NCBI GenBank assembly: GCA_964392285.1
Contig: CAYMOW010000003.1
Span: forward strand, 1 to 62,317
Source: an uncultured Candidatus Saccharibacteria bacterium
GTDB lineage: Bacteria; Patescibacteriota; Minisyncoccia; Phycocordibacterales; WO2-35-19
Length of the DNA: 62,317 bases
Direction: 5' to 3'
Shown in pieces: positions 1-62,317 of the stretch. The notes under the pieces were generated by a model. It searched no databases and was not told the DNA's origin. It saw only the letters and a list, made by a program, of their open reading frames with translations. How positions within the stretch are numbered: position 1 is the first letter of the stretch; each line of letters opens with the position of its first letter. The translations under genes and the position numbers were made by a program.

Positions 1-3000
1 GTCGTCCCGATGCCGACGTTGCCGCCGACTGGGTTGAGTGCCAAAGCGCGTAGAGCAACACCACTTTCGACTGATTGTATCCACGAATGCATCGTCGACG
101 AAGTGTCCACCCCGAATGCGAGACGCTGTCCCGGGTTCGTACTGCTTATGGCAAAGCGACCCAATTCTCCGCTTGCCGCAAGAGATGCGCCTGCAATATG
201 GAGTGTTGTAATCGGACTCGTCGTCCCGATGCCGACGTTGCCATTCTGTTGAACAGTGATAACCGGTGTGGCCCCACTGGAGATATTAAACCTGTTTGTA
301 TCATCTTTATTAACCTGCCAAACTGTCGACCCTCTGTCCATAAAATCAATAACGGAATATGCCACTACTGCTCCTGTCCCAGAGTCAATCTGGACACGGC
401 TATTACTAGTATTGCTAACTTTTACATACCCTTGTGCAACATTTAACAGTGCCCCCGGACTCGCCGTGCCAATACCAACATTGTTTGTTGAATAGTCATA
501 AACAAAACCAGAAGTTTCGATGGCGAGGCCACCAGAAATTGTAGAGGTGGCGGCAGTTGAAGTGGCGTTGAAGTATCCGAATGTCGGAGCTGATGTAGCA
601 ACAACTGCACCTGAGGCGTTGGTGGAAAGAAGTGAGTTGATTGCGACTGATGAGAGTGTGAGCGAAGGAGTGGTGATTGATGAGGTGGCGATAAATTGAG
701 AAGCTGTCACGATGCCGCCGTCAAAGTATCCCGAGCCAGTGACGCTGAGTTTGTATCCCGGAGTAGAGGAGCCAATTCCAAAGTTGCCACTATTTAATAC
801 TGTAACCAAACTGGTCCCGAAAGCATTATTGAGTATCTGCAAATTTGTAGAACCAGATGAAAGATATGTTGTTCCTGAACCATTATTTCCAATCAAAACA
901 TTTCCTCCATGTCTTAAGTATCTTGCTGCCCCGCTGTCTAAATTAATATCACCTACCACATCTAATTTTTGGATAGGATTTGTAGTGCCGATGCCAACGT
1001 TGCCTCCGTTCAGATATGAGCTTCCGTTAGCACGAACATGAACTGCTGTCGTTGCAGCATTAAAGAGCTGGAACTCTCCCTGGCCCGTGTCTCTTTCTGT
1101 AAGAAACGCCACGCGAGTGCCGGCGGCATTATAAAGTTCAATACCACCAGTAAATGCACCGGCTGACTTGAATCGACCTGTGCCCGCGACGTCAAGCAAA
1201 ACAGCTGGACTCGCGGTCCCAATTCCAACATTCCCACCTGTGGTAGCAAGATATGTCGAACCGGTGGCAGTGAGACCTGCGACACGGAGGTTGCCGGTGA
1301 TAGCTGCGTCACCGACCACCGAGAGTTTGGCGTATGGTGAGGTGGTGCCGATGCCGACGTTGCCGGTGCTTGTTATCCTCATCCCCTCAGAACCCGCCGC
1401 AACAAGCCTTAAAGAATCGTCACTATGCTCGTAATTAACTTGACCTCTATAACCTGCTGTACCATTACCATCTCCAAAAAGTAAAAATCCTGTGTTAGAT
1501 GCACCAGAAATAATCTGGATGGCTGCATCGCCGCCAGTATTTTGCGCAGTTACAATCGAGGCCGAATAAGGAGTTACGCTTCCAGTTATGCGAACATCAA
1601 GTTTTGACTCAGGAGAAGTTGTTCCAATACCTACATTTCCCCCACCCAATATTGTAAATCTTTCTGATGAGAAGTTGTTAATTGTGAATAATTTAGAGTT
1701 TGTTCCCACTGCCGTACCTGCCGTTCCCGATTTTTTTCCACCCTGCAATGAAATTGCGGCAGAATTCGCGGCAGTTACATCATCTGAAACGAAACCACGC
1801 AAAACAAGTGCTGAACCAGCATTATCATCACGAATACCCCAAATATCCAGACCGCCCGCTGTTCCACTTAAAGGACTGAATTTTCCATAAGCATTTGTCG
1901 CCGCATAACCAGTAATACCGTGGTCCACATCACCGTCGGTAAGATAAATTTCTCCGTTATAAACATCCAATTTCGCCCCCGGACTCGTTGTCCCGATACC
2001 GACGTTGCCGTTTGTTGCTATTCTCATTCCCGTTGACCCTCCAACCTGAACAGCATAATTATTTGTTGCAATATTATAAAGATTGTTGCTATCCATCCAA
2101 ATTAAATTCCGAATCGTTCCACCTGTATCTTTTTGAGTCAAAGCCCAGTTGCTATCCAAAAGTATAGCTCCGCCACTAACATGCAATTTTGCCCCCGGCC
2201 CCGTCGTCCCAATCCCCACATTCCCACCTTGTTTGACAAAGAGGGTGTTGCCAGCAGCGAAGTCACCGGTGGTGGTAGCGGAGCCGACGATGGTGGAAGA
2301 TGCGGTGGAGAGGAAGCCGTTGAGCATACCGATGGTGGTGGAAGTGGAGACACCCCAAGTTTGTGGAGTGAAGGGCCATGCGTAGTTAGTGAAGCCCTGG
2401 TCATTGTTGAACCAGGAGAGGTTAATAGATGATGAGGCGATTGAATTGAGTCTGCCACCAGTACCGAGATATGCGAAGCCTTGTGATAGACCAGAGAATG
2501 TAGCTGTGCCTGTGGCAGTGAAGTTTGCAGTGTTGAGGTTAGAAGTGAAGACACCGTCACCGACGACAGAGAGTTTGGCGTATGGCGAGGTGGTGCCGAT
2601 GCCGACGTTGCCGGTGTTATCAATTCTCATTCGTTCTACCGTAGTCCCTGAACCTCTCGTCAAAAATGTCAAAGCCCCGTCTGTCGTGGCAGAATAGGCA
2701 GTCAAACTGATTCCTCTTATTGCCGCCCATTGGATTGCAGATGTTGGTCCAAAATCAATTTGTCCAGCAGCATTCCCGTTATTCGTCAATGAATTAATCA
2801 GTTGCAATTTTGCTGGAGTATCCGTAGTAATGCTATTAATTCCCACAACCCCTAGCGAATTAAGACTCATAACCGTATTGTTTGCCGAAGGACCAGTCGC
2901 GAGCTCAAAGTTCATTGTGGTATCTGCAGGTGTGCCACTAATACTATTGCTTATTTTATTAAGATAAGTTGTAGGAATGTCAGATCGATTGAAAATAAGA

Positions 3001-5264
3001 ACATTTTCTCTTGTCGCATAGGAGACGGCACTAACAGATGTACCGACTTGAATTGCCCCACTCACCACTTGTAATTTATTCACAGGTGCGGCGGTCCCAA
3101 TACCCACATTGTTTGTCGAGTAGTCGTAGACGAAGCCAGAGCCTTCGATTGCAAGACCGCCAGCGATTGTTGATGTAGCAGCGGTTGAGGTGGCATTGAA
3201 TCTGCCAAAGGTTGGAACGGACGTAGCAGTGATCACACCAGAAGCATCGGTTGAAAGCAGAGAGTTGATTGCAACTGATGAGAGAGTAAGTGAAGGTGTG
3301 GTGATACTTGATGTTGCAGTGAATGTCGAAGCAAGCACATCACCACCGGTGAAGACTCCTGAGCCTCCGACGGAGAGTGTGCGGTATGGTGAGGTGGTGC
3401 CGATGCCGACGTTGCCACCAGCTGTTGCAAAGTATGCAGAACCAGATGAAGTGAGTGCTGTGGTGGAAGCATAGGTGAAGTTGGAAGTAGATGAAGCGTT
3501 GATACCACCTCGAGCCCATATAGGCATAGTAGTAGTTGGCGCAATATTTAATGCCCCAAAATTGTTTAAGAATGTCCAATCATAGTTGGTTAGGTTCGAG
3601 ATTCCCGCTTGAACGGTTAGCGCGCCAGATGTGTTGACCAAACCAGAACCAGTGAAATCGGTCAGGTACTCACTACCAAGACCAAGAGTGCTTGTATAAA
3701 GAGAGGTCGAAGTAGCGTGAGCGAGAGTCGTGCTGCCATTTACATTCAAAGTGCCGGTAGCGGTGATGTTGCTTGCAGTTAGGTTGCGGGTAATGAACCC
3801 GTCACCAACTACCGAAAGACTAGCGAACGGACTTGAGGTGCCGATGCCGACGTTGCCGCTAGTGCGCCAAACACTTGTGCCGTCGGTCGTCCAGTTGCCT
3901 ACACTAGCACCCCCCAAAAGCGAACCATTCCAATAGAGGTCGCCACTGTTGGTATTGTAAAGTCTGTAAGTGGTGCTTGCCGGAGCTGGGTTGTTGCCAA
4001 GATAAAGCGCGCCATCGAGAGTCAGGGCTTCGTAATTGGTAGTGGTGCCGATGTTGAGCCATTCGGTCACAGTGAGGTCAGCCATTGTGCTCGAACCAGT
4101 AAAGCTCGCCGTGCTCGAGACCGAAAGAGTGGTAAGACCGGCCGAACCAGCAAAAGAAGAATTGCCACTGATTGTAACATCGCTCAAGTTCGTAATCGGC
4201 CGACTCAGAGTATCGACAATGCTATCGTTTTGGTTGGTGATATAGTAGCGAGTAACATTTGGCGCGGTTGGGCTGGTCAGAAAATAATTTTTGAGTTCTG
4301 CAATCTTCTGATCAACATAACTTCTGTCCGAACTTTCTACTACAAATGTTTTGGAAACAATATTTTGTCCATTTTTCTCATCACGACCCATCACTCTTGA
4401 ATTTGGATTTTGGATGAATTTTTGCTCGCCTATTTTTGCAATCCAACTTTCTCTAATCCACGGCATAGCAATTTTCTTTGCCGTATCCGCAAACCAATCA
4501 GAAATTTTTTCCCAACCCAAAAAGACAGAACCCGTGAGTATCGAGTTATCACCAAGCAAAATACTACGACCAAAATTATTTTTATCCAGACCAAATTGTC
4601 CGGCTACCGACTCGCCATACAAATTCCAAATATTTTCAACTTCTTGCCCGACACTGGTCGGACTCAATTCTTTGGCCTTTTCAAAATCAATATTTCCGAC
4701 GTTCGCAAAACTCCAAAACACGAGAGCAAACATCAATAGAGTGGAAACCCCTAAAGCAAACTTATCTACCAAAGATTTTGAAGGTTTTTTGTTAAGGCTA
4801 TTTTTGAGCGCTTGCAAAGCCTCATAACGCCCTCTGTCCACATCAAACTTCTTCAGAGGCTTTACAAAAAGAGGTGCTTCATCCTTTATGTAGAGTATTT
4901 TATCTGGTTTAATCTCGGCTTTCCGAGATTGATTATTATCAAGCCCCAGCACAAAATAATGATTTTTCTCGCCTGATTCGCTTAATCTTTTACTTTTCTT
5001 TTTATTTTGATCAGGAACATTTTCTTCATTTTGAAGATCGACTGATTTATTTTTGTTTTCTTTTTTTGTCGTTTTAAGATGATTTAATTTCTTATGATTC
5101 AAAACTTCATCTCTATCAACATACCAACTTCGACCAACAAGAGTGCCGGAGATTTTTTTCGCACGAATAAGCTGGCCAACATAGTCACTGGAGTAACCTG
5201 AAATCTCGGCAGCTCGTTTTGCCGAGATAAACTTTTTTCCATTGAGATCCAGTTCTTTTTCCAC
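1..5264 (-). CDS. Giant (>1750 aa) membrane-anchored surface protein; its 3' end runs off the window. It has an N-terminal excisionase/MerR-like HTH and one TM segment. A long repetitive region follows, with at least 13 GNVGIGT(T/S)xP tail-fibre-like motifs.
   Basis: My own minus-strand translation starts at GTG 5264, with an in-frame TAG at 5270-5268 immediately upstream. It reads VEKELDLNGKKFISAKRAAEISGYSSDYVGQLIRAKKISGTLVGRSWYVDRDEV... then the hydrophobic stretch FALGVSTLLMFALVFWSF. Repeated ...GNVGIGTTSPYAKLSVVGD... blocks follow. This frame has no ORF-track entry because it meets no stop before position 1. The frame at position 1-26 (GGNVGIGTT) matches the frame at 5264. The + strand VVPMPTLP/VVPIPTFP mini-ORFs in the track are the reverse complement of GNVGIGTT. 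Confidence 0.8.
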   Translation of the reverse strand, partial: MEKELDLNGKKFISAKRAAEISGYSSDYVGQLIRAKKISGTLVGRSWYVDRDEVLNHKKLNHLKTTKKENKNKSVDLQNEENVPDQNKKKSKRLSESGEKNHYFVLGLDNNQSRKAEIKPDKILYIKDEAPLFVKPLKKFDVDRGRYEALQALKNSLNKKPSKSLVDKFALGVSTLLMFALVFWSFANVGNIDFEKAKELSPTSVGQEVENIWNLYGESVAGQFGLDKNNFGRSILLGDNSILTGSVFLGWEKISDWFADTAKKIAMPWIRESWIAKIGEQKFIQNPNSRVMGRDEKNGQNIVSKTFVVESSDRSYVDQKIAELKNYFLTSPTAPNVTRYYITNQNDSIVDTLSRPITNLSDVTISGNSSFAGSAGLTTLSVSSTASFTGSSTMADLTVTEWLNIGTTTNYEALTLDGALYLGNNPAPASTTYRLYNTNSGDLYWNGSLLGGASVGNWTTDGTSVWRTSGNVGIGTSSPFASLSVVGDGFITRNLTASNITATGTLNVNGSTTLAHATSTSLYTSTLGLGSEYLTDFTGSGLVNTSGALTVQAGISNLTNYDWTFLNNFGALNIAPTTTMPIWARGGINASSTSNFTYASTTALTSSGSAYFATAGGNVGIGTTSPYRTLSVGGSGVFTGGDVLASTFTATSSITTPSLTLSSVAINSLLSTDASGVITATSVPTFGRFNATSTAATSTIAGGLAIEGSGFVYDYSTNNVGIGTAAPVNKLQVVSGAIQVGTSVSAVSYATRENVLIFNRSDIPTTYLNKISNSISGTPADTTMNFELATGPSANNTVMSLNSLGVVGINSITTDTPAKLQLINSLTNNGNAAGQIDFGPTSAIQWAAIRGISLTAYSATTDGALTFLTRGSGTTVERMRIDNTGNVGIGTTSPYAKLSVVGDGVFTSNLNTANFTATGTATFSGLSQGFAYLGTGGRLNSIASSSINLSWFNNDQGFTNYAWPFTPQTWGVSTSTTIGMLNGFLSTASSTIVGSATTTGDFAAGNTLFVKQGGNVGIGTTGPGAKLHVSGGAILLDSNWALTQKDTGGTIRNLIWMDSNNLYNIATNNYAVQVGGSTGMRIATNGNVGIGTTSPGAKLDVYNGEIYLTDGDVDHGITGYAATNAYGKFSPLSGTAGGLDIWGIRDDNAGSALVLRGFVSDDVTAANSAAISLQGGKKSGTAGTAVGTNSKLFTINNFSSERFTILGGGNVGIGTTSPESKLDVRITGSVTPYSASIVTAQNTGGDAAIQIISGASNTGFLLFGDGNGTAGYRGQVNYEHSDDSLRLVAAGSEGMRITSTGNVGIGTTSPYAKLSVVGDAAITGNLRVAGLTATGSTYLATTGGNVGIGTASPAVLLDVAGTGRFKSAGAFTGGIELYNAAGTRVAFLTERDTGQGEFQLFNAATTAVHVRANGSSYLNGGNVGIGTTNPIQKLDVVGDINLDSGAARYLRHGGNVLIGNNGSGTTYLSSGSTNLQILNNAFGTSLVTVLNSGNFGIGSSTPGYKLSVTGSGYFDGGIVTASQFIATSSITTPSLTLSSVAINSLLSTNASGAVVATSAPTFGYFNATSTAATSTISGGLAIETSGFVYDYSTNNVGIGTASPGALLNVAQGYVKVSNTSNSRVQIDSGTGAVVAYSVIDFMDRGSTVWQVNKDDTNRFNISSGATPVITVQQNGNVGIGTTSPITTLHIAGASLAASGELGRFAISSTNPGQRLAFGVDTSSTMHSWIQSVESGVALRALALNPVGGNVGIGT

Positions 5265-5666
5265 AATCTAATTATATAATCTCGGCAAGAGATTTTTTAT
5301 AAAAAGTGTGGATAAAAGAGCAAAAATTTTTTTAAAAAACAAAAAATTAAATTTTGCAAAATTACTAGTTTTTTCAGAATAAAAATATCGGCAATTCCCT
5401 TTCAAGAAATTTTATGAAGCAAAAGCCTATAAAAAATAAAATAATTGAACTTTGGGTGTATAATGAGCCAAGCTTTAGTGTATAATCAAATCCATAGATT
5501 TGGGTTTTTAGATCTGATTATAATTTTATCAAAAATCTAGAACATTACAAACTTTTCATATTTATTAATAAATTTAGTTATCCACTTTGTAATCTTTATT
5601 AATGTTTATGTATGTTATACTTTTACCAGTAACAGTGTTAGTTAACTATATTTAAGACTCAAATAT

Positions 5667-5912
5667 ATGAACGAAAACAACTTTATAACAATCAAAGACG
5701 CGGCCCAGATCCTCGGAGTTTCCAAACTCACCCTTCGCAATTGGGACAACCAAGGCAAGCTCAAGGCCTATCGCCACCCTTTCAACAACTACCGGATCTA
5801 CAAAATCTCCGACATTGACAAAGTTATAGAAATGATGAATAGCGATGTTGAGGTTGCCAAACAGAAAAAAGACGCTGTTCGCAAGCTCTCAGTTCTACAC
5901 CTTTCGGACTAG
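5667..5912 (+). CDS. Small MerR/excisionase-type helix-turn-helix DNA-binding protein (81 aa)
   Basis: The ORF reads ITIKDAAQILGVSKLTLRNWDNQGKLKAYRHPFNNYRIYKISDIDKV, a typical HTH_17/MerR-like N-terminal pattern. It is divergent from the giant gene across a 400-bp AT-rich spacer. Confidence 0.7.
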   Translation: MNENNFITIKDAAQILGVSKLTLRNWDNQGKLKAYRHPFNNYRIYKISDIDKVIEMMNSDVEVAKQKKDAVRKLSVLHLSD

Positions 5913-6468
5913 ATTTCTTAAACTGGATTCTAGATTTTCTAAATATTTCCAAAAGATTTAAGATCATCTCGAATACCAAATCAAAATATAGAGTAATTTG
6001 GAAGTTCAATAAAATCCATAGACCCCAAGAGCTTCAAAAAGTTTAGGTTCTAAAAAACAAATCCTCCATCAAAGCCAGCTTAAGAGATCGAAACAATACG
6101 CTCACTTCCAGTAACAAACAAACCAGGGCGAGAAAAGACCAAACCCTTCTCACTCGGCCAAACACAATTTCTAAAATTAAAGACTTTCAGAAAAGATAGG
6201 TTCCCTCCTCATCCAAGATAGACCAAGCACAACCAAACACTCCACCCCAAAACACCAAAAGTCTGCCGAGCCACCAAACCGAAGTCGCGAACTTTTAAAA
6301 ATCGGGTCCAAAACAGCTCACAAACCACCTGATTCCAAACCATATTATACCACAAAACTTGCCTTGGTTTAATATCCAACGCTCGGCGTTGAATATCTAA
6401 CCCTGGGCAACTGATGTTATCCCCAAGACTTTCAAACAAGCCACACCTCGCCCTGCTATACTGAACTT

Positions 6469-6996
6469 ATGAGATTTTTAGAATTCAAAGAGAACAAAAC
6501 TTACTTCATCCGGGTCGCTGGTCCAGAGGAGCGACAAATTTTTAAAACAGATGAAGACAAAGCTCGTCTACTTTTTCTTGTCCTCTATCTTCAGTCCCCT
6601 ATTCCGATCTACAACACCACTTGGTACAGCCGAAGCTTCCTAAAGAAAGGTCGCTTCCCTACCATAGCCAAAGAAAAACAGATACTCAAAAACCGCAGTG
6701 TCGAACTTTTGGCTTTTGCCATCCTCGAAAACGAGCTCCTGCTTTTGGTTAGAAATATCTCTTTTGGCGCAGTCACGGTTTATATGCACAGAGCACTAAC
6801 CAGCTTTGCCAAATATTTCAATGCCAAAAACAGAGCTCGCGGACACGTCTTTGCTGGACCATTTTTCGCCGAAGAAATCAAAGACAAAGCCGAACTAGAA
6901 AAAAAGAAAAACGAAATAACCAACCTCCGAAAGGATGGTTGGTCGAGCCATAGTGACAAGCAGAAAAACCGCTGGGGCGAGCTTTTGAAATGCTAG
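6469..6996 (+). CDS. IS200/RayT-like (Y1 HUH transposase fold) protein with a degenerate HUH motif and no C-terminal catalytic Tyr motif; probably inactive or domesticated
   Basis: Three family blocks are recognisable. YFIRVAGPEERQIF matches YHVxxRGNxxxxIF. VELLAFAILENELLLLV matches AYxLMxNHxHLLV, with both His lost. FAKYFNAKNRARGHVFAGPFFAEEIKD matches YxxxFNxxxxRxGHLFQGRFKSxxV. The YIHxNP-type tail is absent. Confidence 0.55.
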   Translation: MRFLEFKENKTYFIRVAGPEERQIFKTDEDKARLLFLVLYLQSPIPIYNTTWYSRSFLKKGRFPTIAKEKQILKNRSVELLAFAILENELLLLVRNISFGAVTVYMHRALTSFAKYFNAKNRARGHVFAGPFFAEEIKDKAELEKKKNEITNLRKDGWSSHSDKQKNRWGELLKC

Positions 6997-8417
6997 GCCA
7001 ACTTCTTCGACAAAAGCTCTTTGGCCAAGCTCGGATTGGCCGAACCTTTTGATTCCTTCATAGTTTGGCCGATCAAAAACTGCAAGGCCGAAGCCTTGCC
7101 GGACTTATATTCGGCCACAACAGCCTGATTTTGGGCCAAAACCCGATCGATAACCTGCTCTAGAAAATCCGAGTCATTACTTTGCAAAAGGCCATATTTT
7201 TCGGCCAAAATTCTGGGCTCCTCACCAGTTTCTAAAACCTTTGAGAGCAAGGTTTTGGCATTGAGAGAAGAGATTGCACCCTCGACCTGCATTGCCACTA
7301 TTTGGCTTAGGTTTTGAGATTTTAGGGAAGAAAGATCAACATCAAGACCGGCCACAACACTCGTAATAAAATTAGATAATGGTTGATAGTTAACAGGATC
7401 TAGATCCTGAGCCGATTCAACAAACAGATCTCCAAGTTTGGGATTATTGATATAAACTTCGATATCGCTTTCTTTTATAGCAAAGAGTTCTTTGAGCTTG
7501 GCTCGCTTCTGGTTTGGTGTTGTGGGCAGATTTTGGGCCAAGACTTCAGCAGTCAAATCCGGCAAGAGCGAGAAATCGAGCTTAGGCAAATCTGGATCGG
7601 GAAAGTAGCGGTAGTCGTGCGAATCTTCTTTGCTTCGTTGGGAAAAAGTAGTCTGTGTATTTTCGTCCCAACCCCGGGTTTCTTGGACTACCTTTTCGCC
7701 CTTTTCCAAAAGTTCTGCCTGGCGCTTGGCCTCAAAGGCAATCGCCCTTTCGACAGCTCTAAAAGAATTGAGGTTTTTGACTTCGACTTTGGTTCCTAAG
7801 GGGAGACCTTCGAAACTGTCCCCAAGGTCTCCCCTTAGGAACTGTACAGAAATATTGGCCTCGACGCGCATTTCGCCCTTCTCCATATTGGCTTCGGCTA
7901 CACCTAGATATTGCAAAAGAAGTTGGAGTTCCCGGCCAAAACGAGCAGCCTCTTCAGCCGTGTGTATTACAGGCTCGGTCACCAGCTCGAGGAGCGGCAC
8001 ACCTGCTCGATTGAAGTCGACCAGGCTCGAATCGCCACTATGAGTCGAGCGCGCCGTATCTTCTTCGAGGTGAACACGAGTGATCTTGATCCCGGAGAGC
8101 TCACCGCCAACAACCAGCGGGTATTTATACTGGCTGATCTGGTAGCCCTTGGGGATATCGGGGTAAAAGTAATTCTTGCGGTCAAACTCGGACTTTGTAG
8201 CCAGCTTGCCCCCGATCGCCACACCAACCTTGAGTATGCTGCGCACAGCCTCACGGTTGATCGTCGGCAAGGTGCCGGGGTGGCCAAGACAAATAGGACA
8301 AATATTAAAATTAGCCCGCTCTTCATCGGGGTCGTTCTTGCAAGCGCAAAACATTTTTGTTCGAGTCTTGAGTTCGGCGTGGACCTCAAGCCCGACTGTC
8401 AACTTGTATTCTGGCAT
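6993..8417 (-). CDS. gatB: Asp/Glu-tRNA amidotransferase subunit B
   Basis: The translation reads MPEYKLTVGLEVHAELKTRTKMFCACKNDPDEERANFNICPICLGHPGTLP..., and the C-terminal GatB/YqeY-like tail is present. The track ORF begins at TTG 8480 and would overlap the upstream gene. ATG 8417 gives a canonical 475-aa GatB. Confidence 0.9.
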   Translation of the reverse strand: MPEYKLTVGLEVHAELKTRTKMFCACKNDPDEERANFNICPICLGHPGTLPTINREAVRSILKVGVAIGGKLATKSEFDRKNYFYPDIPKGYQISQYKYPLVVGGELSGIKITRVHLEEDTARSTHSGDSSLVDFNRAGVPLLELVTEPVIHTAEEAARFGRELQLLLQYLGVAEANMEKGEMRVEANISVQFLRGDLGDSFEGLPLGTKVEVKNLNSFRAVERAIAFEAKRQAELLEKGEKVVQETRGWDENTQTTFSQRSKEDSHDYRYFPDPDLPKLDFSLLPDLTAEVLAQNLPTTPNQKRAKLKELFAIKESDIEVYINNPKLGDLFVESAQDLDPVNYQPLSNFITSVVAGLDVDLSSLKSQNLSQIVAMQVEGAISSLNAKTLLSKVLETGEEPRILAEKYGLLQSNDSDFLEQVIDRVLAQNQAVVAEYKSGKASALQFLIGQTMKESKGSANPSLAKELLSKKLA

Positions 8418-8430
8418 TGATAGCCTAAAT

Positions 8431-11082
8431 TTAGCGCATTTTGCCCTTTCTGGCAAAAAACTTTCTGATCTCTTCGCCAATAATTATAGTTGAAGCAACC
8501 AACAAAACCAAAAGCCAATCCCTAAACCCAAGCGGAGTTGTATTCAAAAGATTCTGCATAAACGGATGGTAAAGAGCAAAAATTTGAGCCAAAATCGCAC
8601 CCAAAAGTCCAAGGATCAGAAAACGATTGGAAAAAGGTTTGACAAAGATAGACTCCTTATCCGTTCTACAATTCCAAGCATTGAACCATTGGAACACGGC
8701 AAGAACCGTCAAGACCAAGGACGAAGCAACGATGCCCCGCTCTTGGTTGGCGGAAAAAACCAACAAAGAACCAACCATCATAATGCTACTCATAAAAATC
8801 GAACGATAAATTTTTGGACGGTCAAAAATTATACCGCTCGATCTTTTGGTCTTTTTCAGATCGACATTGGGCTCAAAAGCCAGTGGCACAACCATAAAAC
8901 CGTCAGTTACCAGATTAAGCCAGAGTATCTGGGTCGGGAAAATCGGCAAAGGCAGACCGATAAGTAACGCCCCAAAAATAGTAAAAAATTGTCCAATACT
9001 AGTAGAGATCAAATAAAGGACAACTTTTTTGATCGTTGCATAAATCGATCGGCCCTCTTCGATGGCCGCAACAATACTTTTGAAATTATTATCAAGCAAG
9101 ATCAGGTCGGCAGCTTCCTTGGCAACATCGGTACCGCCCAAACCCATCGCTATTCCAAGATGTGCCGATTTTAGCGACAAAGCGTCGTTGACTCCATCAC
9201 CCGTCATTCCTATAATCTCGCCTCGAGATTTATAAGCTTCGACAATTTTGAGTTTGTGTTCGGGCAAAACCCGCCCAAAAACTGAAACTCTATTTATATC
9301 AAAACGATTTGGATCAAAACCTCCGCTTAGTTCTGCCCCCGAAACAATCGAGTCACCCTCATTAAAGATGCCGGCCTTTCTGGCTATGGCTTCGGCTGTG
9401 CCAAGATGATCACCGGTTATCATCACTGTCCTGACCCCGTTCTCTCTGGCCAAGCCAATCGCCCCGACAACTTCCTCTCGCAAAACATCCGCCATACCAC
9501 AAATACCAGCCAAACAAAGACCTGACAAATTTTTTACATCAATATTGGAATTACTAGTTTCTAGAAAAGCAAAAGCAATAATCCGCAAACCTTCTTTTGA
9601 AAATTTTTCAATCAGCGCAACAAACCTCTCTTTATATTCAGAATTTATTTCTCTGATTCCAGATTCGGATAAAAACTTATCACAAATCAACATAAGACTT
9701 TCTGGTTCGCCCACAATTGAAAGTCGAAAGCCACTACCAATTTTCTGCAAAATAGCATTGAATTTTTTGTCATAACTAAATGGTTCTTCAAAAACGGCTG
9801 GCTCTTCCGATAGAATTATTTCTTTTTCAAAACCCAATTTTTGACCAAAAACCGCCAGCGCCGCTTCGGTTGGATCGCCATTTACCCGAGCCTCACCATT
9901 CTCTAAAAATTTTATTGAAGCATTACTAGCCAAAGCAGACATTTTGGCCAAACTCAAAAGTTCTGGGTGGTTGGCGCCTTCGACAACTGATTCATTGACA
10001 TAAATATCGCCCTTGGGGATATAACCACTACCACCTATCGAAAATTCCTTGCCCGCTGTAAAAACTTTTTGGATCGTTAACTCATTTTTGGTGATGGTGC
10101 CCGTTTTATCTACAGCAATCACACTGGCCTGGCCCAAAGCCTCGACCGCCTGCATATTTTTGACCAAAGCATTGCGTTTGGCCATACGGTGCACTCCTTT
10201 TGCCAAAATCAAGGTTATAACCACCGGCAAACCTTCCGGAATAAGACAGACAGCGATAGCCGTGGCAGTAAAAAAGACCTCTCTCAATTCTATCCCTCTC
10301 AAATACCCGATCATAATCACGGCCAAGACAGCCACCAAAACAGCAACACCAATAGATCTCGACAGGTTTTTTATCTTTTCTTTGAGCGGCACCTCGGATT
10401 CGATCCCCGATAACTTGTCAGAAATCGAGCCAATAAAAGTCTGCCCACCGATTGCGGCAACAACCGCTCTGGCTTCTCCAGCAACCACAAGAGTGCCTTT
10501 GTAGAGCATATTAGTTCGATCAGGCATTGGCGTTTCTAGTGGCAAAATGCCTACATTTTTGGTCACCGGTTCGGATTCGCCAGTCAAGGCCGATTCATCG
10601 ACTTTAAGATTTTGGGCCAACAGAATCCGGCCATCAGCTGGAACCTTATCGCCCATTCGCAGAAAAATTATATCCCCCAAAGTTACAAACTCATCATCAA
10701 TTTCCTCCTCTAGACCATCTCGCAAAACTACAGCCCGACCCTTAGAAAAGTCTTTGAGCGCCCGCATCGTAGCTTGAGCCCGACCCTCTTGGATTGTGCC
10801 AATAATCGCATTTACTACCAAAATAAAACAAATAATAAAACCGTCTGAAATCTCACCGAGCATAACCGCAACTCCAGTAGCCAAAAGCAAAACATAGATG
10901 AGCGGGCTTTGAAATTGTCTGGCAAAAATCAAAAACAAACTATCAGACTCTTTTTCAGAAAGAGTATTTGGACCATTTTCTTTAAATCTTTTGGAAGCCT
11001 CGGCTGCACTCAAACCAGATTCATTTGAATCCAAATTTTCCAAAACCTCACGTTCTGTCAGATTGTGCACGTTGATCATCAA
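8431..11082 (-). CDS. Cation-translocating P-type ATPase (P2, Ca2+/Mg2+-ATPase-like)
   Basis: Motifs present: TGES, the phosphorylation site DKTGTITKN, TGDHLGTAEAIA and GDGVNDALSLK. There are about 10 hydrophobic segments. Its start overlaps the GH15 stop by 4 nt. Confidence 0.9.
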   Translation of the reverse strand: MMINVHNLTEREVLENLDSNESGLSAAEASKRFKENGPNTLSEKESDSLFLIFARQFQSPLIYVLLLATGVAVMLGEISDGFIICFILVVNAIIGTIQEGRAQATMRALKDFSKGRAVVLRDGLEEEIDDEFVTLGDIIFLRMGDKVPADGRILLAQNLKVDESALTGESEPVTKNVGILPLETPMPDRTNMLYKGTLVVAGEARAVVAAIGGQTFIGSISDKLSGIESEVPLKEKIKNLSRSIGVAVLVAVLAVIMIGYLRGIELREVFFTATAIAVCLIPEGLPVVITLILAKGVHRMAKRNALVKNMQAVEALGQASVIAVDKTGTITKNELTIQKVFTAGKEFSIGGSGYIPKGDIYVNESVVEGANHPELLSLAKMSALASNASIKFLENGEARVNGDPTEAALAVFGQKLGFEKEIILSEEPAVFEEPFSYDKKFNAILQKIGSGFRLSIVGEPESLMLICDKFLSESGIREINSEYKERFVALIEKFSKEGLRIIAFAFLETSNSNIDVKNLSGLCLAGICGMADVLREEVVGAIGLARENGVRTVMITGDHLGTAEAIARKAGIFNEGDSIVSGAELSGGFDPNRFDINRVSVFGRVLPEHKLKIVEAYKSRGEIIGMTGDGVNDALSLKSAHLGIAMGLGGTDVAKEAADLILLDNNFKSIVAAIEEGRSIYATIKKVVLYLISTSIGQFFTIFGALLIGLPLPIFPTQILWLNLVTDGFMVVPLAFEPNVDLKKTKRSSGIIFDRPKIYRSIFMSSIMMVGSLLVFSANQERGIVASSLVLTVLAVFQWFNAWNCRTDKESIFVKPFSNRFLILGLLGAILAQIFALYHPFMQNLLNTTPLGFRDWLLVLLVASTIIIGEEIRKFFARKGKMR

Positions 11083-13031
11083 CTTTTCAGAGTGTTTATT
11101 TTTTCGTTAATTTCAAGAATAGTTCGAACAAACTCGCTGTGGCTCCAAACAAGTGGCGTGGCCGAAAGTGGCCGGCCGGTTTCTGGATCGAGCTGTTCGG
11201 ACAACATATCAAAATAAGCAAAGCGAGAGACCCATTTTAGATTTTCGACGACTTTGGCCAGCTCAGCAAGAGAACGCGCCCTGACCACCTCGTATTGCAA
11301 AGCCCAAAGCGAAGTTACAAACCACGGATTACCGGTCGCACTGGCCACAGACTTACAATACAAGTCGCCCTCGTAACGAGCAAGACCACCAATCTTTATA
11401 CCCGAAGAAAGCTTTTGCTTTACAAGCTCAAAGCTTTGGGCCAAGCGCGGATCATCCGGAGCAAAAACCCCAAATCGAAATGAGGCATAAAAGGCGCTCA
11501 TATCCAACCTTTTTTGTTTGGTCATCAGCCCATCCTTTTCGACAATCTCTTCGAAAGACTTGTCTTCTTCATTCCAAAGTTCTTTCAGAAGCGCCTTTCT
11601 AAAATTTTCGGCCTCAGCAAAAAAGAGTCGGGCTTCTTCATCTTTGCCCAAAGTTTTGGCAAAACGCCCAGCCGAGGCAAGGGCCGCCGAAACAAGAGCA
11701 ACGGTAAAGGGCGAAACACCATAGCGCTCCTCCCAGAGATCATAGCTCGGCAAAGGCAGACCCGTCTTCTGATCGCGATAGCGTATCAAAAATTCGGCCG
11801 AGCGTTTGATCAAGCCATTATAAAGACCCTCGATAAATTCCAAATCTTTGGCTCGAATATAATGTTCCCAAAGACCTAGGAGCAAAACTGCCGTTTCGTC
11901 TTCTTGGATCGCCAATTGTCTTTTGCCATCTTTGACCCACGGGTGCCAAGAACTACCCAGAGAACGGTCGGGCTGGTATTTGTGTAGCACATAACCCTCT
12001 TCGGTCAAGACTTTGCTTGCAAAATCATAGAATCGGCGCGAGAGGTCAAAGAAGCCGGCCTGATCGAAGGCAAGCGCGGTAAAACAAGCATCTCTTGGCC
12101 AAACATAAGTATAGGTATCGCCCCCATATTGGACATTGCCTGAATCGCTCGAGGCTAAGATTCCGCCCCGATTGTCGCTGTGCGCGCGCATCACCAAAAG
12201 CGAAGCGTAAAAAAGTTTGAGAATTTCGGGCGAGAAAAAGCTAGTCTCCAACTCAACTTGGCTGGTCCAAGCGCGCCAAAAATCTTGAGTCGACTCGAGC
12301 AAATGTTCGGGTGTCTTTTCAAAAATATAGCTCAAAAGTTCGACCACCTCGCGATAAGTTTGACCAGCTGCAATCCAATGGAAAACCGTCATCGTGCCCG
12401 AAGGTGCCACTACCCGCCCCCAACCAATGACCGAATCGACAATGCCGTGCTCGATTGGATTTTTGGACAGCACCCCATCTTCGGCGTCTTTCCAAGTCCC
12501 CTCCTTGCCTTCGATCCCGCAAAAGCCGATCGAATAATCATCGAAGGTGCGGTTCTCGCAAAGTCCACCGACCAAAAAAACCCTTCGCCCCTTGTAATGG
12601 ATGATTGATTCGATCGTGCTCGAAAAGTAGGCCGTGTCGGCATGATTGGTATCGGCAATCTTGAACTCTTGATTAAAGAAAATTTTGATCTCCCTCGATT
12701 CTGAAGCCTGATTCTTGACCAAAACCTTGCGCAGAAAAATGTCTTTTTCGTTATAAACAATTGCATCGATCTCAAGGGTGATCTGCAAACTCTGATTGGT
12801 AACCAAGGTCTTTGCAACCATCGATCGATCGAGATACTCGGTTCGCGATTGCCACTCGCTCTCGCCAAGCCAACTCAAACGGCCGTCGACAAAGACGCCA
12901 ATTTTGTGCAATTGGTTTTGGCCAATGTGATTTTCTTGGCCGGCATAAGGAAAATAAAAATCGCGAAGCTGTCCAAAGCTGTCGAGACCGCAAAGAGTAT
13001 TACCATTGCCCAAAACCGAAGCGCGCGCCAT
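11079..13031 (-). CDS. Glycoside hydrolase family 15 (glucoamylase/glucodextranase-related)
   Basis: The 650-aa product has an N-terminal beta-sandwich-type region (GNGNTLCGLDSFGQLRDFYFPY). Its (alpha/alpha)6 part contains the YTYVWPRDA motif typical of archaeal/bacterial GH15. Confidence 0.8.
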   Translation of the reverse strand: MARASVLGNGNTLCGLDSFGQLRDFYFPYAGQENHIGQNQLHKIGVFVDGRLSWLGESEWQSRTEYLDRSMVAKTLVTNQSLQITLEIDAIVYNEKDIFLRKVLVKNQASESREIKIFFNQEFKIADTNHADTAYFSSTIESIIHYKGRRVFLVGGLCENRTFDDYSIGFCGIEGKEGTWKDAEDGVLSKNPIEHGIVDSVIGWGRVVAPSGTMTVFHWIAAGQTYREVVELLSYIFEKTPEHLLESTQDFWRAWTSQVELETSFFSPEILKLFYASLLVMRAHSDNRGGILASSDSGNVQYGGDTYTYVWPRDACFTALAFDQAGFFDLSRRFYDFASKVLTEEGYVLHKYQPDRSLGSSWHPWVKDGKRQLAIQEDETAVLLLGLWEHYIRAKDLEFIEGLYNGLIKRSAEFLIRYRDQKTGLPLPSYDLWEERYGVSPFTVALVSAALASAGRFAKTLGKDEEARLFFAEAENFRKALLKELWNEEDKSFEEIVEKDGLMTKQKRLDMSAFYASFRFGVFAPDDPRLAQSFELVKQKLSSGIKIGGLARYEGDLYCKSVASATGNPWFVTSLWALQYEVVRARSLAELAKVVENLKWVSRFAYFDMLSEQLDPETGRPLSATPLVWSHSEFVRTILEINEKINTLKS

Positions 13032-13082
13032 ATGTAAATTTTATCACACCTAACTCCCTAAATCTTTAATTTTTTGTGGAAG

Positions 13083-14348
13083 TCAGACTTCTGCTTCGCT
13101 AAACCTCAAAGGTTTGAGTTTGCGGATTGGCACACCGACGCTCTCGCGTTGTTTGGCTTCTTCAATGCGCAAACGCATATCGTGGAGCACATTCATATAT
13201 GCAATGTAGGCTTCGTGCGGAGTTTCGTAGGGCGAAAAATATTTGTGTACATCGCCATCGTTCCAAAATTTGGTGCACATATAATAAAAGTGATCACTAG
13301 TCTGCAAGCGACGCCAATCGTTCAAAAGCTCGGGGTCATCGATAAAAACCAGCTCTTGGCCAAGTTTGTAGACCGTTTCGAGCGCCTCTTTTTGGAGCTC
13401 GTTCGACATCCAGGCCGAGAGGTCGCGTTCCATATCGGCCCAAGAAATATGGTGTGGCACATCGAGCTCTGCAACCGGTTCATACCTATCGATTGCCTCG
13501 CTTGGAGTTACAAAGTTATTGTCGGGATTTTGCAAAATAACCTCGGGCAGGTATCTTAAAAATTCGAAAATCCCCGTGTCTTCCCACTGATGTTCGCCAA
13601 AAGTTTCGTAATCCATAAAAAGATTGACCGTTTGGCCGTTGCCATTATGAGCATTTACCCAATTGGCAAACTTATCTGCCGTGAGTGGCCATTCGTTCCA
13701 ACTTCTCTGACTAAAACGAAAGGCTATGTCGTCGGACAGCTTGTAGTGTTTGAGCAACAGCTTCATCTTGTCTGTTCCTTTTGGTGTATAGAGAAAAGTC
13801 GGACTACGCCACTCCAATATATGATCCGCCCCTTCAGCCAAGATACCCTTGTACCCCATTTTCTCTACCATTTTTGCGATATCGTTGTTGTAGATGAGCT
13901 CGGTGTTGCGAAAAACCGTCGGGCTGACACCAAAAAGTTCGCGCAATTTGCGCCGATGCAGTTTGACCTGATCAGTAAATTCTTCTTCAGAAAAAATCGA
14001 GGAAAGAGAATGGTGGTAGGTTTCGGACAAAAGCTCGACGTTGCCCGTATCGACAAGTGCCCGGAAAGAATCGATGACCTCGGGCGCATACTTTTCAAAC
14101 TGTTCAAGAGCAATACCCGAGATGGAGAAACTGGCTTTGAAGCGCGGGTCGCGTTTTATATTTTCGAGCAAGACCTGATTGGCCGGTAAATAACTTTTGC
14201 GAGCCACTTTTTCGATTATAAATTTGTTGTCCAAACTGGTGCCCGAATTGTCGCCAAAATAATCGCGATTTTGGCCAACATCAAAGACGCGATACTTGCG
14301 CACGCGCATAGGTTGATGCACTTGGAAATAAAAACAGACTGATGGCAC
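13083..14348 (-). CDS. Glycoside hydrolase family 57 (alpha-amylase / alpha-glucan-active enzyme)
   Basis: The N-terminus FYFQVHQPMRVRKY..., then ISGIALEQFEKYAPEV and LLSETYHHSL, match the GH57 catalytic-domain pattern as I remember it. Confidence 0.8.
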   Translation of the reverse strand: MPSVCFYFQVHQPMRVRKYRVFDVGQNRDYFGDNSGTSLDNKFIIEKVARKSYLPANQVLLENIKRDPRFKASFSISGIALEQFEKYAPEVIDSFRALVDTGNVELLSETYHHSLSSIFSEEEFTDQVKLHRRKLRELFGVSPTVFRNTELIYNNDIAKMVEKMGYKGILAEGADHILEWRSPTFLYTPKGTDKMKLLLKHYKLSDDIAFRFSQRSWNEWPLTADKFANWVNAHNGNGQTVNLFMDYETFGEHQWEDTGIFEFLRYLPEVILQNPDNNFVTPSEAIDRYEPVAELDVPHHISWADMERDLSAWMSNELQKEALETVYKLGQELVFIDDPELLNDWRRLQTSDHFYYMCTKFWNDGDVHKYFSPYETPHEAYIAYMNVLHDMRLRIEEAKQRESVGVPIRKLKPLRFSEAEV

Positions 14349-14386
14349 GTCTACATTTTAACACAAAGCAAATTATGCAAAACAAA

Positions 14387-15640
14387 TTATGTGGTAAACG
14401 CAAATTCTGGAACTAGAGTTTTATAGAGTCGGAGCAATGAATCAGCCGATTTATTCCAATTTATAGAACGAGCTTCCTTTTTGCCATTTATCTGCAAATG
14501 TTCTTTCAGCTTTTTGTGACGCAAAACACTCACCACCTTATCGGTCATATCGTCCACATCCCAAAAGTGCGATTTGAGAGCCGAAGAAACAACTTCGCTC
14601 ACACCCGATTCTTTGGAAATCAAAACCGGCGTATCAGAAAGCATCGCCTCCAAAGGCACGATACCAAAAGGCTCGGAAACCGAGGGCATAACAAAGACAT
14701 CTCCAGCTTTGTAGATTCGACGCAATTCTTCACCTCGCAAGAATCCGCAAAAAATAAAATGAGAAGCAAGCCCCCGTCTCGAAACTTCTTGAATCATGGC
14801 TTGTTCCATATCGCCACTACCAGAGACGACAAAAAAAGTTTTGGGTTCGAAGCGCAAAACTTTTTCAGCTAGGGCCACAAAGTAGTCTGGCCCTTTTTGT
14901 AAAGTTATCCGACCAACAAAGAGCACAATATTGGCACCATACTTCTTGAGCACTTCCAAATCTTCGGGCAAACGCGAATTATGTTCGGCAAATTCGACTC
15001 CATTGTGGACAACTTCGACTTTTTTTGGACTAACACCATATTTTTCTATAACCGTCTCTCTGGTTCGGCCAGAGACCGCCACCACCATATCAGCCTCTCG
15101 AAAACCTTGGCTTTCGATGGCAAAAATATTTTTGTTGACATTGCTACCTCCGCACCGATCAAATTCGGTTGCATGGATATGAGCCACCAGTGGTTTGCCT
15201 GAAGCTTTCTTGGCCTTGATACCAGCCGGATAAGTTAGCCAATCATGGGCGTGGATAATCGAATGTTCTACTTTTTCGGCAATAACTCCACCTCTTTGAC
15301 CATAAGCCAGAACCCTTTCAAAAATACCTTTGGGTAAACTTACAGACTTTTGACTACTCGAAACAGTCTTGACGCTCTGAAGCTCAACCTGGTGGCTTTG
15401 ATAACCCGAAGTCATTGCAATATGTTCTTCGGCTGTTTGAAAAACCGTATCCGTATCAGCAAACACAAACCGACACCAATTGGCTGTAAGTGGAATCTTG
15501 TAAGGTAGGACGAAGGTCAGATCTACACCCTTGGCACAAAGCGCCTTGCTCAAACCTTCGCAAGCCACCCCCAATCCCCCGCTGTTGTAGGGCGGAAATT
15601 CCCAACCAAACATCAAAACTTTTTGTTTATTCGGCTTCAC
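14387..15640 (-). CDS. Glycogen-synthase-like GT-B glycosyltransferase (GT4/GT5)
   Basis: The N-terminus is KVLMFGWEFPPYNSGGLGVACEGLSKAL. The C-terminal part carries the E-x7-E-type region (PSVSEPFGIVPLEAM). It lies adjacent to the GH57 and GH15 genes. Confidence 0.7.
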   Translation of the reverse strand: MKPNKQKVLMFGWEFPPYNSGGLGVACEGLSKALCAKGVDLTFVLPYKIPLTANWCRFVFADTDTVFQTAEEHIAMTSGYQSHQVELQSVKTVSSSQKSVSLPKGIFERVLAYGQRGGVIAEKVEHSIIHAHDWLTYPAGIKAKKASGKPLVAHIHATEFDRCGGSNVNKNIFAIESQGFREADMVVAVSGRTRETVIEKYGVSPKKVEVVHNGVEFAEHNSRLPEDLEVLKKYGANIVLFVGRITLQKGPDYFVALAEKVLRFEPKTFFVVSGSGDMEQAMIQEVSRRGLASHFIFCGFLRGEELRRIYKAGDVFVMPSVSEPFGIVPLEAMLSDTPVLISKESGVSEVVSSALKSHFWDVDDMTDKVVSVLRHKKLKEHLQINGKKEARSINWNKSADSLLRLYKTLVPEFAFTT

Positions 15641-16685
15641 TTTTTAAACTCTTTTGAAACGGCACAACAAAGGGATAGATCTTGGCGAGCGCCACCAAAG
15701 CACTGACAACCACCGGTCCAACCAAAAACCCAATCACCCCAAAAAACTCAACTCCGCCTAGGATAGAGAAAAGCACCAAAAGCGGATGAACCCTGATCCG
15801 ATCTTTGAAAAAGATAAAAGAAAGAATGTTGTCGATAAAGCCAACACACAAAGCGCTCCACAAAAGCAGGCCAATACCACTACCGATGTCACCGACAAAG
15901 AAAAGGTAGGCAATCGCCGGCACACTGACAATCGCCGTGCCAACAATCGGCACAAGCGAAAGTATTGCACCAACAAACCCCCACAAAACCGGACTACCCA
16001 CGCCGAAAATGGCGAAACCCAGACCAACCATCACGCCCTGACCGATAGAAACCAAAATCCTGCCTCTGATAACCGCATCAACCGAACGCCTTAGAGTCGA
16101 AATAAATTCTTGGTCATAGTCGTCGGGCAAAGGACTCCAACGCAAAATGATGCGCTTGATCTTTTCGCCTTGAATCAACATATAGTAGATCGTAAGTAGC
16201 ATCAGAATAAACTTGAAGAGGCCACCAAAGATAACGGCAAGCACATTGTCGGTCTGACCGATAATCCAACTCAAAAGCGATCGGCTGTATTGATCGACAT
16301 CGACTGTGGTACCTACATTTTCTTGGGGTAAGACGCTCTCGATTTTTAACAAAATGGTTTGAAAAAAGGAGGCAATACCGGCCGAGCCACCCTCAAAAGC
16401 TAGCTTGTTATAAAGATCGACAGCCTCACGCAAAATCCCGGCCGACAAAAAGGTAACGGGGATAATAATAAAGAGGACAATCGCCAAAACCGTCAGCATC
16501 GCCGAAAGATTTTTGCGACCCACAAATCGCCCAAGAAAATAAAGATAAAGCGGATGAAAAGTAATAGCCAAAACTGCCGAAAGGAAGATCACAGCGAGAA
16601 ATGGTTTGAATATAAAAAAGATCAACCCGACCAAAATCAAGCCGGCGATGATAAAAAAAGAAAGTTGGATCGTGCGATGAGACAT
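15627..16685 (-). CDS. AI-2E family (PerM/UPF0118) transporter
   Basis: The 352-aa polytopic protein has the typical length and hydrophobicity layout. The C-terminal GGVEFFGVIGFLVGPV block resembles the family. Confidence 0.7.
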   Translation of the reverse strand: MSHRTIQLSFFIIAGLILVGLIFFIFKPFLAVIFLSAVLAITFHPLYLYFLGRFVGRKNLSAMLTVLAIVLFIIIPVTFLSAGILREAVDLYNKLAFEGGSAGIASFFQTILLKIESVLPQENVGTTVDVDQYSRSLLSWIIGQTDNVLAVIFGGLFKFILMLLTIYYMLIQGEKIKRIILRWSPLPDDYDQEFISTLRRSVDAVIRGRILVSIGQGVMVGLGFAIFGVGSPVLWGFVGAILSLVPIVGTAIVSVPAIAYLFFVGDIGSGIGLLLWSALCVGFIDNILSFIFFKDRIRVHPLLVLFSILGGVEFFGVIGFLVGPVVVSALVALAKIYPFVVPFQKSLKSEAE

Positions 16686-16758
16686 AACGAAAGTAAGCCC
16701 AAGGCTTGGCCAAATTATAACATCAAATCACTTTAGAACCCAAGAGTCAGGTGGAAAA

Positions 16759-17394
16759 CTATTTGTATTTTTGGACTATTTTTGAACCGACAAAGAGGAC
16801 CACCGCAAGCGCGAGCCCATATAGCACATAATCGCCAATATGATCGATTGTTTGGGCGTATTTTTGATAGACATTGCCGACCTGCCAGCCGATCGCCCCG
16901 AGAATAATTCCCCGCACAAACATACCCAAGAAAGTTATAATCGCGTATTTGAGAACCGGCATCTCGATAAGGCCACACAGAGCCGAAATCGCGACCGAAG
17001 GCACCACCGGTATTATCCGGGCCACCCCTATGACCACCTCGTCCTTTCTGGTACCCGAGAGCCGAGTTTGCATCTTTTCGATATCACTCCAATAGAGGCC
17101 GATGTATTTGCCCCATTTTTCAATCACAAACCGACCACCAAACCTGACCACAAAATAAACAAAATACGAGCCGAGTGTAACCCCTAGAGCCGCCGGTAAT
17201 GCGACTTTGAAAATAAGTCCTCCGATTGAGCCCAGGTCGACCGGACCCGAGACAAACAAAAAGCCCGAGGTGGTCATAATAAGCGCAGAAGGGATCGGCG
17301 CTATAACCTCTTCGACTACCGACGCCACAAAGACCCCCGCCACCCCCCAGGGCAGCACATAAAGCTCCAAAAACGCAAGCAATGATTCAATCAT
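16759..17394 (-). CDS. DedA/VTT (SNARE-associated) family membrane protein
   Basis: The 211-aa product reads GVAGVFVASVVEEVIAPIPSALIMTTSGF... and RIIPVVPSVAISALCG, the DedA core pattern. Confidence 0.7.
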   Translation of the reverse strand: MIESLLAFLELYVLPWGVAGVFVASVVEEVIAPIPSALIMTTSGFLFVSGPVDLGSIGGLIFKVALPAALGVTLGSYFVYFVVRFGGRFVIEKWGKYIGLYWSDIEKMQTRLSGTRKDEVVIGVARIIPVVPSVAISALCGLIEMPVLKYAIITFLGMFVRGIILGAIGWQVGNVYQKYAQTIDHIGDYVLYGLALAVVLFVGSKIVQKYK

Positions 17395-17445
17395 TGCTCA
17401 ATTCTACCGAATTCCACCGCTAAATACAAAGCTAAATAACATATC

Positions 17446-17484
17446 CGATTATACACTTTTCCGCGGCCGCGGATTTTTGTATAA
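17446..17484. repeat. 39-bp exact dispersed repeat containing the 14-bp palindrome TCCGCGGCCGCGGA (copy 1)
   Basis: The sequence cgattatacacttttccgcggccgcggatttttgtataa is identical to 18699-18737. It lies 10 nt downstream of the CYTH gene stop. Confidence 0.95.
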
Positions 17485-17493
17485 TCAAAAAAA

Positions 17494-18036
17494 TTAGAAC
17501 TTCATATCGTACCAATCTAGACCATAGATTTCTTCTATCAAAATTCTCTCGCCCTTGGCCCAAGTGCGATTATTCTCCAAGCCGAGCAAGACAAGTGCTT
17601 CTTTAACATGCTCCTCGCTTTTACCCTCAACCTCAACAAAAGCCGGCATCCCCGGATACTCATCGATATCAAACTGCCAATCTTTATAAGTAAAAGATGT
17701 TCGATCTTTTTCTTGATGCGCATACCTTTCTAGACCGATTTCCTCAAAAAGATCGGCAAGCTTTGCTGGCTCGACGATATCAAAATTGATTTCTTTGTGT
17801 TTTCTTGCCGTGCCCATTATTTCCGACCTGGCTTTCCAAGTGACTTCATTTCTACCATCGGAATATGTCCTGATCCTCAAAAACCACTTTTCCTCACCCG
17901 ATTTTTCTCCCTTAAATCTAAACCAATCAACCACAAGCCGATTTTCGGCCAACTTTTCGGCCCCAAGATCAACTAGTTTGACCTTTATATCGGCAACGTC
18001 TATGTCCAAAACTTTTGTTTCTATTTCTTGGGCCAT
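17494..18036 (-). CDS. CYTH-domain protein (CyaB-type class IV adenylyl cyclase / triphosphate tunnel metalloenzyme)
   Basis: The N-terminal EIETKVL (ExExK) signature is present, the size is 180 aa, and there are alternating charged beta-strand motifs (FLRIRT, VTWKAR, FVEVEG). Confidence 0.8.
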   Translation of the reverse strand: MAQEIETKVLDIDVADIKVKLVDLGAEKLAENRLVVDWFRFKGEKSGEEKWFLRIRTYSDGRNEVTWKARSEIMGTARKHKEINFDIVEPAKLADLFEEIGLERYAHQEKDRTSFTYKDWQFDIDEYPGMPAFVEVEGKSEEHVKEALVLLGLENNRTWAKGERILIEEIYGLDWYDMKF

Positions 18037-18037
18037 A

Positions 18038-18475
18038 TTATTCGATTACATCTTTAATTTCGAAAGACACTTCTTTTAGCTCATTTTCTGGAGTAGTGGC
18101 CCGGCTACCCGGTCTGTAAAGAAACTTCCTTGGCTCATATTCATAAATACCCTCGTCCCCCTCCTTTCGAGGCACAATGTGTAAATGAAAATGCGGAACA
18201 GACTGACCAGCCATTTTGTTTACATTCCAAGCAATATTAAACCCCTCGGCTCCATACAGCTTGGTCAAAGCCTTTACTATCTTCATCCGCAAATCTTCAA
18301 TTGCCACTCTTTCCTCATTGGTTAAATCCTCATATTTAGCAACGCATCTTTTGGGCACCACCAAAGTATGCCCCGGAGTGATCGGGATATTGGTCAAAAA
18401 AGCCCAGGCGAGATCGTTTTCAACAATTTGTCTTTCTTTTATTTCCGGCAGTGTGCAGAATACGCATTCTTTCAT
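18038..18475 (-). CDS. HIT (histidine triad) family nucleotide hydrolase/transferase
   Basis: The histidine triad HFHLHIVPR is present, with N-terminal CVFCTL and PGHTLVVPKR. The stop lies 1 nt before the CYTH start. Confidence 0.9.
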   Translation of the reverse strand: MKECVFCTLPEIKERQIVENDLAWAFLTNIPITPGHTLVVPKRCVAKYEDLTNEERVAIEDLRMKIVKALTKLYGAEGFNIAWNVNKMAGQSVPHFHLHIVPRKEGDEGIYEYEPRKFLYRPGSRATTPENELKEVSFEIKDVIE

Positions 18476-18698
18476 ATCGTAATATTATCATAGATAAAAT
18501 TCTGAGTGACCGACTATCTCTCTTACATAAATATCCAAATTTTTCAAAAAAATCTTCACCCCGACCTGCAATTTCATTTCATTCATAGGTTTTCTTTAAT
18601 TTTATAACCATTGGCTATACAACCAGTGTAGTAAAAATTCGGGTAAAAAGAAAGCAGGCTCGGGTCTTTCACACAGGTTGAGCCTGTGTAGTAATTAA

Positions 18699-18737
18699 CG
18701 ATTATACACTTTTCCGCGGCCGCGGATTTTTGTATAA
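18699..18737. repeat. 39-bp exact dispersed repeat with the TCCGCGGCCGCGGA palindrome (copy 2)
   Basis: It is identical to 17446-17484 and lies 13 nt downstream of the RelE-like gene stop. Confidence 0.95.
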
Positions 18738-18750
18738 CCTATATCTAAAC

Positions 18751-18993
18751 TTACAGATCGCCATAAGTATGGTCGTTTCGGTTGTCGATTTTGATAATCC
18801 TAACCTCACTTTTATTCATATAGAAAATTATTCTTAACTTTGATTTTCTGATCCTATACAGATCTTCAAAGCCCTTTAATTTTTTGAAGTTTAGGTCTTT
18901 AAAATTTCTTGATTTGATCGCATCCATGTACTCCAAAGCAATAATTCTTTCTTTGAACGAGAGCCTGCTCAAAAACTTATCTATCTTGTTCAT
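18751..18993 (-). CDS. Type II toxin, RelE/ParE family
   Basis: The 80-aa product reads KKLKGFEDLYRIRKSKLRIIFYMNKSEVRIIKIDNRNDHTY, the classic RelE/ParE C-terminal pattern. It overlaps the upstream antitoxin gene by 17 nt. Confidence 0.7.
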   Translation of the reverse strand: MNKIDKFLSRLSFKERIIALEYMDAIKSRNFKDLNFKKLKGFEDLYRIRKSKLRIIFYMNKSEVRIIKIDNRNDHTYGDL

Positions 18994-19243
18994 TTAACTT
19001 TTTTAAAGACTTTAAAACATCTTCTATTGGAACACCTCGTTTGTTTATCTTGGTAAAGTCAACGACTGTCTCCCACAGACTGTCATCGTCTTCGTCCATA
19101 GGGACGACCCTAAAGACAGGCTTCGATCTCTTGACCACGGTAAATGACTCCCCTTTTCCTAGGCGAGTTATATACTTTTCTGTGTTGAGTCTTAATTCTT
19201 TTAAGCCAATTATTTGATTTTTGGTTTTGGTAATCATATACAA
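18977..19243 (-). CDS. Type II antitoxin, Phd/YefM-like
   Basis: The 88-aa product reads IIGLKELRLNTEKYITRLGKGESFTVVKRSKPVFRVVPMDE, the Phd/YefM N-terminal fold pattern. It lies directly upstream of the toxin and overlaps it. Confidence 0.7.
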   Translation of the reverse strand: MYMITKTKNQIIGLKELRLNTEKYITRLGKGESFTVVKRSKPVFRVVPMDEDDDSLWETVVDFTKINKRGVPIEDVLKSLKKLNEQDR

Positions 19244-19267
19244 AGTTTATCTAAAGATAACCTTCTG

Positions 19268-21715
19268 TCAAGCTCCATGGCACCTCTTAAACTTTTTACC
19301 ACTACCACACCAACAGGGGTCATTCCTGCCGATATCCTTATACCCCCCGCCAGCTATTTCTCCCCTCTCCTTTGCAAGGAGAGGGGTCGGGGGTGAGGTA
19401 GTTATCCTCTCCGCCTGTCTCTGAACATCCGAAAAACCGACATTACTGCTTGTCTCTTTGAGCTTCTTCTCCGACGTTTCAGTCGGAATCCCGACCTCTA
19501 TGCGTCGGGATAGATTTTCTTCAATTGTGGCTGCGATCGAGCTTTCCATTTGTTTGAAAAGTTGCAAACCTTCCCTCTTGTATTCGACAAGCGGATCTCT
19601 TTGACCATAAGCCCGCAAATTGACCGAGCTGCGCAAATAGTCCATCTGCTCTAGATGATCGACCCAAAACATATCATGGACCTGCAGTTTGAGCTGCTTG
19701 ATTTGCGGATCACTTTCATTCATCAAAATCTGCCTTCTCTTTTCATAAAATATTTTGCGCTGATAATTCATCACATCGTCGTATTCGAGCACGTGTTTGC
19801 GCGCGTCAAAGTTGAGCCCCTCGATTCGACTCTGAGCACTCTCGAGCGAACGTGTAATCAGCCGATTTTGGATTGGTTCGTCTTCGGCAATACCAAGCCG
19901 ACCCATCATATTTTTGACCGTATCGGCGGCAAAAACTCGCATAATATGGTCCTCCATCGAAACAAAGAATTGCGTCTCACCCGGGTCACCCTGTCGGCCC
20001 GACCTACCTCGGAGCTGGTTATCTATTCGGCGCGCATCATGACGCTCGGTCCCCAGCACAAAGAGCCCACCAAGGGCTTTGACCTTGTCATAGGCGCCCT
20101 CCGGCGCCGGGTTGCCCCCAAGCTTGATGTCGACACCACGGCCAGCCATATTGGTCGCGACCGTCACCGCCCCCTCCCGACCGGCTTGAGAGATGATCTC
20201 ACCTTCACGTTCATGATTTTTGGCATTCAACATTTCAAACCGCACACCTTCGCGCTTCAAAAATTCCGCCAAGAGCTCGTTTTTCTCAATCGAGATGGTG
20301 CCGATGAGCACTGGCTGACCTTTGGTTTGCAATTCTTTGACTTTGCGCGCGATCGCCTTGAGTTTGCCATTTTCGGTTTGGAAGATCAGATCATCGCGAT
20401 CGACTCTTTGCGGAGTTTTGTTGGTTGGCACGACAATCGTCGTGAGTCCGTAGACTTTATAAAACTCTTCCGAGGAGGTAGCCGCCGTACCGGTCATACC
20501 GGCCAGCTTTTTATACATTCTAAAGTAATTCTGGTAAGTGATCGAGGCGAAGGTCTTGCTTTCTTTTTGGATCCGCACCCCTTCCTTGGCTTCGATCGCC
20601 TGATGCAAACCCTCCGACCAACGTCGGCCCGGTTGCAAACGGCCGGTATAAGGATCGACAATTATAACCTCATCGTCGCGGACCACATACTCCTTGTCCT
20701 TGAGGTAAAGCGCCTGGGCTTTGAGCGCCGTCTCCAGATGGTGCACCACCTTGACCCCACCTTCGACATAAATATTGCCCAAACCAAGCATCTCCTCGGC
20801 CCGAGCAATACCGGCCTCCGTAATCAAAACCGAATGCAGCTTTTCGTCTTTGGTATAATCTTCTCCCTCTTTCAAACGCAAAGCTATAGCCGCAAACTTT
20901 TTGTAAAATGCATCGGAATCCTCGGCCGGCGCAGAGATAATAAGTGGCGTACGCGCCTCGTCGATCAAGATCGAGTCGATCTCGTCGACAATCGCAAAGT
21001 TGTGCTCCTTCTGGCGGACCTTTAGCCATTCGTATTCCAGATTGTCGCGCAAATAATCAAAACCAAACTCGCTATTGGTTCCATAAGTGATGTCGGCCTC
21101 ATAAGCTTCGATGCGCGAACAAGGCTTTAGAAATTCGTGCACGATATGAAAGGCGCCCTTCTCGTCTCTTTCTTTGTCTTCTTTGCTTGATTCTTGATTC
21201 TTAATTCCTGATTCTAGATTTGGATCATACAAAAAGCTCGACTCATGAGCGATCACAGAAACAGTTAGTCCAAGTGCATTATATATTTGTCCCATCCAAG
21301 TCGCATCGCGTCTCGAAAGATAGTCGTTCACGGTTACAATATGCACACCCTTGCCCGCAAGCGCGTTGAGGTAGGCTGGCAAGGTTGCGACCAAAGTCTT
21401 ACCTTCACCGGTGCGCATCTCGGCAATATTGCCTTGATGCAGAGCAATACCTCCGATAAGTTGAACATCAAAATGCCTTTGACCCAAAGTGCGCCGAGAA
21501 GCTTCGCGCACACAGGCAAAGGCTTCGGGCAAAATCTGATCCAAAGTCTCACCCGAAGAAAGCCTGTTTTTGAATTCTGCAGTTTTCTGCCTCAAAGCTT
21601 CAGCCGAAAGCTCGGTTATTTCTGCTTCGAGAGCATTTATTTTGGCCACCAAAGGCTCGGCGGTCTTGAGGTACCGGCTACTTTCATCACCAAAAATTTT
21701 GCTCCAGAAAGACAT
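19268..21715 (-). CDS. secA: Preprotein translocase ATPase SecA
   Basis: The 815-aa product shows MRTGEGKTLVATLPAYLNAL (Walker A), DEIDSILIDEARTPLIIS (DEAD-like), TNMAGRGVDIKLGG, and the C-terminal zinc finger CWCGSGKKFKRCHG. Confidence 0.95.
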   Translation of the reverse strand: MSFWSKIFGDESSRYLKTAEPLVAKINALEAEITELSAEALRQKTAEFKNRLSSGETLDQILPEAFACVREASRRTLGQRHFDVQLIGGIALHQGNIAEMRTGEGKTLVATLPAYLNALAGKGVHIVTVNDYLSRRDATWMGQIYNALGLTVSVIAHESSFLYDPNLESGIKNQESSKEDKERDEKGAFHIVHEFLKPCSRIEAYEADITYGTNSEFGFDYLRDNLEYEWLKVRQKEHNFAIVDEIDSILIDEARTPLIISAPAEDSDAFYKKFAAIALRLKEGEDYTKDEKLHSVLITEAGIARAEEMLGLGNIYVEGGVKVVHHLETALKAQALYLKDKEYVVRDDEVIIVDPYTGRLQPGRRWSEGLHQAIEAKEGVRIQKESKTFASITYQNYFRMYKKLAGMTGTAATSSEEFYKVYGLTTIVVPTNKTPQRVDRDDLIFQTENGKLKAIARKVKELQTKGQPVLIGTISIEKNELLAEFLKREGVRFEMLNAKNHEREGEIISQAGREGAVTVATNMAGRGVDIKLGGNPAPEGAYDKVKALGGLFVLGTERHDARRIDNQLRGRSGRQGDPGETQFFVSMEDHIMRVFAADTVKNMMGRLGIAEDEPIQNRLITRSLESAQSRIEGLNFDARKHVLEYDDVMNYQRKIFYEKRRQILMNESDPQIKQLKLQVHDMFWVDHLEQMDYLRSSVNLRAYGQRDPLVEYKREGLQLFKQMESSIAATIEENLSRRIEVGIPTETSEKKLKETSSNVGFSDVQRQAERITTSPPTPLLAKERGEIAGGGYKDIGRNDPCWCGSGKKFKRCHGA
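19357..19399. repeat. Palindromic mini-element, copy A, lying inside the secA C-terminal linker
   Basis: The sequence is tttctcccctctcctttgcaaggagaggggtcgggggtgaggt. It has an 11-bp stem (cccctctcctt/aaggagagggg) and a GGGGTGAGGT tail. Related copies lie at 37844-37888 and 39704-39758, all in the same orientation. Confidence 0.85.
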
Positions 21716-21774
21716 TGTTTGGCCATTTTATCACAAAATCAGCCTCTCGGCGACCGGTCCTCGAAGGGGCAAAA

Positions 21775-21802
21775 GCAAAAACCGCCGAAGGGCGGTTTTT
21801 GC
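21775..21802 (-). terminator. Rho-independent terminator (12-bp stem, GAAG loop) after the Lys-rich micro-ORF
   Basis: The hairpin is gcaaaaaccgcc-gaag-ggcggtttttgc. It has A/T runs on both sides, so it could work in either direction. Confidence 0.75.
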
Positions 21803-21821
21803 TTAAGTGGGAAAGGAAAGA

Positions 21822-21893
21822 TTATCCTCTCTTCTTTTTGGTAGCCTTTTTCTTGGTGGTCTTTTTTGCTACCTTCTTTTTCTTTGCAGCCAT
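21822..21893 (-). CDS. Candidate 23-aa lysine-rich basic peptide (MAAKKKKVAKKTTKKKATKKKRG)
   Basis: By hand translation, ATG 21893 runs to TAA 21824-21822. A purine-rich GAAGGG lies about 12 nt upstream. A strong terminator follows 20 nt downstream. The ORF is too short for the ORF track. Confidence 0.4.
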   Translation of the reverse strand: MAAKKKKVAKKTTKKKATKKKRG

Positions 21894-22173
21894 TTTATTT
21901 TTCGCCCTTCGATTGCTCGCAGGGTAAATAGATTATTTTTTTAAAGCCGACGTTAGTGTCGGCTCTCCGATTTTGAAAATTTTTTTTAAAATTTCCGGAC
22001 GTCGGAGGTGCGCACTTTCGACCTAAGTTAATTATCGCGCTAAAAAAATTTTTCGTAAATATTTTTTTGCACAAAAGTGTGGATAACTCAAAATCTTTCA
22101 AAAAAATTTTCTGGAAGATTTTGAGAATTTTCAATTTAGAATTTTCAATTTTCAAAAAATTTTTGCGTCAAAC

Positions 22174-22206
22174 AAAAAAGACAAGTTTGAGACTTGTCTT
22201 TTTTTC
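22174..22206. terminator. Bidirectional intrinsic terminator-like hairpin
   Basis: The stem aagacaagt-ttgag-acttgtctt is flanked by an A-run (5') and a T-run (3'). Confidence 0.6.
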
Positions 22207-22207
22207 T

Positions 22208-22443
22208 AACGTGGTCGCGAGGGTAGCGGAAGCTAACTCCAACAAATGTCTATGTGAGTGCGAACCGCTACCCGCGCCACCACACTATCCACTATCCCAA
22301 TCATACCAAACTCTCATTCTTTGCCAACCCAAATCGACAAAAAGATGGCTCGAGCACTATCCCCAATTGGTATTTGCATAAAACAAAGGTTTGTGATATA
22401 GTTGTGGGGTGAGTGCGGTCAAACTCCGCATTGAATGTCTGCG
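22208..22443. ncRNA. Candidate structured non-coding RNA bracketed by two terminators (strand unresolved)
   Basis: No credible ORF is present. A 19-bp imperfect stem pairs gtggtcgcgagggtagcgg (22211-22229) with ccgctacccgcgccaccac (about 22271-22289). It encloses a tagc-GGAA-gcta GNRA hairpin. A second hairpin is tgcgg-tcaaact-ccgca near 22413-22429. Confidence 0.3.
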
Positions 22444-22469
22444 AAAAGCCCCCAGCAATGGGGGCTTTT
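22444..22469. terminator. Bidirectional intrinsic terminator after the O-antigen-ligase-like gene
   Basis: The hairpin is aaaagccccc-agcaat-gggggctttt, 29 nt downstream of the stop at 22498. Confidence 0.75.
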
Positions 22470-22497
22470 CGTTGCTTAACCAATTTGAGCTTGATTT

Positions 22498-24693
22498 TTA
22501 GGGGTTTCTGCCAGCCTCGATCTCCTTTATATAGTATTCGCCTTGTTCTTTAAATGACGGGTCGAGCCGGATAATCTCTCTGATAGCCACGACGGCTTCG
22601 CTTCGGCGATTGGCTTGCAAATAAGCGGCGGCCAAGGTAATCCGATGCTGGTTGTTGTTTGGGTCGAGAGCAATCCTCTGTTTGGCAATCTCGATAATTT
22701 CGTCGACCCGACCAGCCATAAGCAAGACCGTTACCAGACGATCATCAAAAATAAGTTTTTCGGTCGGCACGTCGCTAAAGATCTGGTCGGCCAACTGCCG
22801 TTCACCGCCGGCAATTGCGGTTAGGCCGTAAATAAATTTGGCCTCAAAAAAGTTTGGTTCGAGCTCATAAGCTTTTTGGGCGTAAGGGATAGCCTCTTTG
22901 GCCCGACCTTGCGAGATGAGTGCCCCAACCAATTCGAAATACATACTTTGTTTGTTGGGCGAAAGTTCAAGCGCCCGAGCAAAAACCGGTTCGGCTTCGG
23001 TCACCTGACCAAAGCCAGACAAAAACAATCCATAGAAAAGTTGGTAGCGCGCATCGTTCGGTGCGATCGCCAACTGCTTTTTGAAAGAGCTGTCGATAAG
23101 AGAGAAGAGTTCGCCTTTCATCTCGGCCGAAACATTTGGATTGGCATTTAGAGTCACAACCGCTCGCGAGAGATGTTCTAGGGCTTCAGAGAAGCCGGTC
23201 CCATTCTTGGCTAGAGGTTTCTTGTAATCTTCAACCGTGCCGACCTGGCCTTGCGAATTGAGGGCAAGGATACTCATCAGTCGGCGGTTCTGAAGATAGG
23301 GTCCAATAACAGCAAAGTACAAGATCGCAACGGCCAAGATAACGGCAATGGATTCATAAATCGGACGCGAATTTTCGCGGTTAAAGATGAAAGAGAGCTT
23401 GTTCGAAAATCTTTGCCAGAGACCAGGTGCGTTGTCGGACGAATGAGCATGACCGTAGGCCAAAAGTGTAAAGAACAAAATGTAGCTCGAGATTTGATCG
23501 AAAACGAAAAGATTATGGAAGAGGTAGGCACCAAGCAAACCAAAGATCACCGCTTTGTCGCCCTTGGTTAGAAAGTCATCATTGGCTTTGACCACCGAAT
23601 AAAGCAGAGCGACAAGAATCGAGAGATAAGCGAGTAGCCCAACGAAACCACCAGCCACCAACCAATCAAGAAAGGCGTTGTGAGTTCGGTCGAACCACGG
23701 CTCTTGGGTATACATTCGCGAATCATAATTTTTGTTGAAAACATAGTTAAAGCCTTCTTGACCCCACCCAAAAATCGGCCGTTCCAGAGCGCCGCGCCAA
23801 GCCATCGGCCAGACGAAATACCGACCCTGAGTTTTGATCTCCGAAAAAGAGAGCGAGGCAAAGCGACTCAAAACCGGACTTTTCTGCACAAAACCCGAAT
23901 CGCGCACCGCAAGAAAACCAGAGAAGAGAATCAACAGACCGACCGCCCCAGCCAAAGCGACTTTGCGAATTTTGTCGCCCTTTTCGGATTTGAGAGTGAG
24001 GTAAGCAAACGAGATAAAGGCGCCTCCCAAAAGTCCGAGGACAGAACCTCGAGTTGCGGTAAAGTAGAGCACCACCAGATTTGCGAGGCCGACAAGCGCC
24101 AGCAAGATTCTTTGCCAACCTTGGCGATAGCGCATAAACAAAAGTCCGGCAAAGAAAATATGGAAAACCATATAGATACCGAGATAGGAAGCGTTACCGA
24201 GAGTGCCATCGACTCGCACCCCACCTTGGTTGATGGTTATCTTGCCGGCCAACTGAAAGAACGAATAGATAGCCATAATCGCGCTCGCACCAAGCGAAGT
24301 TGCAAGAAGTGAGTTCCACATCGACTGGCTTTTGAACATTGTGCCCAAAACCAAAAAGTAAGCGGAGAGATAAAGAAGAGTGATGTAGCCCTCCATTCTT
24401 TCGAAGTTGCTCCAAAAAGCCTTGAAAGAATTTTCTGCCAAAATAGTCGAAACCGCCAAACCGAGCAAGAAGACCGAGAGAGCGCCCAAGATATGCGAAT
24501 ACTTGGGCCGATATTCAGAATTGCGTAAAGCCAAGATGCTAAAAGCCAGCACTACCACCGTCACTATAGCCCGGAAGAAAAAGGCCTTGCCGGTAATAAA
24601 GGGAAAGAAAAGCGATTCAGCCACAATAAGCGACGTAAATGGCACCAGAAACAGACCTATATATATAATGTATCTCAACGCTTTGTCGGACAT
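22498..24693 (-). CDS. O-antigen ligase/polymerase-like (Wzy_C-type) polytopic membrane protein with C-terminal TPR repeats
   Basis: The 731-aa product has about 12 hydrophobic segments, including the TATRGSVLGLLGGAF block. The C-terminal 250 aa or so carries repeated 34-aa TPR-like units (AxxxYxxALELxPN...). Confidence 0.7.
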   Translation of the reverse strand: MSDKALRYIIYIGLFLVPFTSLIVAESLFFPFITGKAFFFRAIVTVVVLAFSILALRNSEYRPKYSHILGALSVFLLGLAVSTILAENSFKAFWSNFERMEGYITLLYLSAYFLVLGTMFKSQSMWNSLLATSLGASAIMAIYSFFQLAGKITINQGGVRVDGTLGNASYLGIYMVFHIFFAGLLFMRYRQGWQRILLALVGLANLVVLYFTATRGSVLGLLGGAFISFAYLTLKSEKGDKIRKVALAGAVGLLILFSGFLAVRDSGFVQKSPVLSRFASLSFSEIKTQGRYFVWPMAWRGALERPIFGWGQEGFNYVFNKNYDSRMYTQEPWFDRTHNAFLDWLVAGGFVGLLAYLSILVALLYSVVKANDDFLTKGDKAVIFGLLGAYLFHNLFVFDQISSYILFFTLLAYGHAHSSDNAPGLWQRFSNKLSFIFNRENSRPIYESIAVILAVAILYFAVIGPYLQNRRLMSILALNSQGQVGTVEDYKKPLAKNGTGFSEALEHLSRAVVTLNANPNVSAEMKGELFSLIDSSFKKQLAIAPNDARYQLFYGLFLSGFGQVTEAEPVFARALELSPNKQSMYFELVGALISQGRAKEAIPYAQKAYELEPNFFEAKFIYGLTAIAGGERQLADQIFSDVPTEKLIFDDRLVTVLLMAGRVDEIIEIAKQRIALDPNNNQHRITLAAAYLQANRRSEAVVAIREIIRLDPSFKEQGEYYIKEIEAGRNP

Positions 24694-24761
24694 AGAGCCC
24701 AGTATAGCAAAAAGCCAAAATTCTTGCTATCATTTCCATATTCTCACATTTTCGTATTTTT

Positions 24762-25604
24762 TTGTTGACCTTTTCTTTATTTCGTATATTTATGCTAGTC
24801 ATTCGTCCCCAAAAAACCTTTAGTCTACGCGACCTCAAAGAACTCTGGTATTTCAGAGAGCTCCTTTATTTTTTCACTTGGCGCGACCTCAAAGTGCGCT
24901 ACAAGCAAACCGCCATTGGTGTCCTTTGGGCCGTTCTTCAACCATTCATCACAATGGTTGTCTTTAGCATCTTCTTCGGCAAGTTGGCCGGGCTACCATC
25001 GGACGGTGTGCCCTATCCGATCTTTGTTTATACCGGCCTGCTTTTCTGGCAATTTTTCTCGAGCGCCCTTTCGGACACGGCGACCTCGCTCATCAGCAAC
25101 CAATCAATCATCACCAAAGTTTATTTTCCCCGATTGCTTCTGCCAGTCTCATCTGTTGTCACCAAGTTCCTTGATTTTCTGCTTTCGGCTTTGATCTTGG
25201 TCGCTATGATGTTCTTTTACGGCTACACCCCGTATTTGCAAGGCTTGTTCATTTTGCCCCTACTGCTCGTCATCACCTTTATGGCTTCGAGCGGGCTAGG
25301 ACTCTTTCTTTCGGCTCTCAATGTTAAATATCGCGACGTGCGCTATGCCCTACCCTTCTTTATCCAAATTCTGCTTTTTGTCACTCCTGTCATTTACCCC
25401 GCTTCGATTGCTGGCAAATATTCTTGGCTCCTGGCGCTCAATCCAATGACCGGCGTGGTGCAAACCGCGCGCGCCACCCTACTCGGCGCGACCGAAATCA
25501 ATTGGCTACTTTTGGGTATTTCGTTCGCCACCTGCTTGGTCTTGCTTGTCATCGGAATAATTTACTTCAAAAAGATCGAGAAATATTTCGCCGACATTAT
25601 ATAA
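24762..25604 (+). CDS. ABC-2 type polysaccharide/teichoic-acid export permease (Wzm/TagG-like)
   Basis: LWYFRELLYFFTWRDLKVRYKQTAIGVLWAVLQPF is the hallmark N-terminal motif. Six hydrophobic segments are present. The more likely start is ATG 24792 (MLVIRPQK...). Confidence 0.85.
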   Translation: MLTFSLFRIFMLVIRPQKTFSLRDLKELWYFRELLYFFTWRDLKVRYKQTAIGVLWAVLQPFITMVVFSIFFGKLAGLPSDGVPYPIFVYTGLLFWQFFSSALSDTATSLISNQSIITKVYFPRLLLPVSSVVTKFLDFLLSALILVAMMFFYGYTPYLQGLFILPLLLVITFMASSGLGLFLSALNVKYRDVRYALPFFIQILLFVTPVIYPASIAGKYSWLLALNPMTGVVQTARATLLGATEINWLLLGISFATCLVLLVIGIIYFKKIEKYFADII

Positions 25605-25613
25605 ACGAAAATT

Positions 25614-26906
25614 ATGCGAAACGATACGAAAAACAACGAAAATAACAAGCCGATAATCGAAGTGCGGAACATCGGCAAGAAGTATGACATCGCGCATATG
25701 CGCGGTGGCTATGTGGCGCTTCGCGATGTGATTGCAAATATCGTGCGCAGTCCATTTTCCTTCCTCAAAGACAAAGCCGAGCGCGCTGTCGGCCTCAAGA
25801 AAAAAGAAGAATTTTGGGCCCTCAAAGATGTTTCCTTCAATATCAACCAGGGCGAAGTCGTCGGCATCATCGGCGCAAACGGCGCCGGCAAATCAACCTT
25901 GCTCAAAATCCTTTCGCAAATCACTCCGCCAACCGAGGGCGAAATAGTTTTGCGCGGTCGGGTCGGCTCGCTCCTTGAAGTCGGCACCGGCTTCCATCCG
26001 GAACTCACGGGCCGAGAAAATATTTTTCTCAACGGCGCAATCTTGGGTATGAAGAAACGCGAGATTGAGAAAAAGTTTGACGAGATCGTCGAATTCGCCG
26101 GCATCGGCAAATTCCTCGACACGCCGGTCAAGAGATACTCGAGCGGTATGTATGTGCGCCTGGCCTTTGCCGTCGCCGCCCATATGGACCCAGACATCCT
26201 CCTGATCGACGAGGTGCTCGCCGTCGGCGACGCTGAATTCCAAAAGAAGTGTCTCGGCAAAATGGACGACATCACCAAACGCGAAGGCCGCACCATCCTC
26301 TTCGTGAGTCATAATCTTACAGCCATAAAACAATTATGTGTAAAAACAATCGTATTGCAGAATGGAAAAATTGTTTTCGAAGGTGACACAGAAAAAGCGC
26401 TGGAGATTTACAGACAAACATCCAATCAAATGGTGAGTATTGGATCAAACACAAAAAGACGAGGAGATAAAAAAATAATATTAGAATCTTTTCATTTAGA
26501 AGATGCCGATGGTCGAATCGTGAATAGTATTGAAAATGGTTCTGATGTAAAATTTGTTTTTTCCTATTCGTGCAGCGAACCACAGGAAATAAAAGAGGTC
26601 GACATGGGTTTTTCTATACACAAAAACGATGTTATGGTTTGTAAAATATATAACTCATACCTCGGACAAAAAATAACGAATATAAAAAATAGTGGAAGAT
26701 TTGAATTCAACATAAAAGAACTACCCATAGCCTTTGGAAGATATGCCGTTCAAGCCAGAGTACTTGCAAACGGCATTGAGGCTGATTGGCCACAAAGCTA
26801 TATTGGTTCTTTCGATGTATTGGGAAGTAGGTTTTACAAACAAAACAATTTGACCACTGATCCAGAACTAACTCTTATACCAAACGGTTATTGGACTCAA
26901 GGCTAA
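25614..26906 (+). CDS. ABC exporter ATPase (Wzt/TagH-like) with a C-terminal extension of about 180 aa, a possible glycan-binding domain
   Basis: Motifs: Walker A GANGAGKST, signature YSSGMYVRLAF, Walker B LLIDEVLAVGD, H-loop FVSHN. A beta-rich tail follows. Composition switches from GC-rich to AT-rich at about 26310, inside this gene. Confidence 0.9.
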   Translation: MRNDTKNNENNKPIIEVRNIGKKYDIAHMRGGYVALRDVIANIVRSPFSFLKDKAERAVGLKKKEEFWALKDVSFNINQGEVVGIIGANGAGKSTLLKILSQITPPTEGEIVLRGRVGSLLEVGTGFHPELTGRENIFLNGAILGMKKREIEKKFDEIVEFAGIGKFLDTPVKRYSSGMYVRLAFAVAAHMDPDILLIDEVLAVGDAEFQKKCLGKMDDITKREGRTILFVSHNLTAIKQLCVKTIVLQNGKIVFEGDTEKALEIYRQTSNQMVSIGSNTKRRGDKKIILESFHLEDADGRIVNSIENGSDVKFVFSYSCSEPQEIKEVDMGFSIHKNDVMVCKIYNSYLGQKITNIKNSGRFEFNIKELPIAFGRYAVQARVLANGIEADWPQSYIGSFDVLGSRFYKQNNLTTDPELTLIPNGYWTQG

Positions 26907-26913
26907 CTAGATT

Positions 26914-27768
26914 ATGTTAAAGAAAATAATAAAAAACATAACTCCACCACTACTGTACATAGCACTCAGAAATTTTATTAATAGAAAAAACTATAGACCG
27001 ACTTGGAGCCGGTTCAATTTCGAACCATTAAACGGTATTAACATATTCTTTGATCCAAATGGCTCATGGCAACGGAAGATGCTATCCGGTCAATACGACC
27101 CATATCTATTCGAATCTCTTAAATCAATCGATACGCAAGGTAAAATAATTTTTGACATAGGATCCCATATAGGATTTCATTCACTTTTATTTGCTCGATT
27201 AACAGGAGAAAAAGGAAAGGTCTATGCTTTTGAACCAAACAAAGTCAACGTTGAAAGAATTAAATTGATCTTGAACAAAAACCAAGATGTTTCGAAAATT
27301 GTAAGAGTTCATACCATAGCCATCTCCAACAAGGTCGGCTATGAAGATTTTGTCTTGAATAACGACATTGAAAGTGGTAGGAGTTCTGGAAATTTCATAA
27401 AAGGTGCAGATACTTTTTGGGAAAAAGAAACTTATTACAAAAAAGGATTCTTTTCCGACAAAGTCGAAACTATTTCTCTAGACCAACTAGATAGTGTGTT
27501 AGGAATAAAAGACCTACCCGACATCATGAAAATTGATGTAGAGGGAGCCGAGTACATGGTCCTACTTGGAGCTGAAAGGCTAATAAGTAATAAAAAACCT
27601 ATTATTTTTATAGAGGTGCACTCAATATTAAACATGTTTAACGTGCTGATTTATTTGCAATCCAAAAATTACTCAGTGAAAATAATTAATGCAGAGTCTA
27701 GTGGTCCTTGTTTTATAGAAGCAAAACCAATAAACAAAGATGAAAATTCACATAACCACAATATTTGA
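26914..27768 (+). CDS. FkbM-family SAM-dependent methyltransferase
   Basis: The pattern is FDIGSHIGFHSLLFARLTGEKGKVYAFEPNKVN ... IMKIDVEGAEYMVLLGA, the FkbM pattern. Confidence 0.8.
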   Translation: MLKKIIKNITPPLLYIALRNFINRKNYRPTWSRFNFEPLNGINIFFDPNGSWQRKMLSGQYDPYLFESLKSIDTQGKIIFDIGSHIGFHSLLFARLTGEKGKVYAFEPNKVNVERIKLILNKNQDVSKIVRVHTIAISNKVGYEDFVLNNDIESGRSSGNFIKGADTFWEKETYYKKGFFSDKVETISLDQLDSVLGIKDLPDIMKIDVEGAEYMVLLGAERLISNKKPIIFIEVHSILNMFNVLIYLQSKNYSVKIINAESSGPCFIEAKPINKDENSHNHNI

Positions 27769-28681
27769 CAAAAACTATCTTGTAAGAGCTTTGGCTTTCA
27801 GAGAATCTCTTTACAGATATGCACCAGAGGCGAATGTTTACATGTTGTGCCTTGATTTGGAAACATACACAATATTAGAAGAAATGGCTTTAGAAAAAAC
27901 AAAAATATTCAAAGCCGAGGATTTGGGAGACACAGAGCTTATGGAGGTAAAATCAGTTCGGACCTTACCAGAATTTGCGTCAACCTGCAAACCAGCCTTT
28001 TTAAAACATGTCTTTAATTTAGAGGTAGTTAGCAATGACGACTTATTGGCATTTATAGACCCAGATATTCTTTTCTATCACAACACAGAACACGTATTCA
28101 ATCAAATTTTCAATTCAGGATCTATAACAATCACACCCCATAGATTTCCTGCCCAAAGAGACAATGAAAAATACAAAAAAGGAACCTACAACGCTGGTAT
28201 GATTTTTTTTAGAAAAGACAATAATACCAGAATATGTATCGAGGAGTGGAGAAAACAATGCATAGATTGGTGTTATATAAGATACGAGGACGGAAAGATT
28301 GGAGATCAAGGTTATTTGACAGAATGGCCAAAAAAATATGCTGGAGTATTTATTTTAGAGAATAAAGGTGTAAACCTTGGCTCTTGGAATATAGAAAACT
28401 ATAAGATCAAATATAGAAACAACGAATTTTTAATAGATGATGAAATTCTAATCTGCTACCACTTTCATGGACTTAAAATATACCTCGATAATAAAAATTA
28501 TGTCAGGATCTTACCCGTCACAATTCTCCATGAAAAAATATATGAAATCTACAGAGAAAAACTTGATTTAGCTTACAAAAAAATAATTGCTCTAAAATAT
28601 TCTTGGGTGTATGGTTTTATAAAACATCCCGGGTTCATCAGAATAATAAAACAGAAAATCTTTAAATTATTGCGCCTATAA
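27740..28681 (+). CDS. GT-A fold nucleotide-diphospho-sugar glycosyltransferase (GT8-like)
   Basis: It reads IHITTIFDKNYLVRALAFRESL..., has the DxD-like FIDPDILFY, and NAGMIFFRK. It overlaps the upstream gene by 29 nt. Confidence 0.5.
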   Translation: MKIHITTIFDKNYLVRALAFRESLYRYAPEANVYMLCLDLETYTILEEMALEKTKIFKAEDLGDTELMEVKSVRTLPEFASTCKPAFLKHVFNLEVVSNDDLLAFIDPDILFYHNTEHVFNQIFNSGSITITPHRFPAQRDNEKYKKGTYNAGMIFFRKDNNTRICIEEWRKQCIDWCYIRYEDGKIGDQGYLTEWPKKYAGVFILENKGVNLGSWNIENYKIKYRNNEFLIDDEILICYHFHGLKIYLDNKNYVRILPVTILHEKIYEIYREKLDLAYKKIIALKYSWVYGFIKHPGFIRIIKQKIFKLLRL

Positions 28682-30781
28682 TTTGGGTCGTCTTTTATCA
28701 AAGTATAGATTTACAAGATTGCCAAGTTCGACAGCTTTCATGGCACTACAAGCCACCTTACCAGAAAATACTTGCCAATAACCAGGCAATAATTCGTTTA
28801 CAATCGACGGTCGAGTATCTGTTGAATCTCTTCTAGGCAAAACTATTCTAGTCGTATACATCGAAGATACGTGGGTACAATCATCCAGACCAGACATCCA
28901 TTTACCCCATTTTACCTTGTATTTTTCAAACCTCTCTTTTCTCCTTCTTGGTTCATCGTAATATCTTCTATCAAAATTAAATTTTGGAAACTTTCCGATA
29001 CTTCTCTCCAAAACAGACAACTCAACATCATAAAATAAATATTCATCCGAATAACCAAAGGGCATGACACCAAAGAAGGCACCATCTATTATCGACCAAC
29101 CAGCCCCACTCCAGTTGGTTTTGACAACAGGGACCTCACAAAGTTCATATTGAAATTCATCCAACGGCAATCCTAGCATATCATTAATAAAATTTATTCC
29201 GGCATAAGTAGCATTTATAAGCACCTCAGACTCCACAACCCCACCTTTTTCGCCACATTTGTAAGAAATCTTATAAATATCGCCCTTTCTAGTTATGCCA
29301 TTTACTTCTGTATTTAAATACAGAGAAATATTTTTTGCTTGATTTATTTTTTTAATCAAAAAATCTCTTTCCCTATTTGCATCAAAAATATTTTCCGGGA
29401 CATTAACACTAAGTGATAACATTTCCCTGTTTAAACCAAAACCCTCAGGCCAAGATTCCTTATAAGGCAAATTCATTCTCTTACAAAATTCAATGAATTC
29501 ATTCTTACTTGTTTTACTTCCCTCTCTAGCCACCAAATAATAGTTATCAATTTCCCTTATTACTGATTTACCAAAATAATCCTCAAATGGTTTTTTGGCC
29601 TCCAAACTTTCACAAACAGTTCTTTCGTCTCTTGGGTAATGGTAACCCATATGAACTCGACATTGATTAACCAAAGACGCTTCGCTTATTATGTCGTCAT
29701 TCTTTTCAAAAATATTGACCTTATAGCCACATCGAGCAATATTGAGAGCCGACAGAACCCCAAATATACCGCCACCTATTACCGTCACAGTCTTATTTGC
29801 ATTATGTAGTCCAAGCTCATTAATAGATACGACCATTTTTGCAACATCAGTGTATCTTTCCAATGTCAAAATCTCTGACGACGTCCCCCCATTCAATCTA
29901 AAATACTCAAGATTAAGCCTAATCATTTGTTCTAAAATATCCTCCTTAAATTCCATTTTTTTGTTTTTTGTTGAGATAAAAGGATATTCCAAAAAACCAT
30001 CATCACCAATTATCCCCGCAAGATCGGCAAAAAAGTCCGGCTCTGTGCTTTCGTGCAAATGTATTCTGATACTATCTTTTTTTAAACCAGCTTTTAATTC
30101 AGATACCGCCTTTATTGCAACGGCACCACTAAAAAATAATTCCAATCTAATGTCTGAATTCTCGTTAAATCTAAAAGTTGTCTGGCAATTTATTAAGTCA
30201 AGATCAAATAAAATTTGGATAATATGTGGCAAAAAGGCTGTTATGGGGCTATAAACTTTAAGCCTCGAATCATCAAAATTCCTAGAAAAGTTTAGTTCCA
30301 CACTCTTTATATTTTCTCTGTTTTTATCTATAAAATTTTTTGTTGATTTTATTAATGCAGAATAATGCCATTGGGATGCAACCGCAATCTTGAGATTATA
30401 TTTCTTCTTTAAATTTTGTATTTTTAACAGTTCATCTGATTTGAGAGCAATCGGTTTTGGTAAAATAAAACTTCTACCACCTATAGCGATTAAATTTTCC
30501 AAAACACTCAATAAATTTATCTGATGGACACAAATATCAAAAATTTCTTCTCCATTTGAAGATCCAAAAAAATTTTTGTAATCGTGGGGTGATTTAAAAT
30601 ATGGCACCAACTTTAGATATTCACTGTCCGATTTTGTTGGACTTATCAATGCCCTTATCTCTACATCAGGAAATTTAATATATTTTCTGGCTGCAAGCGA
30701 TCCATATACTCCACCTCCAACAATAACAATTTTAATCATCAGACTAAATATACCACACAAAGTATTGGAGTCAAAAATCAC
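28676..30781 (-). CDS. Fusion protein: N-terminal Gfo/Idh/MocA-like NAD(P) oxidoreductase plus C-terminal FAD-dependent (DAO-superfamily) oxidoreductase
   Basis: There are two Rossmann motifs: KIVIVGGGVYGSLAARKY at the N-terminus and VTVIGGGIFGVLSALNIARCGYKVNIFEKN at about residue 335. FILPKP resembles the EKP motif. The C-half block VNQCRVHMGYHYPRD parallels INQYRLHRGFHYPRS of the 47520-48566 product. Confidence 0.65.
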   Translation of the reverse strand: MIFDSNTLCGIFSLMIKIVIVGGGVYGSLAARKYIKFPDVEIRALISPTKSDSEYLKLVPYFKSPHDYKNFFGSSNGEEIFDICVHQINLLSVLENLIAIGGRSFILPKPIALKSDELLKIQNLKKKYNLKIAVASQWHYSALIKSTKNFIDKNRENIKSVELNFSRNFDDSRLKVYSPITAFLPHIIQILFDLDLINCQTTFRFNENSDIRLELFFSGAVAIKAVSELKAGLKKDSIRIHLHESTEPDFFADLAGIIGDDGFLEYPFISTKNKKMEFKEDILEQMIRLNLEYFRLNGGTSSEILTLERYTDVAKMVVSINELGLHNANKTVTVIGGGIFGVLSALNIARCGYKVNIFEKNDDIISEASLVNQCRVHMGYHYPRDERTVCESLEAKKPFEDYFGKSVIREIDNYYLVAREGSKTSKNEFIEFCKRMNLPYKESWPEGFGLNREMLSLSVNVPENIFDANRERDFLIKKINQAKNISLYLNTEVNGITRKGDIYKISYKCGEKGGVVESEVLINATYAGINFINDMLGLPLDEFQYELCEVPVVKTNWSGAGWSIIDGAFFGVMPFGYSDEYLFYDVELSVLERSIGKFPKFNFDRRYYDEPRRRKERFEKYKVKWGKWMSGLDDCTHVSSMYTTRIVLPRRDSTDTRPSIVNELLPGYWQVFSGKVACSAMKAVELGNLVNLYFDKRRPKL

Positions 30782-30804
30782 ACAGGGGGGTCTTTTGTGT
30801 TATA

Positions 30805-31851
30805 GTGTTAGAATTCAAATTCATGAGAAATTTAGACAAAATAAAAACCTTTGATACTCCAATATTATTTGTCGTATTCAATCGTCCAAATATTACACAG
30901 AGAGTATTTGATGAGATAAGAAAAATTAGACCTTCCAAACTTTACGTAGCCGCAGATGGCCCAAGAAACAATAATGTGAACGACGAAAAAAATTGTGCCT
31001 TGACTCGCAAAATCTTTGATGATATAGACTGGCCCTGTGAAATTTATACCCTATACCAAGAAAAAAATCTGGGTTGTAAATATGCAGTCACAGCGGCATT
31101 TGATTGGTTCTTCAATAATGTAGAGGAAGGAATAATACTTGAGGATGATGATTTACCAGATCAGACATTTTTTCAATTTTGCCAAGAGATGTTGAAGGAG
31201 TACAGAAACGACCCCAGAATAATGCATATTTCCGGCGTCAATTTTCAAGGTAACAATAGAGAACTTAAGCTTAATGATAGTTATTACTTTTCGCGAATCC
31301 CCCACATTTGGGGCTGGGCCTCCTGGAGAAGGGCTTGGCAATTAAATAGTGTAGAAGTGGAAAAATGGCCTGAAATGAGGGGACAGAGAAGTCTTAGCAA
31401 AATATTTAAAGACCCAGCCATAGCTTTCTTCTGGGGTAAGAAATTTCAAAAATACTACGAGGGCAAAATAAACAGCTATGATGGGCAATGGGTATTCACT
31501 TGTCTGAAGTATGGTGGTTTGTGTATAAATCCAGTTACAAATTTGGTTTCCAATATTGGCTTTGGTGCCAATTCAACACACACATCAAGCCGGAGTGATT
31601 TTGCAAACCTGCCAACATCCAGTATTAAATTCCCACTGAAGCATCCAGAAAAAGTTGAGGTTAATGAAATAGCAGACAATTTTACACACAAATACGCCTT
31701 CGATATAAATAAAACTTTGAACCAAAAAATAAAATGGTTTTTAAAATTTTATTTCACAAAACCATACCTATTAGCAAAAAAATATTTCTATAAATTACTA
31801 CTTAAAAAGAACATTTATGATGACACATATCTTTTATCCTTCTTTAACTAG
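30805..31851 (+). CDS. GT-A fold glycosyltransferase (GT2/GnT-I-like, EDD motif)
   Basis: It reads PILFVVFNRPNITQRVFDEIRKIRPSKLYVAADGPR ... GIILEDDDLPDQTFF. The track start is GTG 30805; ATG 30823 (MRNLDK...) is an alternative. Confidence 0.55.
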   Translation: MLEFKFMRNLDKIKTFDTPILFVVFNRPNITQRVFDEIRKIRPSKLYVAADGPRNNNVNDEKNCALTRKIFDDIDWPCEIYTLYQEKNLGCKYAVTAAFDWFFNNVEEGIILEDDDLPDQTFFQFCQEMLKEYRNDPRIMHISGVNFQGNNRELKLNDSYYFSRIPHIWGWASWRRAWQLNSVEVEKWPEMRGQRSLSKIFKDPAIAFFWGKKFQKYYEGKINSYDGQWVFTCLKYGGLCINPVTNLVSNIGFGANSTHTSSRSDFANLPTSSIKFPLKHPEKVEVNEIADNFTHKYAFDINKTLNQKIKWFLKFYFTKPYLLAKKYFYKLLLKKNIYDDTYLLSFFN

Positions 31852-32694
31852 CGCAATGGAAACTAAAACTTTTTTGAATCTTCGCAATACATGATACTTG
31901 ATAGCTGCCAAAAATTTATCTAGTTTATTTATCAAAAAACCAGTCATGGGATCAAATTTTTCTTTACCAAAGAAGTAAATTATACTTTTCAATACCGACT
32001 TCTCTGTTTTGTCTATGTATTTCAAAAGAGGTAACAATAGATTACCCTTTCCTCCGGCAAAATGAATAAAACTTGATTCTTCATACATTTTTATAACCTT
32101 TGATAACCCCTGACCATGGGTAGCCCTATACGGAAACACCATTACATTGAATTCCGGAGGTAAGTAGACCCCTTCACGGTCATTAATCAAATGGTAAGAA
32201 AGAGGACCATTCTCTCGACATCCTTGCTCAGGATAATCATTGAAAACTTTTTCCAACAGGGGTTTATACGTTTTCCTGATTACAAAGGACCCCGTGTTCA
32301 CTACAAAATTAGGTCTATTTTCTTTTGGGCAACAATCATACAGTGCTGGTTCAGTCTTGGTGAGGTAGTCAAAATTATATGGATTATTATTGACAATACC
32401 CCAAGGTTTGTCACCAACAATCAAAAACGGATCTTTTGCATGTTTTGTAGCAAAAATATCTGCGTCTAAAAAGAACGCCCAGTTATATTTAGCAATTCTT
32501 GGATGATCAAACATTAATAATTTTTGCCACGAGGCATGCTTACCCCGAGGACCAATCCAATCGTCTACAATAACCAATTCTGCACCAATTTTGTTGGCAT
32601 AATTATCAATACTATCACCAAATCTCTTTTTAAAAATATTTAGATACTTTTGACCGATGGCCACAATCACAACGACTTTTTTTTCTTCTGTCAT
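31834..32694 (-). CDS. Putative GT-A nucleotide-sugar transferase (GT8/GT34-like)
   Basis: The 286-aa product reads VVIVAIGQKYLNIF... and has the DxD motif FLDADIF. It sits among other GT genes. Confidence 0.45.
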   Translation of the reverse strand: MTEEKKVVVIVAIGQKYLNIFKKRFGDSIDNYANKIGAELVIVDDWIGPRGKHASWQKLLMFDHPRIAKYNWAFFLDADIFATKHAKDPFLIVGDKPWGIVNNNPYNFDYLTKTEPALYDCCPKENRPNFVVNTGSFVIRKTYKPLLEKVFNDYPEQGCRENGPLSYHLINDREGVYLPPEFNVMVFPYRATHGQGLSKVIKMYEESSFIHFAGGKGNLLLPLLKYIDKTEKSVLKSIIYFFGKEKFDPMTGFLINKLDKFLAAIKYHVLRRFKKVLVSIALVKEG

Positions 32695-32710
32695 ACGATT
32701 TATTTATAGA

Positions 32711-33742
32711 TTAATATAAGGTTGTCCATAATTTCATGGCTTTTTTCTGCTGCTTCCAATAAACGTCGTTCAAATTCAATTTATGAGCCAGCTCATAATA
32801 ACAATCCTTGAATGTTTTTGATGTTAGTCTAACTTCATCAACTTTTTGCCATAGATATTCATTCACCCTTAAACCAGTTTTTTCTTTCTTAATATTTGTC
32901 AAAGGGTTGCTTGCCCTATCGTGCCAAATAATGGGATCTCCAGAGGATATCCCAAATCCTAAATGATCCGAGATCTTTTTCAAAAAAATACCACACCAAA
33001 TATCTCCAAACCTATCGTAACCCCAATGTCTACCATTTTTATCTTGCCCCATGAGCAAAAAGAACATAGCCGGAGTCACCTCTTTTTTCCACGCTATATT
33101 CATACCACACATAGGAAAAAATTTTCCCATAGAAAATCTTTGCTGTATAGCATAGCCCTTAAGGCCGCTAGTTTTCTTAGCTTTTAACTGTGTCGTACCA
33201 TCAAAATCCGGAACATTGTACCAAAGACCGTGATTCAACACTGTGTTCTCAATAACATTTTTTTTAAAGTTTTTGTAAGGTATACCACGCGGTCTGAAAT
33301 CACTTATTGTACTGATCCACATAGATTCAACTTTACTTTTTGTATTATACAAAGCATTCCAATGCATATTAATCAAACTACTCCTTATGTCTTTCAAGTA
33401 ATGTGCCAGAGGATAACAATCATCATCGAGGGTTATTATCATATCTGGATTCATTTTGTAAGCTTTGAAGTACCCATAACTTCTAACACAATCTGTTCTT
33501 CGTGGAATGATCCACGATTTTTTACCTAAATCTTTTTCTATATCTTCCCAAGAATAATGAGTAACTTCTGATTTTTTATAGAGCAATTTAAATGTCTTGG
33601 TGGGGTTATCTTCTACCAAAATAAGATGCACATTAAAATTTTTATTACCAAAAAATTCCCTCTGCCATTCCTGCAAAAATCTTTTTATGGATTGTTCACG
33701 AATAGTCGGAACCACAATAACAACCTTTTTTTTCTTGGCCAT
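32711..33742 (-). CDS. Reversibly glycosylated polypeptide (RGP) / GT75 family protein, a UDP-arabinopyranose-mutase-like enzyme
   Basis: Blocks are collinear with plant RGP1 as I remember it:
- VVIVVPTIREQSIKRFLQEW
- ITLDDDCYP (plant IDDDCF)
- RGIPY (RGYPF)
- NHGLWYNVPDFDGTTQL (SHGLWLNIPDYDAPTQL)
- FPMCGMNIAWKKEVTPAMFFLLMG ([25 protein letters not shown])
- DRFGDIWCGIFLKKISDHLGFGISSGDPIIWHDRASNP (DDMWAGWCxKVICDHLxLGVKTGLPYIxHSKASNP). Confidence 0.8.
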   Translation of the reverse strand: MAKKKKVVIVVPTIREQSIKRFLQEWQREFFGNKNFNVHLILVEDNPTKTFKLLYKKSEVTHYSWEDIEKDLGKKSWIIPRRTDCVRSYGYFKAYKMNPDMIITLDDDCYPLAHYLKDIRSSLINMHWNALYNTKSKVESMWISTISDFRPRGIPYKNFKKNVIENTVLNHGLWYNVPDFDGTTQLKAKKTSGLKGYAIQQRFSMGKFFPMCGMNIAWKKEVTPAMFFLLMGQDKNGRHWGYDRFGDIWCGIFLKKISDHLGFGISSGDPIIWHDRASNPLTNIKKEKTGLRVNEYLWQKVDEVRLTSKTFKDCYYELAHKLNLNDVYWKQQKKAMKLWTTLY

Positions 33743-33757
33743 ATTTTATAAGTACTA

Positions 33758-34684
33758 TTATTTATAATTTTTGATCAAATTAATACCTGTTTTTATATCT
33801 ATCTTTGGTTGCCAACCCAATAAAGATCTGGCCTTGCCTATATCAGCTAGAGCATGTTTTGGTTCTAATCTTTTTGCTATATATTTCTTCTTCCCACCAA
33901 TAATAGACGCTATCTCGTTTACAGATGTATTCACACCAGAACCTATATTGATAATTTCACCATTTCCTACTTTTTTGGATTTTAAAGCTCGCATATTGGC
34001 ATCTACTACGTCACTGACATATATAAAATCTCTGGTTTGCCTCCCCGATCCAGTTATGGTCATTGGTTTTTTATTTTTGCTCTGATTAATAAATTTGGCT
34101 ATCAACATGGCATAATTCCCGTTAGGGTCTTGCCCTAAACCATAAACATTAAAATATCGCAAAGAAACAGTCTTTATACCATACACTTTACTATAAGTCT
34201 TACAAGCCTGTTCGCCAAAATATTTTTGTAATGCATAAGGACTTTTTGGGGCAGGAGACATTTCCTCTCTTAGAGGAAGTTCATCCTGATCTCCATACAC
34301 AGAACATGAGGCTGAATAGATGAATTTTCTGGCTTTATATTTTACTGATAAAATCAGGATGTTGTGTATACCATCTACATTTACTTCATGACTCTCAAGT
34401 GGATTATCAATTGAAAATTGAACCATAGGAATCGCAGCACAATGGAATACAGCGTATATACTAGAAATTGATCTAAAAACCTTATCAACCTTATTCATAT
34501 CTCTTATATCTACAGCATGGACAATAGCACCAGTGGGAATATTCTCTTTTTTGCCAGTAAAGAAATTATCAACTATATGCACTTCAAAACCTTTTTCAAT
34601 CAAGCGTCTGGATAGATGTGACCCTATAAAACCAGCTCCACCGGTCACAATTATTTTACGTTTTTTTTCTTGCGTCTTAGACAT
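33758..34684 (-). CDS. NAD-dependent SDR nucleotide-sugar 4-epimerase/dehydratase (GalE/UXS-like)
   Basis: It has KIIVTGGAGFIGSHLSRRLIEKGFEVHIVDNFFTGKKENI and the catalytic SPYALQK (YxxxK). It lies directly upstream of the RGP gene. Confidence 0.85.
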   Translation of the reverse strand: MSKTQEKKRKIIVTGGAGFIGSHLSRRLIEKGFEVHIVDNFFTGKKENIPTGAIVHAVDIRDMNKVDKVFRSISSIYAVFHCAAIPMVQFSIDNPLESHEVNVDGIHNILILSVKYKARKFIYSASCSVYGDQDELPLREEMSPAPKSPYALQKYFGEQACKTYSKVYGIKTVSLRYFNVYGLGQDPNGNYAMLIAKFINQSKNKKPMTITGSGRQTRDFIYVSDVVDANMRALKSKKVGNGEIINIGSGVNTSVNEIASIIGGKKKYIAKRLEPKHALADIGKARSLLGWQPKIDIKTGINLIKNYK

Positions 34685-34706
34685 AAATTACAAACTGTTA
34701 ATAACA

Positions 34707-35240
34707 TTACTTAATAAAGTGCTCTACTATTGGGATATGGCCTTTTACAATATTGGAAGGAAGGTTCGATATTGGGAAAAATTTTTCGTTTTCATTTTCT
34801 CTAAACTCCCCTAGAATATTAGTCGTAAATACTAAGGAAAGTTCATAACCTCTTTTCGATTGACCATCACCATCACCCTGTAATCTTTCAAACCATTTAT
34901 AAAAAATAGGCTTATCCACTTCCACCATTATCTCTTTTTCTAAGACTCTTCTGAGGGTGTCCTGGATACACTCCAATGGTAAATGAACACATCCAGGAAT
35001 ATGCCATCCATCAAAAAACTTGTCTTTGCGATATATTAGTAATATTTCCGGCCCGTTTCCAATATCTCTGAATACCGCCACTTCGGCACAAACGATACCA
35101 AAAGTTTTACACCAAGCCTCAAATACCGGTAAAGGCACCGGGAATTTTAACTTGTGCATCAACCTGACTAATTCAAATTGTTCTTCTTCTGTTAAAGACA
35201 TCATATTTATAAATACAAGTCTACATATTAGAACAACCAC
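34707..35240 (-). CDS. Putative Nudix-family hydrolase
   Basis: A Nudix-box-like stretch GCVHLPLECIQDTLRRVLEKEIMV is present (Gx5Ex7R..LEKE). The real start is probably the internal MMSLTEEEQ. Confidence 0.45.
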   Translation of the reverse strand: MVVLICRLVFINMMSLTEEEQFELVRLMHKLKFPVPLPVFEAWCKTFGIVCAEVAVFRDIGNGPEILLIYRKDKFFDGWHIPGCVHLPLECIQDTLRRVLEKEIMVEVDKPIFYKWFERLQGDGDGQSKRGYELSLVFTTNILGEFRENENEKFFPISNLPSNIVKGHIPIVEHFIK

Positions 35241-35300
35241 TGATTCTAATCAAATTAATTCTTATTGAAATCTTTACTATTTCTGTTAGTATCTCAAACG

Positions 35301-35346
35301 GAGTGGCCCTGTTGCGTTTACTCGCAAGGGGCCACTCTCTTTTTGA
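35301..35346 (+). terminator. Strong terminator-like hairpin plus T-run in a divergent spacer, 31 nt upstream of the FkbM gene
   Basis: The hairpin is gagtggccc-tg-ttgcg-tttact-cgcaa-g-gggccactc, followed by tctctttttg. No upstream + strand gene exists for it to terminate. Confidence 0.5.
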
Positions 35347-35376
35347 ATGCAGAGAAATTGGTGTTAATATTGGATT

Positions 35377-36072
35377 ATGAATCCCCTACGCAAACTGATA
35401 CAAAAGACTGGTTTTGATTTGCACCGTTATAAGTCAGAAATAGACCGGGGCAAAATTTGGCGAAGTTTGAATATTCAGACTATTTTAGACATCGGCGCCA
35501 ACACCGGCCAGTTTGCCAGCTCCATACGTCAGGCCCTGCCGGAGGCTCAAATATACTCGTTCGAGCCTCTAAAGAGCTGTTTTGAGAGCCTGGTAGCCTC
35601 GCGCGCCGGGGATGCCAAATTCAAGGCTTTTAACTACGCTTTGGGCGATCGGAGTGAGGAAATAGAGATACACAAAAGTGCCTACTCCCCCAGCTCCTCG
35701 ATCCTTGAAATGTCGCAAACTCATAAAGAGCTTTTTCCTCACACCCAAGAGCACACGAGCGAAAAGATACAAATCAAGCGATTGGATGAAGTGGCCCAGA
35801 ATTTAAATTTGGCCAAAGAAATTTTGATCAAGGTGGATGTGCAAGGTTTTGAGCACAAAGTTTTGGCCGGCGGATTACAAACCTTTAGCTTGGCCAAAGC
35901 GGTCATTATGGAAGTGTCTTTTGTAAAACTTTACGAGGGTCAGCCGAGTTTTGATGAGCTTTATACTAATCTCAAAAATCTCGGTTTTGAATACAGGGGT
36001 TCGCTTGAACAAAAAAACGACAAGCATTCTGGCGCCGTTATTTCTGAAGATTCACTATTTATAAAATACTAA
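35377..36072 (+). CDS. FkbM-family SAM-dependent methyltransferase
   Basis: It reads ILDIGANTGQFASSIRQALPEAQIYSFEPLKSCFESL ... LIKVDVQGFEHKVLAGG. Confidence 0.8.
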   Translation: MNPLRKLIQKTGFDLHRYKSEIDRGKIWRSLNIQTILDIGANTGQFASSIRQALPEAQIYSFEPLKSCFESLVASRAGDAKFKAFNYALGDRSEEIEIHKSAYSPSSSILEMSQTHKELFPHTQEHTSEKIQIKRLDEVAQNLNLAKEILIKVDVQGFEHKVLAGGLQTFSLAKAVIMEVSFVKLYEGQPSFDELYTNLKNLGFEYRGSLEQKNDKHSGAVISEDSLFIKY

Positions 36073-36096
36073 AATTATGCGAAAAGCCACGAAAAG

Positions 36097-37179
36097 TTAC
36101 GAAAATACTTTTAGAATTTGATCCGCAAGAACTTTTGGGGTGAATTTTTCTTGAAAAATCTTACGGCCATTCTCGCCCAATTTGCTCAATAAATCAGGGT
36201 TGTTTTTTAGATAAAGAATCTTATCGGCCAAATCTTGCGGGTCGGCCGGGTTTGCAAACATCACCTCTTCAGCCTCTTTTAGTATTTCTGCCACTGGTTC
36301 GGTCCGGGCCGTAATATAAGGCAGACCCAGGGCCAAGGACTCAAAACACTTATGAGGTATGGTGCGCGAGAGGCGTTCGTGCTTTTCGAATTGGCCCAAA
36401 GAGATGTGGCAAGAGAGCATCATCTTTCGCAAATCTTCATTTGACAAATTTTCTGTAATTAATTCCAAATTCTTCAACCCTAATTCTTGATTCATAATTC
36501 TTAATTCTTTCTCCAGCCAACCATTGCCAATAATCAAAAAATTTACCCCCTTTTCTTCCAAAATTTTGGCCGATTTTATAATATGCTTCATTCCGGCTTC
36601 AGGTAAAAACTTGCCTCGAAACAGAGCTGTAAACTTTTCTCTTTTTTTTATCTCTGGTTCAACAAAGAACACTGAGTCATCAGCGCCGGTATAGACAACC
36701 TTGTATTTTGGACTTTGGCCAAATTGCTCTACAAAATATTTTCTTTGGGCCTCACTCTCGACCAGCACAATATCAGCACACTTTACTGCCAGCCAATCAA
36801 TGAATTTGATATACCAAGCTTTCAAACCCCAAAATCCCCTGTTTTGCCTAGAGAGCACCACCCCTTCATACATTGTGCATAGCGCATCAAAAACAACTAT
36901 CTTTGAGGACAGAAGTTTAGCGAACCAAACGACCGAATGGCTAGGATAGCCGACTACCAAAGCATCGTATTTGCCTGACAAATTTTTGTGTTTGCGGAAA
37001 AGCTCAACATACTTTTGTAGACCCGGTGCCAGACTCTGGCACTCCAGAATTTCAACCCCAAGCTGTCTTAGGCCTTGGGTATAGATTCTAGACCGGCCCC
37101 AACTTGAATTGTATGTGCCGAACCAACAGATACGAAATAACGAATTTTTTAACGAATGGCCACGAATAGAGTTATTCAT
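36097..37179 (-). CDS. Glycosyltransferase family 4 (GT-B, group 1)
   Basis: The 360-aa product has a C-terminal GT1-type block: LGQFEKHERLSRTIPHKCFESLALGLPYITART. There is an 8-nt overlap between its start and the upstream GT-C gene's end. Confidence 0.75.
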   Translation of the reverse strand: MNNSIRGHSLKNSLFRICWFGTYNSSWGRSRIYTQGLRQLGVEILECQSLAPGLQKYVELFRKHKNLSGKYDALVVGYPSHSVVWFAKLLSSKIVVFDALCTMYEGVVLSRQNRGFWGLKAWYIKFIDWLAVKCADIVLVESEAQRKYFVEQFGQSPKYKVVYTGADDSVFFVEPEIKKREKFTALFRGKFLPEAGMKHIIKSAKILEEKGVNFLIIGNGWLEKELRIMNQELGLKNLELITENLSNEDLRKMMLSCHISLGQFEKHERLSRTIPHKCFESLALGLPYITARTEPVAEILKEAEEVMFANPADPQDLADKILYLKNNPDLLSKLGENGRKIFQEKFTPKVLADQILKVFS

Positions 37180-38860
37180 TACATTTAAATATTTTAGTCG
37201 TTATATATCGATCATTTTTTTCATATATATTTTTGCAGGAGCTAAGGTATTTGGAATAGAAATTATTCTCATCGATCCTAGGAATATCTATGTAGAGAAT
37301 ATGGCCTGAAAAATCTTTGAAGAAATCTCGATAAGTGCTTTCAAATTGTGGGGTGGCATAGAGCCGCCTTGCATATTTACCTGTTTTTTGGATTTCGTAA
37401 CCACCGATATCATTGTAGACCACCACCTTTTCGATTTCTTCATGCTCTGCTATATACGCTTCGCTACTCGCAAAAAGCCGATAGGGACTGCCGTTGATCT
37501 TGCCCCAAAGATACTCTTCGATAAAAACTCCGTTATAGAGTAGCCCAAGGACAAGAATTGACACCAAAGACCCTCTTTTGAATTCCGCTTTTCTCATCGC
37601 CCAAAAAGCAAAGACGAGCGAACAAATCCAAATGGTAGCGATAAAAGCAAAGGAAACATAAAAGCCGGTCGGCCCCGAACCGCCAGTGAAGGGAAAAAGA
37701 AAATTCCATTTCAAAGACAGAGCGCGCTCCAGCCATTCAGTTTTTGGATAATGCGGCGGCACAAAGTGGTTAAAAAATTGCAGAGAAAAAATTACGATAG
37801 CAAAAATTACCGGTATCACCACCTCACCCCAAGAAAACTCCGTTTTCTTTCCCCCCTCCTTGACAAGGAGAGGGGCCGGGGGTGAGGTCTGTGCAAACAG
37901 CGCGCCAACCAAAACAACCAGGGGTAGAATTAGAAACTGAAAATATCTATCAAGGGCGCCGGAAGAAAAGTCGAAAGCCACAAGATAAAAGAACAGACCA
38001 ACGATTATAAAAAGGATAAACGGGCGATACCTCGATATCATCTCTCTTTGCAAAAAAAGTATAGGTAGCACCAAAAGCGGCGACAGATACATAATCGATT
38101 TGGCCAACTGAATCATAGTTTGCAACCAACCCCTACCACCAAACCTAACGAAGTGCTCCCAATATTTAAGCGAGGCTTCCAATTTGAAAAAGGGAAAGAG
38201 TAGTTTCGCAAGCAAGAGCAACAAACCCAAAAAAACTGCCCCACTCAACGCATAGGCGAAATACTTCAATATTTTTCTGCGATCCGAAAAAACATTCTTT
38301 TCAAAAGCAAAGTCGAGAGCTAAGGCCGCAATAGCTATAACAAAGCTCGCTTTTACAAAAAAGCCTGCTACTGCCCCAACCACCAAAATTACAAACCACG
38401 CCCAATTCTTACTAAGCTCAAAGCCCTTAGCTCTTAGCTTGAAGTGCCCAATACACATAATCAAGAAAAATGTCGGCATTATTGCCCCATCGGTATCAAC
38501 CATTAGCGAAGCGAGGACAGAATAGAAAGAGACAGCAAAAAAGAATACCGACCAAAGTGCGCTTTTCTTGTCCCCCACCATTTTGGCGAGATAAAAAAGC
38601 AAAACCATATTCAAAAAAGAAAAGGCGAGCGGAATAATTCTAAAATTGTCGTAACCAACCAGTGCGCCCAGCTCTCGATAAATAAACTCGCCAACTGGTG
38701 GGTGTGGTATACCGCCCGGCTCGGTTAGCGCTGGATTTACAATAATCGGCCATTTGTATTCGTCCTGGTGATAGAGATTATCAATCCCATCTACACGCAA
38801 GACAAAAAAGAGCACCAGGACCCCCAACCCAATCAAAATATCTTTTTTAGTCCAACTCAT
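37172..38860 (-). CDS. GT-C fold membrane glycosyltransferase (GT39/ArnT/PMT-like)
   Basis: The 562-aa product has about 12 TM segments. An acidic DE motif sits in the first loop (NLYHQDEYKW). It carries repeat copy B in a loop (QTSPPAPLLVKEGGK). Confidence 0.5.
   Translation of the reverse strand: MSWTKKDILIGLGVLVLFFVLRVDGIDNLYHQDEYKWPIIVNPALTEPGGIPHPPVGEFIYRELGALVGYDNFRIIPLAFSFLNMVLLFYLAKMVGDKKSALWSVFFFAVSFYSVLASLMVDTDGAIMPTFFLIMCIGHFKLRAKGFELSKNWAWFVILVVGAVAGFFVKASFVIAIAALALDFAFEKNVFSDRRKILKYFAYALSGAVFLGLLLLLAKLLFPFFKLEASLKYWEHFVRFGGRGWLQTMIQLAKSIMYLSPLLVLPILFLQREMISRYRPFILFIIVGLFFYLVAFDFSSGALDRYFQFLILPLVVLVGALFAQTSPPAPLLVKEGGKKTEFSWGEVVIPVIFAIVIFSLQFFNHFVPPHYPKTEWLERALSLKWNFLFPFTGGSGPTGFYVSFAFIATIWICSLVFAFWAMRKAEFKRGSLVSILVLGLLYNGVFIEEYLWGKINGSPYRLFASSEAYIAEHEEIEKVVVYNDIGGYEIQKTGKYARRLYATPQFESTYRDFFKDFSGHILYIDIPRIDENNFYSKYLSSCKNIYEKNDRYITTKIFKCNE
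37844..37888. repeat. Palindromic mini-element, copy B, inside the GT-C gene
   Basis: The sequence is tttctttcccccctccttgacaaggagaggggccgggggtgaggt. An inverted copy of the tail (acctcacccc) lies at 37821-37830. Confidence 0.8.
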
Positions 38861-38955
38861 TACCTTTCAGATTACCACAAAGCTTACCGTGACTAAAATT
38901 TGTCTTTTCTCTTTCTGTGTGTTAAAGTCTGCGCCAGAAAGGTAGGTGATTCGAA

Positions 38956-39618
38956 ATGAAAACCATTGACGTTTTTTGTCAGTGGTGGGGTGTCGGCACA
39001 CCCATCAGCAAGTTGCCGGACGAGATCTGGATGATTGGTCTAGTATCATTCGGGGCAACACCAACCCGCCTAACTTACGGCTCTGATTGGGTGGTAATAC
39101 TGGGTCGAGAGCTCCTTCGAACACAACAGAGTCCGTGGGTCGTAACGGGTGAGTTCACCGGAAATCAGGTGTTCCAACTCGAAGAAAACCTGAAGCTGAA
39201 TGCGTTCGGAAAGGACCTGATCACTGCTGGCCAAGTGATCAGTACAATTCAAGAGGCCGAGGCATGGAAGGCCTCAGTCTACCCAAGCTTCGTTCCAAAG
39301 ACGTTGTGTATTGTGACCGACGAGATGCATTCAAGATCAGCTCGTCGGGTCAGTAACAGAGTCTGGAACGGATGGTGGGGGCTACGGCTAATCAAGAGGC
39401 TACTCGGAATGCCGTTGGTGAAGGTATTCGTCACGACCTTCCCAACACGAGAAGTCATTGACCCAGAGAGCCCAATGACAGCGCTTCGGAGCCAATGGCT
39501 CTGGGTGCGCAACAACGTCTTGCGCGAGCTCTTCTTGATGCTCGTACCGTTCGGGTACACCATCATGCGCAAGCTCAACATCCACCAACCGATCGCCGCC
39601 GACCGCGATGGCGAGTGA
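38956..39618 (+). CDS. DUF218/YdcF-like protein; GC-rich relative to its neighbours
   Basis: The stretch VVTGEFTGNQ...VISTIQEAEAWKASVYPSFVPKTLCIVTDEMHSRSARRV resembles the YdcF pattern (T.eEA ... VT..H..RA). A good SD (aggtaggtga) lies 7 nt upstream. By eye it is about 52% GC against about 40% in the flanks. Confidence 0.45.
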   Translation: MKTIDVFCQWWGVGTPISKLPDEIWMIGLVSFGATPTRLTYGSDWVVILGRELLRTQQSPWVVTGEFTGNQVFQLEENLKLNAFGKDLITAGQVISTIQEAEAWKASVYPSFVPKTLCIVTDEMHSRSARRVSNRVWNGWWGLRLIKRLLGMPLVKVFVTTFPTREVIDPESPMTALRSQWLWVRNNVLRELFLMLVPFGYTIMRKLNIHQPIAADRDGE

Positions 39619-39703
39619 CGGAAACAATTTGACCTTTTTGAATGGCTCGTGAGGTTCTGCGTCGCAGAACTAAACGAGCCATTTTCGTTTTCTTTATTTT
39701 GTA

Positions 39704-39758
39704 TTTCTCCCCTCTCCTCTTACAAGGAGAGGGGTCGAGCAAAGCGAGGGGGTGAGGT
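39704..39758. repeat. Palindromic mini-element, copy C, intergenic between convergent genes
   Basis: The sequence is tttctcccctctcctcttacaaggagaggggtcgagcaaagcgagggggtgaggt. It is the same element with about 10 extra nt (agcaaagcga) before the GGGGTGAGGT tail. Confidence 0.8.
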
Positions 39759-39761
39759 AGC

Positions 39762-40409
39762 TTATTTTTTCTCCCCCACAAACAACATCTGCCCTGCAAA
39801 AGGTTTGATCGGCGAATTTATGTATGTCCGCACAATAAAAGGCACAAGCGCGCGAGGGATGAGTGAAGAATCAGACTTCATCGAAAACGGCAAAAATTTT
39901 GGCATAGCTAGAATTATTTTGAAATCATTGGCCACCAAAAAGTCGCCGAGCGAAGCGTCGCTCCAAACCTTCTTGTGGGTATAATCGTCGAAATAGTTTT
40001 TGTAAGCTAGACGGTAGTTGGGCTGCATAAGTATTAGCCTGGCCCCCACCTTCAACACCCTCTTCACTTCTCGCATTACCCGCTCTAGCTCTATGTCGTC
40101 GAAATGCTCGAGCAGGTTGCTTGCGTGTATTACATCGATGGAGCCGTTAGGAATCAGTGAAAGATCCGAGGCCGGCTTCTGCAAAAACTCCACATCTTGA
40201 GCTTTGTAATTTGGCGTCTCGGATGAAGTATCGACGGCATACTTCTTGCCCGCAGTTATGTTGTTTATAAAATCACAATAACCAGCCCCGAGGTCTAAAA
40301 CTGTGCCGCCGGCTGGCACAAATTTTTGGTGAAAGCGAGCAATCTCCTTCCAAATCCTGTTTCGATCGGGATTAAACTTAAATCGCGATTCGTAATATTT
40401 GTCCTTCAT
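39762..40409 (-). CDS. Class I SAM-dependent methyltransferase
   Basis: Motif I is VLDLGAGYCDFINNI. Motif II/III-like stretches are VIHASNLLEHF and LKVGARLILMQP. Confidence 0.8.
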   Translation of the reverse strand: MKDKYYESRFKFNPDRNRIWKEIARFHQKFVPAGGTVLDLGAGYCDFINNITAGKKYAVDTSSETPNYKAQDVEFLQKPASDLSLIPNGSIDVIHASNLLEHFDDIELERVMREVKRVLKVGARLILMQPNYRLAYKNYFDDYTHKKVWSDASLGDFLVANDFKIILAMPKFLPFSMKSDSSLIPRALVPFIVRTYINSPIKPFAGQMLFVGEKK

Positions 40410-41146
40410 ATTTTTTGGAATCTATATTTTATAATCACCGGCAACATTTTGAACCCGAGCTTGGCCGCTCTCCAAATATTACCAGTATAACCCGACTGCC
40501 CCACTCGTTCTTGGTATATAACTGGTATTTCTATAATTTTTTTATTATGCTCCAAAAGCCAAATCATTAGCTCCGGACTAAAAGTGCCATCTCCCTTGGA
40601 GCGCGAAAAATATTTTTTTATCTCTTCCAAAATCTTTCTATTGATCAACTTGTAAGTACACCCAACATCAGTCAAGACCGGTCCATTGAAAAGCACTTCG
40701 ATAAGCTTGGCCCAAAGCCAATTGCCAAAGCGCACCGGAAACGGCATAAAAGCCCCAGAAAATATCGCCGCTCGCGAAGTCCGGGTGCCCAGCACCGCTT
40801 CAAAGTCGAAACTGTAAGCCAGGAATTTTTCTATATCCACCGGACGAAAGGTGCCGTCCGCTTCGGTCATTACAATCAGATCACCTTCGGCCTCCAAGAG
40901 GCCCCTCATTAGAGCGTGGCCATAGCCTTGCTTGCCTTCGTGCACCAGGCGGGCCCGGGTTTTAGTCACCTCTTCTCTGGTCTTGCCCAAAGCGTTGTTG
41001 TCGACCACAACCACCTCGTCGACAAAGCCCGTCTCAAAAAAGCCCTCGATCACAGCGCGGATACTCTCTGCTTCGTTGTAGGTCGGTATGACCACACTGA
41101 CTTTTTTATTTTTATACATAAGGCTATTATATGGGCAAATTGACAA
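40406..41146 (-). CDS. GT2 glycosyltransferase, polyprenol-phosphate sugar synthase (Dpm1/GtrB)-like
   Basis: It reads VSVVIPTYNEAESIRAVIEGF...VVVVDNNALGKT...MTEADGTF. The likely start is ATG 41119 (MYKNKK...), which removes the overlap with the upstream gene. Confidence 0.8.
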   Translation of the reverse strand: MSICPYNSLMYKNKKVSVVIPTYNEAESIRAVIEGFFETGFVDEVVVVDNNALGKTREEVTKTRARLVHEGKQGYGHALMRGLLEAEGDLIVMTEADGTFRPVDIEKFLAYSFDFEAVLGTRTSRAAIFSGAFMPFPVRFGNWLWAKLIEVLFNGPVLTDVGCTYKLINRKILEEIKKYFSRSKGDGTFSPELMIWLLEHNKKIIEIPVIYQERVGQSGYTGNIWRAAKLGFKMLPVIIKYRFQKI

Positions 41147-42245
41147 AATTCAACACAAAGCTATCCATCAAAAAACTCAGAGCAATATAGCCCGCGAGTA
41201 TCGGTAAAATAGTTTTTGGCGACATCCGCTTGATGCCAAAAGTGGCGAGCAGAATGATGAACGGCACAAAAACAAAAAGGACTCTCTGGGTAATGGCCGG
41301 CCAAGCAAATATCGGCAAGACCGAAACAAGAGTCGAGATCAAAAAAACTTTTTTCGGCTCGGCGAGCATTCGCCACTCATGAACCAAAAACCAAACTCCA
41401 ACCAAAGCCAAAATAGCCAAAATATTTATAAGCGAACCAAACGACTTGATGTATTCGATGAGACGAGATGAGTATTCATAAGTTACCTGATTGGTCGAAA
41501 GCCAATCAAGATAGGTATAACCAAATTGGGTATAAACAGAGAGATAGACCAGAACAGCCGGACCGAGAGCAATCAAAACCGGCAAAACAGAATGTTTGAT
41601 CAAGCTTGATAAAGAATTTTTGTTTTTATAAATCAAACAGCCGGCTATGACCAAGGCACCCAGAAAAGCATACTCTTTGAAAAGCCCGCCCAGACCAACC
41701 ATCAAAGACGCGAGCAAGATATCTTTCTGATCCGAGCTCTGCAAAAAACGCCAAGCGAAATAAAGGGAGAAGATATAAAAAGCCCAACCACCCATATCCA
41801 TCAAGAAATTCAGTCCAAAATTGAGCACCGCATAATTACCCGCCAAAAACAAACTGGCCCAAAGTGCCACCTTGGAGTCTGTACTAAAATTTGCAACCAT
41901 CTTATAAAAGGCAAAGACAGTCAAAACAAAAAGAGTTGAATTTAGGCCAATCCAAACCGAAGTCAAAGAGCCAAAAATTTTGGCCAAAAACCTAATCAGT
42001 TCGAGAGCCCCAAAAGTTGTAATAACCCGGTGAGCCACATCTTCAAAGGCAACCGGCTGACCATTCAAAAAGTCTATGGCTTGTAAATAAGAAACCCCAT
42101 CCCCCGCCACGTTTGGTTTGAGCAAGACGAAAGAAAGCACCACCAAAATAGTAATGCAAACCCCCAATATCGATGTTGTTTGATTTTTGAAAATTTGATC
42201 CATTGAAAATTTATTGAAAATTAAAAATTTTTTACAATCGTCCAA
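41127..42245 (-). CDS. Polytopic membrane protein, possible GT-C-type glycosyltransferase or polymerase
   Basis: There are about 10 hydrophobic segments. It sits between two Dpm1-like GT2 genes. I recognise no diagnostic motif. The probable start is ATG 42203 (MDQIFKNQ...). Confidence 0.35.
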   Translation of the reverse strand: MDDCKKFLIFNKFSMDQIFKNQTTSILGVCITILVVLSFVLLKPNVAGDGVSYLQAIDFLNGQPVAFEDVAHRVITTFGALELIRFLAKIFGSLTSVWIGLNSTLFVLTVFAFYKMVANFSTDSKVALWASLFLAGNYAVLNFGLNFLMDMGGWAFYIFSLYFAWRFLQSSDQKDILLASLMVGLGGLFKEYAFLGALVIAGCLIYKNKNSLSSLIKHSVLPVLIALGPAVLVYLSVYTQFGYTYLDWLSTNQVTYEYSSRLIEYIKSFGSLINILAILALVGVWFLVHEWRMLAEPKKVFLISTLVSVLPIFAWPAITQRVLFVFVPFIILLATFGIKRMSPKTILPILAGYIALSFLMDSFVLNFVNLPI

Positions 42246-42907
42246 ATTGCTTGCAAACCATCCTTGAAGCCAATTTTTTTGCCCTCGGCATACGAGCGCC
42301 GAAAATAAGAGATCGGCACCTCCTTTATACTCAGGCCGCTTCGCGCAACGACAGCAGTTATCTCTGGTTCTATCTCAAACCGATTAGCTGTAAGCCTCGG
42401 CAGTATCTCGCTCAAAGCTTTGCGACTAAAGCATTTGTAGCAAGTTTCCATATCGGTAAGTTTGAGACCGGTAAAAATATTTGAAAGCAGAGTCAAAAAT
42501 CTATTGGCCAAATAATACGTCTTCCATACAAAAGGCCGACCCAAAAAACGCGAACCATAGACCACGTCCGCCCCAGACCTAAGTGGGGCCAAAAGCTTTT
42601 CGTATTCGTTTGGGTCGTATTCCAGATCTGCGTCTTGAATTATCACAAAATCCCCACTCGCCTCTTTTAATCCTCTTCTTACTGATGCCCCTTTTCCTAA
42701 ATTTTTTTCATTATAAATTACTTTTAACTTTTCACTTTTAACTTTTAACTCCGCGACTACGTCGCGTGTGCCATCGCTCGAAAAGTCATCAACAATAATT
42801 ATTTCCTTTTCCAAACCAAAAGCCCTACTCTGCCGAACAGCTAGAATTACGCTCTCCAAAGTATCGCGTTCATTAAAAACCGGAATAATGATTGAGAGTT
42901 TAGGCAT
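42221..42907 (-). CDS. GT2 glycosyltransferase (Dpm1/GtrB-like)
   Basis: It reads LSIIIPVFNERDTLESVILAV, VDDFSSDGTRD, IQDADLEYDP. Confidence 0.85.
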   Translation of the reverse strand: MPKLSIIIPVFNERDTLESVILAVRQSRAFGLEKEIIIVDDFSSDGTRDVVAELKVKSEKLKVIYNEKNLGKGASVRRGLKEASGDFVIIQDADLEYDPNEYEKLLAPLRSGADVVYGSRFLGRPFVWKTYYLANRFLTLLSNIFTGLKLTDMETCYKCFSRKALSEILPRLTANRFEIEPEITAVVARSGLSIKEVPISYFRRSYAEGKKIGFKDGLQAIWTIVKNF

Positions 42908-43964
42908 TTTGGATTGTGTGAGAGAGCTTTTCGATTAAAATTTCAAGGCTCTGCCTTTTTGCATATTCGACAAGTTTTTGCCTTTTTGAAGCCTTCTCGC
43001 TCTCGTCTAGGTTCATCAGATTTTGCAGAGCTCGAGCCAAACTTTGACCCTCTACCTCTTTTAGAATAAACAAATGGTCGAGTTCTGCCTGAAGCGCCGG
43101 ATTGGTAGCGAGAAGCAGACAACCGGAGCCAGAGGCTTCGACGATAGTTTTGTCCATACTGCCGGTTGGTGTCAGATTAACAAAAATTTCATGAGAGCTG
43201 TAGAGCTCAGGCGTTTGATTATTGGGCACACCGGCATAAAATTTGACCTTGTTTTGGAGACCAAGCTCGGAGACTTTGTTCTTGAGTTCTTGATAGAACG
43301 CTTCGCTACCAACAGTCGGATCGCCATAAAAGTCGCAGACAAAATCGACCTGTTTTTTATCCAAAATATTCAAAGCTTCGATCAAAAGATCCGGCCTCTT
43401 TATCTTATCCATCCGACTCAAAAACAAAATCGAATTTTTAACTTTATGAACTTTTGAACTTTCTAACTTTATGAACTTGTCTACATCGATTCCGACCGGC
43501 ATCAAAATTGTTTTCTTGTATCGCGCAGTAAAAGATTGGGTCGAGGTGCAGAAAACTTTGTCAGATACCCATACAGCAACGCGAGTAAAAAAGTTGCCCT
43601 TGGGGTGGTTGCGCCAAAAATATATTTTTTTACCCCAGAGCTTCCAAAACTTCCAGCCCAAAATGACATACTCTTGATTCATATGCACAAACACCGCATC
43701 GTAATCTTTTCGGAGACTCCAAATGTATTTATAAAAATTAAAAATATACTTTGCCCTTGATACTAGATACTGGCTACTAGCTACTTTTTTACCCTTGCCC
43801 AAAGAAAATACTTTTACATTCTTTGGCAAGTCATATTCGCCTTTTTGCAAACAAACAACACTGACCTGCTCAAACTTGGCAGAGAGCTTGTCGATCCAGC
43901 TATGGAAAAACCCGAGCACCGGATCATTCTTATCAACTTTTTGGGTCAGAATTAGTAATTTCAT
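42900..43964 (-). CDS. Glycosyltransferase family 4 (GT-B)
   Basis: The 354-aa product has a C-terminal GT1 block (FVNLTPTGSMDKTIVEASGSGCLLLATN). There is an 8-nt overlap between its end and the downstream GT2 gene's start. Confidence 0.7.
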   Translation of the reverse strand: MKLLILTQKVDKNDPVLGFFHSWIDKLSAKFEQVSVVCLQKGEYDLPKNVKVFSLGKGKKVASSQYLVSRAKYIFNFYKYIWSLRKDYDAVFVHMNQEYVILGWKFWKLWGKKIYFWRNHPKGNFFTRVAVWVSDKVFCTSTQSFTARYKKTILMPVGIDVDKFIKLESSKVHKVKNSILFLSRMDKIKRPDLLIEALNILDKKQVDFVCDFYGDPTVGSEAFYQELKNKVSELGLQNKVKFYAGVPNNQTPELYSSHEIFVNLTPTGSMDKTIVEASGSGCLLLATNPALQAELDHLFILKEVEGQSLARALQNLMNLDESEKASKRQKLVEYAKRQSLEILIEKLSHTIQNA

Positions 43965-45469
43965 TTTTTCTTAAAGACGACAAATTTATACATCAAAAAA
44001 TTGAAGACCATTATGATTGCACCAATGATTATTTGCGCCAAAATATACCAGATGCCAATTAGGTCGACAAAAAGATACATCAAAACCGTATTAACAATGA
44101 GTCCGGTAATTGCCGTAGCTAAATACTTGATTGCTTGATGGTGAATCTGTTGGGTCGTACGGTCTTTGAAAGTCCAAAATTTCTGAAGCAAAAAACTTAC
44201 GATAATAGCCACAATAAAAGCAATAATCGAAGAATAGATATACCAGATTTTGACCAGATCGGTAAAAATATAAAGTAGTCCGATTTGAGTACCAGCGCCA
44301 GTCAAACCTGCCGCAACATAACGGAATAAAATATTCTTCTCAAAAAAGCCGCCAGTTTGATAAAAATTGTAGGCTGTAAGCAGAGAAGCTTTATACCTTT
44401 CAAAATATTCTGCGCGATCAATACGATTCTCTTCAAAATTTTTCCTTGCGAGCAGACCCATCTCTAGTCTCAGATTCGGATCTTTGGCCAAAAGAACAAT
44501 TGCCTCAGCAAGAGCTTCTACACCACCCTGCTTGCAGACAAAAGCACTCTCTCTGTCTTTAAACATAAAGCACGCAACACCAGCATCTGTTATCACAAGA
44601 GGCAGACCAAAAGAAGCTGCCTCGACAGTCGACATACCATAGCCTTCATAAAGCGAGGTCGAGAGGTAAATATCTGCGTCTTCATAATATTTCTGTAAAT
44701 CATTTTGCCAACCGACAAAATGGATTTTAGTTTGTAGATTATAGATTTTAGCCAAGTTCTCCAACATTTCTCTTTCACCACCATCCCCTACTATCACAAA
44801 CTCTGCATCAATTCCAAGTTCGCACACCATCTTGAATGCTTTTATTGCAGTCGTCAAATCCTTTTCTTTTTCCAATCGGCAGACAGTCAAAATGTTTACC
44901 CTTCCGGACCTCACAGCTCTTTCGACTTGGGGTAAATTATTGTTATCAACCAAAATCGGCAAAACCGAGACGTTGTTTGCAATCGCACGGATTGATTTGG
45001 CCACCCTTTCAGAGACACAGCGCACCGAATCAGCAAAACTCAAAACAAAAATCCCGATCGGAAAACGCAAAAAGTTTAGTATAGTATGTTTGATAAAATA
45101 CTGGTTTAGAAAATCAGTATGAAGTTGTATTTGTAGAGGCAGACGATAGAGGAGCTTTAATACTAGACCGACCAAACCCGTTTCAAACGGATCTTGAGCC
45201 GTAACCACAAAATCTTTTTTGTTACTTTTTGAAAGTATTTTCTTGGCAATCTTTAGATAATCAAACAAAAATAGAATTCGATTTTTTGACTGACTTGGAT
45301 AGAGATAGACGTTTGAACTTAATTTTTCTTCTTTATAATTTTTCTCAATTGGAGCAAAAACTATCAGGTGCAGCTCATCAAACATCTGACCATAGTCGAT
45401 CATTCTCTGTCTGACTGCAGAGCCTTGTTCAAACACATTTTGACCCATGCCAACACTAACAACTTTCAT
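43961..45469 (-). CDS. Fusion of a GT4 glycosyltransferase with a C-terminal GtrA-like 4-TM domain
   Basis: The GT1 block is STSLYEGYGMSTVEAASFGLPLVITDAG. The last 130 aa or so read FRYVAAGLTGAGTQIGLLYIFTD...SFLLQKFWTFKD...VFNFLMYKFVVF, which matches the GtrA family pattern. Confidence 0.75.
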   Translation of the reverse strand: MKVVSVGMGQNVFEQGSAVRQRMIDYGQMFDELHLIVFAPIEKNYKEEKLSSNVYLYPSQSKNRILFLFDYLKIAKKILSKSNKKDFVVTAQDPFETGLVGLVLKLLYRLPLQIQLHTDFLNQYFIKHTILNFLRFPIGIFVLSFADSVRCVSERVAKSIRAIANNVSVLPILVDNNNLPQVERAVRSGRVNILTVCRLEKEKDLTTAIKAFKMVCELGIDAEFVIVGDGGEREMLENLAKIYNLQTKIHFVGWQNDLQKYYEDADIYLSTSLYEGYGMSTVEAASFGLPLVITDAGVACFMFKDRESAFVCKQGGVEALAEAIVLLAKDPNLRLEMGLLARKNFEENRIDRAEYFERYKASLLTAYNFYQTGGFFEKNILFRYVAAGLTGAGTQIGLLYIFTDLVKIWYIYSSIIAFIVAIIVSFLLQKFWTFKDRTTQQIHHQAIKYLATAITGLIVNTVLMYLFVDLIGIWYILAQIIIGAIIMVFNFLMYKFVVFKKK

Positions 45470-46610
45470 TTTTTGATTTAATTAAGTTTTTTATCAGAGA
45501 CAAATGAAAATCGGTGACATTATCCCAGGTTTGGTTCATATCCAAATTGTCGACAATCTCAATCGCCTTTTTATAGTTTTCTGGATCAAACAAATATTCC
45601 ATTTTTTGTTCAAGCTCTTGCTGGTTAAGCGGATCGAAAATAAACTCGTCTGGCAAATCAACTGATAAACCGTGACCTTTACTTAGAAGTACGGGTTTAC
45701 CCAAAGAGAGGGATTCCAAAATAAAATTAGGATTAAATTCTGAAAGAGCTGGGCCAATCGCTATGCTCGATTCTCGAATTTTTTCAAAAAGTTTTTCTTG
45801 AGGCAGAGACTCAAAAAATTCTATATACTGTCCGGATTTCAGATTTCTCTTTAATTCCCTGAGCTTCCCGAGTTCTGGCCCTTTGCCAATCAACAAAAGT
45901 TTGCCTTTGCCCAATTTTTCTCGCACATTATCAAAAGCCTGAAAAACTAAGGGCAGGTTTTTATAGGCCACAAACCTTCCGGCAAAGATTATCTGAGGAT
46001 CATTAGAAATGTTCGATTGAGCACTCTCCCTTCTAAAAGCGGGGTTTTTGACAATCCGCATTTTTGTTTTATCAATACCGTAATATCTCGTATAAAAATC
46101 AATCCAAAAACTATTATAAAAAACCAAAGCCTTGGCGTGCAATAAAACCTTTTGGATTATTTTGAAAAGTAACGGTTTGTCTACTTTATACAAACCTTTT
46201 TCGTAATAAGTGGTGATCGGCATAACTCTCTTGCCCAGCTCTGCCTCTCTCTCCCAAATCGGATCCCCACCAATGCGAATAATCAAAGGCTTTCGAAAAA
46301 GATACGAGGCTAGGCAAGCCGGAAGACCAGCCGCGGTTGGGTCGAAAGCATAAATAATTTTAGAGTTTACGGCCTCCTTCAAAACAGTCAGGAGATAAAA
46401 AGGCCATTGCAAAACTTTGGGGTATTTTCGGGAAATTCTTTTTACCTCAAATGGAAAAGACTTATTACTCTTGTCATCTCCATAACAAACCACAACCGGT
46501 CTAAAACCTTCCTTTGAAAGTCTTTCGGCGATTTTGGCCACGTGTATAGCTGGCCCGCCAACATCGGGGTAAAACACCCCCGCTGCAAGTAAGATTTTTT
46601 GATTTTTCAC
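45456..46610 (-). CDS. Glycosyltransferase family 4 (GT-B)
   Basis: The N-terminus is ILLAAGVFYPDVGGPAIHVAKIAERL. The C-terminal block is SEFNPNFILESLSLGKPVLLS. Confidence 0.7.
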   Translation of the reverse strand: MKNQKILLAAGVFYPDVGGPAIHVAKIAERLSKEGFRPVVVCYGDDKSNKSFPFEVKRISRKYPKVLQWPFYLLTVLKEAVNSKIIYAFDPTAAGLPACLASYLFRKPLIIRIGGDPIWEREAELGKRVMPITTYYEKGLYKVDKPLLFKIIQKVLLHAKALVFYNSFWIDFYTRYYGIDKTKMRIVKNPAFRRESAQSNISNDPQIIFAGRFVAYKNLPLVFQAFDNVREKLGKGKLLLIGKGPELGKLRELKRNLKSGQYIEFFESLPQEKLFEKIRESSIAIGPALSEFNPNFILESLSLGKPVLLSKGHGLSVDLPDEFIFDPLNQQELEQKMEYLFDPENYKKAIEIVDNLDMNQTWDNVTDFHLSLIKNLIKSKNESC

Positions 46611-47534
46611 CTATTGAATATAATGCAAAATGCAAGTATAATCAAGATTACAATGATGAAAACTGCGATTGTGGGAATGGGGAGATGGGGCAAAAATCTG
46701 CTCAAAGAATTCAACGAGCAGGCAGAGGTAGTTTGGGTATGTACACCAAATAAAGATCGTTCTTCGGAATTCTTGCAAGAAAATTACCCCTCCATAAAAC
46801 ACACGATCAACTTAGCCGATATAACGAAAGACGCTTCTATACAGGCGGTAGTTGTAGCAACACCAATCAACACTCATTTCGAGTTGGCTATGAAAGTTTT
46901 GGAAGCCGGTAAGCATCTTTTTCTGGAAAAGCCAGGCGGAACCAAAAGCGAAGAGTTAGAAAAATTATGCCAAAAAGCAGAAAAAAATAGTCTGACTTTT
47001 GTTGTAGGGTATGAATTTCCCCACCATCCGGCCTGGAGAAAAATTCTCGAACTCATGCCTCTGGAAGATATACGGAGTATACATATGGAGTGGTCCAAAT
47101 GGGGTAGTTTTGAGGAACATTCCATTTCCAATTTGCTCTGCCACGACATATCGCTTCTTTATAGTGTGAGCCAAGAGATTCAACCAATTCAGCACTTCAC
47201 CCACAAAGTCATTTCTCATTCGGATATAGTGGAAGCTGCCTTTGATTGCAAAAAGTTTCCATCCATTTCATATATCAACCGTGTCAGTCCCAACAAACAA
47301 AAGACAGTAACAGTAGTCGGAGACCAAACAGCCTTTGTTTGGAGCGGTGACAATCTTCACCAAATAGATTATAACTCCCAAAACCTGATCTCTGTCCCCA
47401 TCAACGAATCTTCTGCCTTGACGATGGAGGTTAAAGATTTTATTAAAGCTATTACTTCGGACAAAAAACCTCTCTGTAATGGGCAGTTTGCTTTACGAGT
47501 CTTTGGGGTGGTTGAGCAGTTATTGCTTGAGTAG
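46599..47534 (+). CDS. Gfo/Idh/MocA-family NAD(P)-dependent oxidoreductase
   Basis: It reads KTAIVGMGRWGKNLLKEF...VVVATPINTHFELAMKVLEAGKHLFLEKP (EKP motif). The probable start is ATG 46653 (MMKTAIVG). Its 3' end overlaps the convergent FAD gene by 15 nt. Confidence 0.8.
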   Translation: MIFHLLNIMQNASIIKITMMKTAIVGMGRWGKNLLKEFNEQAEVVWVCTPNKDRSSEFLQENYPSIKHTINLADITKDASIQAVVVATPINTHFELAMKVLEAGKHLFLEKPGGTKSEELEKLCQKAEKNSLTFVVGYEFPHHPAWRKILELMPLEDIRSIHMEWSKWGSFEEHSISNLLCHDISLLYSVSQEIQPIQHFTHKVISHSDIVEAAFDCKKFPSISYINRVSPNKQKTVTVVGDQTAFVWSGDNLHQIDYNSQNLISVPINESSALTMEVKDFIKAITSDKKPLCNGQFALRVFGVVEQLLLE

Positions 47535-48566
47535 GTGTAATACCTCATTCGCCGCTTGAACACAATTACCCAGTTTGCCAGAAAAGACTTCGATCACCTT
47601 TTCATCTATTTTATTTACAATAGTAGGCCTTTCATCAGTATGGTCAACATTAGCGAGAACTGTCCGAATTGTGTACATCGATCCTATATGTTTCGCTTCA
47701 GCAATTTCTGGCATAAACTCCTTAGCAGAGTCGATGAATTTGTCAATGTTGGTGATTGGTGGATTTTGTATGACGCCTTTATTTAACAATGGCCTATATT
47801 GATCCGGAATTTCCGGGAAAAAACCTACATTTGAATGATGTAGAGCATAAAACACATTACCCATCAAATGAAAGTCGGTATCGGCATAAGGATCTATGCA
47901 AAAAAATGGTCCATCCATAACCACTACGCTTTTCTTGGCAAAAGTTTTTGGCAAACTCAAGAGCGGTTTTTCGCACAGTTCAAATTGATAGGTCTTAAAT
48001 TTTGAATTATCTTTTTGGATAAAATTGAGATTAGCGTAAGAACTATTGATTACAATGTCGTAGCCAGCCATATCTTCTGATTTAAATGTCGTATTCAACA
48101 ACAAATTTATCTTATATTCGGATAATCTATTTTTTACAATATTTCTCAAAACATTCGGATTTATTAGTGATTCCCTAACCTTAGTCGTGAGTTGGAACTT
48201 TTCTTTTTTTATAAAATTCAAATCAGCCTCTTCATACTCCAAACTGCAAGTTTTACAAAAATTTTTGAATTCATCTGCCGAGACTTTTGATTTTTCTTTA
48301 GCAATACAATAATAATGTTCGGCGTCTTTGATCAAGCATTCTTCATATTCTTCACAGAAAAATTTTTCCGCATTTTTTGAAGATATAGCTGTTTCGATAC
48401 TTCTCGGATAATGAAAACCTCGATGAAGACGGTACTGATTTATACCCGAAGCAGCCTGAAGAATATCCGAGTCTTTTTCAAAAAGATCAACAAAGAAACC
48501 ACTCCTCGCAAGCGTAATGGCAATCGTCGAACCAAATATTCCAGCCCCAACTACAGCTATTTTCAT
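47520..48566 (-). CDS. FAD-dependent oxidoreductase (DAO superfamily), paralogue of the C-terminal half of the 28676-30781 product
   Basis: It reads MKIAVVGAGIFGSTIAITLARSGFFVDLFEKDSDILQAASGINQYRLHRGFHYPRS. Confidence 0.75.
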   Translation of the reverse strand: MKIAVVGAGIFGSTIAITLARSGFFVDLFEKDSDILQAASGINQYRLHRGFHYPRSIETAISSKNAEKFFCEEYEECLIKDAEHYYCIAKEKSKVSADEFKNFCKTCSLEYEEADLNFIKKEKFQLTTKVRESLINPNVLRNIVKNRLSEYKINLLLNTTFKSEDMAGYDIVINSSYANLNFIQKDNSKFKTYQFELCEKPLLSLPKTFAKKSVVVMDGPFFCIDPYADTDFHLMGNVFYALHHSNVGFFPEIPDQYRPLLNKGVIQNPPITNIDKFIDSAKEFMPEIAEAKHIGSMYTIRTVLANVDHTDERPTIVNKIDEKVIEVFSGKLGNCVQAANEVLHLLKQ

Positions 48567-49789
48567 TGTTTTATATTTTCAAAAATTTGTTGCATTTGTC
48601 GAGCAACCAGAGACCAATCATACTTTTCGACCGCCATTTTGTAAGCATTGTCTATAACGGCTTGTCGATTGGGATCATTCTGAATACGCAAGACCGCACT
48701 CCTAATACTCTCGGGGTTTTCCTTTTGGCAAACATAACCGGTTATATTATCAACCAAAAAATCCGCTATTCCCCCTTCGAGGGTTGCAATCACAGGGACT
48801 CTGGCTGCCATTGCTTCGATAAAAGAATTGCCAAAACCTTCTGAGAGTGACGGACGAATAAAAATATCACACGCTTTGAGATATTCTGGCATTTCCTTAT
48901 GGTCGACATACCCTTTGAAAATTACTCTGTCCTCAATTTTGAGATTTGAGACTTGATTTTTAAGATTTGATTCTAAATAACCTTCGCCAAAAACAACAAA
49001 CTTTATATTCTGTGGCAAAAGGGTAAGAGCCTGTATAACATCGCCTACCCCATTTTTTATAACAAGCCGAGAAGTAGTGACCAAAGCCACGTCGGCTTCT
49101 CCCAAACCAAACTCTTTTCGTATTTTTTGTCTCTTCTCGCTTTCCATTTCTTTGGTAAACAAAGACACATCAACACCATTTGGCACCACCACCGGCTCAC
49201 CTCTAAAACCCATCGATTTGCCAAATTTGGCCAAATAAGTCGAGATGGCTTGCAAAAAATCAGCCTTTTCAAAAATTTTCTTAAAAATTGGATACATTAG
49301 TCCTCGGACCGAAATTTCGATTTTGCCAATTCTAACCCTAAGTGATTCTTTGGTAATATACTCTATCGGATCACCCTCTTGTAAAGTAAGTAGCATCGGA
49401 ATTTTTGGTTTTAACCATTTAAAAAAGAGCGCACCAAAACCAGAATAGTTAGCCATTATAGCCCAAGTAAAATCAAACTTTATCCTTCTAGAAAGTTTAT
49501 AACCAAACCAAGCCGATAGAAACGGATAAAGATATTTATTGAGATGGAGAGGAAACTTCAAAGAATCAGCCGACTCTCTCAAATTGCCGACAAAACCCAA
49601 TCTGTAGACATTCACATTCCCAATCTTTTCATACCTAGGCAGTTTTTTATCCAAACATAAAGTTAAAAGGTGGAACTCGAAATCATCCGACTCAAGTCTA
49701 TCGGTTATATCTTTAACTGCCACCTCCGCCCCACCTACAAATCTAGGATAATAGGCAACCGAAAAAATAAGGACCTTCTTTTTTGCCAT
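48563..49789 (-). CDS. Glycosyltransferase family 4 (GT-B)
   Basis: It reads KVLIFSVAYYPRFVGGAEVAVKDITDRL ... RPSLSEGFGNSFIEAMAARVPVIAT. Confidence 0.8.
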   Translation of the reverse strand: MAKKKVLIFSVAYYPRFVGGAEVAVKDITDRLESDDFEFHLLTLCLDKKLPRYEKIGNVNVYRLGFVGNLRESADSLKFPLHLNKYLYPFLSAWFGYKLSRRIKFDFTWAIMANYSGFGALFFKWLKPKIPMLLTLQEGDPIEYITKESLRVRIGKIEISVRGLMYPIFKKIFEKADFLQAISTYLAKFGKSMGFRGEPVVVPNGVDVSLFTKEMESEKRQKIRKEFGLGEADVALVTTSRLVIKNGVGDVIQALTLLPQNIKFVVFGEGYLESNLKNQVSNLKIEDRVIFKGYVDHKEMPEYLKACDIFIRPSLSEGFGNSFIEAMAARVPVIATLEGGIADFLVDNITGYVCQKENPESIRSAVLRIQNDPNRQAVIDNAYKMAVEKYDWSLVARQMQQIFENIKQ

Positions 49790-49811
49790 AAGTCCTTATT
49801 TTACCAGTATT

Positions 49812-51638
49812 TTATTCGCCTTTCAACACCTTGAGGAGAAGGTCTTCTGGCACTTCTTTTGGGCTAGATTTTAGATTATAGTCCTTAGCTTTTAGTTCGT
49901 TGCTATTATCTAACATCTTTTGACTACCAACTTTCTCTAGCGCCTCTTTTAGCTTGTTTTGATTTTCGGGTGTTGGGCCTTTGTTTTTGTTGCGATCGTC
50001 ATGCTTGAGCTCTTGCAAAGACACCTTTTCTTTGGGTTTTTCTGTCGGCACTTCTTCTTTTGTTTTCTGCTCACTCGAAGAATTTGTGGGTTGGCGTGTT
50101 TTTGAATTTTGTTTTTCTGTCAAAGCCCGGGCTAGAGCTTGGGCCAGAACACTATTTCTCTCTTCTTTCTTTTCTTCTTTTTTGGTTTCTGTTTTTTCTT
50201 CTACCTTTCTCTCTGGCAAATTCTCTGTTTTTGGAGCATCTTTAAACTCCGGCTTTCGTTCTGGCTTCGGCCAATCTTTTGGTCCATTTGACCCGCCATT
50301 ACTATTGCCATTATTTGCACTTTGATTTTTGGTCTTTCCATTTTGGTTATTGTCTTGCTGATGCCAAAGCTCGATCGCCTTTTCGACTTCAATCTTTGTT
50401 TCTGCATATACCTTGCGCGACATATCGAGCGCCTCTTTTCTAAAAGAAATTTCTGGTTTTGGTAATGGTGGCAAAGTAGTAGCCGAAAAGGGCTGCGACG
50501 CCACCCCATCAATCATTAGTTTCAGATAAATTTGCACGAACCCAAGGTTAACAATATCCTCAGCGGTAAAAATCGGAGCAAATTCTTTCTCCAAGACTTC
50601 GGCATCATAAGAACCCACCCTAAAAGTAATCATCGTGCCAACGTTGCCAAAAACCGCCGCCCGCACCTCCTCGGCCATCTGTTCGATATATTGATGTGTA
50701 ATATTGAGCGAGAGTTTGTATTTGCGAGCTTCGGACAAAATATCGGCAAAACTTTTGTTGGCAAAAGATTGAAATTCGTCCACATAGAGGTAAAAATTCG
50801 GCAACTTTTTGAGCTCACTGGGTTCAACATCGGCCCTAGACATCGCTGCCAGATATATTTTGGTCACCAGCATCGCACCAAGCAGGTTGGCATTGTTCTC
50901 CCCCACCAAACCCTTAGATAGGTTCACGATCAAAATCTTTTTTTCATCCATTATTTTGCGCACATCAAAAGAAGATTTGGACTGACCGACAATATTTCTG
51001 ATAAGCGGGTTAGAGACAAATTGACCAACTTTGTTTTGAATCGCCGGCGTAGCTTCGGCCGCATATTTGTCGGTATACTTTGCAAATTCATCCACCCAAA
51101 AAGATTTGGTCGTTGGGTCCTTTACATTCTCTACCACCTTTTGTCTATAAGCCTTATCGATCAGCATTCGGTTTATACCGAGCAAAGTTGCTCCCGGATA
51201 TTCTAGGAGCGCGGCTAGCGTATTTTGCAAAATATAAGCCATTCTGGCCGACCACTGATCCTCCCAAATCTTCTCGAAGGCACTCATAAGGCCCGAGACG
51301 ACCAGGTGTCGCCTTTCTGGACCAACGTCTTCCATTACATTAAAAGAAACAGGAAACTCGGTATCAAAAGGCGCAAAATAAATCACGTCTTTGATTCGAG
51401 ACTCTGGAATATAATCGAGTAGCAGATCGGCTGTTTTGCCGTGCGGATCGAGAAAGGCTAAGCCATTGCCGTTTTGAATATCCTGAATCGCCATATTTTC
51501 GAGCATGGTCGACTTGCCCATTCCGGTTTTGCCGATCGAATAGACGTGGCGAAGCCGGTCTTCATCCTTGATGCCGAATTTCACTCTCTTGTTGCGAGCG
51601 TCAGTCTCGGCAAAATAAGTTATTTTATCAGGTTGCAT
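49812..51638 (-). CDS. VirD4/TraD/TraG-like (FtsK-HerA superfamily) P-loop ATPase with a disordered K/E/N-rich C-terminal tail of about 190 aa
   Basis: Walker A is IGKTGMGKSTML. Walker B-like is FYLYVDEFQSF. NITHQYIEQMAEEVRAAVFGNVGTMITFRVG resembles the TraD/TraG C-terminal recognition region. The tail is rich in KKEEKKEE and NGNSNG. Confidence 0.55.
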   Translation of the reverse strand: MQPDKITYFAETDARNKRVKFGIKDEDRLRHVYSIGKTGMGKSTMLENMAIQDIQNGNGLAFLDPHGKTADLLLDYIPESRIKDVIYFAPFDTEFPVSFNVMEDVGPERRHLVVSGLMSAFEKIWEDQWSARMAYILQNTLAALLEYPGATLLGINRMLIDKAYRQKVVENVKDPTTKSFWVDEFAKYTDKYAAEATPAIQNKVGQFVSNPLIRNIVGQSKSSFDVRKIMDEKKILIVNLSKGLVGENNANLLGAMLVTKIYLAAMSRADVEPSELKKLPNFYLYVDEFQSFANKSFADILSEARKYKLSLNITHQYIEQMAEEVRAAVFGNVGTMITFRVGSYDAEVLEKEFAPIFTAEDIVNLGFVQIYLKLMIDGVASQPFSATTLPPLPKPEISFRKEALDMSRKVYAETKIEVEKAIELWHQQDNNQNGKTKNQSANNGNSNGGSNGPKDWPKPERKPEFKDAPKTENLPERKVEEKTETKKEEKKEERNSVLAQALARALTEKQNSKTRQPTNSSSEQKTKEEVPTEKPKEKVSLQELKHDDRNKNKGPTPENQNKLKEALEKVGSQKMLDNSNELKAKDYNLKSSPKEVPEDLLLKVLKGE

Positions 51639-51660
51639 TAGAATTATTATACCACAATAA

Positions 51661-51690
51661 AATTTTCAATTTACAATTATCAATTTTCAA
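51661..51690. repeat. 30-bp AT-rich repeat; a perfect inverted copy lies at 58032-58061
   Basis: The sequence aattttcaatttacaattatcaattttcaa has the exact reverse complement ttgaaaattgataattgtaaattgaaaatt, found at 58032-58061. I checked this base by base. Confidence 0.95.
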
Positions 51691-51739
51691 TTTTCAATAA
51701 ATGTACCAATTTACTAATTTTCAAATTAAAAATTGTAAA

Positions 51740-52936
51740 TTACTGGGACAGCAAAAGAGCACTCGGAGTATAGGTATTCGCCGGATCCCAGAGCATCCAT
51801 GAGGTGAGCCCGGAGTCATAAGTGGCTTGTATTTGAGCCCGAACCATATCGGGAGTATAAGCGACCGGATAATCAAAATCTTGGATCCAAGTGCGGAGCT
51901 GTGTCGGCTTGATCCGCTCAAGCAATTTAGAATTTGGTGTCGATGAAGCGATCTCCGCTCTCAACAAATTGAGCCGACTGACCGCCGTGTCCATACTAAA
52001 CTTTATTATTTCATAAGGCACTTTGTTTGGATCCTTCCAACCATTAAACATCGGTGGGTAGTGCGAGGGGTAGACCATCGGCGCCACATAGTCGAAATTT
52101 ACCAAGGCAATTTCGAGCACTTGGCCAATATTGAGATCATCGGTATTGGTTGTCACCATTCCAAAGACATCCGCCGAAGTCGGTATCCCAGCTTCGGACA
52201 TTTTGGCATCGAGATACTCAAAGAATTTGCGCAAAGCTTCGCGCTTAGGGAGACCCTCAGAATGAGTAAAGGCAATATCGCTCATGTTGCCATCGGATGG
52301 AAAACGAATGTAGTCGAAATTGATCTCATCAAAACCAATAGCGTGAGAGGAGGTGGCGATCGCGACAATATAATCCCAAAAAGGACGTGCTCCGACGTCA
52401 ACGAAGGCGAGACCTTTTCTGTCGCGCCAGACCGAACCGTCGCTCTTTTTCTTGACCGCAAGCTCCGGATGAAGCTTTGTATATTGGGGATCTTGGAAAA
52501 CCGTTACCCGACCAATCACATAAATCCCTTTACTGTGTAGCTCTTCGACAAACTCTTTCATATCGGACACCTTGCAGCCAGTACCGCCGATCGAATCGAT
52601 TGTAGAATTGCCAGTCTCGAAAGAAACAGTGCCGGTGTAATCTTTGATATCTATCACAACCGCATTGAGCTCGGTTTCTTCTATAAGTCGGACAAGCTTT
52701 GTCCGCAGGCTCGGCATGCTGGCATAGCACTGACTCATATAGACCGACTTGAGCGGTTCTGGAGTTTCTAGATGTGCGACAACCGGTTTTGGAGAGACCG
52801 GCTGATCCTGGGCTTCGCTCTTTACGACCGAGGCGCCATTGTAGACAACCTGTTCACTTGGGATAAAATAAAAAGCTCCGAGAACTGCAAGAGCTCCGAG
52901 ACTAAAGAAACTTGTCCTAACCAGATGTCTTTTCAT
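51740..52936 (-). CDS. Putative secreted TIM-barrel glycoside hydrolase (GHL10 / DUF4015-like)
   Basis: ATG 52936 gives MKRHLVRTSFFSLGALAVLGAFYF (signal/TM). It continues NAVVIDIKDYTGTVSF...GIYVIGRVTVFQD...FDEINFDYIRFPSDG. The 56-codon upstream extension in the track looks non-coding and overlaps the next gene. Confidence 0.65.
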   Translation of the reverse strand: MKRHLVRTSFFSLGALAVLGAFYFIPSEQVVYNGASVVKSEAQDQPVSPKPVVAHLETPEPLKSVYMSQCYASMPSLRTKLVRLIEETELNAVVIDIKDYTGTVSFETGNSTIDSIGGTGCKVSDMKEFVEELHSKGIYVIGRVTVFQDPQYTKLHPELAVKKKSDGSVWRDRKGLAFVDVGARPFWDYIVAIATSSHAIGFDEINFDYIRFPSDGNMSDIAFTHSEGLPKREALRKFFEYLDAKMSEAGIPTSADVFGMVTTNTDDLNIGQVLEIALVNFDYVAPMVYPSHYPPMFNGWKDPNKVPYEIIKFSMDTAVSRLNLLRAEIASSTPNSKLLERIKPTQLRTWIQDFDYPVAYTPDMVRAQIQATYDSGLTSWMLWDPANTYTPSALLLSQ

Positions 52937-53228
52937 CTTTTTCCAGAGAAGAATTTCGGTCAACAACCACCTCAACCTCAGAAGTATTTTCCGGATTAAA
53001 CCTAAGTTCCGTATCCACAAGATCCGTTGCTTGAGACTTGATGGCTCTTTTTCTGGTCCGAGATTTAGCCTGAAGTTTTTTGACCAAGATCGGAGCCCCA
53101 GCATAAAAGACCAAAATAAGGCCAGAGATCAAGGTTAAATAGGTTTTCCAAACACCCGGCGCGCCAATAAAAGGCAAAACCGCCACCCAGATTCCAAAAT
53201 AAATATAGAAATTGCTCTTCTGGTGCAT
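52917..53228 (-). CDS. Small two-TM membrane protein with an acidic/basic tail (hypothetical)
   Basis: The 103-aa product reads FYIYFGIWVAVLPFIGAPGVW and LTLISGLILVFYAGAPILV, then has a charged tail. It is compactly placed between secF and the hydrolase gene. Confidence 0.45.
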   Translation of the reverse strand: MHQKSNFYIYFGIWVAVLPFIGAPGVWKTYLTLISGLILVFYAGAPILVKKLQAKSRTRKRAIKSQATDLVDTELRFNPENTSEVEVVVDRNSSLEKDEKTSG

Positions 53229-53291
53229 AAGCTTATATTAGCACGACAAAACCAAATTACCGAAATGTGGACAACTCGAGCAAAGCCCTAG

Positions 53292-54194
53292 CTAGCTTTG
53301 TCTTCTGCGATTATCGATCGAGACCAAAAGCGGTGCCGCAAGGAAAATCGAAGAATAGGCGCCAGCAATAGTACCAACAATTAAGGTCCAAATGAAGAAG
53401 CTGATGGAAGCGCTACCAAAAATCAAAAGAGAAACTAGAACCAAAAAGACGGTAAGCGAAGTATTGATCGAACGACCATAAGTTTGAGATAGACTTTTGC
53501 CTACGGTCGTCTCGAAAGATTCGTGGATATTCTTTTCTTTGTTTTCTTGCAAATTGGTCCTGATGCGGTCGAAGATGATGATGGTGTCGTTGATCGAGTA
53601 TCCCAAAAGTGAGAGGAGTGCAGTTACAAAGAGCGCGTCGATTTCCATTCCGGCGTATCGCCCCAGAAGCACCGCAAAGCCAGCCGGTATAGAAATATCG
53701 TGGATCAAAGCCACAATCGCCACTAAGCCGTAGTTCCAAGAAGAAATCGGTTTGGAAATTTTTCTGAAAGTATAGGCGATGTAGAGGATGGTGATCAAGA
53801 TGATCACGGCAATTGCAATCAAAGCCTTATCGGTCAGTTCTTTGCCGATGAGCGGCCCGACTGAGCTCAGCCTTTTCAGATCATATTCAGAACCATCAAT
53901 TACAAGTGCTCGCTTGATCGCTTCTTGTTCATCGGTCGAAAGATCTTTAGCTCTGATAATAAAGCCGTTCTGCCCTACTGCCCTAACCGAAACGTTGCCA
54001 AGGTCAAGGCTTTGGATCGCACTCTCGACTCGGTTTTGAGCCGGAACGTTGTTTTTGTAAGCCACCTCGACGATCGTGCCACCACGAAAATCAGTGCCAA
54101 TATTAAAACCCCAAAAAACCATCAGACCATAACAAAGGAGCAATATTGCGCCGGAGAAGATGAAAAATTTTTTTCTGTGTTTGACTGGAAACAT
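53292..54194 (-). CDS. secF: Protein translocase subunit SecF
   Basis: It has the FNIGTDFRGGTIVEV motif, six TM segments, and is 300 aa. It lies immediately downstream of secD. Confidence 0.9.
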   Translation of the reverse strand: MFPVKHRKKFFIFSGAILLLCYGLMVFWGFNIGTDFRGGTIVEVAYKNNVPAQNRVESAIQSLDLGNVSVRAVGQNGFIIRAKDLSTDEQEAIKRALVIDGSEYDLKRLSSVGPLIGKELTDKALIAIAVIILITILYIAYTFRKISKPISSWNYGLVAIVALIHDISIPAGFAVLLGRYAGMEIDALFVTALLSLLGYSINDTIIIFDRIRTNLQENKEKNIHESFETTVGKSLSQTYGRSINTSLTVFLVLVSLLIFGSASISFFIWTLIVGTIAGAYSSIFLAAPLLVSIDNRRRQS

Positions 54195-54209
54195 TGTATT
54201 GGATTGACC

Positions 54210-55469
54210 TTATTTCGAATAAACCGCATTCATAAATATTTTGGAGACAACCATCGAGCTCACGACCGAAACGATTGTGCCGAGCCCCAAAACCAAAGCA
54301 AAACCCTCAACACTCGAGGTGCCGAACCAGAAGAGCACAATTGCTCCAAGCAACGTCGTCAACTGACCATCGCGAATCGCCGTCCAAGCGTGAGCAAAAG
54401 CTTCTCTGACCACCCCTGTATCGATAGTCTTCTTCTCGCCCACCGGAACATCAGCCGAAACCAAAGATTCTTTGATCCTTTCGAAAATAATAATATTGGC
54501 ATCGATCGCCATACCAATCGAAATAATAAACCCAGCAATGCCAGCCGTAGTCAGCGTGATCGGCACAATCTTGAAAAGCAAAAGCATCAAAAGAACATAA
54601 ACACTCAAAGCCAGGACGGAGATAAACCCGGGCAAGCGATACCAAGCAATCATAAAAAGCGCTACCAAGCCAAGGCCGATCACCGCCGCCCTAACCCCGC
54701 TTGCAAGTGCTTCGGCACCAAGAGTTGCGCCAATGGTTTCGGTATTTACAAGAGAGATCGGCATCGGCAAGGCGCCATAATTCAGATCGCGCACCACCTG
54801 CTTGGCCTGATCGATTGTAAAATCGCCAGTGATGACAGCTTCTCCGCCAGTGATTTCTTCTCTGATAAACGGCGCCTCAACGAGCTGGCCATCGAGAAAG
54901 ATGCCGAGCACCTCACCCACATTTTCTCTGGTAATCTTGGCAAAAAGTTGGTCACCTTCTTCATTGAAAAGCAGACCCACGACTGGTTTGTTTTGGAAAT
55001 TCGGATCAAACTTGATCTCGGCTCTTTTGAGCTGTCGACCCGATAGGCCGGTTGGTAAAAATTCTTCCGTCTCTTTATTCAAAATTCTAAAATCCAAAGT
55101 CGGTGTCTCGCCAATCTTTTTGACCGCTTCATCAATATCAGTCACCCCCGGCAACTCAACAATCAGTCTTTGCTCATTGGCATCACCAAAAACTCCTCCT
55201 TGCTCAACCTGGACAATCGGTTCGGCTACACCAAAAAGATTGACCCTGCGCTCAATCGTGTCGCGTAAGGACTGCATAGCTCCGTCGACTTCGTTTGGAG
55301 CAATTTCGGCAACATCGGCTTTGTAGACCAAATGCGTGCCTCCAGAAAGATCCAAACCAAGCTTAAACTTGGCCTGCGGATCGCCCGAAGTCTCGCCTCT
55401 CCAAACAGAGATCCCGGCCCAGATTGCGCCAGCTATTATAAGTATTGACCAAAATCGGTATTTCGCCAT
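54210..55469 (-). CDS. secD: Protein translocase subunit SecD
   Basis: It has the KLGLDLSGGTHLVYKAD motif, a periplasmic-type P1 domain, and C-terminal RND-like TM segments. Confidence 0.9.
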   Translation of the reverse strand: MAKYRFWSILIIAGAIWAGISVWRGETSGDPQAKFKLGLDLSGGTHLVYKADVAEIAPNEVDGAMQSLRDTIERRVNLFGVAEPIVQVEQGGVFGDANEQRLIVELPGVTDIDEAVKKIGETPTLDFRILNKETEEFLPTGLSGRQLKRAEIKFDPNFQNKPVVGLLFNEEGDQLFAKITRENVGEVLGIFLDGQLVEAPFIREEITGGEAVITGDFTIDQAKQVVRDLNYGALPMPISLVNTETIGATLGAEALASGVRAAVIGLGLVALFMIAWYRLPGFISVLALSVYVLLMLLLFKIVPITLTTAGIAGFIISIGMAIDANIIIFERIKESLVSADVPVGEKKTIDTGVVREAFAHAWTAIRDGQLTTLLGAIVLFWFGTSSVEGFALVLGLGTIVSVVSSMVVSKIFMNAVYSK

Positions 55470-55484
55470 ATAGCCTCGATTCTA

Positions 55485-56810
55485 TCACACCCCACTCCGC
55501 GACAAAAGAGCCTTGATGGTTTTGAGAGCAATCTTGAGATCGAGCATAAACGAACGATTTTTGATGTAGTAGAGATCATAAGAAAGCTTACGTCGAGTCT
55601 TTAGGGCGTCGGCTGTAACCTTGGGCGGATCGGTGTGGTAGAGCTGAGCCCAACCAGAGAGTCCGGGTTTGATCAGGTGTCTGATATTGTAGTAGTGAAT
55701 CTGATCTTCATACTCTTTGACCAAACTTGGGATCTCGGGGCGCGGACCGATAAGCGACATATCGCCGACAAGCACATTCCAAAGTTGAGGCAGTTCATCG
55801 ATGCGAACCGAGCGAATAAACCTACCAACTCGCGTAATTTGGTTTGAACCATCTTCTTTCATGCTGCGAAACTTCTTGACCTTGATGATCTTGTTGTTCT
55901 TGCCGATTCTTTCTTGAATAAAGAAAATACTACCCCGATCTTCGAGCTTGATAGCGAGCCAAACAAACGGATAAACCAAAAGAGAAAGGCCAAACAAAAC
56001 CAAAGACAGCGCAATATCCATGAGCCTCTTCGCGCCATCATAAGTCAGCCTTGCCTCAGTCGAGACATTTTCAAGAAACCAGTTGTAGCGCACAAGCGAA
56101 AGTGGCACCGAATCAAAAATATCTTCGTAGACTTTGTACATATCGATAAACTTGACCTTGGAGAAGATCAAATTGTAGAGGTGTGGCAAAATGGGCTCGA
56201 CTTTTTCGTTTTTGAGATCAATTGCAATGATCTGGATTTCTTCGGCGTAGATGCGGCTCAAAATTTCCTCCTGAAAATCTACACCCTCGATTTTGTCGAG
56301 ATCAACCGAAGAAACAAACTCAATATTGTAGCGCTTGTTGCCATTGACCTCTTCGAGCAATTCTTTCATCTCTTCCCCACTGCCGATCAGAATACCTCGT
56401 TCGCGCTTTTCGGTCCGGAAAAATCGATCACCATAAATTCGCCAGAGCAAAACCAAAGCAAAGGAAATTAGAAGATAGATAAAAAGGTTGGTCTTGGGCG
56501 CAATACCAAAGTATGGAATGAAATAAAAGAAGAGCACCGCAATAAAACTGTTCGCAAGTTGAGCGTTGAAAACAGTCGAAGGCAAACGGCTCTTTATGAG
56601 CAAAGTATGCTTCTCGTAAAGACCGGAGATAAAGTAGACCAAAAGCCAGACAGCAACAATCAGTGTAAACGGCCAAAAGTGCAGAGCAAGAGTTACTTCA
56701 CTTGGCAAACTGCCATAACGCACAAAGAGCGTCAGCCAGAGCGAAGCATAGAGCAATCCCAAATCAACCAAAAACAAAACCCAGGTCTCTTTTTTGCGTG
56801 AAATGCTCAT
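55485..56810 (-). CDS. Polyprenyl-phosphate glycosyl-1-phosphate transferase (WbaP/EpsB-type bacterial sugar transferase)
   Basis: It has N-terminal TM segments, then KRLMDIALSLVLFGLSLLVYPFVWLAIKLEDRGSIFFIQERIGKNNKIIKVKKFRSM ... DELPQLWNVLVGDMSLIGPRPE. Confidence 0.9.
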   Translation of the reverse strand: MSISRKKETWVLFLVDLGLLYASLWLTLFVRYGSLPSEVTLALHFWPFTLIVAVWLLVYFISGLYEKHTLLIKSRLPSTVFNAQLANSFIAVLFFYFIPYFGIAPKTNLFIYLLISFALVLLWRIYGDRFFRTEKRERGILIGSGEEMKELLEEVNGNKRYNIEFVSSVDLDKIEGVDFQEEILSRIYAEEIQIIAIDLKNEKVEPILPHLYNLIFSKVKFIDMYKVYEDIFDSVPLSLVRYNWFLENVSTEARLTYDGAKRLMDIALSLVLFGLSLLVYPFVWLAIKLEDRGSIFFIQERIGKNNKIIKVKKFRSMKEDGSNQITRVGRFIRSVRIDELPQLWNVLVGDMSLIGPRPEIPSLVKEYEDQIHYYNIRHLIKPGLSGWAQLYHTDPPKVTADALKTRRKLSYDLYYIKNRSFMLDLKIALKTIKALLSRSGV

Positions 56811-56853
56811 TATAAAACAATATAATACATTCGGTTGAATAAATAGTCAATTT

Positions 56854-58035
56854 GTGAGAGAATTGTTTTCTGTAATGGAACCCAAAAAACAAAAAGTGCT
56901 TTTCGTCATAACCAAAGGCAATTTTGGCGGCGCCCAGAGGTATGTCTTTGATTTGGCAACCAACCTACCTCAAGATCAGTTCGAAACAGTTGTCGCCTGC
57001 GGTCAGGGCGAGGAGCTACCAAGCAAATTGCGCGAGTCGGGCATTGCGGTTATAAAAATCGACAACCTAGCGCGCGAAATCAAAACTATAAGCGAATTCA
57101 AAGTCTGCAAAGAACTCACACAAATTATCAAACAGCAAAGACCCGACATCGTTCATCTCAATTCTTCAAAGATCGGCGCCATAGGAGCCGTCGCCACTTG
57201 GCTAGTCAAGCTAGCCACAAAAGATTATGAGCCAAAAATTGTTTTTACCGCTCACAATTGGGGCTTCAATGAATTTTGGCGAGGAACACTTTCGAGACTT
57301 TTCTTTTATCTAAGCCATTGGCTGACAATCCTTCTTTCGGATCGAGTGATCGCAGTGGCCGAAAAGATCCGGAGAGATATGACTTGGTTACCGTTTACCA
57401 AAGAAAAGATCGCAGTCGTCTACAACGGCACGAGCGGATTTACCACCCAAGATCGGAATGAAGCACGAAGTTTTCTCTCGACCGGAGAGACGAATAAATT
57501 TATCATTCTTTCAATTTCCGAACTTCATCCAACCAAAGGACTCGACACCGCCTTGCGCGCCCTCGCCCAACTACCCGAAGAACGCCGAAGAGAGATCCTC
57601 TACTGTATTGCGGGTAGCGGCGAATGGACCGACAAACTCAAGAAAATCACCGAGGAGTTGGGGCTTGGTTTGAGTGTGCGCTTTTTAGGCTTTGTGCCAG
57701 AAGCAAGACAATATTTGAGCGGAGCAGATATTTTCCTCCTACCCTCCCGCAACGAAGCCTTCCCCTACGTTATTCTCGAAGCAGGGCTTATGGGCCTGCC
57801 TCTTATAGCGACGAGTGTCGGTGGTATACCGGAAGTAATTAGCGATATGCGCAACGGTATTTTGATTCACAAAGAGAGCCCGAAAGAAATTGCCGAAGCG
57901 ATTTTGTATTATCTTGACCATCCGGAAAAACAAAAAGAATTTGGTGCTGAAATAAAAAAGACCGTCGCAAATTTCTTCTCTCTCGAAAAAATGCTTTCCG
58001 AAACATTGAAAATTTATGATTTGAAAATTGGTTGA
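56854..58035 (+). CDS. Glycosyltransferase family 4 (GT-B)
   Basis: It reads KVLFVITKGNFGGAQRYVFDLATNL ... LLPSRNEAFPYVILEAGLMGLPLIATSVGGIPEVI. The track start is GTG 56854; ATG 56875 (MEPKKQ) is likely. Confidence 0.8.
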   Translation: MRELFSVMEPKKQKVLFVITKGNFGGAQRYVFDLATNLPQDQFETVVACGQGEELPSKLRESGIAVIKIDNLAREIKTISEFKVCKELTQIIKQQRPDIVHLNSSKIGAIGAVATWLVKLATKDYEPKIVFTAHNWGFNEFWRGTLSRLFFYLSHWLTILLSDRVIAVAEKIRRDMTWLPFTKEKIAVVYNGTSGFTTQDRNEARSFLSTGETNKFIILSISELHPTKGLDTALRALAQLPEERRREILYCIAGSGEWTDKLKKITEELGLGLSVRFLGFVPEARQYLSGADIFLLPSRNEAFPYVILEAGLMGLPLIATSVGGIPEVISDMRNGILIHKESPKEIAEAILYYLDHPEKQKEFGAEIKKTVANFFSLEKMLSETLKIYDLKIG

Positions 58036-58061
58036 AAATTGATAATTGTAAATTGAAAATT
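58032..58061. repeat. 30-bp AT-rich repeat, inverted partner of 51661-51690
   Basis: It is an exact reverse complement of the partner. It lies in the 28-bp convergent spacer between the GT4 and SEDS genes and overlaps the GT4 stop codon. Confidence 0.95.
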
Positions 58062-58063
58062 AT

Positions 58064-59200
58064 CTATACCACCCCTATTATTTCATTCTCGGCATTGGCC
58101 CGGTGGGTCACTCGAGCATAACGACTCATACCAACCAAAATCCCAAGACTCAAGAATTCGGCAATCAGGTGCGAGCCACCATAGCTCATAAACGGCATCG
58201 TAATACCGGTTACCGGCAAAAGACCAATATTCATTCCGACGTGAATAAAAGTGTGGGCCAAAAGAGTAATGGCCAGACCAAGCCCAAACAAAATTTCAAA
58301 ATTGCCCGCACCCTTTTGAGAGATATCCAGAATTCGCCACAAAAGCAAACCGAATAAGGCAAACAAAATAATCGCCCCCACAAAACCCCATTCTTCGCTA
58401 AAAGCGGCAAAGATAAAGTCGGTCTCGTATTCTGGCAGAAACTTGAGTTTGGACTGACTGCCAAGCCCAACCCCCTTACCCCAAACCTGCCCCGAACCGA
58501 CAGCGATCATTGACTGGTAGGCATTGTAGCCAGCACCTTGCAAATCGGTCAGAGGATGGATAAAGGAAGTAATTCTGGCTTTTTGATAATCCTTGAAAAC
58601 AAAAAGCCACAGACCAGAAAAGCTGACGAGACCGGTCAAGAAAACCACCAAAAGATGTTTTTTCGAAATACCCGAGACCAGCACCATACCAAACCAGATC
58701 AGAAAAAGGATAATGGCCGAACCAAAATCCGGTTGCATAAAAATCAAGAAAAACAAAATAAAACTATAGACCCCAGAAACAATGATATGCCTAACATTGG
58801 CAATTTCGATATGGCGTCGACTAAAATATTTGGCCAACAAAAGCACCAAAATAATTTTGATAAAATCAACCGGCTGAAAAGCAAAGAATCCTAAATCAAA
58901 CCAACTGCGCGCACCTTTGGTTGGTGCAACCGCAAACAAAAGCAGAAGAATCAAACAAGAAACAACAAAAAGCGTAGCCACCACCCCCGTTCGCCGCAAG
59001 AAGCGCCAATCGATCCGACTGGCCACAAAAAAGACAACCAAAGCCACTCCAAGCCAAACTATTTGTCTATAAAAAAACCGATCGCTATCTACATCGTTGG
59101 CAAAAGAATTCATGGTTAGCAGCCCAGCCAAAGACAAGAAAAAAGCCGAGCCAAGCAAAAGCCAATCCACTGAGGCCAACAATTTTCTTGCGTTAAGCAT
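58064..59200 (-). CDS. SEDS-family peptidoglycan polymerase (FtsW/RodA/SpoVE)
   Basis: The 378-aa product has 10 TM segments. It reads PDFGSAIILFLIW..., TDFIFAAFSEEWGFVG, and LLPVTGITMPFMSYGGS. Confidence 0.9.
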   Translation of the reverse strand: MLNARKLLASVDWLLLGSAFFLSLAGLLTMNSFANDVDSDRFFYRQIVWLGVALVVFFVASRIDWRFLRRTGVVATLFVVSCLILLLLFAVAPTKGARSWFDLGFFAFQPVDFIKIILVLLLAKYFSRRHIEIANVRHIIVSGVYSFILFFLIFMQPDFGSAIILFLIWFGMVLVSGISKKHLLVVFLTGLVSFSGLWLFVFKDYQKARITSFIHPLTDLQGAGYNAYQSMIAVGSGQVWGKGVGLGSQSKLKFLPEYETDFIFAAFSEEWGFVGAIILFALFGLLLWRILDISQKGAGNFEILFGLGLAITLLAHTFIHVGMNIGLLPVTGITMPFMSYGGSHLIAEFLSLGILVGMSRYARVTHRANAENEIIGVV

Positions 59201-60620
59201 TGATGATTTTGTAAGTAATCTCTATCCGAGCCGGAACCTCCTTGCATATTTGCGAAGAAATCCTTTGATAGATCGACTGCAAATCTTCGGCCGTAGGTGC
59301 AAAATAAAAATTATTACCCAAAGAAGCAAGCTCGGTCAAAAAATTTTGGTTGACGGCCTCGCCCAGGCCGATCGTGAAGATTTCGACCCCATCTTGCTTG
59401 ATCAAACTCGCTTCAGAAAGAGCCGACTTTTCAGCATAAGCTATGTCCTCGGCTTCGGTCCGACCATTAGGATCTTTGGGGCTATTGGCTACCCCATCAG
59501 TCAAAAGCACCAAAACCCTAGCTCGATTTTCATCAGTTGAGGACGACAGTAGAGCACTCCAACCCTCGTGCAAGGCGCTGGTAATGTTGGTGAATTGAAT
59601 ACCGGAATTGCCGATTGCAATATTTTCGATAGCCAAATTTACCGCCTCGAAATCTTGACTCAAAGCAACATCGTGCGGCAGACTCGGCTCGGTAGCAAAA
59701 GAGACAACCGCCACCCGATCCTCAACCTTTAGACTATCGACGAAAGAAGAGGCTGCCTTTTTGGCACTCTCTAGTGGTTCGGGCGGATTTTTACCCAAAG
59801 AAGCCATCGAACCCGAACGGTCGAGTAACAAAGCTATATCCGATTTTCGACTGCAAGCCCTGCTACCCAACTCAAAAGGCTTGGGCCAAGTAAAGAAAAT
59901 CGAGCGCGATTCATCTTTCTTTAGCCGGTCGATAAAAGTCCTAGAGCTCGCAATAGCATTATCGCGCCCATCAAAGATTACTGCCACCAGTTCGATGTTT
60001 TTAACCTCGGACAAACTTATGTTTTGGACATTGGCCTCAACTCTCGGCGCACTTTCAATCCGCAAGATTGGTGTATGACTTACACTGATCTTGCGCTCAT
60101 TGTCCGAATTTTTCTGCCAAACCAAACGCTGATTGTCTATTTCAAAGAGAGCTCTGGCTGGTCTTTGGCCCTCGGGCAAACTGATTGAACCTTCAAAGAC
60201 CCCAACCGTCCGACCCTTGGGCAAGACGGTGGCGCCACTGCGCTCATAAATAACTTTATTGTCCTGACCATAAAAACTAAACTTGTAAGGAGCATAGACG
60301 GCGTCAACATCTGTATTTGGATTTTCCACATAAACGACCGCGCTCCAGACTCCGGGCAACGGTTCGAAGAGCCGTGGATCCCACCTAACAATCGGACTTT
60401 GAGCCCCGCTTGCACAAATAAATTTGCAAGAGCCGCCGCAATCAACGCCGGTCTCGTTGCCATTTTGAATCCGATCATCACAAGTTGGCGCCTTGTACCA
60501 AAATTGCCAGAAAACAAAAAAGGCAATGGTGCTCAAAAGGAGCACTGCTCCGAGTAAATAAATATTTTTTCTTCGACTAGCCCAAAGACTGGTTTCGTCC
60601 ATACGATTAGTATAGAGCAT
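59193..60620 (-). CDS. Membrane-anchored von Willebrand factor type A (vWA) domain protein
   Basis: It has an N-terminal TM segment and a Cys-rich CDDRIQNGNETGVDCGGSC module. The vWA MIDAS is DIALLLDRSGSM...VLVLLTDGVANSP...IFTIGLG. It overlaps the SEDS gene start by 8 nt. Confidence 0.8.
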   Translation of the reverse strand: MLYTNRMDETSLWASRRKNIYLLGAVLLLSTIAFFVFWQFWYKAPTCDDRIQNGNETGVDCGGSCKFICASGAQSPIVRWDPRLFEPLPGVWSAVVYVENPNTDVDAVYAPYKFSFYGQDNKVIYERSGATVLPKGRTVGVFEGSISLPEGQRPARALFEIDNQRLVWQKNSDNERKISVSHTPILRIESAPRVEANVQNISLSEVKNIELVAVIFDGRDNAIASSRTFIDRLKKDESRSIFFTWPKPFELGSRACSRKSDIALLLDRSGSMASLGKNPPEPLESAKKAASSFVDSLKVEDRVAVVSFATEPSLPHDVALSQDFEAVNLAIENIAIGNSGIQFTNITSALHEGWSALLSSSTDENRARVLVLLTDGVANSPKDPNGRTEAEDIAYAEKSALSEASLIKQDGVEIFTIGLGEAVNQNFLTELASLGNNFYFAPTAEDLQSIYQRISSQICKEVPARIEITYKIINA

Positions 60621-60667
60621 CGAGCTTGAAGTTGGAAGAGAGTGGGAAAATAAAAATCGAGAAATCT

Positions 60668-60778
60668 GTTCTGGCGCCTAGCTACTCTCCCCTTTTCAGA
60701 GTACCATCGCCTCTACGAAGCTTAACTTCCGTGTTCGGAATGAGAACGGGTGTGGCCTTCGCGATAAAGCACCAAAAC
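60668..60778 (-). rRNA. rrf: 5S ribosomal RNA
   Basis: The minus strand reads guuuuggugcuuuaucgcgaaggccacacccguucucauuccgaacacggaaguuaagcuucguagaggcgaugguacu...ggagaguagcuaggcgccagaac. The conserved CCGAACACGGAAGUUAAGC core is present. Helix I pairs the two ends over 12 bp. Confidence 0.9.
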
Positions 60779-60854
60779 AGGTGTCTCGATTTTATTAACA
60801 ATTATCAATTTATATTTGATCCCTCGAATGCTGACCCGATTATAAAAATCGGGT

Positions 60855-60990
60855 TGGCGGAGGGTGACAGGACTCGAACCTGTAAACCATCCCTAGCCAT
60901 TTGAACAACTGTGTCAAAATCATTAACCTTTCTTAAGGGTTGATTTTGACTTTTCAAACAGCTGGGAGAGCTCGCACCATACCCCCCCGC
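60855..60990 (-). ncRNA. tRNA-like RNA with a canonical T arm, a 7-bp acceptor stem and an encoded GCCA. A helical rod of about 78 nt replaces the D and anticodon arms. It could be an intron-containing or degenerate tRNA, or a tRNA mimic.
   Basis: The T arm is acagg-ttcgagt-cctgt (60883-60867). The acceptor pairs ggggggt (60987-60981) with accctcc (60865-60859), and the third pair is G:U; G-CCA follows. The rod spans 60967-60890 and contains 15+13 bp. I could not build a standard cloverleaf by hand. Confidence 0.45.
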
Positions 60991-61372
60991 AAAGAACAAC
61001 ATTCGAAGAATCAAAAATCAAATAGGTTAAGCAAGTTGGGACTATTGTCCCATGTGGCAGGAAAAAACTGGTTTCCAAATTTCCTAATAAGATCGGAAAA
61101 TTAGTACGCCTCGGCTCAATGCGTTACCGCACTTACACCTAGCGCCTATCAACGTGATCATCTCTCACGATCCTAAACGATTCCTAATCTTGAGGCTGGC
61201 TTCCCTCTTAGATGCTTTCAGAGGTTATCCAAACCCGACTTAGCTACTCGGCAGTGCCCTTGGCAGGACAGCCGACACACCAGAGGTCAGTTCAACTCGG
61301 TCCTCTCGTACTAGAGTCAAATCCTCTCAAGAATCAACGCCTGCAGTAGATAGGAGACCAACCTGTCTCACG

Positions 61373-62018
61373 CTTGTTACCACACATTACTGTGTGCAAT
61401 GGACTATAGCTTTTTCTGTTTTCTTCTGTAATTGAAGGGGAAGGTACCCTCCCGGTGTACACTAGGCTGTAATCTCGTGGATCATCTAAGCCTCGGTGAC
61501 TCTTCCTCCCCCATTACAAAAGAAAACAAATTACTGACGTTTAGTCTCTACGGGTGTTTATGAATTGAATAGCGCCGGGAGAGGCTGTGCACAACCTCTC
61601 CCTATGGCGACCACCATCTAAGCCCCGGAATACTCCGTGCGGACCTAGAACTTCTGGTAATCACCACTATTCAATTCACAAACTTCCCTCGGTATTAACC
61701 TTGCTACTAGATTCTATCTACTAGCTACTGGCCTTCACCGATATTAGTCAGTTTGTTCATTTTGCATTTTGATTTTTTAATTTTCAATTTGCATTATGAC
61801 CGCCGTGATTTGATTGATTTCCCGCCTCTTCGGCGGGTCGCCGATGAGGCGACTACTATACTTAATTTCATAAACGAAACGTTTTATAACAGTTTTCTTT
61901 TATCTCAAGGGATTCAGACTGCTGAGGTTAGTAGTTAGGTATTAGTAGTCAGCATACAGGTTTAGGAAATTTATTTTTTCCTGACTACTGACTACTGACT
62001 ACTGACTACTATCTCTCA
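61373..62018 (-). mobile_element. ORF-less 646-nt group I-like intron in 23S rRNA, at the site corresponding to about E. coli 2593 (the I-CreI / Cr.LSU-type site)
   Basis: The exon junction restores AGACCGU|CGUGAGACAG (E. coli AGAACGU CGUGAGACAG). The 5' exon ends in U and the insert ends in G. An internal AGAGACUAAACGUCAG (plus 61534-61550) resembles the Tetrahymena J6/7-P7 CAGACUAAAUGUCGG. Several long-range complementary blocks are present. There is no endonuclease-sized ORF. Confidence 0.7.
61981..62010. repeat. Tandem heptanucleotide repeat (ctgacta x4.3) near the 5' end of the intron
   Basis: The sequence is ctgacta ctgacta ctgacta ctgacta ct. A complementary tagtagtcag at 61944-61953 can pair with it. 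Confidence 0.9.
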
Positions 62019-62317
62019 ACGGTCTGAACCCAGCTCGCGTATCTTTTTAAATGGCGAACAGCCATACCCTTGGGAGCTTCTCCACCCCCGGGATAAGATG
62101 AGCCGACATCGAGGTGCCGAACTCCGCCGTCGCTCTGGACGCTTAGGCGGAACTAGCCTGTTATCCCCGGAGTAGCTTTTGTCAGATGAGCTCTGGCCGC
62201 GTCTAACGCGAACCATCGGATCACTTAGCTCTGCTTTCGCATCTGCGCGACACTTACGTCTTGCAGTTAAGCCAGCTTGTGCCTATACACTATCGCCATG
62301 GTTTCCATTCACGGCTA

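Follow-up and report, generated by a model that had tools for sequence, protein, structure and literature searches.

Repeats of the BoxC/PIT/TMECO class carry, in order on one strand, a pyrimidine arm (Y), a loop, a purine arm (R), a second loop, and a third-strand domain (RH). Folding of single-stranded DNA into such a triplex, for which CD, NMR, and thermal melting are the assays, has been shown only with E. coli TMECO oligonucleotides in vitro, the E. coli triplex went undetected in vivo with DMS footprinting, and purine-motif triplexes do not form in RNA (Holder 2015, NAR, PMC4666352). The E. coli BoxC/TMECO copies have been described as always intergenic and as absent from phages and plasmids (Holder 2015, PMC4666352). 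PIT (potential intrastrand triplex) elements are the subject of Hoyne and Maher (2000), as cited by Holder (2015, PMC4666352). BoxC, PIT, and triplex motifs have been known for decades, a function for them is lacking, and a triplex has never been detected in vivo.

MITEs are small, non-autonomous-looking dispersed repeats for which in-frame fusion with genes is possible. Rickettsia palindromic elements (RPEs), reportedly first described by Ogata et al. in 2000, are ~100 to 150 bp long, occur only in Rickettsia, and lack the homopurine/homopyrimidine character of triplex motifs. They are a functional analogue only of the repeat described below, which they resemble in being palindromic, in occupying in-frame positions in numerous housekeeping genes that have no relation to one another, within a small and gene-dense genome, and in being translated and tolerated in surface loops (PMC3733652). 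Intragenic REPs are documented as well; these lie wholly within ORFs, encode 10 to 30 residues, and often occur in DNA replication and repair genes such as uvrA/B, ligase, and helicase genes (Di Nocera, De Gregorio & Rocco 2013, PMC3733652).

Here we describe a repeat that occurs three times in a window of 62,317 nucleotides (the whole stretch of DNA that was analyzed) from an uncultured Candidatus Saccharibacteria bacterium, a member of the candidate phyla radiation (CPR). We consider it probable that the copy in secA belongs to a dispersed 40- to 70-nt BoxC/PIT/intrastrand triplex repeat of class II that was installed in a protein linker or loop and is translated there.

Results

Three copies of the repeat in the window

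The repeat unit consists of three domains, namely, a pyrimidine arm, a purine arm, and a G/T/A tail in mirror symmetry with that purine arm. The secA copy (19362..19400, + strand, 39 nt) is a BoxC/PIT-like class II intrastrand-triplex motif, with the Y arm CCCCTCTCCTT (19362-19372), the loop tgc, the R arm AAGGAGAGGGG (19376-19386), the loop tcg, and the RH (third-strand) domain GGGGTGAGGTA (19390-19400), all on the + strand; it yields 11 triads with no mismatches and loops of 3 and 3 nt. The second copy (37821..37888, + strand) is a 68-nt composite inside a GT39/PMT_2 gene, in which an inverted tail, ACCTCACCCC (37822-37831), is followed by a second small hairpin, AAGAAAAC-tcc-GTTTTCTT, and then by the class II unit (37851-37888; 10 triads, 1 mismatch, loops of 5 and 3 nt). 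The third copy (39709..39759, + strand; 11 triads, 1 mismatch) is intergenic, between convergent genes at 38956..39618 (+) and 39762..40409 (-), and its second loop, from purine arm to tail, is a 14-nt spacer.

The initial annotation had reported three copies in the same orientation, and all three are present, with the G-rich side on the + strand in each. The limits it had given (19357-19399, 37844-37888, and 39704-39758) point to the right copies and are refined here to the coordinates above. It had also described the element as a hairpin plus tail; the hairpin stands, but the tail is no accessory, since this third domain mirrors the purine arm.

The window copies are 78 to 90% identical to one another, and only three were seen in this genome's 62 kb. 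Chance accounts for none of them. The hairpin pattern, with up to 3 mismatches allowed, matched twice in the window (0.00 expected), the tail GGGGGTGAGGT had 3 exact + strand matches adjoining hairpins against 0.38 expected for all matches, and the G-rich class II motif appeared in none of 100 simulated windows. As a candidate function, an intrinsic terminator was rejected; no T run follows the stem on either strand, and a scan did not call the intergenic copy.

Triplex architecture and covariation of the tail

The class II ITxF criteria call for 5'-Y, R, RH-3' on one strand, with Y Watson-Crick complementary to R and with RH antiparallel to R in G.G-C, A.A-T, or T.A-T triads; the size limits are a stem of 6 to 15 nt, at most 1 mismatch, and loops of 1 to 6 nt. 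Domain order and triads agreed with class II in all three window copies and in six orthologue SecA copies. The secA and GT39 copies were also within the size limits, and the intergenic copy departs from them on loop 2 alone (14 nt).

Across 60 distinct arms, the mirror match of each tail to its own purine arm totaled 504, a value reached by 0 of 2,000 permutations (344 ± 12.7; maximum, 389), although the independent covariation events number fewer than 60 because the hairpin families in this test are related to one another. Examples of arms and tails that vary together are AAGGAGAAGGG with GGGATGAGGTT, AAGGGAAGGGGG with GGGGGATAGGTT, and AAGAGAAGG with GGATGAGTT. Since this covariation extends across families and phyla, it is evolutionary evidence of selection on a three-stranded fold, beyond the hairpin. 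A G-quadruplex reading was set aside; the A-to-A/T correspondence and the covariation of run lengths between arm and tail are explained better by a triplex.

With a tail that mirrors the purine arm as a third domain, the element is therefore placed in the BoxC/PIT/TMECO intrastrand-triplex class. It shares with these repeats the domain order, stems of 9 to 11 nt, loops of ~3 nt, and near-identical cores (CCCTCTCC / GGAGAGGG / GGGTGAGG) in direct alignment, for example, with the E. coli BoxC/TMECO sequence CCCTCTCCC-tgt-GGGAGAGGG-tcg-GGGTGAGGG. Also shared are multiple copies, occurrence as single units or inverted composites, the lack of a linked transposase, an association with local rearrangement (here, a homology break near the secA copy), and abundance in cyanobacteria, which has been reported for the known repeats and was seen here. 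The strict TMECO consensus (CCCTCNCCC N3-6 GGGNGAGGG N3 GGGNGAGGG) had no match in the window when searched as a regular expression on both strands because the register differs by one base; the window element (CCCCTCTCC / GGAGAGGGG / GGGGTGAGG) is shifted by that base yet can be aligned. Unlike BoxC/TMECO, the repeat is not exclusively intergenic, with two of the three window copies and 8 of 10 CPR copies translated; the motif is present in 59 viral contigs, and some copies have a small hairpin inside the second loop.

Copies within the secA and GT39 genes

The secA CDS (19268..21715, - strand) encodes 815 aa, and the + strand, which is the G-rich strand of the element, is its template strand. 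Translation of the copy gives TSPPTPLLAKERGE (residues 773-786); this peptide follows the SecA_SW domain and precedes the SEC-C zinc motif (797-814), in agreement with the in-frame position in the linker before the zinc finger that had been proposed from the sequence; the predicted peptide across the insert region includes ...ERITTSPPTPLLAK.... AlphaFold2 pLDDT was <50 for residues 743-791 and 30 to 34 for the insert segment.

About 39 of 97 SecA orthologues (~40%) bear an element in the same linker, patchily on the tree and drawn from several sequence families, whereas ~60% are without it, many of them nested among carriers. In most SecA orthologues the linker is unrelated. Six orthologue elements, representing five sequence families, all fit class II when read on the antisense strand of secA. 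Stems vary among the orthologues with pairing still perfect, and the offset varies too, the element directly following the conserved “IT” in the window and “ITGVTDS” in a relative (L125). The window element differs at 1 of 46 nt from that of another relative (L002), whereas the two proteins are only 72% identical. A single ancient insertion into secA followed by vertical descent was rejected, since carriers are patchy on the tree, offsets vary, and the elements come from different families; such repeats were gained many times in the same SecA linker among relatives.

Compared with that of the nearest relative (L001), the window secA gene has 94 to 100% nucleotide identity until ~245 nt before the stop codon. 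Over the last ~245 nt, identity drops to 28 to 60%, and the downstream genes are different. The segment that holds the element (19268..19514, - strand), in which homology to L001 collapses, is marked as a recombination or replacement tract, and the break lies ~115 nt from the secA copy. This is direct evidence of allelic replacement by recombination at the secA 3' end.

The other translated copy lies in a membrane glycosyltransferase gene (GT39/PMT_2; 37172..38860, - strand; 562 aa; Pfam PMT_2), where, as had been claimed, the frame used within the element matches that of the secA copy and gives TSPPAPLLVKEGG. The full composite translates to TSPPAPLLVKEGGKKTEFSWGEV (residues 325-347), located in the loop that connects two hydrophobic helices. 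The closest GT39 orthologue (P0122, 80% identity) has no element and retains the loop in its ancestral form, KYFGGESNKLSRVD; alleles that contain the element (filled alleles) are dispersed over the tree, and in two orthologues (P0132 and P0141) its orientation is reversed. The filled alleles have identical boundaries, with 39 nt of native loop replaced relative to the empty allele, a pattern that fits one event, inherited or recombined, better than repeated transposition. A single ancient insertion is possible for part of the GT39 clade.

The proposal of a lineage-specific insertion is borne out in that the window copies are true insertions, and not ancestral protein sequence, because the closest GT39 orthologue is empty and most SecA linkers are unrelated. 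Relatives with the same peptide in the absence of the DNA repeat would have argued otherwise; the same-peptide orthologues (P0022 and P0024) carry the same DNA element.

Distribution and tolerance in genes

The repeat is dispersed, as the initial annotation had supposed, with copies in many genomes, including those of other phyla, and it is abundant in cyanobacteria. Phage-like contigs carry copies as well, including 5 in 7.3 kb of one of them (L128). Among CPR copies, 8 of 10 lie inside genes, versus 16 of 137 elsewhere (Fisher p = 6e-6). The verified CPR hosts, described as housekeeping genes, encode Dus, LigA, RarA, UvrD, UvrC, DeoC, an amidohydrolase, and a PKD protein; in LigA, the copy adds 8 residues that solved structures lack. 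In-frame insertion into unrelated protein genes with the ORF left intact was found in secA, in GT39, and in other CPR hosts.

Five of the six reading frames of the element have no stop codon. We suggest that only copies that keep the frame would survive and that a Pro/Ser/Thr...Lys/Glu/Arg/Gly peptide may be harmless in a linker. The location of most surviving CPR copies in genes could then be attributed to open frames, this frame filter, a harmless peptide, and gene-dense genomes. In-frame insertion had been proposed to be tolerated or selected for. Tolerance agrees with the disordered linker, the loop, and the open frames; selection for insertion is unsupported because host genes read the element in three different frames and contain it in both orientations.

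In genomes, the G-rich strand had no preferred orientation, whether judged against local GC skew or against the strand of the gene (36 versus 37); in viral contigs the counts were 12 versus 41, from copies that are probably not independent. A 42-aa concatemer of the peptide returned no candidate from a protein database, and a cyanobacterial copy had no blastn match among plasmids, probably because of low-complexity masking. Exact element sequence strings retrieved only unrelated primers from the literature. Rfam gave nothing at gathering or permissive thresholds, with matches at chance level (E ≥ 0.33).

Transposase homologues and alternative explanations

It is unlikely, in our assessment, that the repeat is a classical REP/REPIN or MITE mobilized in trans by a RAYT or other transposase, with the tail serving as a recognition or cleavage tag. 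A Y1_Tnp gene does lie beside gatB in the lineage; its L125 copy matches Pfam PF01797 at 4.8e-10 and scores 36.5 bits against NCBIfam REP_Tyr_transpos, but this is far below the cutoff of 80. The window orthologue (6469..6996, + strand), which also adjoins gatB, is a degenerate Y1 (IS200/RAYT-like) transposase homologue that has lost the HUH motif (PNHFHIL to ENELLLL) and has no family match. Neither gene is flanked by repeats, and a Y1 gene was found in 0 of 120 repeat-containing 8-kb loci, so that no transposase linked to the repeats was found at the window Y1 locus, in L125, or at the 120 repeat loci. The homologue at 6469..6996 is a candidate for a former mobilizing enzyme, with no link to the repeats shown.

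The element sequence itself bears on this reading. The tail GGGGTGAG fits the GGGGWSAS of inverted repeats flanking “TIRYT” Y1 transposases (Di Nocera 2013), but a simple recognition tag would have no need to mirror the arm and to covary with it. Intragenic REPs are on record (Di Nocera 2013, PMC3733652), and the present repeat is likewise a short hairpin repeat found in ORFs, with hosts that include LigA, UvrD, UvrC, and RarA; the copies in phage-like contigs also suit a mobile repeat of this kind. It differs from GTAG/CGTC-tagged REPs, however, in that its stems are strictly pyrimidine/purine, a third domain mirrors the purine arm, the foot of the stem lacks the tag, and we found no RAYT association. 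The stems are flanked by TTTCT on one side and TCG or CCG on the other, and GTAG occurs only 10 nt off, at the tail end, in two of the three copies. Unlike MITEs, the copies have no parent IS, no terminal inverted repeats besides the hairpin, and no consistent flanking direct repeat or target-site duplication; GT39 shows the 39-nt replacement instead. The label REP/MITE-like therefore does not hold in its defined sense, given the lack of a GTAG/CGTC stem tag, a consistent target-site duplication, and a flanking transposase. As for the broader claim of a mobile element, dispersal is upheld, transposition is presumed, and what secA displays is recombinational allele replacement.

We regard as very unlikely a resident cis-acting structure of secA (an mRNA hairpin, or a pausing or regulatory signal that includes the SD-like AAGGAG) that was never inserted and has been kept by compensatory evolution. 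A hairpin of the same architecture recurs in the same linker of ~40% of SecA orthologues, where stems differ and remain perfectly paired, and RNA folding is good on both strands (z-scores of -3.0 and -3.4). Set against this are the ~60% of orthologues without the sequence, many nested among carriers, the differing linker positions, the missing Rfam match, and the presence of the same elements elsewhere, namely, in genes unrelated to secA, in intergenic DNA, in other phyla, and in phage-like contigs. An mRNA element would also leave the conserved third domain with no role because purine-motif triplexes do not form in RNA (Holder 2015).

Least probable of all is a peptide module selected for protein function, such as a Pro-rich, charged tuner of the SecA tail with the palindrome as a by-product. 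In its favor, the SecA insert adjoins the zinc-binding motif, TSPPxPLLxKERG is the frame used by 6 of the 10 independent CPR hosts, and 9 of 10 share one orientation relative to the gene (chi-square p = 0.011, binomial p = 0.046). Against it, host genes employ three frames and both orientations, the same DNA is also intergenic, and the hosts encode proteins of unrelated function. The element is conserved as DNA (45 of 46 nt identical versus 72% protein identity), and this conservation obeys the rules of base pairing and triads, not those of codons.

Discussion

We return to the preferred reading of a class II BoxC/PIT-like triplex repeat. When the G-rich strand is exposed as single-stranded DNA, the Y and R arms would pair in a hairpin, and the tail would then run antiparallel along the purine arm to form G.G-C, A.A-T, and T.A-T triads. 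A triplex may form transiently in vivo, during replication, repair, or transposition. Copies would have entered the C-terminal linker of SecA, which is hypervariable and disordered, and the GT39 loop, and both would simply be translated. We infer that copies spread by transposition and favor a structure-dependent single-strand DNA transposition or copying process. Filled alleles could in addition spread laterally through homologous recombination, the sole part of the spread with direct support.

In contrast to the E. coli copies, those of CPR genomes form translated portions of essential genes, and they turn up repeatedly in the same disordered linkers. For annotation, Pro-rich...KERG/GEG peptides of CPR proteins should be read as repeat-derived inserts and not as conserved motifs. 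The filled and empty alleles, together with the breakpoint near the secA copy, offer a natural system in which triplex DNA could be related to insertion, recombination, and replication stalling.

We speculate, as a rather improbable extension, that triplex repeats are active, structure-dependent mobile or recombinogenic DNA in CPR and that the third strand is selected because the triplex forms in vivo. If this were true, near-identity across phyla and phages would reflect a triple constraint on each position combined with horizontal spread. The repeats would repeatedly remodel linkers and loops and mark recombination breakpoints in genes such as those for SecA, GT39, LigA, UvrD, and RarA, and they would be a general source of linker innovation and allele shuffling in minimal genomes.

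Copies of the element in the window

The + strand at 19357-19399 reads CCCCTCTCCTT-tgc-AAGGAGAGGGG-tc-GGGGGTGAGGT, comprising a pyrimidine arm, a purine arm and a G-rich tail. Similar copies lie on the same strand at 37844-37888 and 39704-39758, which confirmed the three sites and single orientation of the initial annotation. The first copy lies in the secA ORF (19268..21715, minus strand, 815 aa) and is translated as TSPPTPLLAKERGE (residues 773-786). The second is within a PMT_2/GT39 membrane glycosyltransferase ORF (37172..38860, minus strand) and, as previously noted, shares the element frame of the secA copy; the third lies between convergent genes. In the window, the hairpin pattern had two matches at ≤3 mismatches (0.00 expected by chance), and the 11-mer tail had three exact + strand matches, each adjoining a hairpin (0.38 expected for all matches). 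By its SecA homologues, the contig belongs to the candidate phyla radiation (CPR), among Paceibacterota and Zambryskibacteria-like organisms.

The tail as a mirror of the purine arm

SecA-linker hairpins of relatives have stems that differ in sequence, each paired with its own different tail. Reversed, the sequence of the G-rich tail matches that of the purine arm, G facing G and A facing A or T (arm/tail pairs AAGGAGAGGGG/GGGGTGAGGT, AAGGAGAAGGG/GGGATGAGGTT, AAGGGAAGGGGG/GGGGGATAGGTT, GGGGAGGGG/GGGGTGGGG and AAGAGAAGG/GGATGAGTT). Across 60 distinct purine arms from the window and ~185 fetched loci, an effective sample below 60 given that the arm families are mutually related, the mirror-match score of arms against their own tails totaled 504, versus 344 ± 12.7 (maximum 389) in 2,000 tail permutations. 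The coordinated changes of arm and tail are evident despite this kinship. A mirror repeat is not obtainable through ordinary copying; judged from sequence, it is exactly what a predicted intramolecular purine-motif triplex would require, with the third strand lying along the purine strand in antiparallel orientation. The triads in the predicted fold are G.G-C, A.A-T and T.A-T.

Similarity to BoxC/PIT elements

Such "intrastrand triplex motifs" were described by Holder et al. 2015 (PMC4666352), the best-known example being the Escherichia coli BoxC or PIT element (TMECO). Its consensus, CCCTCNCCC N3-6 GGGNGAGGG N3 GGGNGAGGG, is a class II Y-R-RH purine motif (pyrimidine arm, purine arm, third strand), with 23 copies in MG1655 (e.g., CCCTCTCCCTGTGGGAGAGGGTCGGGGTGAGGGC) that are always intergenic and have no link to transposons, phages or plasmids (PMC4666352). 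TMECO single strands form stable triplexes in vitro, whereas DMS footprinting revealed none in vivo; RNA does not adopt purine-motif triplexes (PMC4666352). Motifs of this type are plentiful in enterobacteria and cyanobacteria and are associated with locally rearranged loci (PMC4666352).

A motif finder built on ITxF-like rules was applied to the window, orthologue SecA loci and 100 simulated windows. It recovered 11 perfect triads in the secA copy (loops 3+3), 10 triads with 1 mismatch in the GT39 copy, and 11 triads with 1 mismatch and a 14-nt second loop in the intergenic copy; no G-rich motif was found in the 100 simulated windows. All six orthologue SecA-linker elements (L001, L002 and L123-L126; five sequence families) also fit class II, the class II strand always being antisense to secA. 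The window copies align with the BoxC units of the MG1655 hrpB-mrcB spacer, but the strict E. coli consensus is unmatched because the window element is shifted in register by one base. We classify the element as a putative BoxC/PIT-type intrastrand-triplex motif, neither REP nor MITE. The REP/MITE assignment first proposed was not borne out: the element fits the triplex motif, and no consistent target-site duplication was found around the elements.

Recurrent insertion in GT39 and SecA

In most of 60 GT39 orthologues, including the closest (P0122, 80% identity), the loop is short (e.g., KYFGGESNKLSRVD). The window, P0123, P0124, P0128 and P0136 have the composite element at identical boundaries, and these carriers are scattered on a neighbor-joining tree. 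In the DNA, the composite is 69 nt long and takes the place of 39 nt of native loop. The second small hairpin of the composite shows compensatory substitutions among the window, L187 and L188. P0132 and P0141 have a hairpin plus tail in the same loop in the opposite orientation, and P0127, P0131 and P0165 have other element families there.

The ancestral SecA linker is inferred to be approximately ITGVTDSxNxSxTPxxHKNI. By our count, it contains palindrome-type peptides in ~39 of 97 orthologues (e.g., TSPPTPLLAKERG, QPSLITREG, NLPNPPYIKGG, PQPPSYIKRGEDG and PPLTPPLVQGRG), with a patchy distribution and varying offsets after the conserved "IT." The sister SecA (P0002, 93% identity) has a different element family from the window, while P0022 and P0024, from another clade (71 to 72% identity), have the same family, their peptides coming from a near-identical DNA element (45/46 nt). 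The short loop of P0122 and the patchy SecA carriers argue for insertion over ancestry, as initially proposed, and the element appears to have been gained recurrently at both sites.

Tolerance inside proteins

Of the element's six reading frames, five are open. In SecA, the insert falls between SecA_SW and the SEC-C zinc motif (797-814), and in an AlphaFold2 model (43 sequences) pLDDT is <50 at residues 743-791 and 30 to 34, without secondary structure, in the insert itself, which bears out in-frame tolerance in a disordered linker. Among the matches listed in a scan of species-representative genomes, 24 of 147 copies were in long ORFs: 8/10 in CPR genomes versus 16/137 elsewhere (Fisher p = 6e-6). 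Pfam-confirmed CPR hosts were Dus, NAD-dependent DNA ligase, RarA/MgsA, UvrD, UvrC, DeoC, an amidohydrolase and a PKD/LTD protein. Comparison with solved structures shows that the copy in LigA adds 8 residues directly before the KxDG motif, and that the RarA copy substitutes for a linker of similar length. Host genes use three element frames and both orientations. In 9/10 host genes the G-rich strand serves as the template, a weak bias that could reflect selection against transcriptional displacement of the triplex-prone strand. A Moraniibacteria UvrD/PcrA gene (L096:833-4228) contains both an intein (Intein_splicing/Hint, residues ~277 to 643) and a triplex-motif insert in frame at residue 92.

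Distribution across genomes and viruses

At least 120 stretches of species-representative genomes contain the pattern AAGGAGAGGGG N2-14 GGGGTGAGGT, as do 59 IMG/VR contigs, so the element is a dispersed repeat, as had been suggested. The matches listed include Cyanobacteria, Bacteroidota, Chloroflexota, Armatimonadota, Ignavibacteria, Proteobacteria, many CPR lineages and one Bathyarchaeia bin, and nearly every one has the pyrimidine arm, which was absent from the search pattern. In cyanobacteria, the copies often take the form of long palindromes that are tailed on each side and have a mini-hairpin within the second loop. Five copies, all on the same strand, lie within 7.3 kb of one phage-like contig (L128).

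In Dehalococcoidia, a second conserved hairpin (GAGGGGC-gaa-GCCCCTC) regularly lies 5' of the triplex unit, making a whole of ~80 nt (seen in L007, L010, L015, L018, L024, L034, L054, L094 and others). Near-identical ~80-nt units in bins labeled Bathyarchaeia, delta-proteobacterium and Desulfobacterales suggest horizontal spread or mis-binning.

Possible transposase link, and recombination

A Y1 (IS200/RAYT-like) gene adjoins gatB in L125. The window has a degenerate homologue next to gatB (6469-6996, + strand; syntenic, sharing 43% identity with the L125 Y1_Tnp protein), which has ENELLLL in place of the HUH motif and had no Pfam or family match; an A/C-rich, ORF-free stretch of ~490 nt (5980-6468) lies upstream. 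No repeats flank either Y1 gene, and among the matches listed none of 120 repeat loci encoded a detectable Y1 protein. The tail fits GGGGWSAS, a motif reported from the inverted repeats on either side of "TIRYT" Y1 transposases (Di Nocera 2013), which is a lead only.

Recombination at the secA 3' end is directly visible. Compared with the closest relative (L001), nucleotide identity is 94 to 100% until ~245 nt before the stop and falls to 28 to 60% across linker, element and zinc finger. Directly downstream, the window has a Phd/YefM-type antitoxin (18977-19243, minus strand) paired with a small putative toxin (18751-18993, minus strand), where L001 has a CYTH gene. At least some "recurrent gains" are therefore filled alleles (those carrying an element) moving between lineages. 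The element adjoins this homology breakpoint, which agrees with the reported instability of the E. coli motifs. The element itself is a candidate mobile repeat. The toxin-antitoxin module (18751-19243) is missing at this position in L001; a module with 71% nucleotide identity to it lies at another place in L126 (17179-17711).

Other features of the window

The 23S rRNA match ends at model position 2651 (window 61985; rRNA region 61985-62317/60669-60776, with 5S rRNA at 60669-60776), and next to it comes a group I intron-like match (61380-61808, minus strand; 45.5 bits against a gathering score of 50, E = 6.7e-10). The 23S gene is probably interrupted by an intron; CPR rRNAs with interruptions of this sort have been reported. 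Two identical 39-nt copies of CGATTATACACTTTTCCGCGGCCGCGGATTTTTGTATAA (17446-17484 and 18699-18737), containing the palindrome CCGCGGCCGCGG, enclose a CYTH gene (17494-18036) and a HIT-like gene (18038-18475). They may mark the edges of a small inserted module or serve as regulatory or terminator sites that work as a pair. Positions 1-3900 hold several families of 31- to 96-nt direct repeats, whose spacings are multiples of 3 (e.g., 243, 519, 231 and 405) and therefore indicate a large tandem-repeat protein gene running off the contig start.

Relation to known repeats

Palindromic repeats in frame (RPEs and intragenic REPs; PMC3733652) and triplex repeats as such (PMC4666352) are already known. 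In the literature searched, we found no report of triplex repeats as translated parts of essential CPR genes, of their repeated appearance in the SecA linker and GT39 loop, or of cross-family covariation of the third-strand domain. The earlier reading of a dispersed, inserted element tolerated in frame in a disordered linker is correct in substance and wrong in class.

Follow-up and report, generated by a model that had tools for sequence, protein, structure and literature searches.

A low-GC glycan cassette, probably exchanged between conserved flanks, is joined inside the wzt gene of an uncultured Candidatus Saccharibacteria bacterium

Results

Strain-level replacement from within wzt onward

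The window, which is the whole stretch of 62,317 nt analysed here, contains the sole Wzm/Wzt-type glycan export locus of a CPR-type genome of 0.68 Mb. Within this locus, the block at 26399-35354 is likely a replaceable glycotype cassette that is exchanged between conserved flanks, with the ATPase-encoding part of wzt (NBD) kept as the left arm. The arms and joints are arranged as follows:

24762-25604, + strand: wzm, ABC-2 permease (Pfam ABC2_membrane PF01061, E 1.3e-18); part of the conserved left arm
25614-26310, + strand: 5' part of wzt, NBD up to the H-loop (Pfam ABC_tran PF00005, E 7e-26; GC3 0.68); conserved left arm
26311-26398, + strand: final 88 bp that code for the NBD, low in GC yet common to conspecific strains with another cassette (at most 1 difference)
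26399-35354, no strand assigned: strain-specific, probably replaceable block of 8,956 bp, GC 0.34, with the Wzt linker, the carbohydrate-binding domain (CBD) and eight glycan genes
35300-35347, + strand: terminator-like hairpin (16-bp stem followed by a T-run), lying within the cassette at the right joint
35355-37179, no strand assigned: right arm at strain level, of native-like GC; common to the X2 and X3 strains, not to species G001
35377-36072, + strand: second FkbM methyltransferase (FkbM2), inside the right arm
36097-37179, - strand: GT4, inside the right arm
37172-38860, - strand: PMT_2/GT-C membrane glycosyltransferase, right anchor kept across the family, 58% identical to G001 in amino acids

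The wzm gene ends 9 bp upstream of the wzt start, and its nucleotide identity is 80-85% in congeners and 98-99% in the X2 and X3 strains. The best PDB match of the Wzt NBD is Aquifex aeolicus Wzt (8DKU, E 2e-66), followed by TarH/TagH. A Wzy_C/TPR ligase-like gene adjoins the locus.

In conspecific strains, the interval between these flanks is occupied by other DNA. Two further wastewater metagenomes (X2 and X3) show 97-99% identity to the window as far as 26398 and once more from 35355, at a flank depth of 65-85x; over 26416-35235 their depth is zero. The X2 contig matches the window over 26157-26398 and then diverges from it, as do those of X3 and X4, and the X2 and X3 contigs extend past loose ends at 26398 and 35355, for at least 616 and at least 1212 nt, in sequence unlike the window. 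Most of the remaining window sequence is common to these strains. A reading made from the sequence alone had proposed cassette exchange, in which the wzt ATPase core serves as a homology arm and the C-terminal domain moves with the cassette; the X2 and X3 comparison agrees with it, and the cassette-exchange reading is supported.

The cassettes of two congeneric species, G001 and G002, were compared with the X2 and X3 contigs as candidates for the cassette of the major strain, and neither matches. A G001-like cassette is present in X3 and X5 only as a minor population, at 4-6x. The 30-nt loose ends of X2 and X3 were absent from all loci examined and from the genome.

In run X11, the flanks differ at 66 of 2769 sites (2.4%) and the cassette at 18 of 2614 (0.69%), so that the cassette is 3.5-fold less diverged (Fisher p=5e-5 on a subset of the counts). 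These counts suggest that the X11 strain came to share the same cassette recently; no junction-spanning contig was seen in this run at its depth of 3-5x. Run X23 holds cassette pieces of ~97.5% identity without matching flanks, at a depth of just 2-6x.

Composition breakpoints

The maximum-likelihood GC change point in wzt lies at 26311 (2-log-unit support 26291-26328), where GC drops from 0.529 on the left side to 0.344 on the right. This point falls within the FVSHN H-loop (F230-N234), in the codon of His233 (26310-26312), which matches the earlier observation of a GC drop at ~26310, right after this motif. GC3 steps from 0.68 to 0.27 after wzt codon 231 (LLR 36.8, versus a maximum of 9.9 over 5000 codon permutations; p<2e-4), and of the 395 ORFs with 200 aa or more, only one other has a larger step inside the gene. 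The right change point is at 35299 (support 35260-35494; LLR 14.9 versus a permutation maximum of 8.4). GC is 0.341 over 26311-35354, with 0.46 on the left side and 0.428 on the right, again as first described (low GC until ~35300-35380, then recovery). The GC and GC3 check proposed with the sequence-only reading thus finds discontinuities at 26311 and 35299. The strong hairpin that it had placed at the right edge was also recovered, at 35300-35338 (dG -31.2 kcal/mol, z -5.5), followed by UCUUUUU on the + strand; a genome-wide search for further copies found none, and the hairpin is unique.

In composition, the block is foreign to the genome, whose GC is 0.439 (sd 0.047 over 1-kb windows). It is the second-longest low-GC run, and no other 9-kb fragment has so atypical a GC-normalised tetranucleotide signature (r=0.57, compared with 0.91 on average and 0.58 at the lowest for the 148 others). 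The compositional step at 26311 and the end of strain homology at 26398 are 88 bp apart, both inside the stretch that codes for the NBD (up to about residue 267), and this offset points to at least two nested or successive exchanges.

A competing account holds that nothing was imported recently: the block would be a long-resident variable module that became low in GC where it stands, and the strain differences would be an ancient balanced polymorphism. Conserved NBD-like segments would recombine often with relatives and stay GC-rich through biased gene conversion or selection, whereas divergent modules cannot recombine and would drift AT-rich. Such an account draws on the family as a whole, in that most of 64 family wzt genes have a higher GC3 in the NBD than in the CBD (median NBD-minus-CBD difference +0.085; at least 0.2 in 10 of the 64). 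It also draws on the genome's top three within-gene GC3 steps, since two further genes join wzt in pairing a GC-rich, conserved catalytic domain with an AT-rich variable domain at a similar step. In addition, low-GC runs make up ~13% of the genome, every cassette seen at the locus has a GC below the genome value, and no donor was found, the block DNA giving only short 68-80% matches against 400 genomes of the phylum. The GC step is partly a systematic feature of the wzt family, and part of it may reflect differing long-term regimes and not one import. Against an origin in place stand the sharpness of the left step (within ~40 nt), the extreme oligonucleotide signature of the block, and the X11 cassette, which has diverged less than the flanking sequence, where an old, fast-drifting module would have diverged more. 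Alleles that segregate in 98%-identical strains would, moreover, still require recombination at the same flanks. We regard formation in place without recent import as unlikely, and prefer exchange of the cassette between conserved flanks.

Authenticity and nature of the junctions

The junctions are real. A Logan contig of 21,141 bp, from an independent assembly of the source run (X1), covers 24000-40000 with 0 differences and a flat depth of 16.3, and because both junctions lie inside this one flat-depth contig, the join is not chimeric. The left joint is in frame inside wzt, and its product is an intact chimeric protein. An exact-protein look-up found this Wzt in the source run only and the 280-aa reading of wzm without record.

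An assembly or binning artefact, in which two organisms were joined at conserved ABC ATPase sequence, is largely refuted and highly improbable. Although the switch does fall in a highly conserved motif region whose short words are common to many organisms, and depth spikes occur at 25812-25962 in all runs, an artefact would have to account for that independent k-mer contig and for two junctions, with native composition again on the far side; it would also have to explain why X11 and X26 hold flanks and cassette at similar depth, and why 26311-26398 is attached to the GC-rich NBD in each of X2, X3 and X4, independently of one another. Insertion of a mobile element (an integron cassette, a transposon, or a phage or ICE island) in place of homologous replacement can be set aside at much the same very low probability: it could call on the unique hairpin at the right edge and on dispersed copies of a ~40-bp motif at 25605-25645 and 36071-36107, but these copies fall beyond the joints seen between strains and the motif recurs at least 10 times across the genome, neither the block nor its surroundings encode an integrase, a transposase or a phage protein, the junctions have no common direct or inverted repeat of at least 9 bp, and the left joint leaves an intact reading frame.

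Gene content of the cassette

The genes of the cassette are all glycan genes, with intergenic spacing of -29 to +23 bp:

26451-26780, + strand: Wzt_C carbohydrate-binding domain, Wzt residues 280-389 (Pfam PF14524, 44.8 bits versus a cut-off of 30.4)
26914-27768, + strand: FkbM-family methyltransferase (FkbM1), candidate chain-end cap maker (Methyltransf_21 E 2.3e-24; TIGR01444)
27740-28681, + strand: putative glycosyltransferase (GTa) of 313 aa, DPD motif; homologues in the G002 and L028 cassettes at ~50% amino acid identity
28676-30781, - strand: fused GFO_IDH_MocA-like and FAD (DAO) oxidoreductase, 701 aa (Pfam)
30805-31851, + strand: predicted GT-A fold glycosyltransferase, GT13 (GnT-I)-like, EDDD motif (AlphaFold model, Foldseek)
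31834-32694, - strand: 286-aa protein (orf286) with a DAD motif, putative glycosyltransferase; homologues in G002 and L028
32711-33742, - strand: RGP/GT75-family protein, UDP-arabinopyranose-mutase-like (Pfam RGP E 8.5e-46)
33758-34684, - strand: SDR nucleotide-sugar 4-epimerase-like protein (Pfam Epimerase E 2.4e-63; GalE-like, below the equivalog cut-off)
34707-35240, - strand: Nudix hydrolase (Pfam NUDIX, 25.1 bits versus a cut-off of 21.1)

Family profiles bear out the earlier assignments of the Wzt_C domain, FkbM, fused oxidoreductase, RGP, epimerase and Nudix genes. Three GT-A enzymes had also been proposed, and this stands in part. The product of 30805-31851 is predicted to match GT13 GnT-I-type GT-A folds, its AlphaFold model (pLDDT 62, with 70-90 in the N-terminal half) matching 1FO9 and 5GGF in Foldseek at E 4e-8, whereas none of the three (the 313-aa, 30805-31851 and 286-aa proteins) has a family match in Pfam (E up to 10) or NCBIfam. 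The cassette thus appears to combine two or three putative glycosyltransferases with a nucleotide-sugar module made up of the fused oxidoreductase, RGP, epimerase and Nudix genes. A paralogue of the fused oxidoreductase, 32% identical, is found at window positions 47529-48560.

The Wzt CBD aligns to that of 8DKU, and the FkbM methyltransferase gene lies directly downstream of wzt. The nearest RGP matches in species-representative genomes have 50% amino acid identity and come from 30%-GC contigs of Melioribacteraceae and Bacteroidetes MAGs; RGP matches in Bacteroidota/Ignavibacteriota-type MAG contigs had no common neighbours. A word-based protein search with WztC/CBD returned the self-match only.

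Alternative cassettes in related species

G001 and G002 keep secA-wzy-wzm-wzt(NBD) at 80-87% nucleotide identity and carry different cassettes behind it. That of G001 encodes an epimerase, DegT, methyltransferases, GT2 and GT4, while that of G002 holds ADH, TPP-enzyme and radical-SAM genes together with homologues of WztC, FkbM, the GT13-like enzyme, GTa and orf286. Alternative cassettes, which the sequence-only reading had suggested looking for in relatives, are found in both species, and the X2 and X3 strains have unlike DNA at this site. The wzt NBD is 90-93% identical in amino acids to G001 and G002; along Wzt, identity between the present genome (G000) and G001 falls from 91% ahead of the H-loop to 53% in the 30 aa that follow and to 20% within the CBD. 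On the far side, the PMT_2 anchor lies 9-24 kb from wzt in four relatives (G001, G004, G021 and G025). The region that is non-orthologous to the sister species G001 extends to 37180 and exceeds the low-GC block.

The NBD tree groups G000, G001 and G002 (97) and the CBD tree groups G000, G002 and the metagenome locus L028 (100); AU tests of incongruence were non-significant (p 0.26 and 0.42). Homologues of FkbM1 and of the GT13-like enzyme co-occur with a related WztC in both L028 and G002, fused into one protein in the former and adjacent in the latter.

Discussion

Replacement of a glycan island in which the Wzt sugar-binding domain is co-inherited with cap-making enzymes is of an already known kind, and the serotype-like cassette swapping at this locus is a clear yet familiar case; the principle is well known from O-antigen loci. 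In aquatic bacteria, replacement flexible genomic islands (glycotype or O-chain islands) place varied gene sets at one locus in near-identical strains. Such islands are low in GC and are exchanged through conserved flanks, with phage pressure as the presumed driver. The present locus resembles them in its differing gene sets, low GC and conserved flanks, and differs in that one joint lies inside a gene, where it separates two domains of one protein. Hypervariable cell-surface genes have also been described in lake MAGs (PMC9426551).

The closest parallels are with the TET operon of the Pseudomonas syringae CPA locus, in which a wzt-wbdD methyltransferase-wbdA GT unit is swapped and the tree of this unit disagrees with the core genome (PMC7820976). 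The two loci have in common a conserved wzm side, variability from wzt onward, and a Wzt C-terminal domain that travels together with a methyltransferase and GTs; in neither were integrase or attC sites found (PMC7820976). Unlike P. syringae, the host here is a 0.68-Mb CPR-type organism known from metagenomes only; the junction is mapped to tens of bases inside the NBD-coding part, and the cassette adds a nucleotide-sugar pathway (RGP, epimerase, oxidoreductase, Nudix). The arrangement of an NBD with a C-terminal Wzt_C domain, an adjoining Wzm and a methyltransferase alongside is shared with the O-antigen Wzt of E. coli O8/O9a and Klebsiella/Raoultella, whose CBDs are serotype-specific, and with A. 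aeolicus WzmWzt (8DKU, 7K2T; PMC9445017), and similarity to 8DKU runs through the CBD. In contrast to these systems, the CBD here is just distantly related and the organism is probably without an outer membrane or LPS.

We infer that cassettes would be exchanged by RecA-dependent homologous recombination of taken-up DNA, with the conserved wzm-wzt(NBD) as left arm and the FkbM2, GT4 and PMT_2 genes as right arm; RecA and a ComEC-family gene are present in the genome. A left crossover inside the NBD would leave in place the cell's own ATPase core, which has to fit its own Wzm, and the CBD would be inherited along with the enzymes for assembling and capping the glycan to be recognised. The Wzt CBD is known to read a modified chain end (PMC9445017), and export here may depend on binding of such an end; the gene context is FkbM directly after wzt, and the FkbM-GT13 fusion in L028. 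The cap itself would probably be a methylated terminal sugar made by FkbM1 with the GT13-like enzyme. Phage escape or altered host-cell recognition is the likely selective driver.

What the locus adds to the known principle is an ultra-small uncultured bacterium that probably changes its exported surface glycan by module swap, with joints placed to the base and populations compared across public metagenomes. The swapped module couples the substrate-reading domain of a transporter to the substrate-making enzymes, so that the CBD as reader, and FkbM with the GT13-like enzyme as writer, form a concrete candidate pair. The locus may also be useful in strain typing of such organisms within wastewater communities.

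More tentatively, and with somewhat less than even confidence, we suggest that the end of the Wzt NBD is a recurrent, quasi-dedicated joint for glycan cassettes in CPR and beyond, where each cassette brings a CBD reader together with a cap writer (FkbM and a GT13-like enzyme, fused in some lineages). The chromosome would then keep Wzm and the docking ATPase core, while cassettes spread among diverged strains more quickly than differences build up in the flanks. In obligate episymbionts, the switching of surface glycans would be a main axis of strain identity, through host attachment and phage escape.

Composition and boundaries of the cassette

The host genome (682,503 bp in 21 contigs, 98.85% complete, GC 0.439) carries in this window, which lies on contig C3, an AT-rich block of glycan genes, with a GC content of 0.32-0.36 across the 26-35 kb stretch against 0.45-0.50 on both sides. 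Its left edge lies within wzt, the ABC exporter ATPase gene, where the maximum-likelihood GC change point is base 26311 (2-log-unit support 26291-26328) and GC falls from 0.529 on the left to 0.344 on the right. Past codon 231, GC3 drops from 0.68 to 0.27 (LLR 36.8; 0 of 5000 codon permutations above LLR 9.9), a step second in size among the genome's 395 ORFs of 200 aa or more. It falls in the H-loop motif FVSHN, with His233 encoded at 26310-26312, in line with the drop that the sequence-only reading had placed near 26310. The return of GC that it described at about 35300-35380 is likewise borne out by a change point at 35299 (support 35260-35494). Only one low-GC run in the genome is longer than the block, which is also, by a tetranucleotide profile normalised for base composition, the least genome-like 9-kb fragment (r 0.57 to the genome; other 9-kb fragments, mean 0.91, minimum 0.58).

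The strong hairpin reported at the right edge is present at 35300-35338 (16-bp stem, dG -31.2 kcal/mol, z -5.5, with a T-run after it), and no second copy was found elsewhere in the genome. This terminator-like element (35300-35347) is oriented to the + strand, yet lies between the divergent genes for Nudix (-) and FkbM2 (+), a second FkbM methyltransferase; it may be an insulator of FkbM2 or the leftover of an earlier cassette end.

Gene content

Genes of the cassette and its flanks, with families assigned by Pfam and NCBIfam
left flank: secA and a Wzy_C-TPR protein
left flank: wzm, ABC2_membrane
25614-26906: wzt, ABC_tran plus Wzt_C (44.8 bits against a cut-off of 30.4)
cassette: FkbM methyltransferase
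cassette: GFO_IDH_MocA+DAO fusion, 701 aa
cassette: RGP
cassette: SDR epimerase
cassette: Nudix
right flank: FkbM2, GT4 and a PMT_2 GT-C enzyme

These assignments confirm the cassette families named from sequence, including the C-terminal carbohydrate-binding domain (CBD) of Wzt. The three proposed GT-A enzymes fared less uniformly: none has a family match, even at E up to 10, but the model of one (30805-31851), built on an alignment of four sequences (pLDDT 62; 70-90 in the N-terminal half), matches GnT-I and POMGnT1 (GT13, GT-A fold) at E 4e-8. No second wzm/wzt system was found in the genome. A split paralogue of the fused oxidoreductase (32% aa) lies at 47529-48560, inside another low-GC block at ~45500-48700.

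The wzm/wzt junction also holds a copy of a dispersed ~40-bp motif (ACGAAAATTATGCGAAA..TACGAAA..ACGAAAA), with at least 10 copies in the genome and more in relatives.

Copies of the ~40-bp motif
window: 25605-25645
window: 36071-36107
other contigs: C4:49356, C4:38023, C5:30183, C10:18124, C20:8891, C1:38998

The junction copy provides the wzt ATG and ~9 additional N-terminal residues; it occurs in the congeneric genome G002, and not in a second congener, G001, or in the strains of metagenome runs X2 and X3, where wzt starts MEKPIIEV. Because the reverse strand of several other copies adjoins a start codon, the motif may serve as a promoter or leader.

Replacement between strains

Contigs from X2 (a wastewater run, depth 65-85x) and X3 are 97-99% identical to the window between at least 24000 and 26398 and again from 35355, with zero depth across 26416-35235. 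Past the joints they run on into DNA unlike the window, over ≥616 nt and ≥1212 nt, and these loose ends are identical in X2 and X3. The replaced segment is therefore 26399-35354 (8,956 bp), its right joint lying 22 bp upstream of the FkbM2 start codon, directly past the hairpin. The 88 bp of 26311-26398 are already low in GC, yet are common to the X2/X3 strains. Both positions fall in the part encoding the nucleotide-binding domain (NBD), which ends near residue 267 by alignment to NBD-only A. aeolicus Wzt constructs, and this nesting of the GC step before the end of homology implies at least two exchange events. The X2 alternative cassette matches neither the G001 nor the G002 type.

The rest of the window serves as a control: most of it is common to both strains at 96-99%. 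Further blocks unshared with the X2 strain (~0.7-5.7, 38.94-39.58 and 45.5-48.7 kb) beside this shared remainder show that the genome is a mosaic, in which the cassette is the largest unshared block in the window. The strain-variable share of the 62-kb window is ~29%, and the stretches ~700-5700 and 15700-17500 are not shared at ≥90% with the X2 strain. X2/X3 contigs halt at 38941 and restart at 39581, missing a GC-rich DUF218-like ORF region (GC3 up to 0.91), and the ~45500-48700 block is absent from the ~98%-identical X2 strain. Within the GT4 gene, 36472-36514 is indel-rich against the X2 strain; in X3 the depth of a 29-31-nt word at 36481-36509 exceeds 2000, so that this word is common to abundant other organisms or a repeat.

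An assembly chimera behind the wzt join is very unlikely, since the independent Logan assembly of source run SRR15237813 gives a single 21,141-bp contig over 24000-40000 that spans both junctions with 0 differences at a flat depth of 16.3, and two runs of other studies (X11 and X26) contain the cassette and both flanks at similarly low depth. Between the source and X11 strains, 66 of 2769 listed flank positions differ (2.4%) against 18 of 2614 in the cassette (0.69%; Fisher p=5e-5 on a subset of the counts). Such a pattern, of a cassette younger than its flanks, fits transfer or sweep and not in-place decay. Run X23 has cassette pieces at ~97.5% identity and no flanks at ≥90%; at a depth of merely 2-6x, this is only a hint.

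Alternative cassettes in related species

The two congeneric genomes carry alternative cassettes behind the same wzm-wzt(NBD), as X2/X3 carry unrelated DNA. They share secA-wzy-wzm-wzt(NBD) at 80-87% nucleotide identity, with homology stopping at window position 26376 (G001) and 26398 (G002). Wzt identity in the part up to the H-loop, the following 30 residues and the CBD is 91%, 53% and 20% against G001, and 93%, 67% and 43% against G002. Beyond wzt(NBD), G001 has an epimerase, a DegT aminotransferase, methyltransferases, GT2 and GT4 (GC 0.30-0.38), and on the right only the PMT_2 gene in common (58% aa identity). Besides dehydrogenase, TPP-enzyme and radical-SAM genes, G002 has homologues of WztC, of FkbM, of the GT13-like enzyme and of the two unassigned cassette proteins. 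The distance from the PMT_2 anchor to wzt varies from 9 to 24 kb across the family.

In a syntenic, related metagenome cassette (L028), the GT13-like and FkbM enzymes are fused into one 570-aa protein directly after wzt (L028:10914-12623). By this Rosetta-stone argument the two are probably functionally linked, as a putative two-step chain-capping enzyme, and the fusion and the related CBD there support the idea that the CBD reader and the cap-making enzymes are inherited together. Binding of the modified chain end by the Wzt CBD is established in other systems (PMC9445017).

Mechanism and interpretation

The block lacks integrase, transposase and phage genes. Its genes are tightly spaced (-29 to +23 bp), and its two junctions have no repeat of ≥9 bp in common; the genome encodes RecA and a ComEC-family protein. 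Given the absence of mobility genes and junction repeats and the presence of RecA and ComEC, the best-supported route would be homologous replacement, in which taken-up DNA would exchange the cassette via conserved arms.

Some of the GC contrast may arise because conserved and exchangeable modules are in general under different regimes, and not from one low-GC import. Among 64 complete family wzt genes from metagenomes, NBD-minus-CBD GC3 is mostly positive (median 0.085; ≥0.2 in 10), the present gene, at 0.41, being within the top three. The genome's two other large within-gene GC3 steps also separate a conserved catalytic from a variable part.

Other genes with large internal GC3 steps
C12:16154-19501, - strand: beta-helix/lipase-like secreted protein, 1115 aa; GC3 0.56 to 0.24 at codon 576
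C6:42477-44150, + strand: histidine kinase; GC3 0.31 to 0.59 at codon 274

In the kinase, the membrane sensor half is AT-rich and the kinase half GC-rich; both genes adjoin low-GC islands. No donor for the cassette emerged from the searches, which at the DNA level covered 400 genomes of the phylum, and AU tests of NBD against CBD tree incongruence were not significant, although the trees place G001 differently.

Cassette exchange with the wzt ATPase core as a homology arm, as first proposed from composition, is supported by the strain and species comparisons, with refined boundaries. It resembles the locus of P. syringae, where wzt, a methyltransferase and a GT are exchanged as a unit while wzm is conserved (PMC7820976); the phenomenon is a known one, of which this is a new and well-documented example.

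What the first reader, a model, noticed from the sequence alone, without database searches (positions are those of the whole stretch)
32711..34684. Plant-type RGP/GT75 (UDP-arabinopyranose mutase-like) gene paired with an SDR 4-epimerase: a possible UDP-arabinofuranose route
**Similarity to plant RGPs.** The 343-aa product is collinear, block for block, with plant reversibly glycosylated polypeptides. Shared blocks are DDDC, RG(I/Y)P, (N/S)HGLWxNxPDxDxxTQL, FPMCGMN, GDIWCG...DHLG...G.P.IWH..ASNP, and even the C-terminal CYxEL region.

**Function in plants.** This family interconverts UDP-L-arabinopyranose and UDP-L-arabinofuranose.

**Neighbouring gene.** The gene immediately upstream on the same strand is a GalE/UXS-like SDR (GGAGFIGSH, SPYALQK). 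It could supply UDP-Arap from UDP-Xyl.

**Context and implication.** Both genes lie in an AT-rich glycan cassette behind a Wzm/Wzt exporter. This would imply a furanose-containing surface glycan made by a route best known from plants.
Basis: partly seen in the sequence, partly recalled or inferred. Interest (0 to 1): 0.7.

Follow-up and report, generated by a model that had tools for sequence, protein, structure and literature searches.

The report
Bacterial sugar-ring mutase, plant-like
An uncultured ultrasmall bacterium (Patescibacteria-like) carries a relative of the plant enzyme that turns six-membered sugar rings into five-membered ones, placed so that it probably supplies an unusual sugar for the cell-surface coat; this is a new member of a known enzyme family, not a new kind of system.

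Summary
Window 32711-33742(-) encodes a 343-aa GT75/RGP protein. It matches Pfam PF03214 at E 8.5e-46 over its full length, and its predicted fold matches only MtdL and rice UAM2. All residues shown by mutagenesis to be needed for NDP-pyranose-to-furanose mutase activity are present.

The protein lies in a tight NUDIX-SDR-GT75-p286 operon within a Wzm/Wzt glycan cluster. The SDR is a GalE/WbpP-like 4-epimerase, not a UXS. p286 is an unclassified retaining-type GT-A glycosyltransferase.

The GT75 belongs to a large uncharacterised prokaryotic clade (relatives found in 223 genome stretches, more than 12 phyla). That clade is sister to plant UAMs (33% identity) and further from the known bacterial GT75 mutases MtdL and Hyg20 (26%).

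Two results support a mutase role. In syntenic clusters the same slot holds a flavin UGM-like mutase. In another locus GT75 sits beside the stump of such a gene.

The sugar is unresolved. A relative (L057) has GT75-UXS-epimerase-UGD-like genes, a complete UDP-L-Araf route, and five loci carry a UGD-like gene. The window itself has no UXS or UGD in 62 kb, so UDP-Galf remains a close rival.

Verdict: a new member of a known kind, of moderate interest.

The parts
32711..33742 (-). GT75/RGP-family protein (343 aa), a predicted Mn2+-dependent NDP-sugar pyranose-to-furanose mutase. Key residues: P12-T13-I14, D45, N46, T83-D84, R87, D106-D107-D108, R152 (nucleophile / autoglycosylation Arg), D179-F-D181, G213-M214, R244, D247 (general base), H274, R276, N279.
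   Evidence: Pfam RGP E 8.5e-46 over full length. Residue mapping onto MtdL using the mutagenesis data in PMC9937993. Predicted fold matches MtdL and OsUAM2 only.
33758..34684 (-). Extended SDR (308 aa), a GalE/WbpP-like NDP-sugar 4-epimerase. It has the NAD motif TGGAGFIGSH, the S...Y-x3-K triad (SPYALQK), no decarboxylase/dehydratase Glu, and a small residue (Ala) where WbpP has Ser (RHSLAD vs KHALAD), which I recall to be the 'gatekeeper' position.
   Evidence: Pfam Epimerase E 2.4e-63. TIGR01179 galE scores 176 bits, below the 262 cut-off. Best solved relatives are T. maritima GalE (188 bits) and WbpP (174 bits). It is the only extended SDR in the window.
31834..32694 (-). p286: an unclassified 286-aa glycosyltransferase with no Pfam or NCBIfam hit. 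It has a GT-A fold with a DxD motif (D77-A-D79) and an H211-F-A-G motif. It is the candidate furanosyltransferase and starts 16 nt after the GT75 stop.
   Evidence: Only 15 homologues, the named ones from Paceibacterota. AlphaFold pLDDT 90.7. Foldseek matches retaining UDP-sugar GT-A enzymes: PBCV-1 A64R (E 9e-11), XXT1 (GT34), ABO and alpha3GalT (GT6) and glycogenin (GT8). Its homologues sit next to a UGM-like mutase where GT75 is absent.
34707..35240 (-). NUDIX-domain protein and first gene of the co-directional NUDIX-SDR-GT75-p286 block. It belongs to the conserved cluster backbone rather than to the mutase module.
   Evidence: Pfam NUDIX E 1.9e-5. A homologue (44% identity) occupies the same position in syntenic L089, which lacks GT75.
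24762..26906 (+). Wzm (ABC-2 permease, 24762-25604) and Wzt (ABC ATPase with a Wzt_C glycan-binding domain, 25614-26906): the exporter of the glycan.
   Evidence: Pfam ABC2_membrane, ABC_tran and Wzt_C.
26914..31851 (.). Other genes of the AT-rich cassette: an FkbM methyltransferase (26914-27768, +); p313 (27740-28681, +; DxD motif, no Pfam); a 701-aa GFO_IDH_MocA-like + DAO flavoprotein fusion (28676-30781, -); and p348 (30805-31851, +; EDDD motif, no Pfam).
   Evidence: Pfam scans. p313 and p348 are conserved at 42-53% identity in the syntenic clusters L088 and L089.
35377..38860 (.). Flanking cluster genes: an FkbM methyltransferase (35377-36072, +), a GT4 glycosyltransferase (36097-37179, -) and a PMT_2 GT-C glycosyltransferase (37172-38860, -).
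   Evidence: Pfam. The same order is seen in L085, L088 and L089.

Best explanation
**What it is.** The 343-aa protein is a functional GT75-family, Mn2+-dependent nucleotide-sugar pyranose-to-furanose mutase. It works inside a four-gene operon (NUDIX, 4-epimerase, GT75, p286 glycosyltransferase) of a Wzm/Wzt-exported surface-glycan cluster in a Patescibacteria-like bacterium.

**Proposed sequence of steps.**
1. The GalE/WbpP-like SDR inverts C4 of a gluco/xylo-configured UDP-sugar to give the galacto/arabino configuration. My leading candidate is UDP-Xyl to UDP-beta-L-Arap.
2. GT75 binds the UDP-sugar through Mn2+ (D108, H274), R244 and R276.
3. Arg152, deprotonated by Asp247, attacks C1. The ring opens and recloses through O4. 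The product is released as the UDP-furanose (UDP-L-Araf).
4. The adjacent retaining-type GT-A enzyme p286 transfers the furanose to the lipid-linked glycan.
5. The glycan is exported by Wzm/Wzt.

**Shown:** family membership, an intact catalytic residue set, operon structure and conserved synteny.

**Inferred:** enzymatic activity, the identity of the sugar and the role of p286.

**My probabilities:**
- It is a furanose-forming mutase feeding this glycan: about 0.8.
- The nucleotide is UDP: about 0.75.
- The sugar is L-arabinose: about 0.45. This is the confidence given for the full statement.
- The sugar is D-galactose: about 0.3.
For: **Family and fold**
- Pfam RGP E 8.5e-46.
- The predicted structure matches only MtdL and OsUAM2 at TM 0.76-0.78.

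**Catalytic residues**
- Every residue whose mutation abolishes mutase activity in MtdL or AtRGP2 (PMC9937993) is conserved: D84, D106-108, R152, D179, R244, D247, H274 and R276.
- These are all invariant across the 120 closest homologues except D84 (89 of 120) and R276 (108 R, 12 K).
- H274 and R244 are the residues lost in the inactive class-2 plant proteins.

**Position in the family**
- 32-33.5% full-length identity to active plant and algal UAMs, against 26% to MtdL. The clade is sister to plants in an NJ tree.
- It shares the plant P-T-I, C-G-M-N and A-S-N-P motifs rather than MtdL's T13, S228-Q229 and H292.

**Operon and synteny**
- Intergenic gaps are 15-22 nt.
- The cassette SDR (60%) - GT75 (69%) - p286 (78%) - p348 recurs in an independent contig, L084.

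**Mutase role by displacement**
- In the syntenic Paceibacterota cluster L088, the slot between the FkbM methyltransferase and the p286 homologue holds RmlB plus a 438-aa protein whose only PDB hits are UDP-galactopyranose mutases, at E 1e-18.
- In L009, GT75 is followed by the 3' third of such a UGM-like gene.

**Evidence against GDP-L-Gal**
- L003 carries GME plus an MtdL-type GT75, and in addition a window-type GT75.

**Pentose route**
- L057 has GT2 - GT75 (49% identity, identical residue signature) - UXS (399 bits to human UXS1) - 4-epimerase (50% identity to the window SDR) - UGD-like.
- A UGD-like gene lies 1-4 kb from GT75 in five loci. L107 also has a window-type SDR at 53% identity.

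**Glycan context**
- A GT2 lies within 300 nt of GT75 (adjacent or overlapping) in 25 of 80 loci and within 3 kb in 35 of 80.
Against: - There is no biochemical evidence for any member of this clade.
- The window contains no UXS, UGD or other SDR in 62 kb, so a UDP-Xyl source is unproven for this organism.
- At the position of AtRGP2 S91 / MtdL D87, where swapping the residue kills activity in either enzyme, the window protein has the MtdL-like T-D rather than the plant D-S. N46 may also be MtdL-like.
- The 60%-identical relative in L081 sits next to GMD and Fcl (GDP-L-fucose genes). Its downstream GT2 best matches galactofuranosyltransferase GlfT1, though below the cut-off.
- The SDR has a small 'gatekeeper' residue, which suggests broad hexose/HexNAc specificity (the gatekeeper reading rests on my own knowledge).
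- SDR adjacency is confined to close relatives (6 of 80 loci).
- To my knowledge L-Araf is rare in described bacterial glycans, whereas Galf is common.
Confidence: 0.45

Rival explanations
1. **Flavin-independent UDP-galactofuranose route.** The SDR is a UDP-Glc/UDP-Gal 4-epimerase. GT75 converts UDP-D-Galp to UDP-D-Galf, replacing the usual FAD-dependent Glf/UGM. p286 is a galactofuranosyltransferase.
For: - The operon would then be self-sufficient from universal UDP-Glc, and no UXS or UGD is present in the window.
- Plant GT75 enzymes (OsUAM1, AtRGP2) do interconvert UDP-Galp and UDP-Galf (PMC9937993).
- The displaced or alternative enzyme in L088 and L009 is UGM-like.
- The GT2 after GT75 in L081 best matches GlfT1.
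- Most GT75 loci carry no dedicated precursor genes, which fits a housekeeping precursor.
- D84 could bind a C6-OH, as MtdL D87 does with GDP-Glc. This last point is speculative.
Against: - Known UAMs handle UDP-Gal only inefficiently (PMC6861824).
- The L057 operon, with UXS and a UGD-like gene, and the recurrent UGD-like neighbour in five loci have no role in a Galf route.
- The UGM-like protein in L088 sits beside RmlB, so it may act on a dTDP-6-deoxyhexose rather than UDP-Gal.
- The GlfT1 match is far below its cut-off (67 vs 330 bits).
Confidence: 0.3
2. **MtdL/Hyg20-like GDP-sugar mutase.** The enzyme converts GDP-L-fucopyranose or GDP-L-galactopyranose to the furanose form.
For: - The only characterised bacterial GT75 enzymes use GDP-L-Gal or GDP-L-Fuc (PMC9937993).
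- The window protein has MtdL-like T83-D84, and possibly N46, at positions implicated in base or sugar selection.
- L081 has GMD (581 bits) and Fcl 1.3 kb downstream of a 60%-identical GT75.
Against: - The window protein lacks MtdL's T13, S228-Q229 and H292 and has the plant residues instead.
- It is closer to plant UDP-sugar enzymes.
- The co-operonic SDR is UDP-hexose-4-epimerase-like, not GME, GMD or Fcl.
- In L003 a true GME plus MtdL-type pair coexists with a window-type GT75, which implies different substrates.
- p286's structural neighbours all use UDP-sugars.
Confidence: 0.07
3. **Mutase acting on another 4-epimerised UDP-sugar.** The substrate would be UDP-GalNAc (giving GalfNAc) or UDP-GalA.
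For: - The SDR is as close to the UDP-GlcNAc 4-epimerases WbpP and WbgU (161-174 bits) as to GalE. It has Ala at what I recall as the gatekeeper position, aligned with a Ser in WbpP (RHSLAD vs KHALAD).
- The UGD-like neighbours, and an SDR whose best solved relative is a UDP-GlcA 4-epimerase (6zl6, 127 bits), would also fit UDP-GalA.
Against: - No GT75 enzyme is known to act on N-acetylated or uronic substrates.
- The UXS in L057 points to a pentose.
- The SDR that accompanies the UGD-like gene carries an S-R-E-V-Y-G motif, typical of decarboxylases and dehydratases rather than epimerases (sequence; motif reading from my own knowledge).
Confidence: 0.08
4. **Not a mutase in vivo.** The protein acts only as a self-glycosylating (Arg-glycosylated) polypeptide or primer, as an ordinary glycosyltransferase, or as a non-catalytic scaffold like the class-2 plant RGPs.
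For: - GT75 proteins have autoglycosyltransferase activity, and some (AtRGP5, OsUAM2) are catalytically inactive (PMC9937993, PMC6861824).
- No member of this clade has been assayed.
Against: - The residues lost in inactive class-2 proteins (H287 and R257 equivalents, and the third D of DDD) are all retained and invariant in the clade.
- Positional exchange with UGM-like mutases is hard to explain for a non-mutase.
Confidence: 0.1

Closest known systems
Plant and green-algal class-1 UDP-arabinopyranose mutases (OsUAM1/3, AtRGP1-3; CAZy GT75, Pfam PF03214)
   Same: - Full-length collinearity at 32-33.5% identity.
- Shared motifs and residues: P-T-I, DDD, the catalytic Arg, DxD, C-G-M-N, R..D and W-H-x-[KR]-A-S-N-P.
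- The same predicted fold.
- A probable UDP-sugar substrate with galacto/arabino configuration.
   Different: - A separate (sister) clade, not nested within the plant group.
- T-D instead of D-S at the AtRGP2 S91 position.
- D-N-P instead of D-G-D at the first 'DxD'.
- DFD instead of DYD.
- Encoded in a bacterial operon for an ABC-exported surface glycan rather than serving Golgi cell-wall synthesis.
- Substrate untested.
MtdL (A201A pathway, Marinactinospora) and Hyg20 (hygromycin A, Streptomyces): bacterial GT75 GDP-L-Gal / GDP-L-Fuc pyranose mutases (PDB 7xpr, 7yua)
   Same: - Bacterial GT75 enzymes that are Mn2+-dependent.
- The same catalytic Arg, Asp and His set.
- Predicted structure TM 0.78.
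- T/S-D motif at positions 86-87.
   Different: - Only 26% identity over 263 aa.
- Different residues at T13, S228-Q229 and H292.
- MtdL and Hyg20 serve antibiotic (secondary-metabolite) pathways with GDP-sugars made by GME. The window enzyme sits with a UDP-type 4-epimerase in a surface-glycan cluster.
- A genuine MtdL-type paralogue coexists with the window type in L003.
FAD-dependent UDP-galactopyranose mutase (Glf/UGM) with galactofuranosyltransferases in O-antigen and galactan clusters
   Same: - The same logical module: 4-epimerase, then pyranose mutase, then furanosyltransferase, in an ABC-transporter-dependent glycan cluster.
- UGM-like genes occupy the equivalent slot in L088, and one was apparently overwritten by GT75 in L009.
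   Different: - Unrelated fold and chemistry: a flavin N5 nucleophile versus an Arg guanidinium plus Mn2+.
- No UGM motif was found in the window.
Plant UDP-Xyl 4-epimerase (MUR4) / UXS / UGD route to UDP-L-Ara
   Same: L057 encodes UGD-like, UXS, a 4-epimerase and GT75 together. This is the same four chemical steps as in plants.
   Different: - In the window only the epimerase and the mutase are present.
- The UGD-like protein of the relatives is a truncated form of about 270 aa that lacks the C-terminal domain.

Membership tests
GT75 / RGP (Pfam PF03214) | Significant full-length match to the family profile | tested here: met
   E 8.5e-46, 157 bits (cut-off 23.8), residues 3-342 on profile positions 2-336 of 342.
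GT75 / RGP (Pfam PF03214) | Conserved DDD (DxD) metal and sugar-nucleotide motif | tested here: met
   D106-D107-D108 aligned with MtdL D109-111 and invariant in 120 homologues.
GT75 / RGP (Pfam PF03214) | Conserved Arg that is autoglycosylated and acts as nucleophile (OsUAM1 R158, MtdL R159) | tested here: met
   R152 in RPRGIPY, invariant.
GT75 / RGP (Pfam PF03214) | Residues that distinguish active mutases from inactive class-2 RGPs: the Mn2+ ligand His (MtdL H287), the beta-phosphate Arg (R257) and the general-base Asp (D260) | tested here: met
   H274, R244 and D247 are present and invariant. Rice UAM2 (8cid) has R, T and D at these positions.
GT75 / RGP (Pfam PF03214) | GT-A Rossmann-like domain plus the family-specific core and C-terminal helical domains | tested here: met
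   AlphaFold model with pLDDT 86. Foldseek: MtdL TM 0.78 and OsUAM2 TM 0.76 at E about 1e-21. The next hits are generic GT-A enzymes at E about 1e-6.
GT75 / RGP (Pfam PF03214) | Divalent-cation-dependent NDP-pyranose/furanose mutase activity and autoglycosylation | not testable with these tools
   Requires recombinant enzyme assays.
Plant-type class-1 UAM (UDP-L-Arap specific) | Groups within the plant/algal UAM clade | tested here: not met
   The NJ tree places it in a separate prokaryotic clade that is sister to plants, at 33% identity.
Plant-type class-1 UAM (UDP-L-Arap specific) | D-S pair at AtRGP2 D90-S91 (the S91D mutation abolishes activity) | tested here: not met
   The window protein has T83-D84.
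Plant-type class-1 UAM (UDP-L-Arap specific) | P-T-I nucleotide loop, G-M (AtRGP2 G216) and the A-S-N-P loop | tested here: met
   P12-T13-I14, G213-M214 and A277-S278-N279-P280 are identical to six plant and algal UAMs.
MtdL/Hyg20-type GDP-sugar mutase | T13, S228-Q229 and H292, and association with GME or other GDP-sugar genes | tested here: not met
   The window has P12, G213-M214 and N279, and its neighbour is a UDP-type 4-epimerase. The true MtdL-type signature plus GME is seen in L003.
GalE-like NDP-sugar 4-epimerase (extended SDR) | GxxGxxG NAD motif and Ser/Tyr/Lys triad, without the decarboxylase/dehydratase Glu | tested here: met
   TGGAGFIGSH; S-C-S-V-Y-G; SPYALQK. The UXS of L057 has S-T-S-E-I-Y-G and YDEGKR.
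GalE-like NDP-sugar 4-epimerase (extended SDR) | Reaches the curated equivalog cut-off for GalE (TIGR01179) | tested here: not met
   176 bits against a cut-off of 262. The substrate therefore cannot be assigned by this model.
UDP-xylose synthase (UXS) | T-S-E and Y-D-E-G-K-R catalytic motifs, with high similarity to UXS1 | tested here: not met
   These motifs are absent from the window SDR and from all six reading frames of the window. The SDR scores 140 bits to human UXS1, against 399 bits for the L057 UXS.
ABC-transporter-dependent (Wzm/Wzt) glycan pathway | ABC-2 permease plus an ATPase with a Wzt C-terminal carbohydrate-binding domain in the same cluster | tested here: met
   24762-25604 and 25614-26906. 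The same pair is found in the syntenic clusters L080, L088, L089 and L108.

The most novel reading that the evidence does not exclude
The window enzyme represents a widespread, uncharacterised prokaryotic sister clade of plant UAMs. This clade would be the bacterial, flavin-independent source of UDP-L-arabinofuranose (and possibly UDP-Galf) for surface glycans in Patescibacteria, Planctomycetota, Chloroflexota, Acidobacteriota and other uncultured phyla. It would repeatedly swap places with flavin UGM-like mutases and work with a new glycosyltransferase family (p286) that transfers furanoses. If so, the plant cell-wall Araf pathway (UGD, UXS, UXE, UAM) has a complete bacterial counterpart, seen as one operon in L057, and the plant enzyme may have a prokaryotic origin.
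Probability: 0.35. Interest if true: 0.65.

Novelty: new member of a known kind. Interest (0 to 1): 0.48.

Why it matters
**Why furanose sugars matter.** L-Araf and Galf are absent from animals. They mark cell envelopes that are antigenic, that serve as phage receptors and that are drug targets.

**What is known.** Only two routes to NDP-furanoses are known: flavin UGMs and GT75 enzymes. In bacteria, GT75 has been shown only in two antibiotic pathways.

**What this case suggests.** A distinct GT75 clade of about 300 clusters at 50% identity, found in 223 genome stretches (about 220 species), serves surface-glycan synthesis across many uncultured phyla. It appears interchangeable with flavin mutases.

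**What follows if biochemistry confirms UDP-L-Araf.**
- It would be, to my knowledge, the first bacterial UDP-L-Araf pathway.
- It would give a soluble bacterial source of an enzyme that is hard to produce from plants.
- It would bear on the origin of plant arabinofuranosylation.

**For this window alone.** The result is mainly a solid functional annotation plus a candidate new glycosyltransferase family.

Tried and rejected
1. **Reading nucleotide and sugar specificity from active-site residues.** The positions highlighted by the MtdL study form a mosaic. P12, G213-M214 and N279 are plant-like. T83-D84 and possibly N46 are MtdL-like. HMMER and MAFFT also disagree on the alignment of N46. Inconclusive.
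2. **Metagenome scan for close relatives of the SDR, to learn its usual neighbours.** Only four loci at 38-42% identity were found, which is too distant to inform.
3. **Motif and tblastn searches for UXS, UGD, Glf, GMD and RmlA/B in the window.** Nothing was found beyond the one SDR. The rest of the genome is not available.
4. **Promoter and terminator scan of 31.5-35.7 kb.** Counts equal the shuffled expectation, so it gives no information.
5. **Literature searches for a characterised prokaryotic polysaccharide-linked GT75 or a bacterial UDP-Araf mutase.** Only the MtdL/Hyg20 work and plant reviews turned up.
6. **Idea that SDR-GT75 pairing is a family-wide rule.** Rejected: the pair is adjacent in 6 of 80 loci. 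The commonest neighbour is a GT2.
7. **Idea that the SDR is UXS-like.** Rejected on motifs and on scores.
8. **A weak GH127 (beta-L-arabinofuranosidase-like) Pfam hit on a neighbour in L080.** Not used as evidence. It was listed together with faint hits to three other families (C5-epim_C, Glyco_hydro_76, Ulvan_lyase_N).


Full report
**1. Observation**

All quoted motifs are in the translations.

The 343-aa protein matches Pfam PF03214 (RGP) at E 8.5e-46. The score is 157 bits against a 23.8-bit cut-off, and the match covers residues 3-342 on profile positions 2-336 of 342. NCBIfam has no model for it.

The 308-aa protein is an extended SDR. Pfam Epimerase scores E 2.4e-63. TIGR01179 galE scores 176 bits, below its 262-bit cut-off.

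The context is as described:
- Wzm (24762-25604) and Wzt with a Wzt_C domain (25614-26906) are nearby.
- Many GT2, GT4 and GT-C (PMT_2) genes and FkbM methyltransferases surround the region.
- GC is 0.33-0.38 over 26-36 kb, against 0.44-0.49 in most of the rest of the window.

SecA, SecDF, FtsW, GatB and a 5S/23S rRNA fragment show that this is a bacterial chromosome. The best matches of several genes are from Patescibacteria / Paceibacterota.

**2. What the GT75 protein is**

*Similarity to solved structures.* Against the PDB by sequence, it hits only rice UAM2 (8cid) and MtdL (7xpr, 7yua and related entries). The single sequence gives E about 1e-18. A 29-sequence profile gives E 4.6e-35 and 1.5e-33. 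An AlphaFold model (pLDDT 86, pTM 0.87) matches MtdL at TM 0.78 and OsUAM2 at TM 0.76, both at E about 1e-21. The next hits are generic GT-A enzymes at E about 1e-6.

*Catalytic residues.* I used the MtdL/AtRGP2 structure-function study (PMC9937993) and the HMMER alignment, which reproduces the paper's numbering. Every residue whose mutation abolishes mutase activity is conserved:

| MtdL residue | Window residue |
|---|---|
| D87 | D84 |
| D109-111 | D106-108 |
| R159 (nucleophile / autoglycosylated Arg) | R152 |
| D195 | D179 |
| R257 | R244 |
| D260 (proposed general base) | D247 |
| H287 (Mn2+ ligand) | H274 |
| R289 | R276 |

All are invariant in the 120 closest homologues except D84 (89 of 120) and R276 (108 R, 12 K). 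The inactive class-2 plant protein 8cid lacks the His, the Arg257 equivalent and the third Asp of DDD. The window protein therefore has the make-up of an active mutase.

**3. Where it sits in the family**

*Family size and spread.*
- The word-indexed search found 1176 relatives.
- The exhaustive search of 1.84 billion representatives found 1254 clusters at E <= 1e-3 and 295 at E <= 1e-30.
- In one-genome-per-species GTDB contigs, 223 stretches encode relatives. All are in MAGs, from Patescibacteria, Planctomycetota, Chloroflexota, Acidobacteriota, Nitrospirota, Bacteroidota/Ignavibacteria, Gemmatimonadota, Armatimonadota, Dormibacterota, Myxococcota, Actinomycetota, WOR-3 and one Thermoplasmata archaeon.

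*Distance to characterised members.* I retrieved authentic class-1 plant and algal UAMs.
- The window protein is 32-33.5% identical to them over 351-359 aa (157-159 bits).
- It is 25.9% identical to MtdL over 263 aa (94 bits).
- A midpoint-rooted NJ tree places the prokaryotic clade as sister to plants, with the MtdL type outside. This is a distance tree without bootstrap support.

*Specificity positions.* The enzyme is a mosaic.
- Plant-like: P12-T13-I14, G213-M214 and A-S-N-P.
- MtdL-like: T83-D84, where plants have D-S and the AtRGP2 S91D and MtdL D87S swaps both kill activity, and possibly N46.

'Plant-type' is therefore fair as a statement of nearest characterised relatives. The protein is not a member of the plant clade. 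Bacterial GT75 mutases are already known, and CAZy lists bacterial and archaeal members (PMC9937993, PMC6861824).

**4. The neighbours in the window**

NUDIX (34707-35240), the SDR, GT75 and a 286-aa ORF (31834-32694, 'p286') are co-directional with 15-22 nt gaps.

*The SDR.*
- Its best solved relatives are T. maritima GalE (188 bits), WbpP (174 bits) and WbgU (161 bits). Human UXS1 scores only 140 bits.
- It has S-C-S-V-Y-G and SPYALQK. It lacks the T/S-x-E and YDEGKR motifs of UXS.
- It has Ala where WbpP has Ser, at what I recall to be the gatekeeper position. The interpretation of that position rests on my own knowledge of the GalE literature.
- I conclude it is a 4-epimerase of undetermined, and possibly broad, specificity.
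- It is the only extended SDR in the 62-kb window. No UXS or UGD motif occurs in any frame.

*p286.*
- It has no Pfam or NCBIfam hit and only 15 homologues.
- Its model (pLDDT 90.7) matches retaining, UDP-sugar-dependent GT-A enzymes: PBCV-1 A64R, XXT1 (GT34), GT6 enzymes and glycogenin (GT8).
- It has DxD and H-F-A-G motifs.

**5. Comparative context**

I called ORFs in 79 genome loci and clustered them.

*Commonest neighbours.*
- A GT2 is the commonest neighbour of GT75. It lies within 300 nt (adjacent or overlapping) in 25 of 80 loci and within 3 kb in 35 of 80.
- An SDR is adjacent in only 6 of 80 loci and within 3 kb in 13 of 80.
- Wzx, Wzy-like, Wzz, Wzm/Wzt, GT4, GT26 and initiating phosphotransferase genes are frequent.
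- The clade is therefore a polysaccharide-cluster enzyme.

*The closest relative.* P0002 (69% identity, contig L084) has the same cassette: SDR (60%) - GT75 - p286 (78%) - p348. The module is conserved beyond the window's own lineage.

*The informative loci.*
- **(a) L057.** The order is GT2 - GT75 (49% identity, identical ten-position signature) - UXS (399 bits to human UXS1, E 1e-118) - an SDR 50% identical to the window SDR - a 267-aa UGD-like protein. This encodes every step from UDP-Glc to UDP-L-Araf.
- **(b) The UGD-like gene.** It recurs 1-4 kb from GT75 in L002, L010, L106 and L107, together with a second SDR type that carries an S-R-E-V-Y-G motif. L107 also has a window-type SDR at 53% identity.
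- **(c) L081.** Its GT75 is 60% identical. The order is GT75 - GT2 - GMD (581 bits) - Fcl - SDR. Its GT2 best matches GlfT1, at 67 bits against a 330-bit cut-off.
- **(d) L003.** It has GME (312 bits to Arabidopsis GME) followed by an MtdL-type GT75 with T, S-Q and RNPHN signatures. A window-type GT75 (57% identity) follows two genes later. The two types are therefore not redundant.
- **(e) L088 and L089.** These are Paceibacterota clusters syntenic with the window. They share PMT_2, GT4, FkbM, p286 (49-56%), p313 (52-53%), p348 (42-47%), FkbM and Wzt; L089 also has the NUDIX gene (44%).
  - In L088 the slot held by SDR + GT75 in the window is filled by RmlB (356 bits) plus a 438-aa flavoprotein whose only PDB matches are UDP-galactopyranose mutases, at E 1e-18.
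  - The P0127 locus is similar.
  - L089 has RmlB only.
- **(f) L009.** GT75 is followed immediately by only the 3' third (residues 264-437, 63% identity) of such a UGM-like gene. This looks like the footprint of a replacement.

Points (e) and (f) are the strongest non-sequence evidence that this GT75 acts as a pyranose-to-furanose mutase. They also make p286 a candidate furanosyltransferase.

**6. Mechanism and its uncertainty**

The best-supported model runs as follows:
1. A 4-epimerase makes a galacto/arabino-configured UDP-sugar.
2. GT75 contracts the ring. The chemistry is Arg152 attack on C1, assisted by Asp247 and by Mn2+ bound to D108 and H274, by analogy with MtdL.
3. p286 transfers the furanose.
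4. Wzm/Wzt exports the polymer.

My estimates are about 0.8 for the mutase role and about 0.75 for UDP as the nucleotide. The latter rests on the plant-like loops, the UDP-type epimerase, p286's UDP-dependent structural relatives and the L003 result.

For the sugar:
- L-arabinose is favoured by L057, by the recurrent UGD-like neighbours and by the preference of the nearest characterised enzymes (about 0.45).
- D-galactose is favoured by the self-sufficiency of the window operon, the lack of UXS and UGD in 62 kb, the exchange with UGM-like genes and the documented UDP-Galp activity of OsUAM1 and AtRGP2 (about 0.3).
- GDP-L-Fuc/Gal, other UDP-sugars and a non-mutase role share the remainder.

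**7. Novelty and interest**

The family, its chemistry and its existence in bacteria are known. No paper in the searchable library treats this polysaccharide-associated prokaryotic clade.

The finding is a new member of a known kind. Three by-products have some value:
- a complete candidate bacterial UDP-L-Araf operon (L057);
- evidence for exchange between flavin and GT75 mutases;
- an unclassified GT-A family (p286).

A specialist would be interested but not astonished. I score interest at 0.48.

Noticed in passing
L009:1679-3169: GT75 (1679-2653) is followed at once by only the C-terminal third (residues 264-437, 63% identity) of a UGM-like flavoenzyme gene. This looks like an in-situ replacement of a flavin mutase by a GT75 mutase.
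   Followed up: partly
L088:4577-7840 (also the P0127 locus and L089): These Paceibacterota glycan clusters are syntenic with the window. Instead of SDR + GT75 they carry RmlB plus a 438-aa protein whose only PDB hits are eukaryote-type UDP-galactopyranose mutases. L089 has RmlB only.
   Followed up: yes
L003:291-4196: A WOR-3 MAG has GDP-mannose 3,5-epimerase, then an MtdL-type GT75, then a 299-aa ORF, then a window-type GT75. Two GT75 subtypes therefore sit in one cluster. L002 also carries two GT75 genes.
   Followed up: partly
L057:12912-13715; L002:3280-4104; L106:6255-7079; L010:~4513-5178; L107:5826-6350: A compact nucleotide-sugar dehydrogenase-like protein of about 270 aa recurs next to GT75. 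It has a Rossmann motif and the catalytic Cys motif GGKCLPKD but no C-terminal UDP-binding domain. Whether it is an active UDP-Glc dehydrogenase is unknown.
   Followed up: partly
window 31834-32694 (-): p286 belongs to a very small protein family (15 hits; the named ones are from Paceibacterota) with no Pfam or NCBIfam model. A confident predicted fold shows a retaining-type GT-A enzyme. It is a candidate new glycosyltransferase family.
   Followed up: yes
window 28676-30781 (-) and 46599-48566: A 701-aa fusion of a GFO_IDH_MocA-like NAD domain with a DAO-type FAD oxidoreductase lies in the cassette. An unfused GFO (311 aa) / DAO (348 aa) pair lies 16 kb away. Their function in glycan synthesis is unknown.
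   Followed up: no
window 27740-28681 (+) and 30805-31851 (+): Two further ORFs, p313 and p348, have no Pfam hit but carry DxD / EDDD motifs. Both are conserved in L088 and L089. There, the p348 homologue lies within a 566-569-aa gene annotated as an FkbM methyltransferase, i.e. is apparently fused to it.
   Followed up: partly
window 60669-62317: A 5S rRNA (60669-60776) and a partial 23S rRNA ending at model position 2651 (61985) are about 1.2 kb apart, although only about 270 nt of 23S remain. This may be an insertion in the 23S 3' region. No ORF of 100 aa or more lies there.
   Followed up: no
L024, L028, L036, L038, L039, L043, L062 and other Planctomycetota loci: In Planctomycetota, GT75 is followed by a protein of roughly 1100-1400 aa; the one example read contains repeated GT2-like motifs (ORF cluster c8, 14 loci).
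   Followed up: no
L107:5826-7573: The UGD-like and SDR genes upstream of GT75 are split into fragments of 147-174 aa in this 660-kb Patescibacteria contig. This could be decay or sequencing error.
   Followed up: no
window 49812-51638 (-): A VirD4/TraG-like type IV coupling protein (TrwB_AAD_bind, TraG-D_C) sits between the glycosyltransferase block and a DUF4015 glycoside-hydrolase-like gene.
   Followed up: no
window 4001-6000: A second low-GC stretch (GC 0.36) lies outside the glycan cassette. It was not examined.
   Followed up: no
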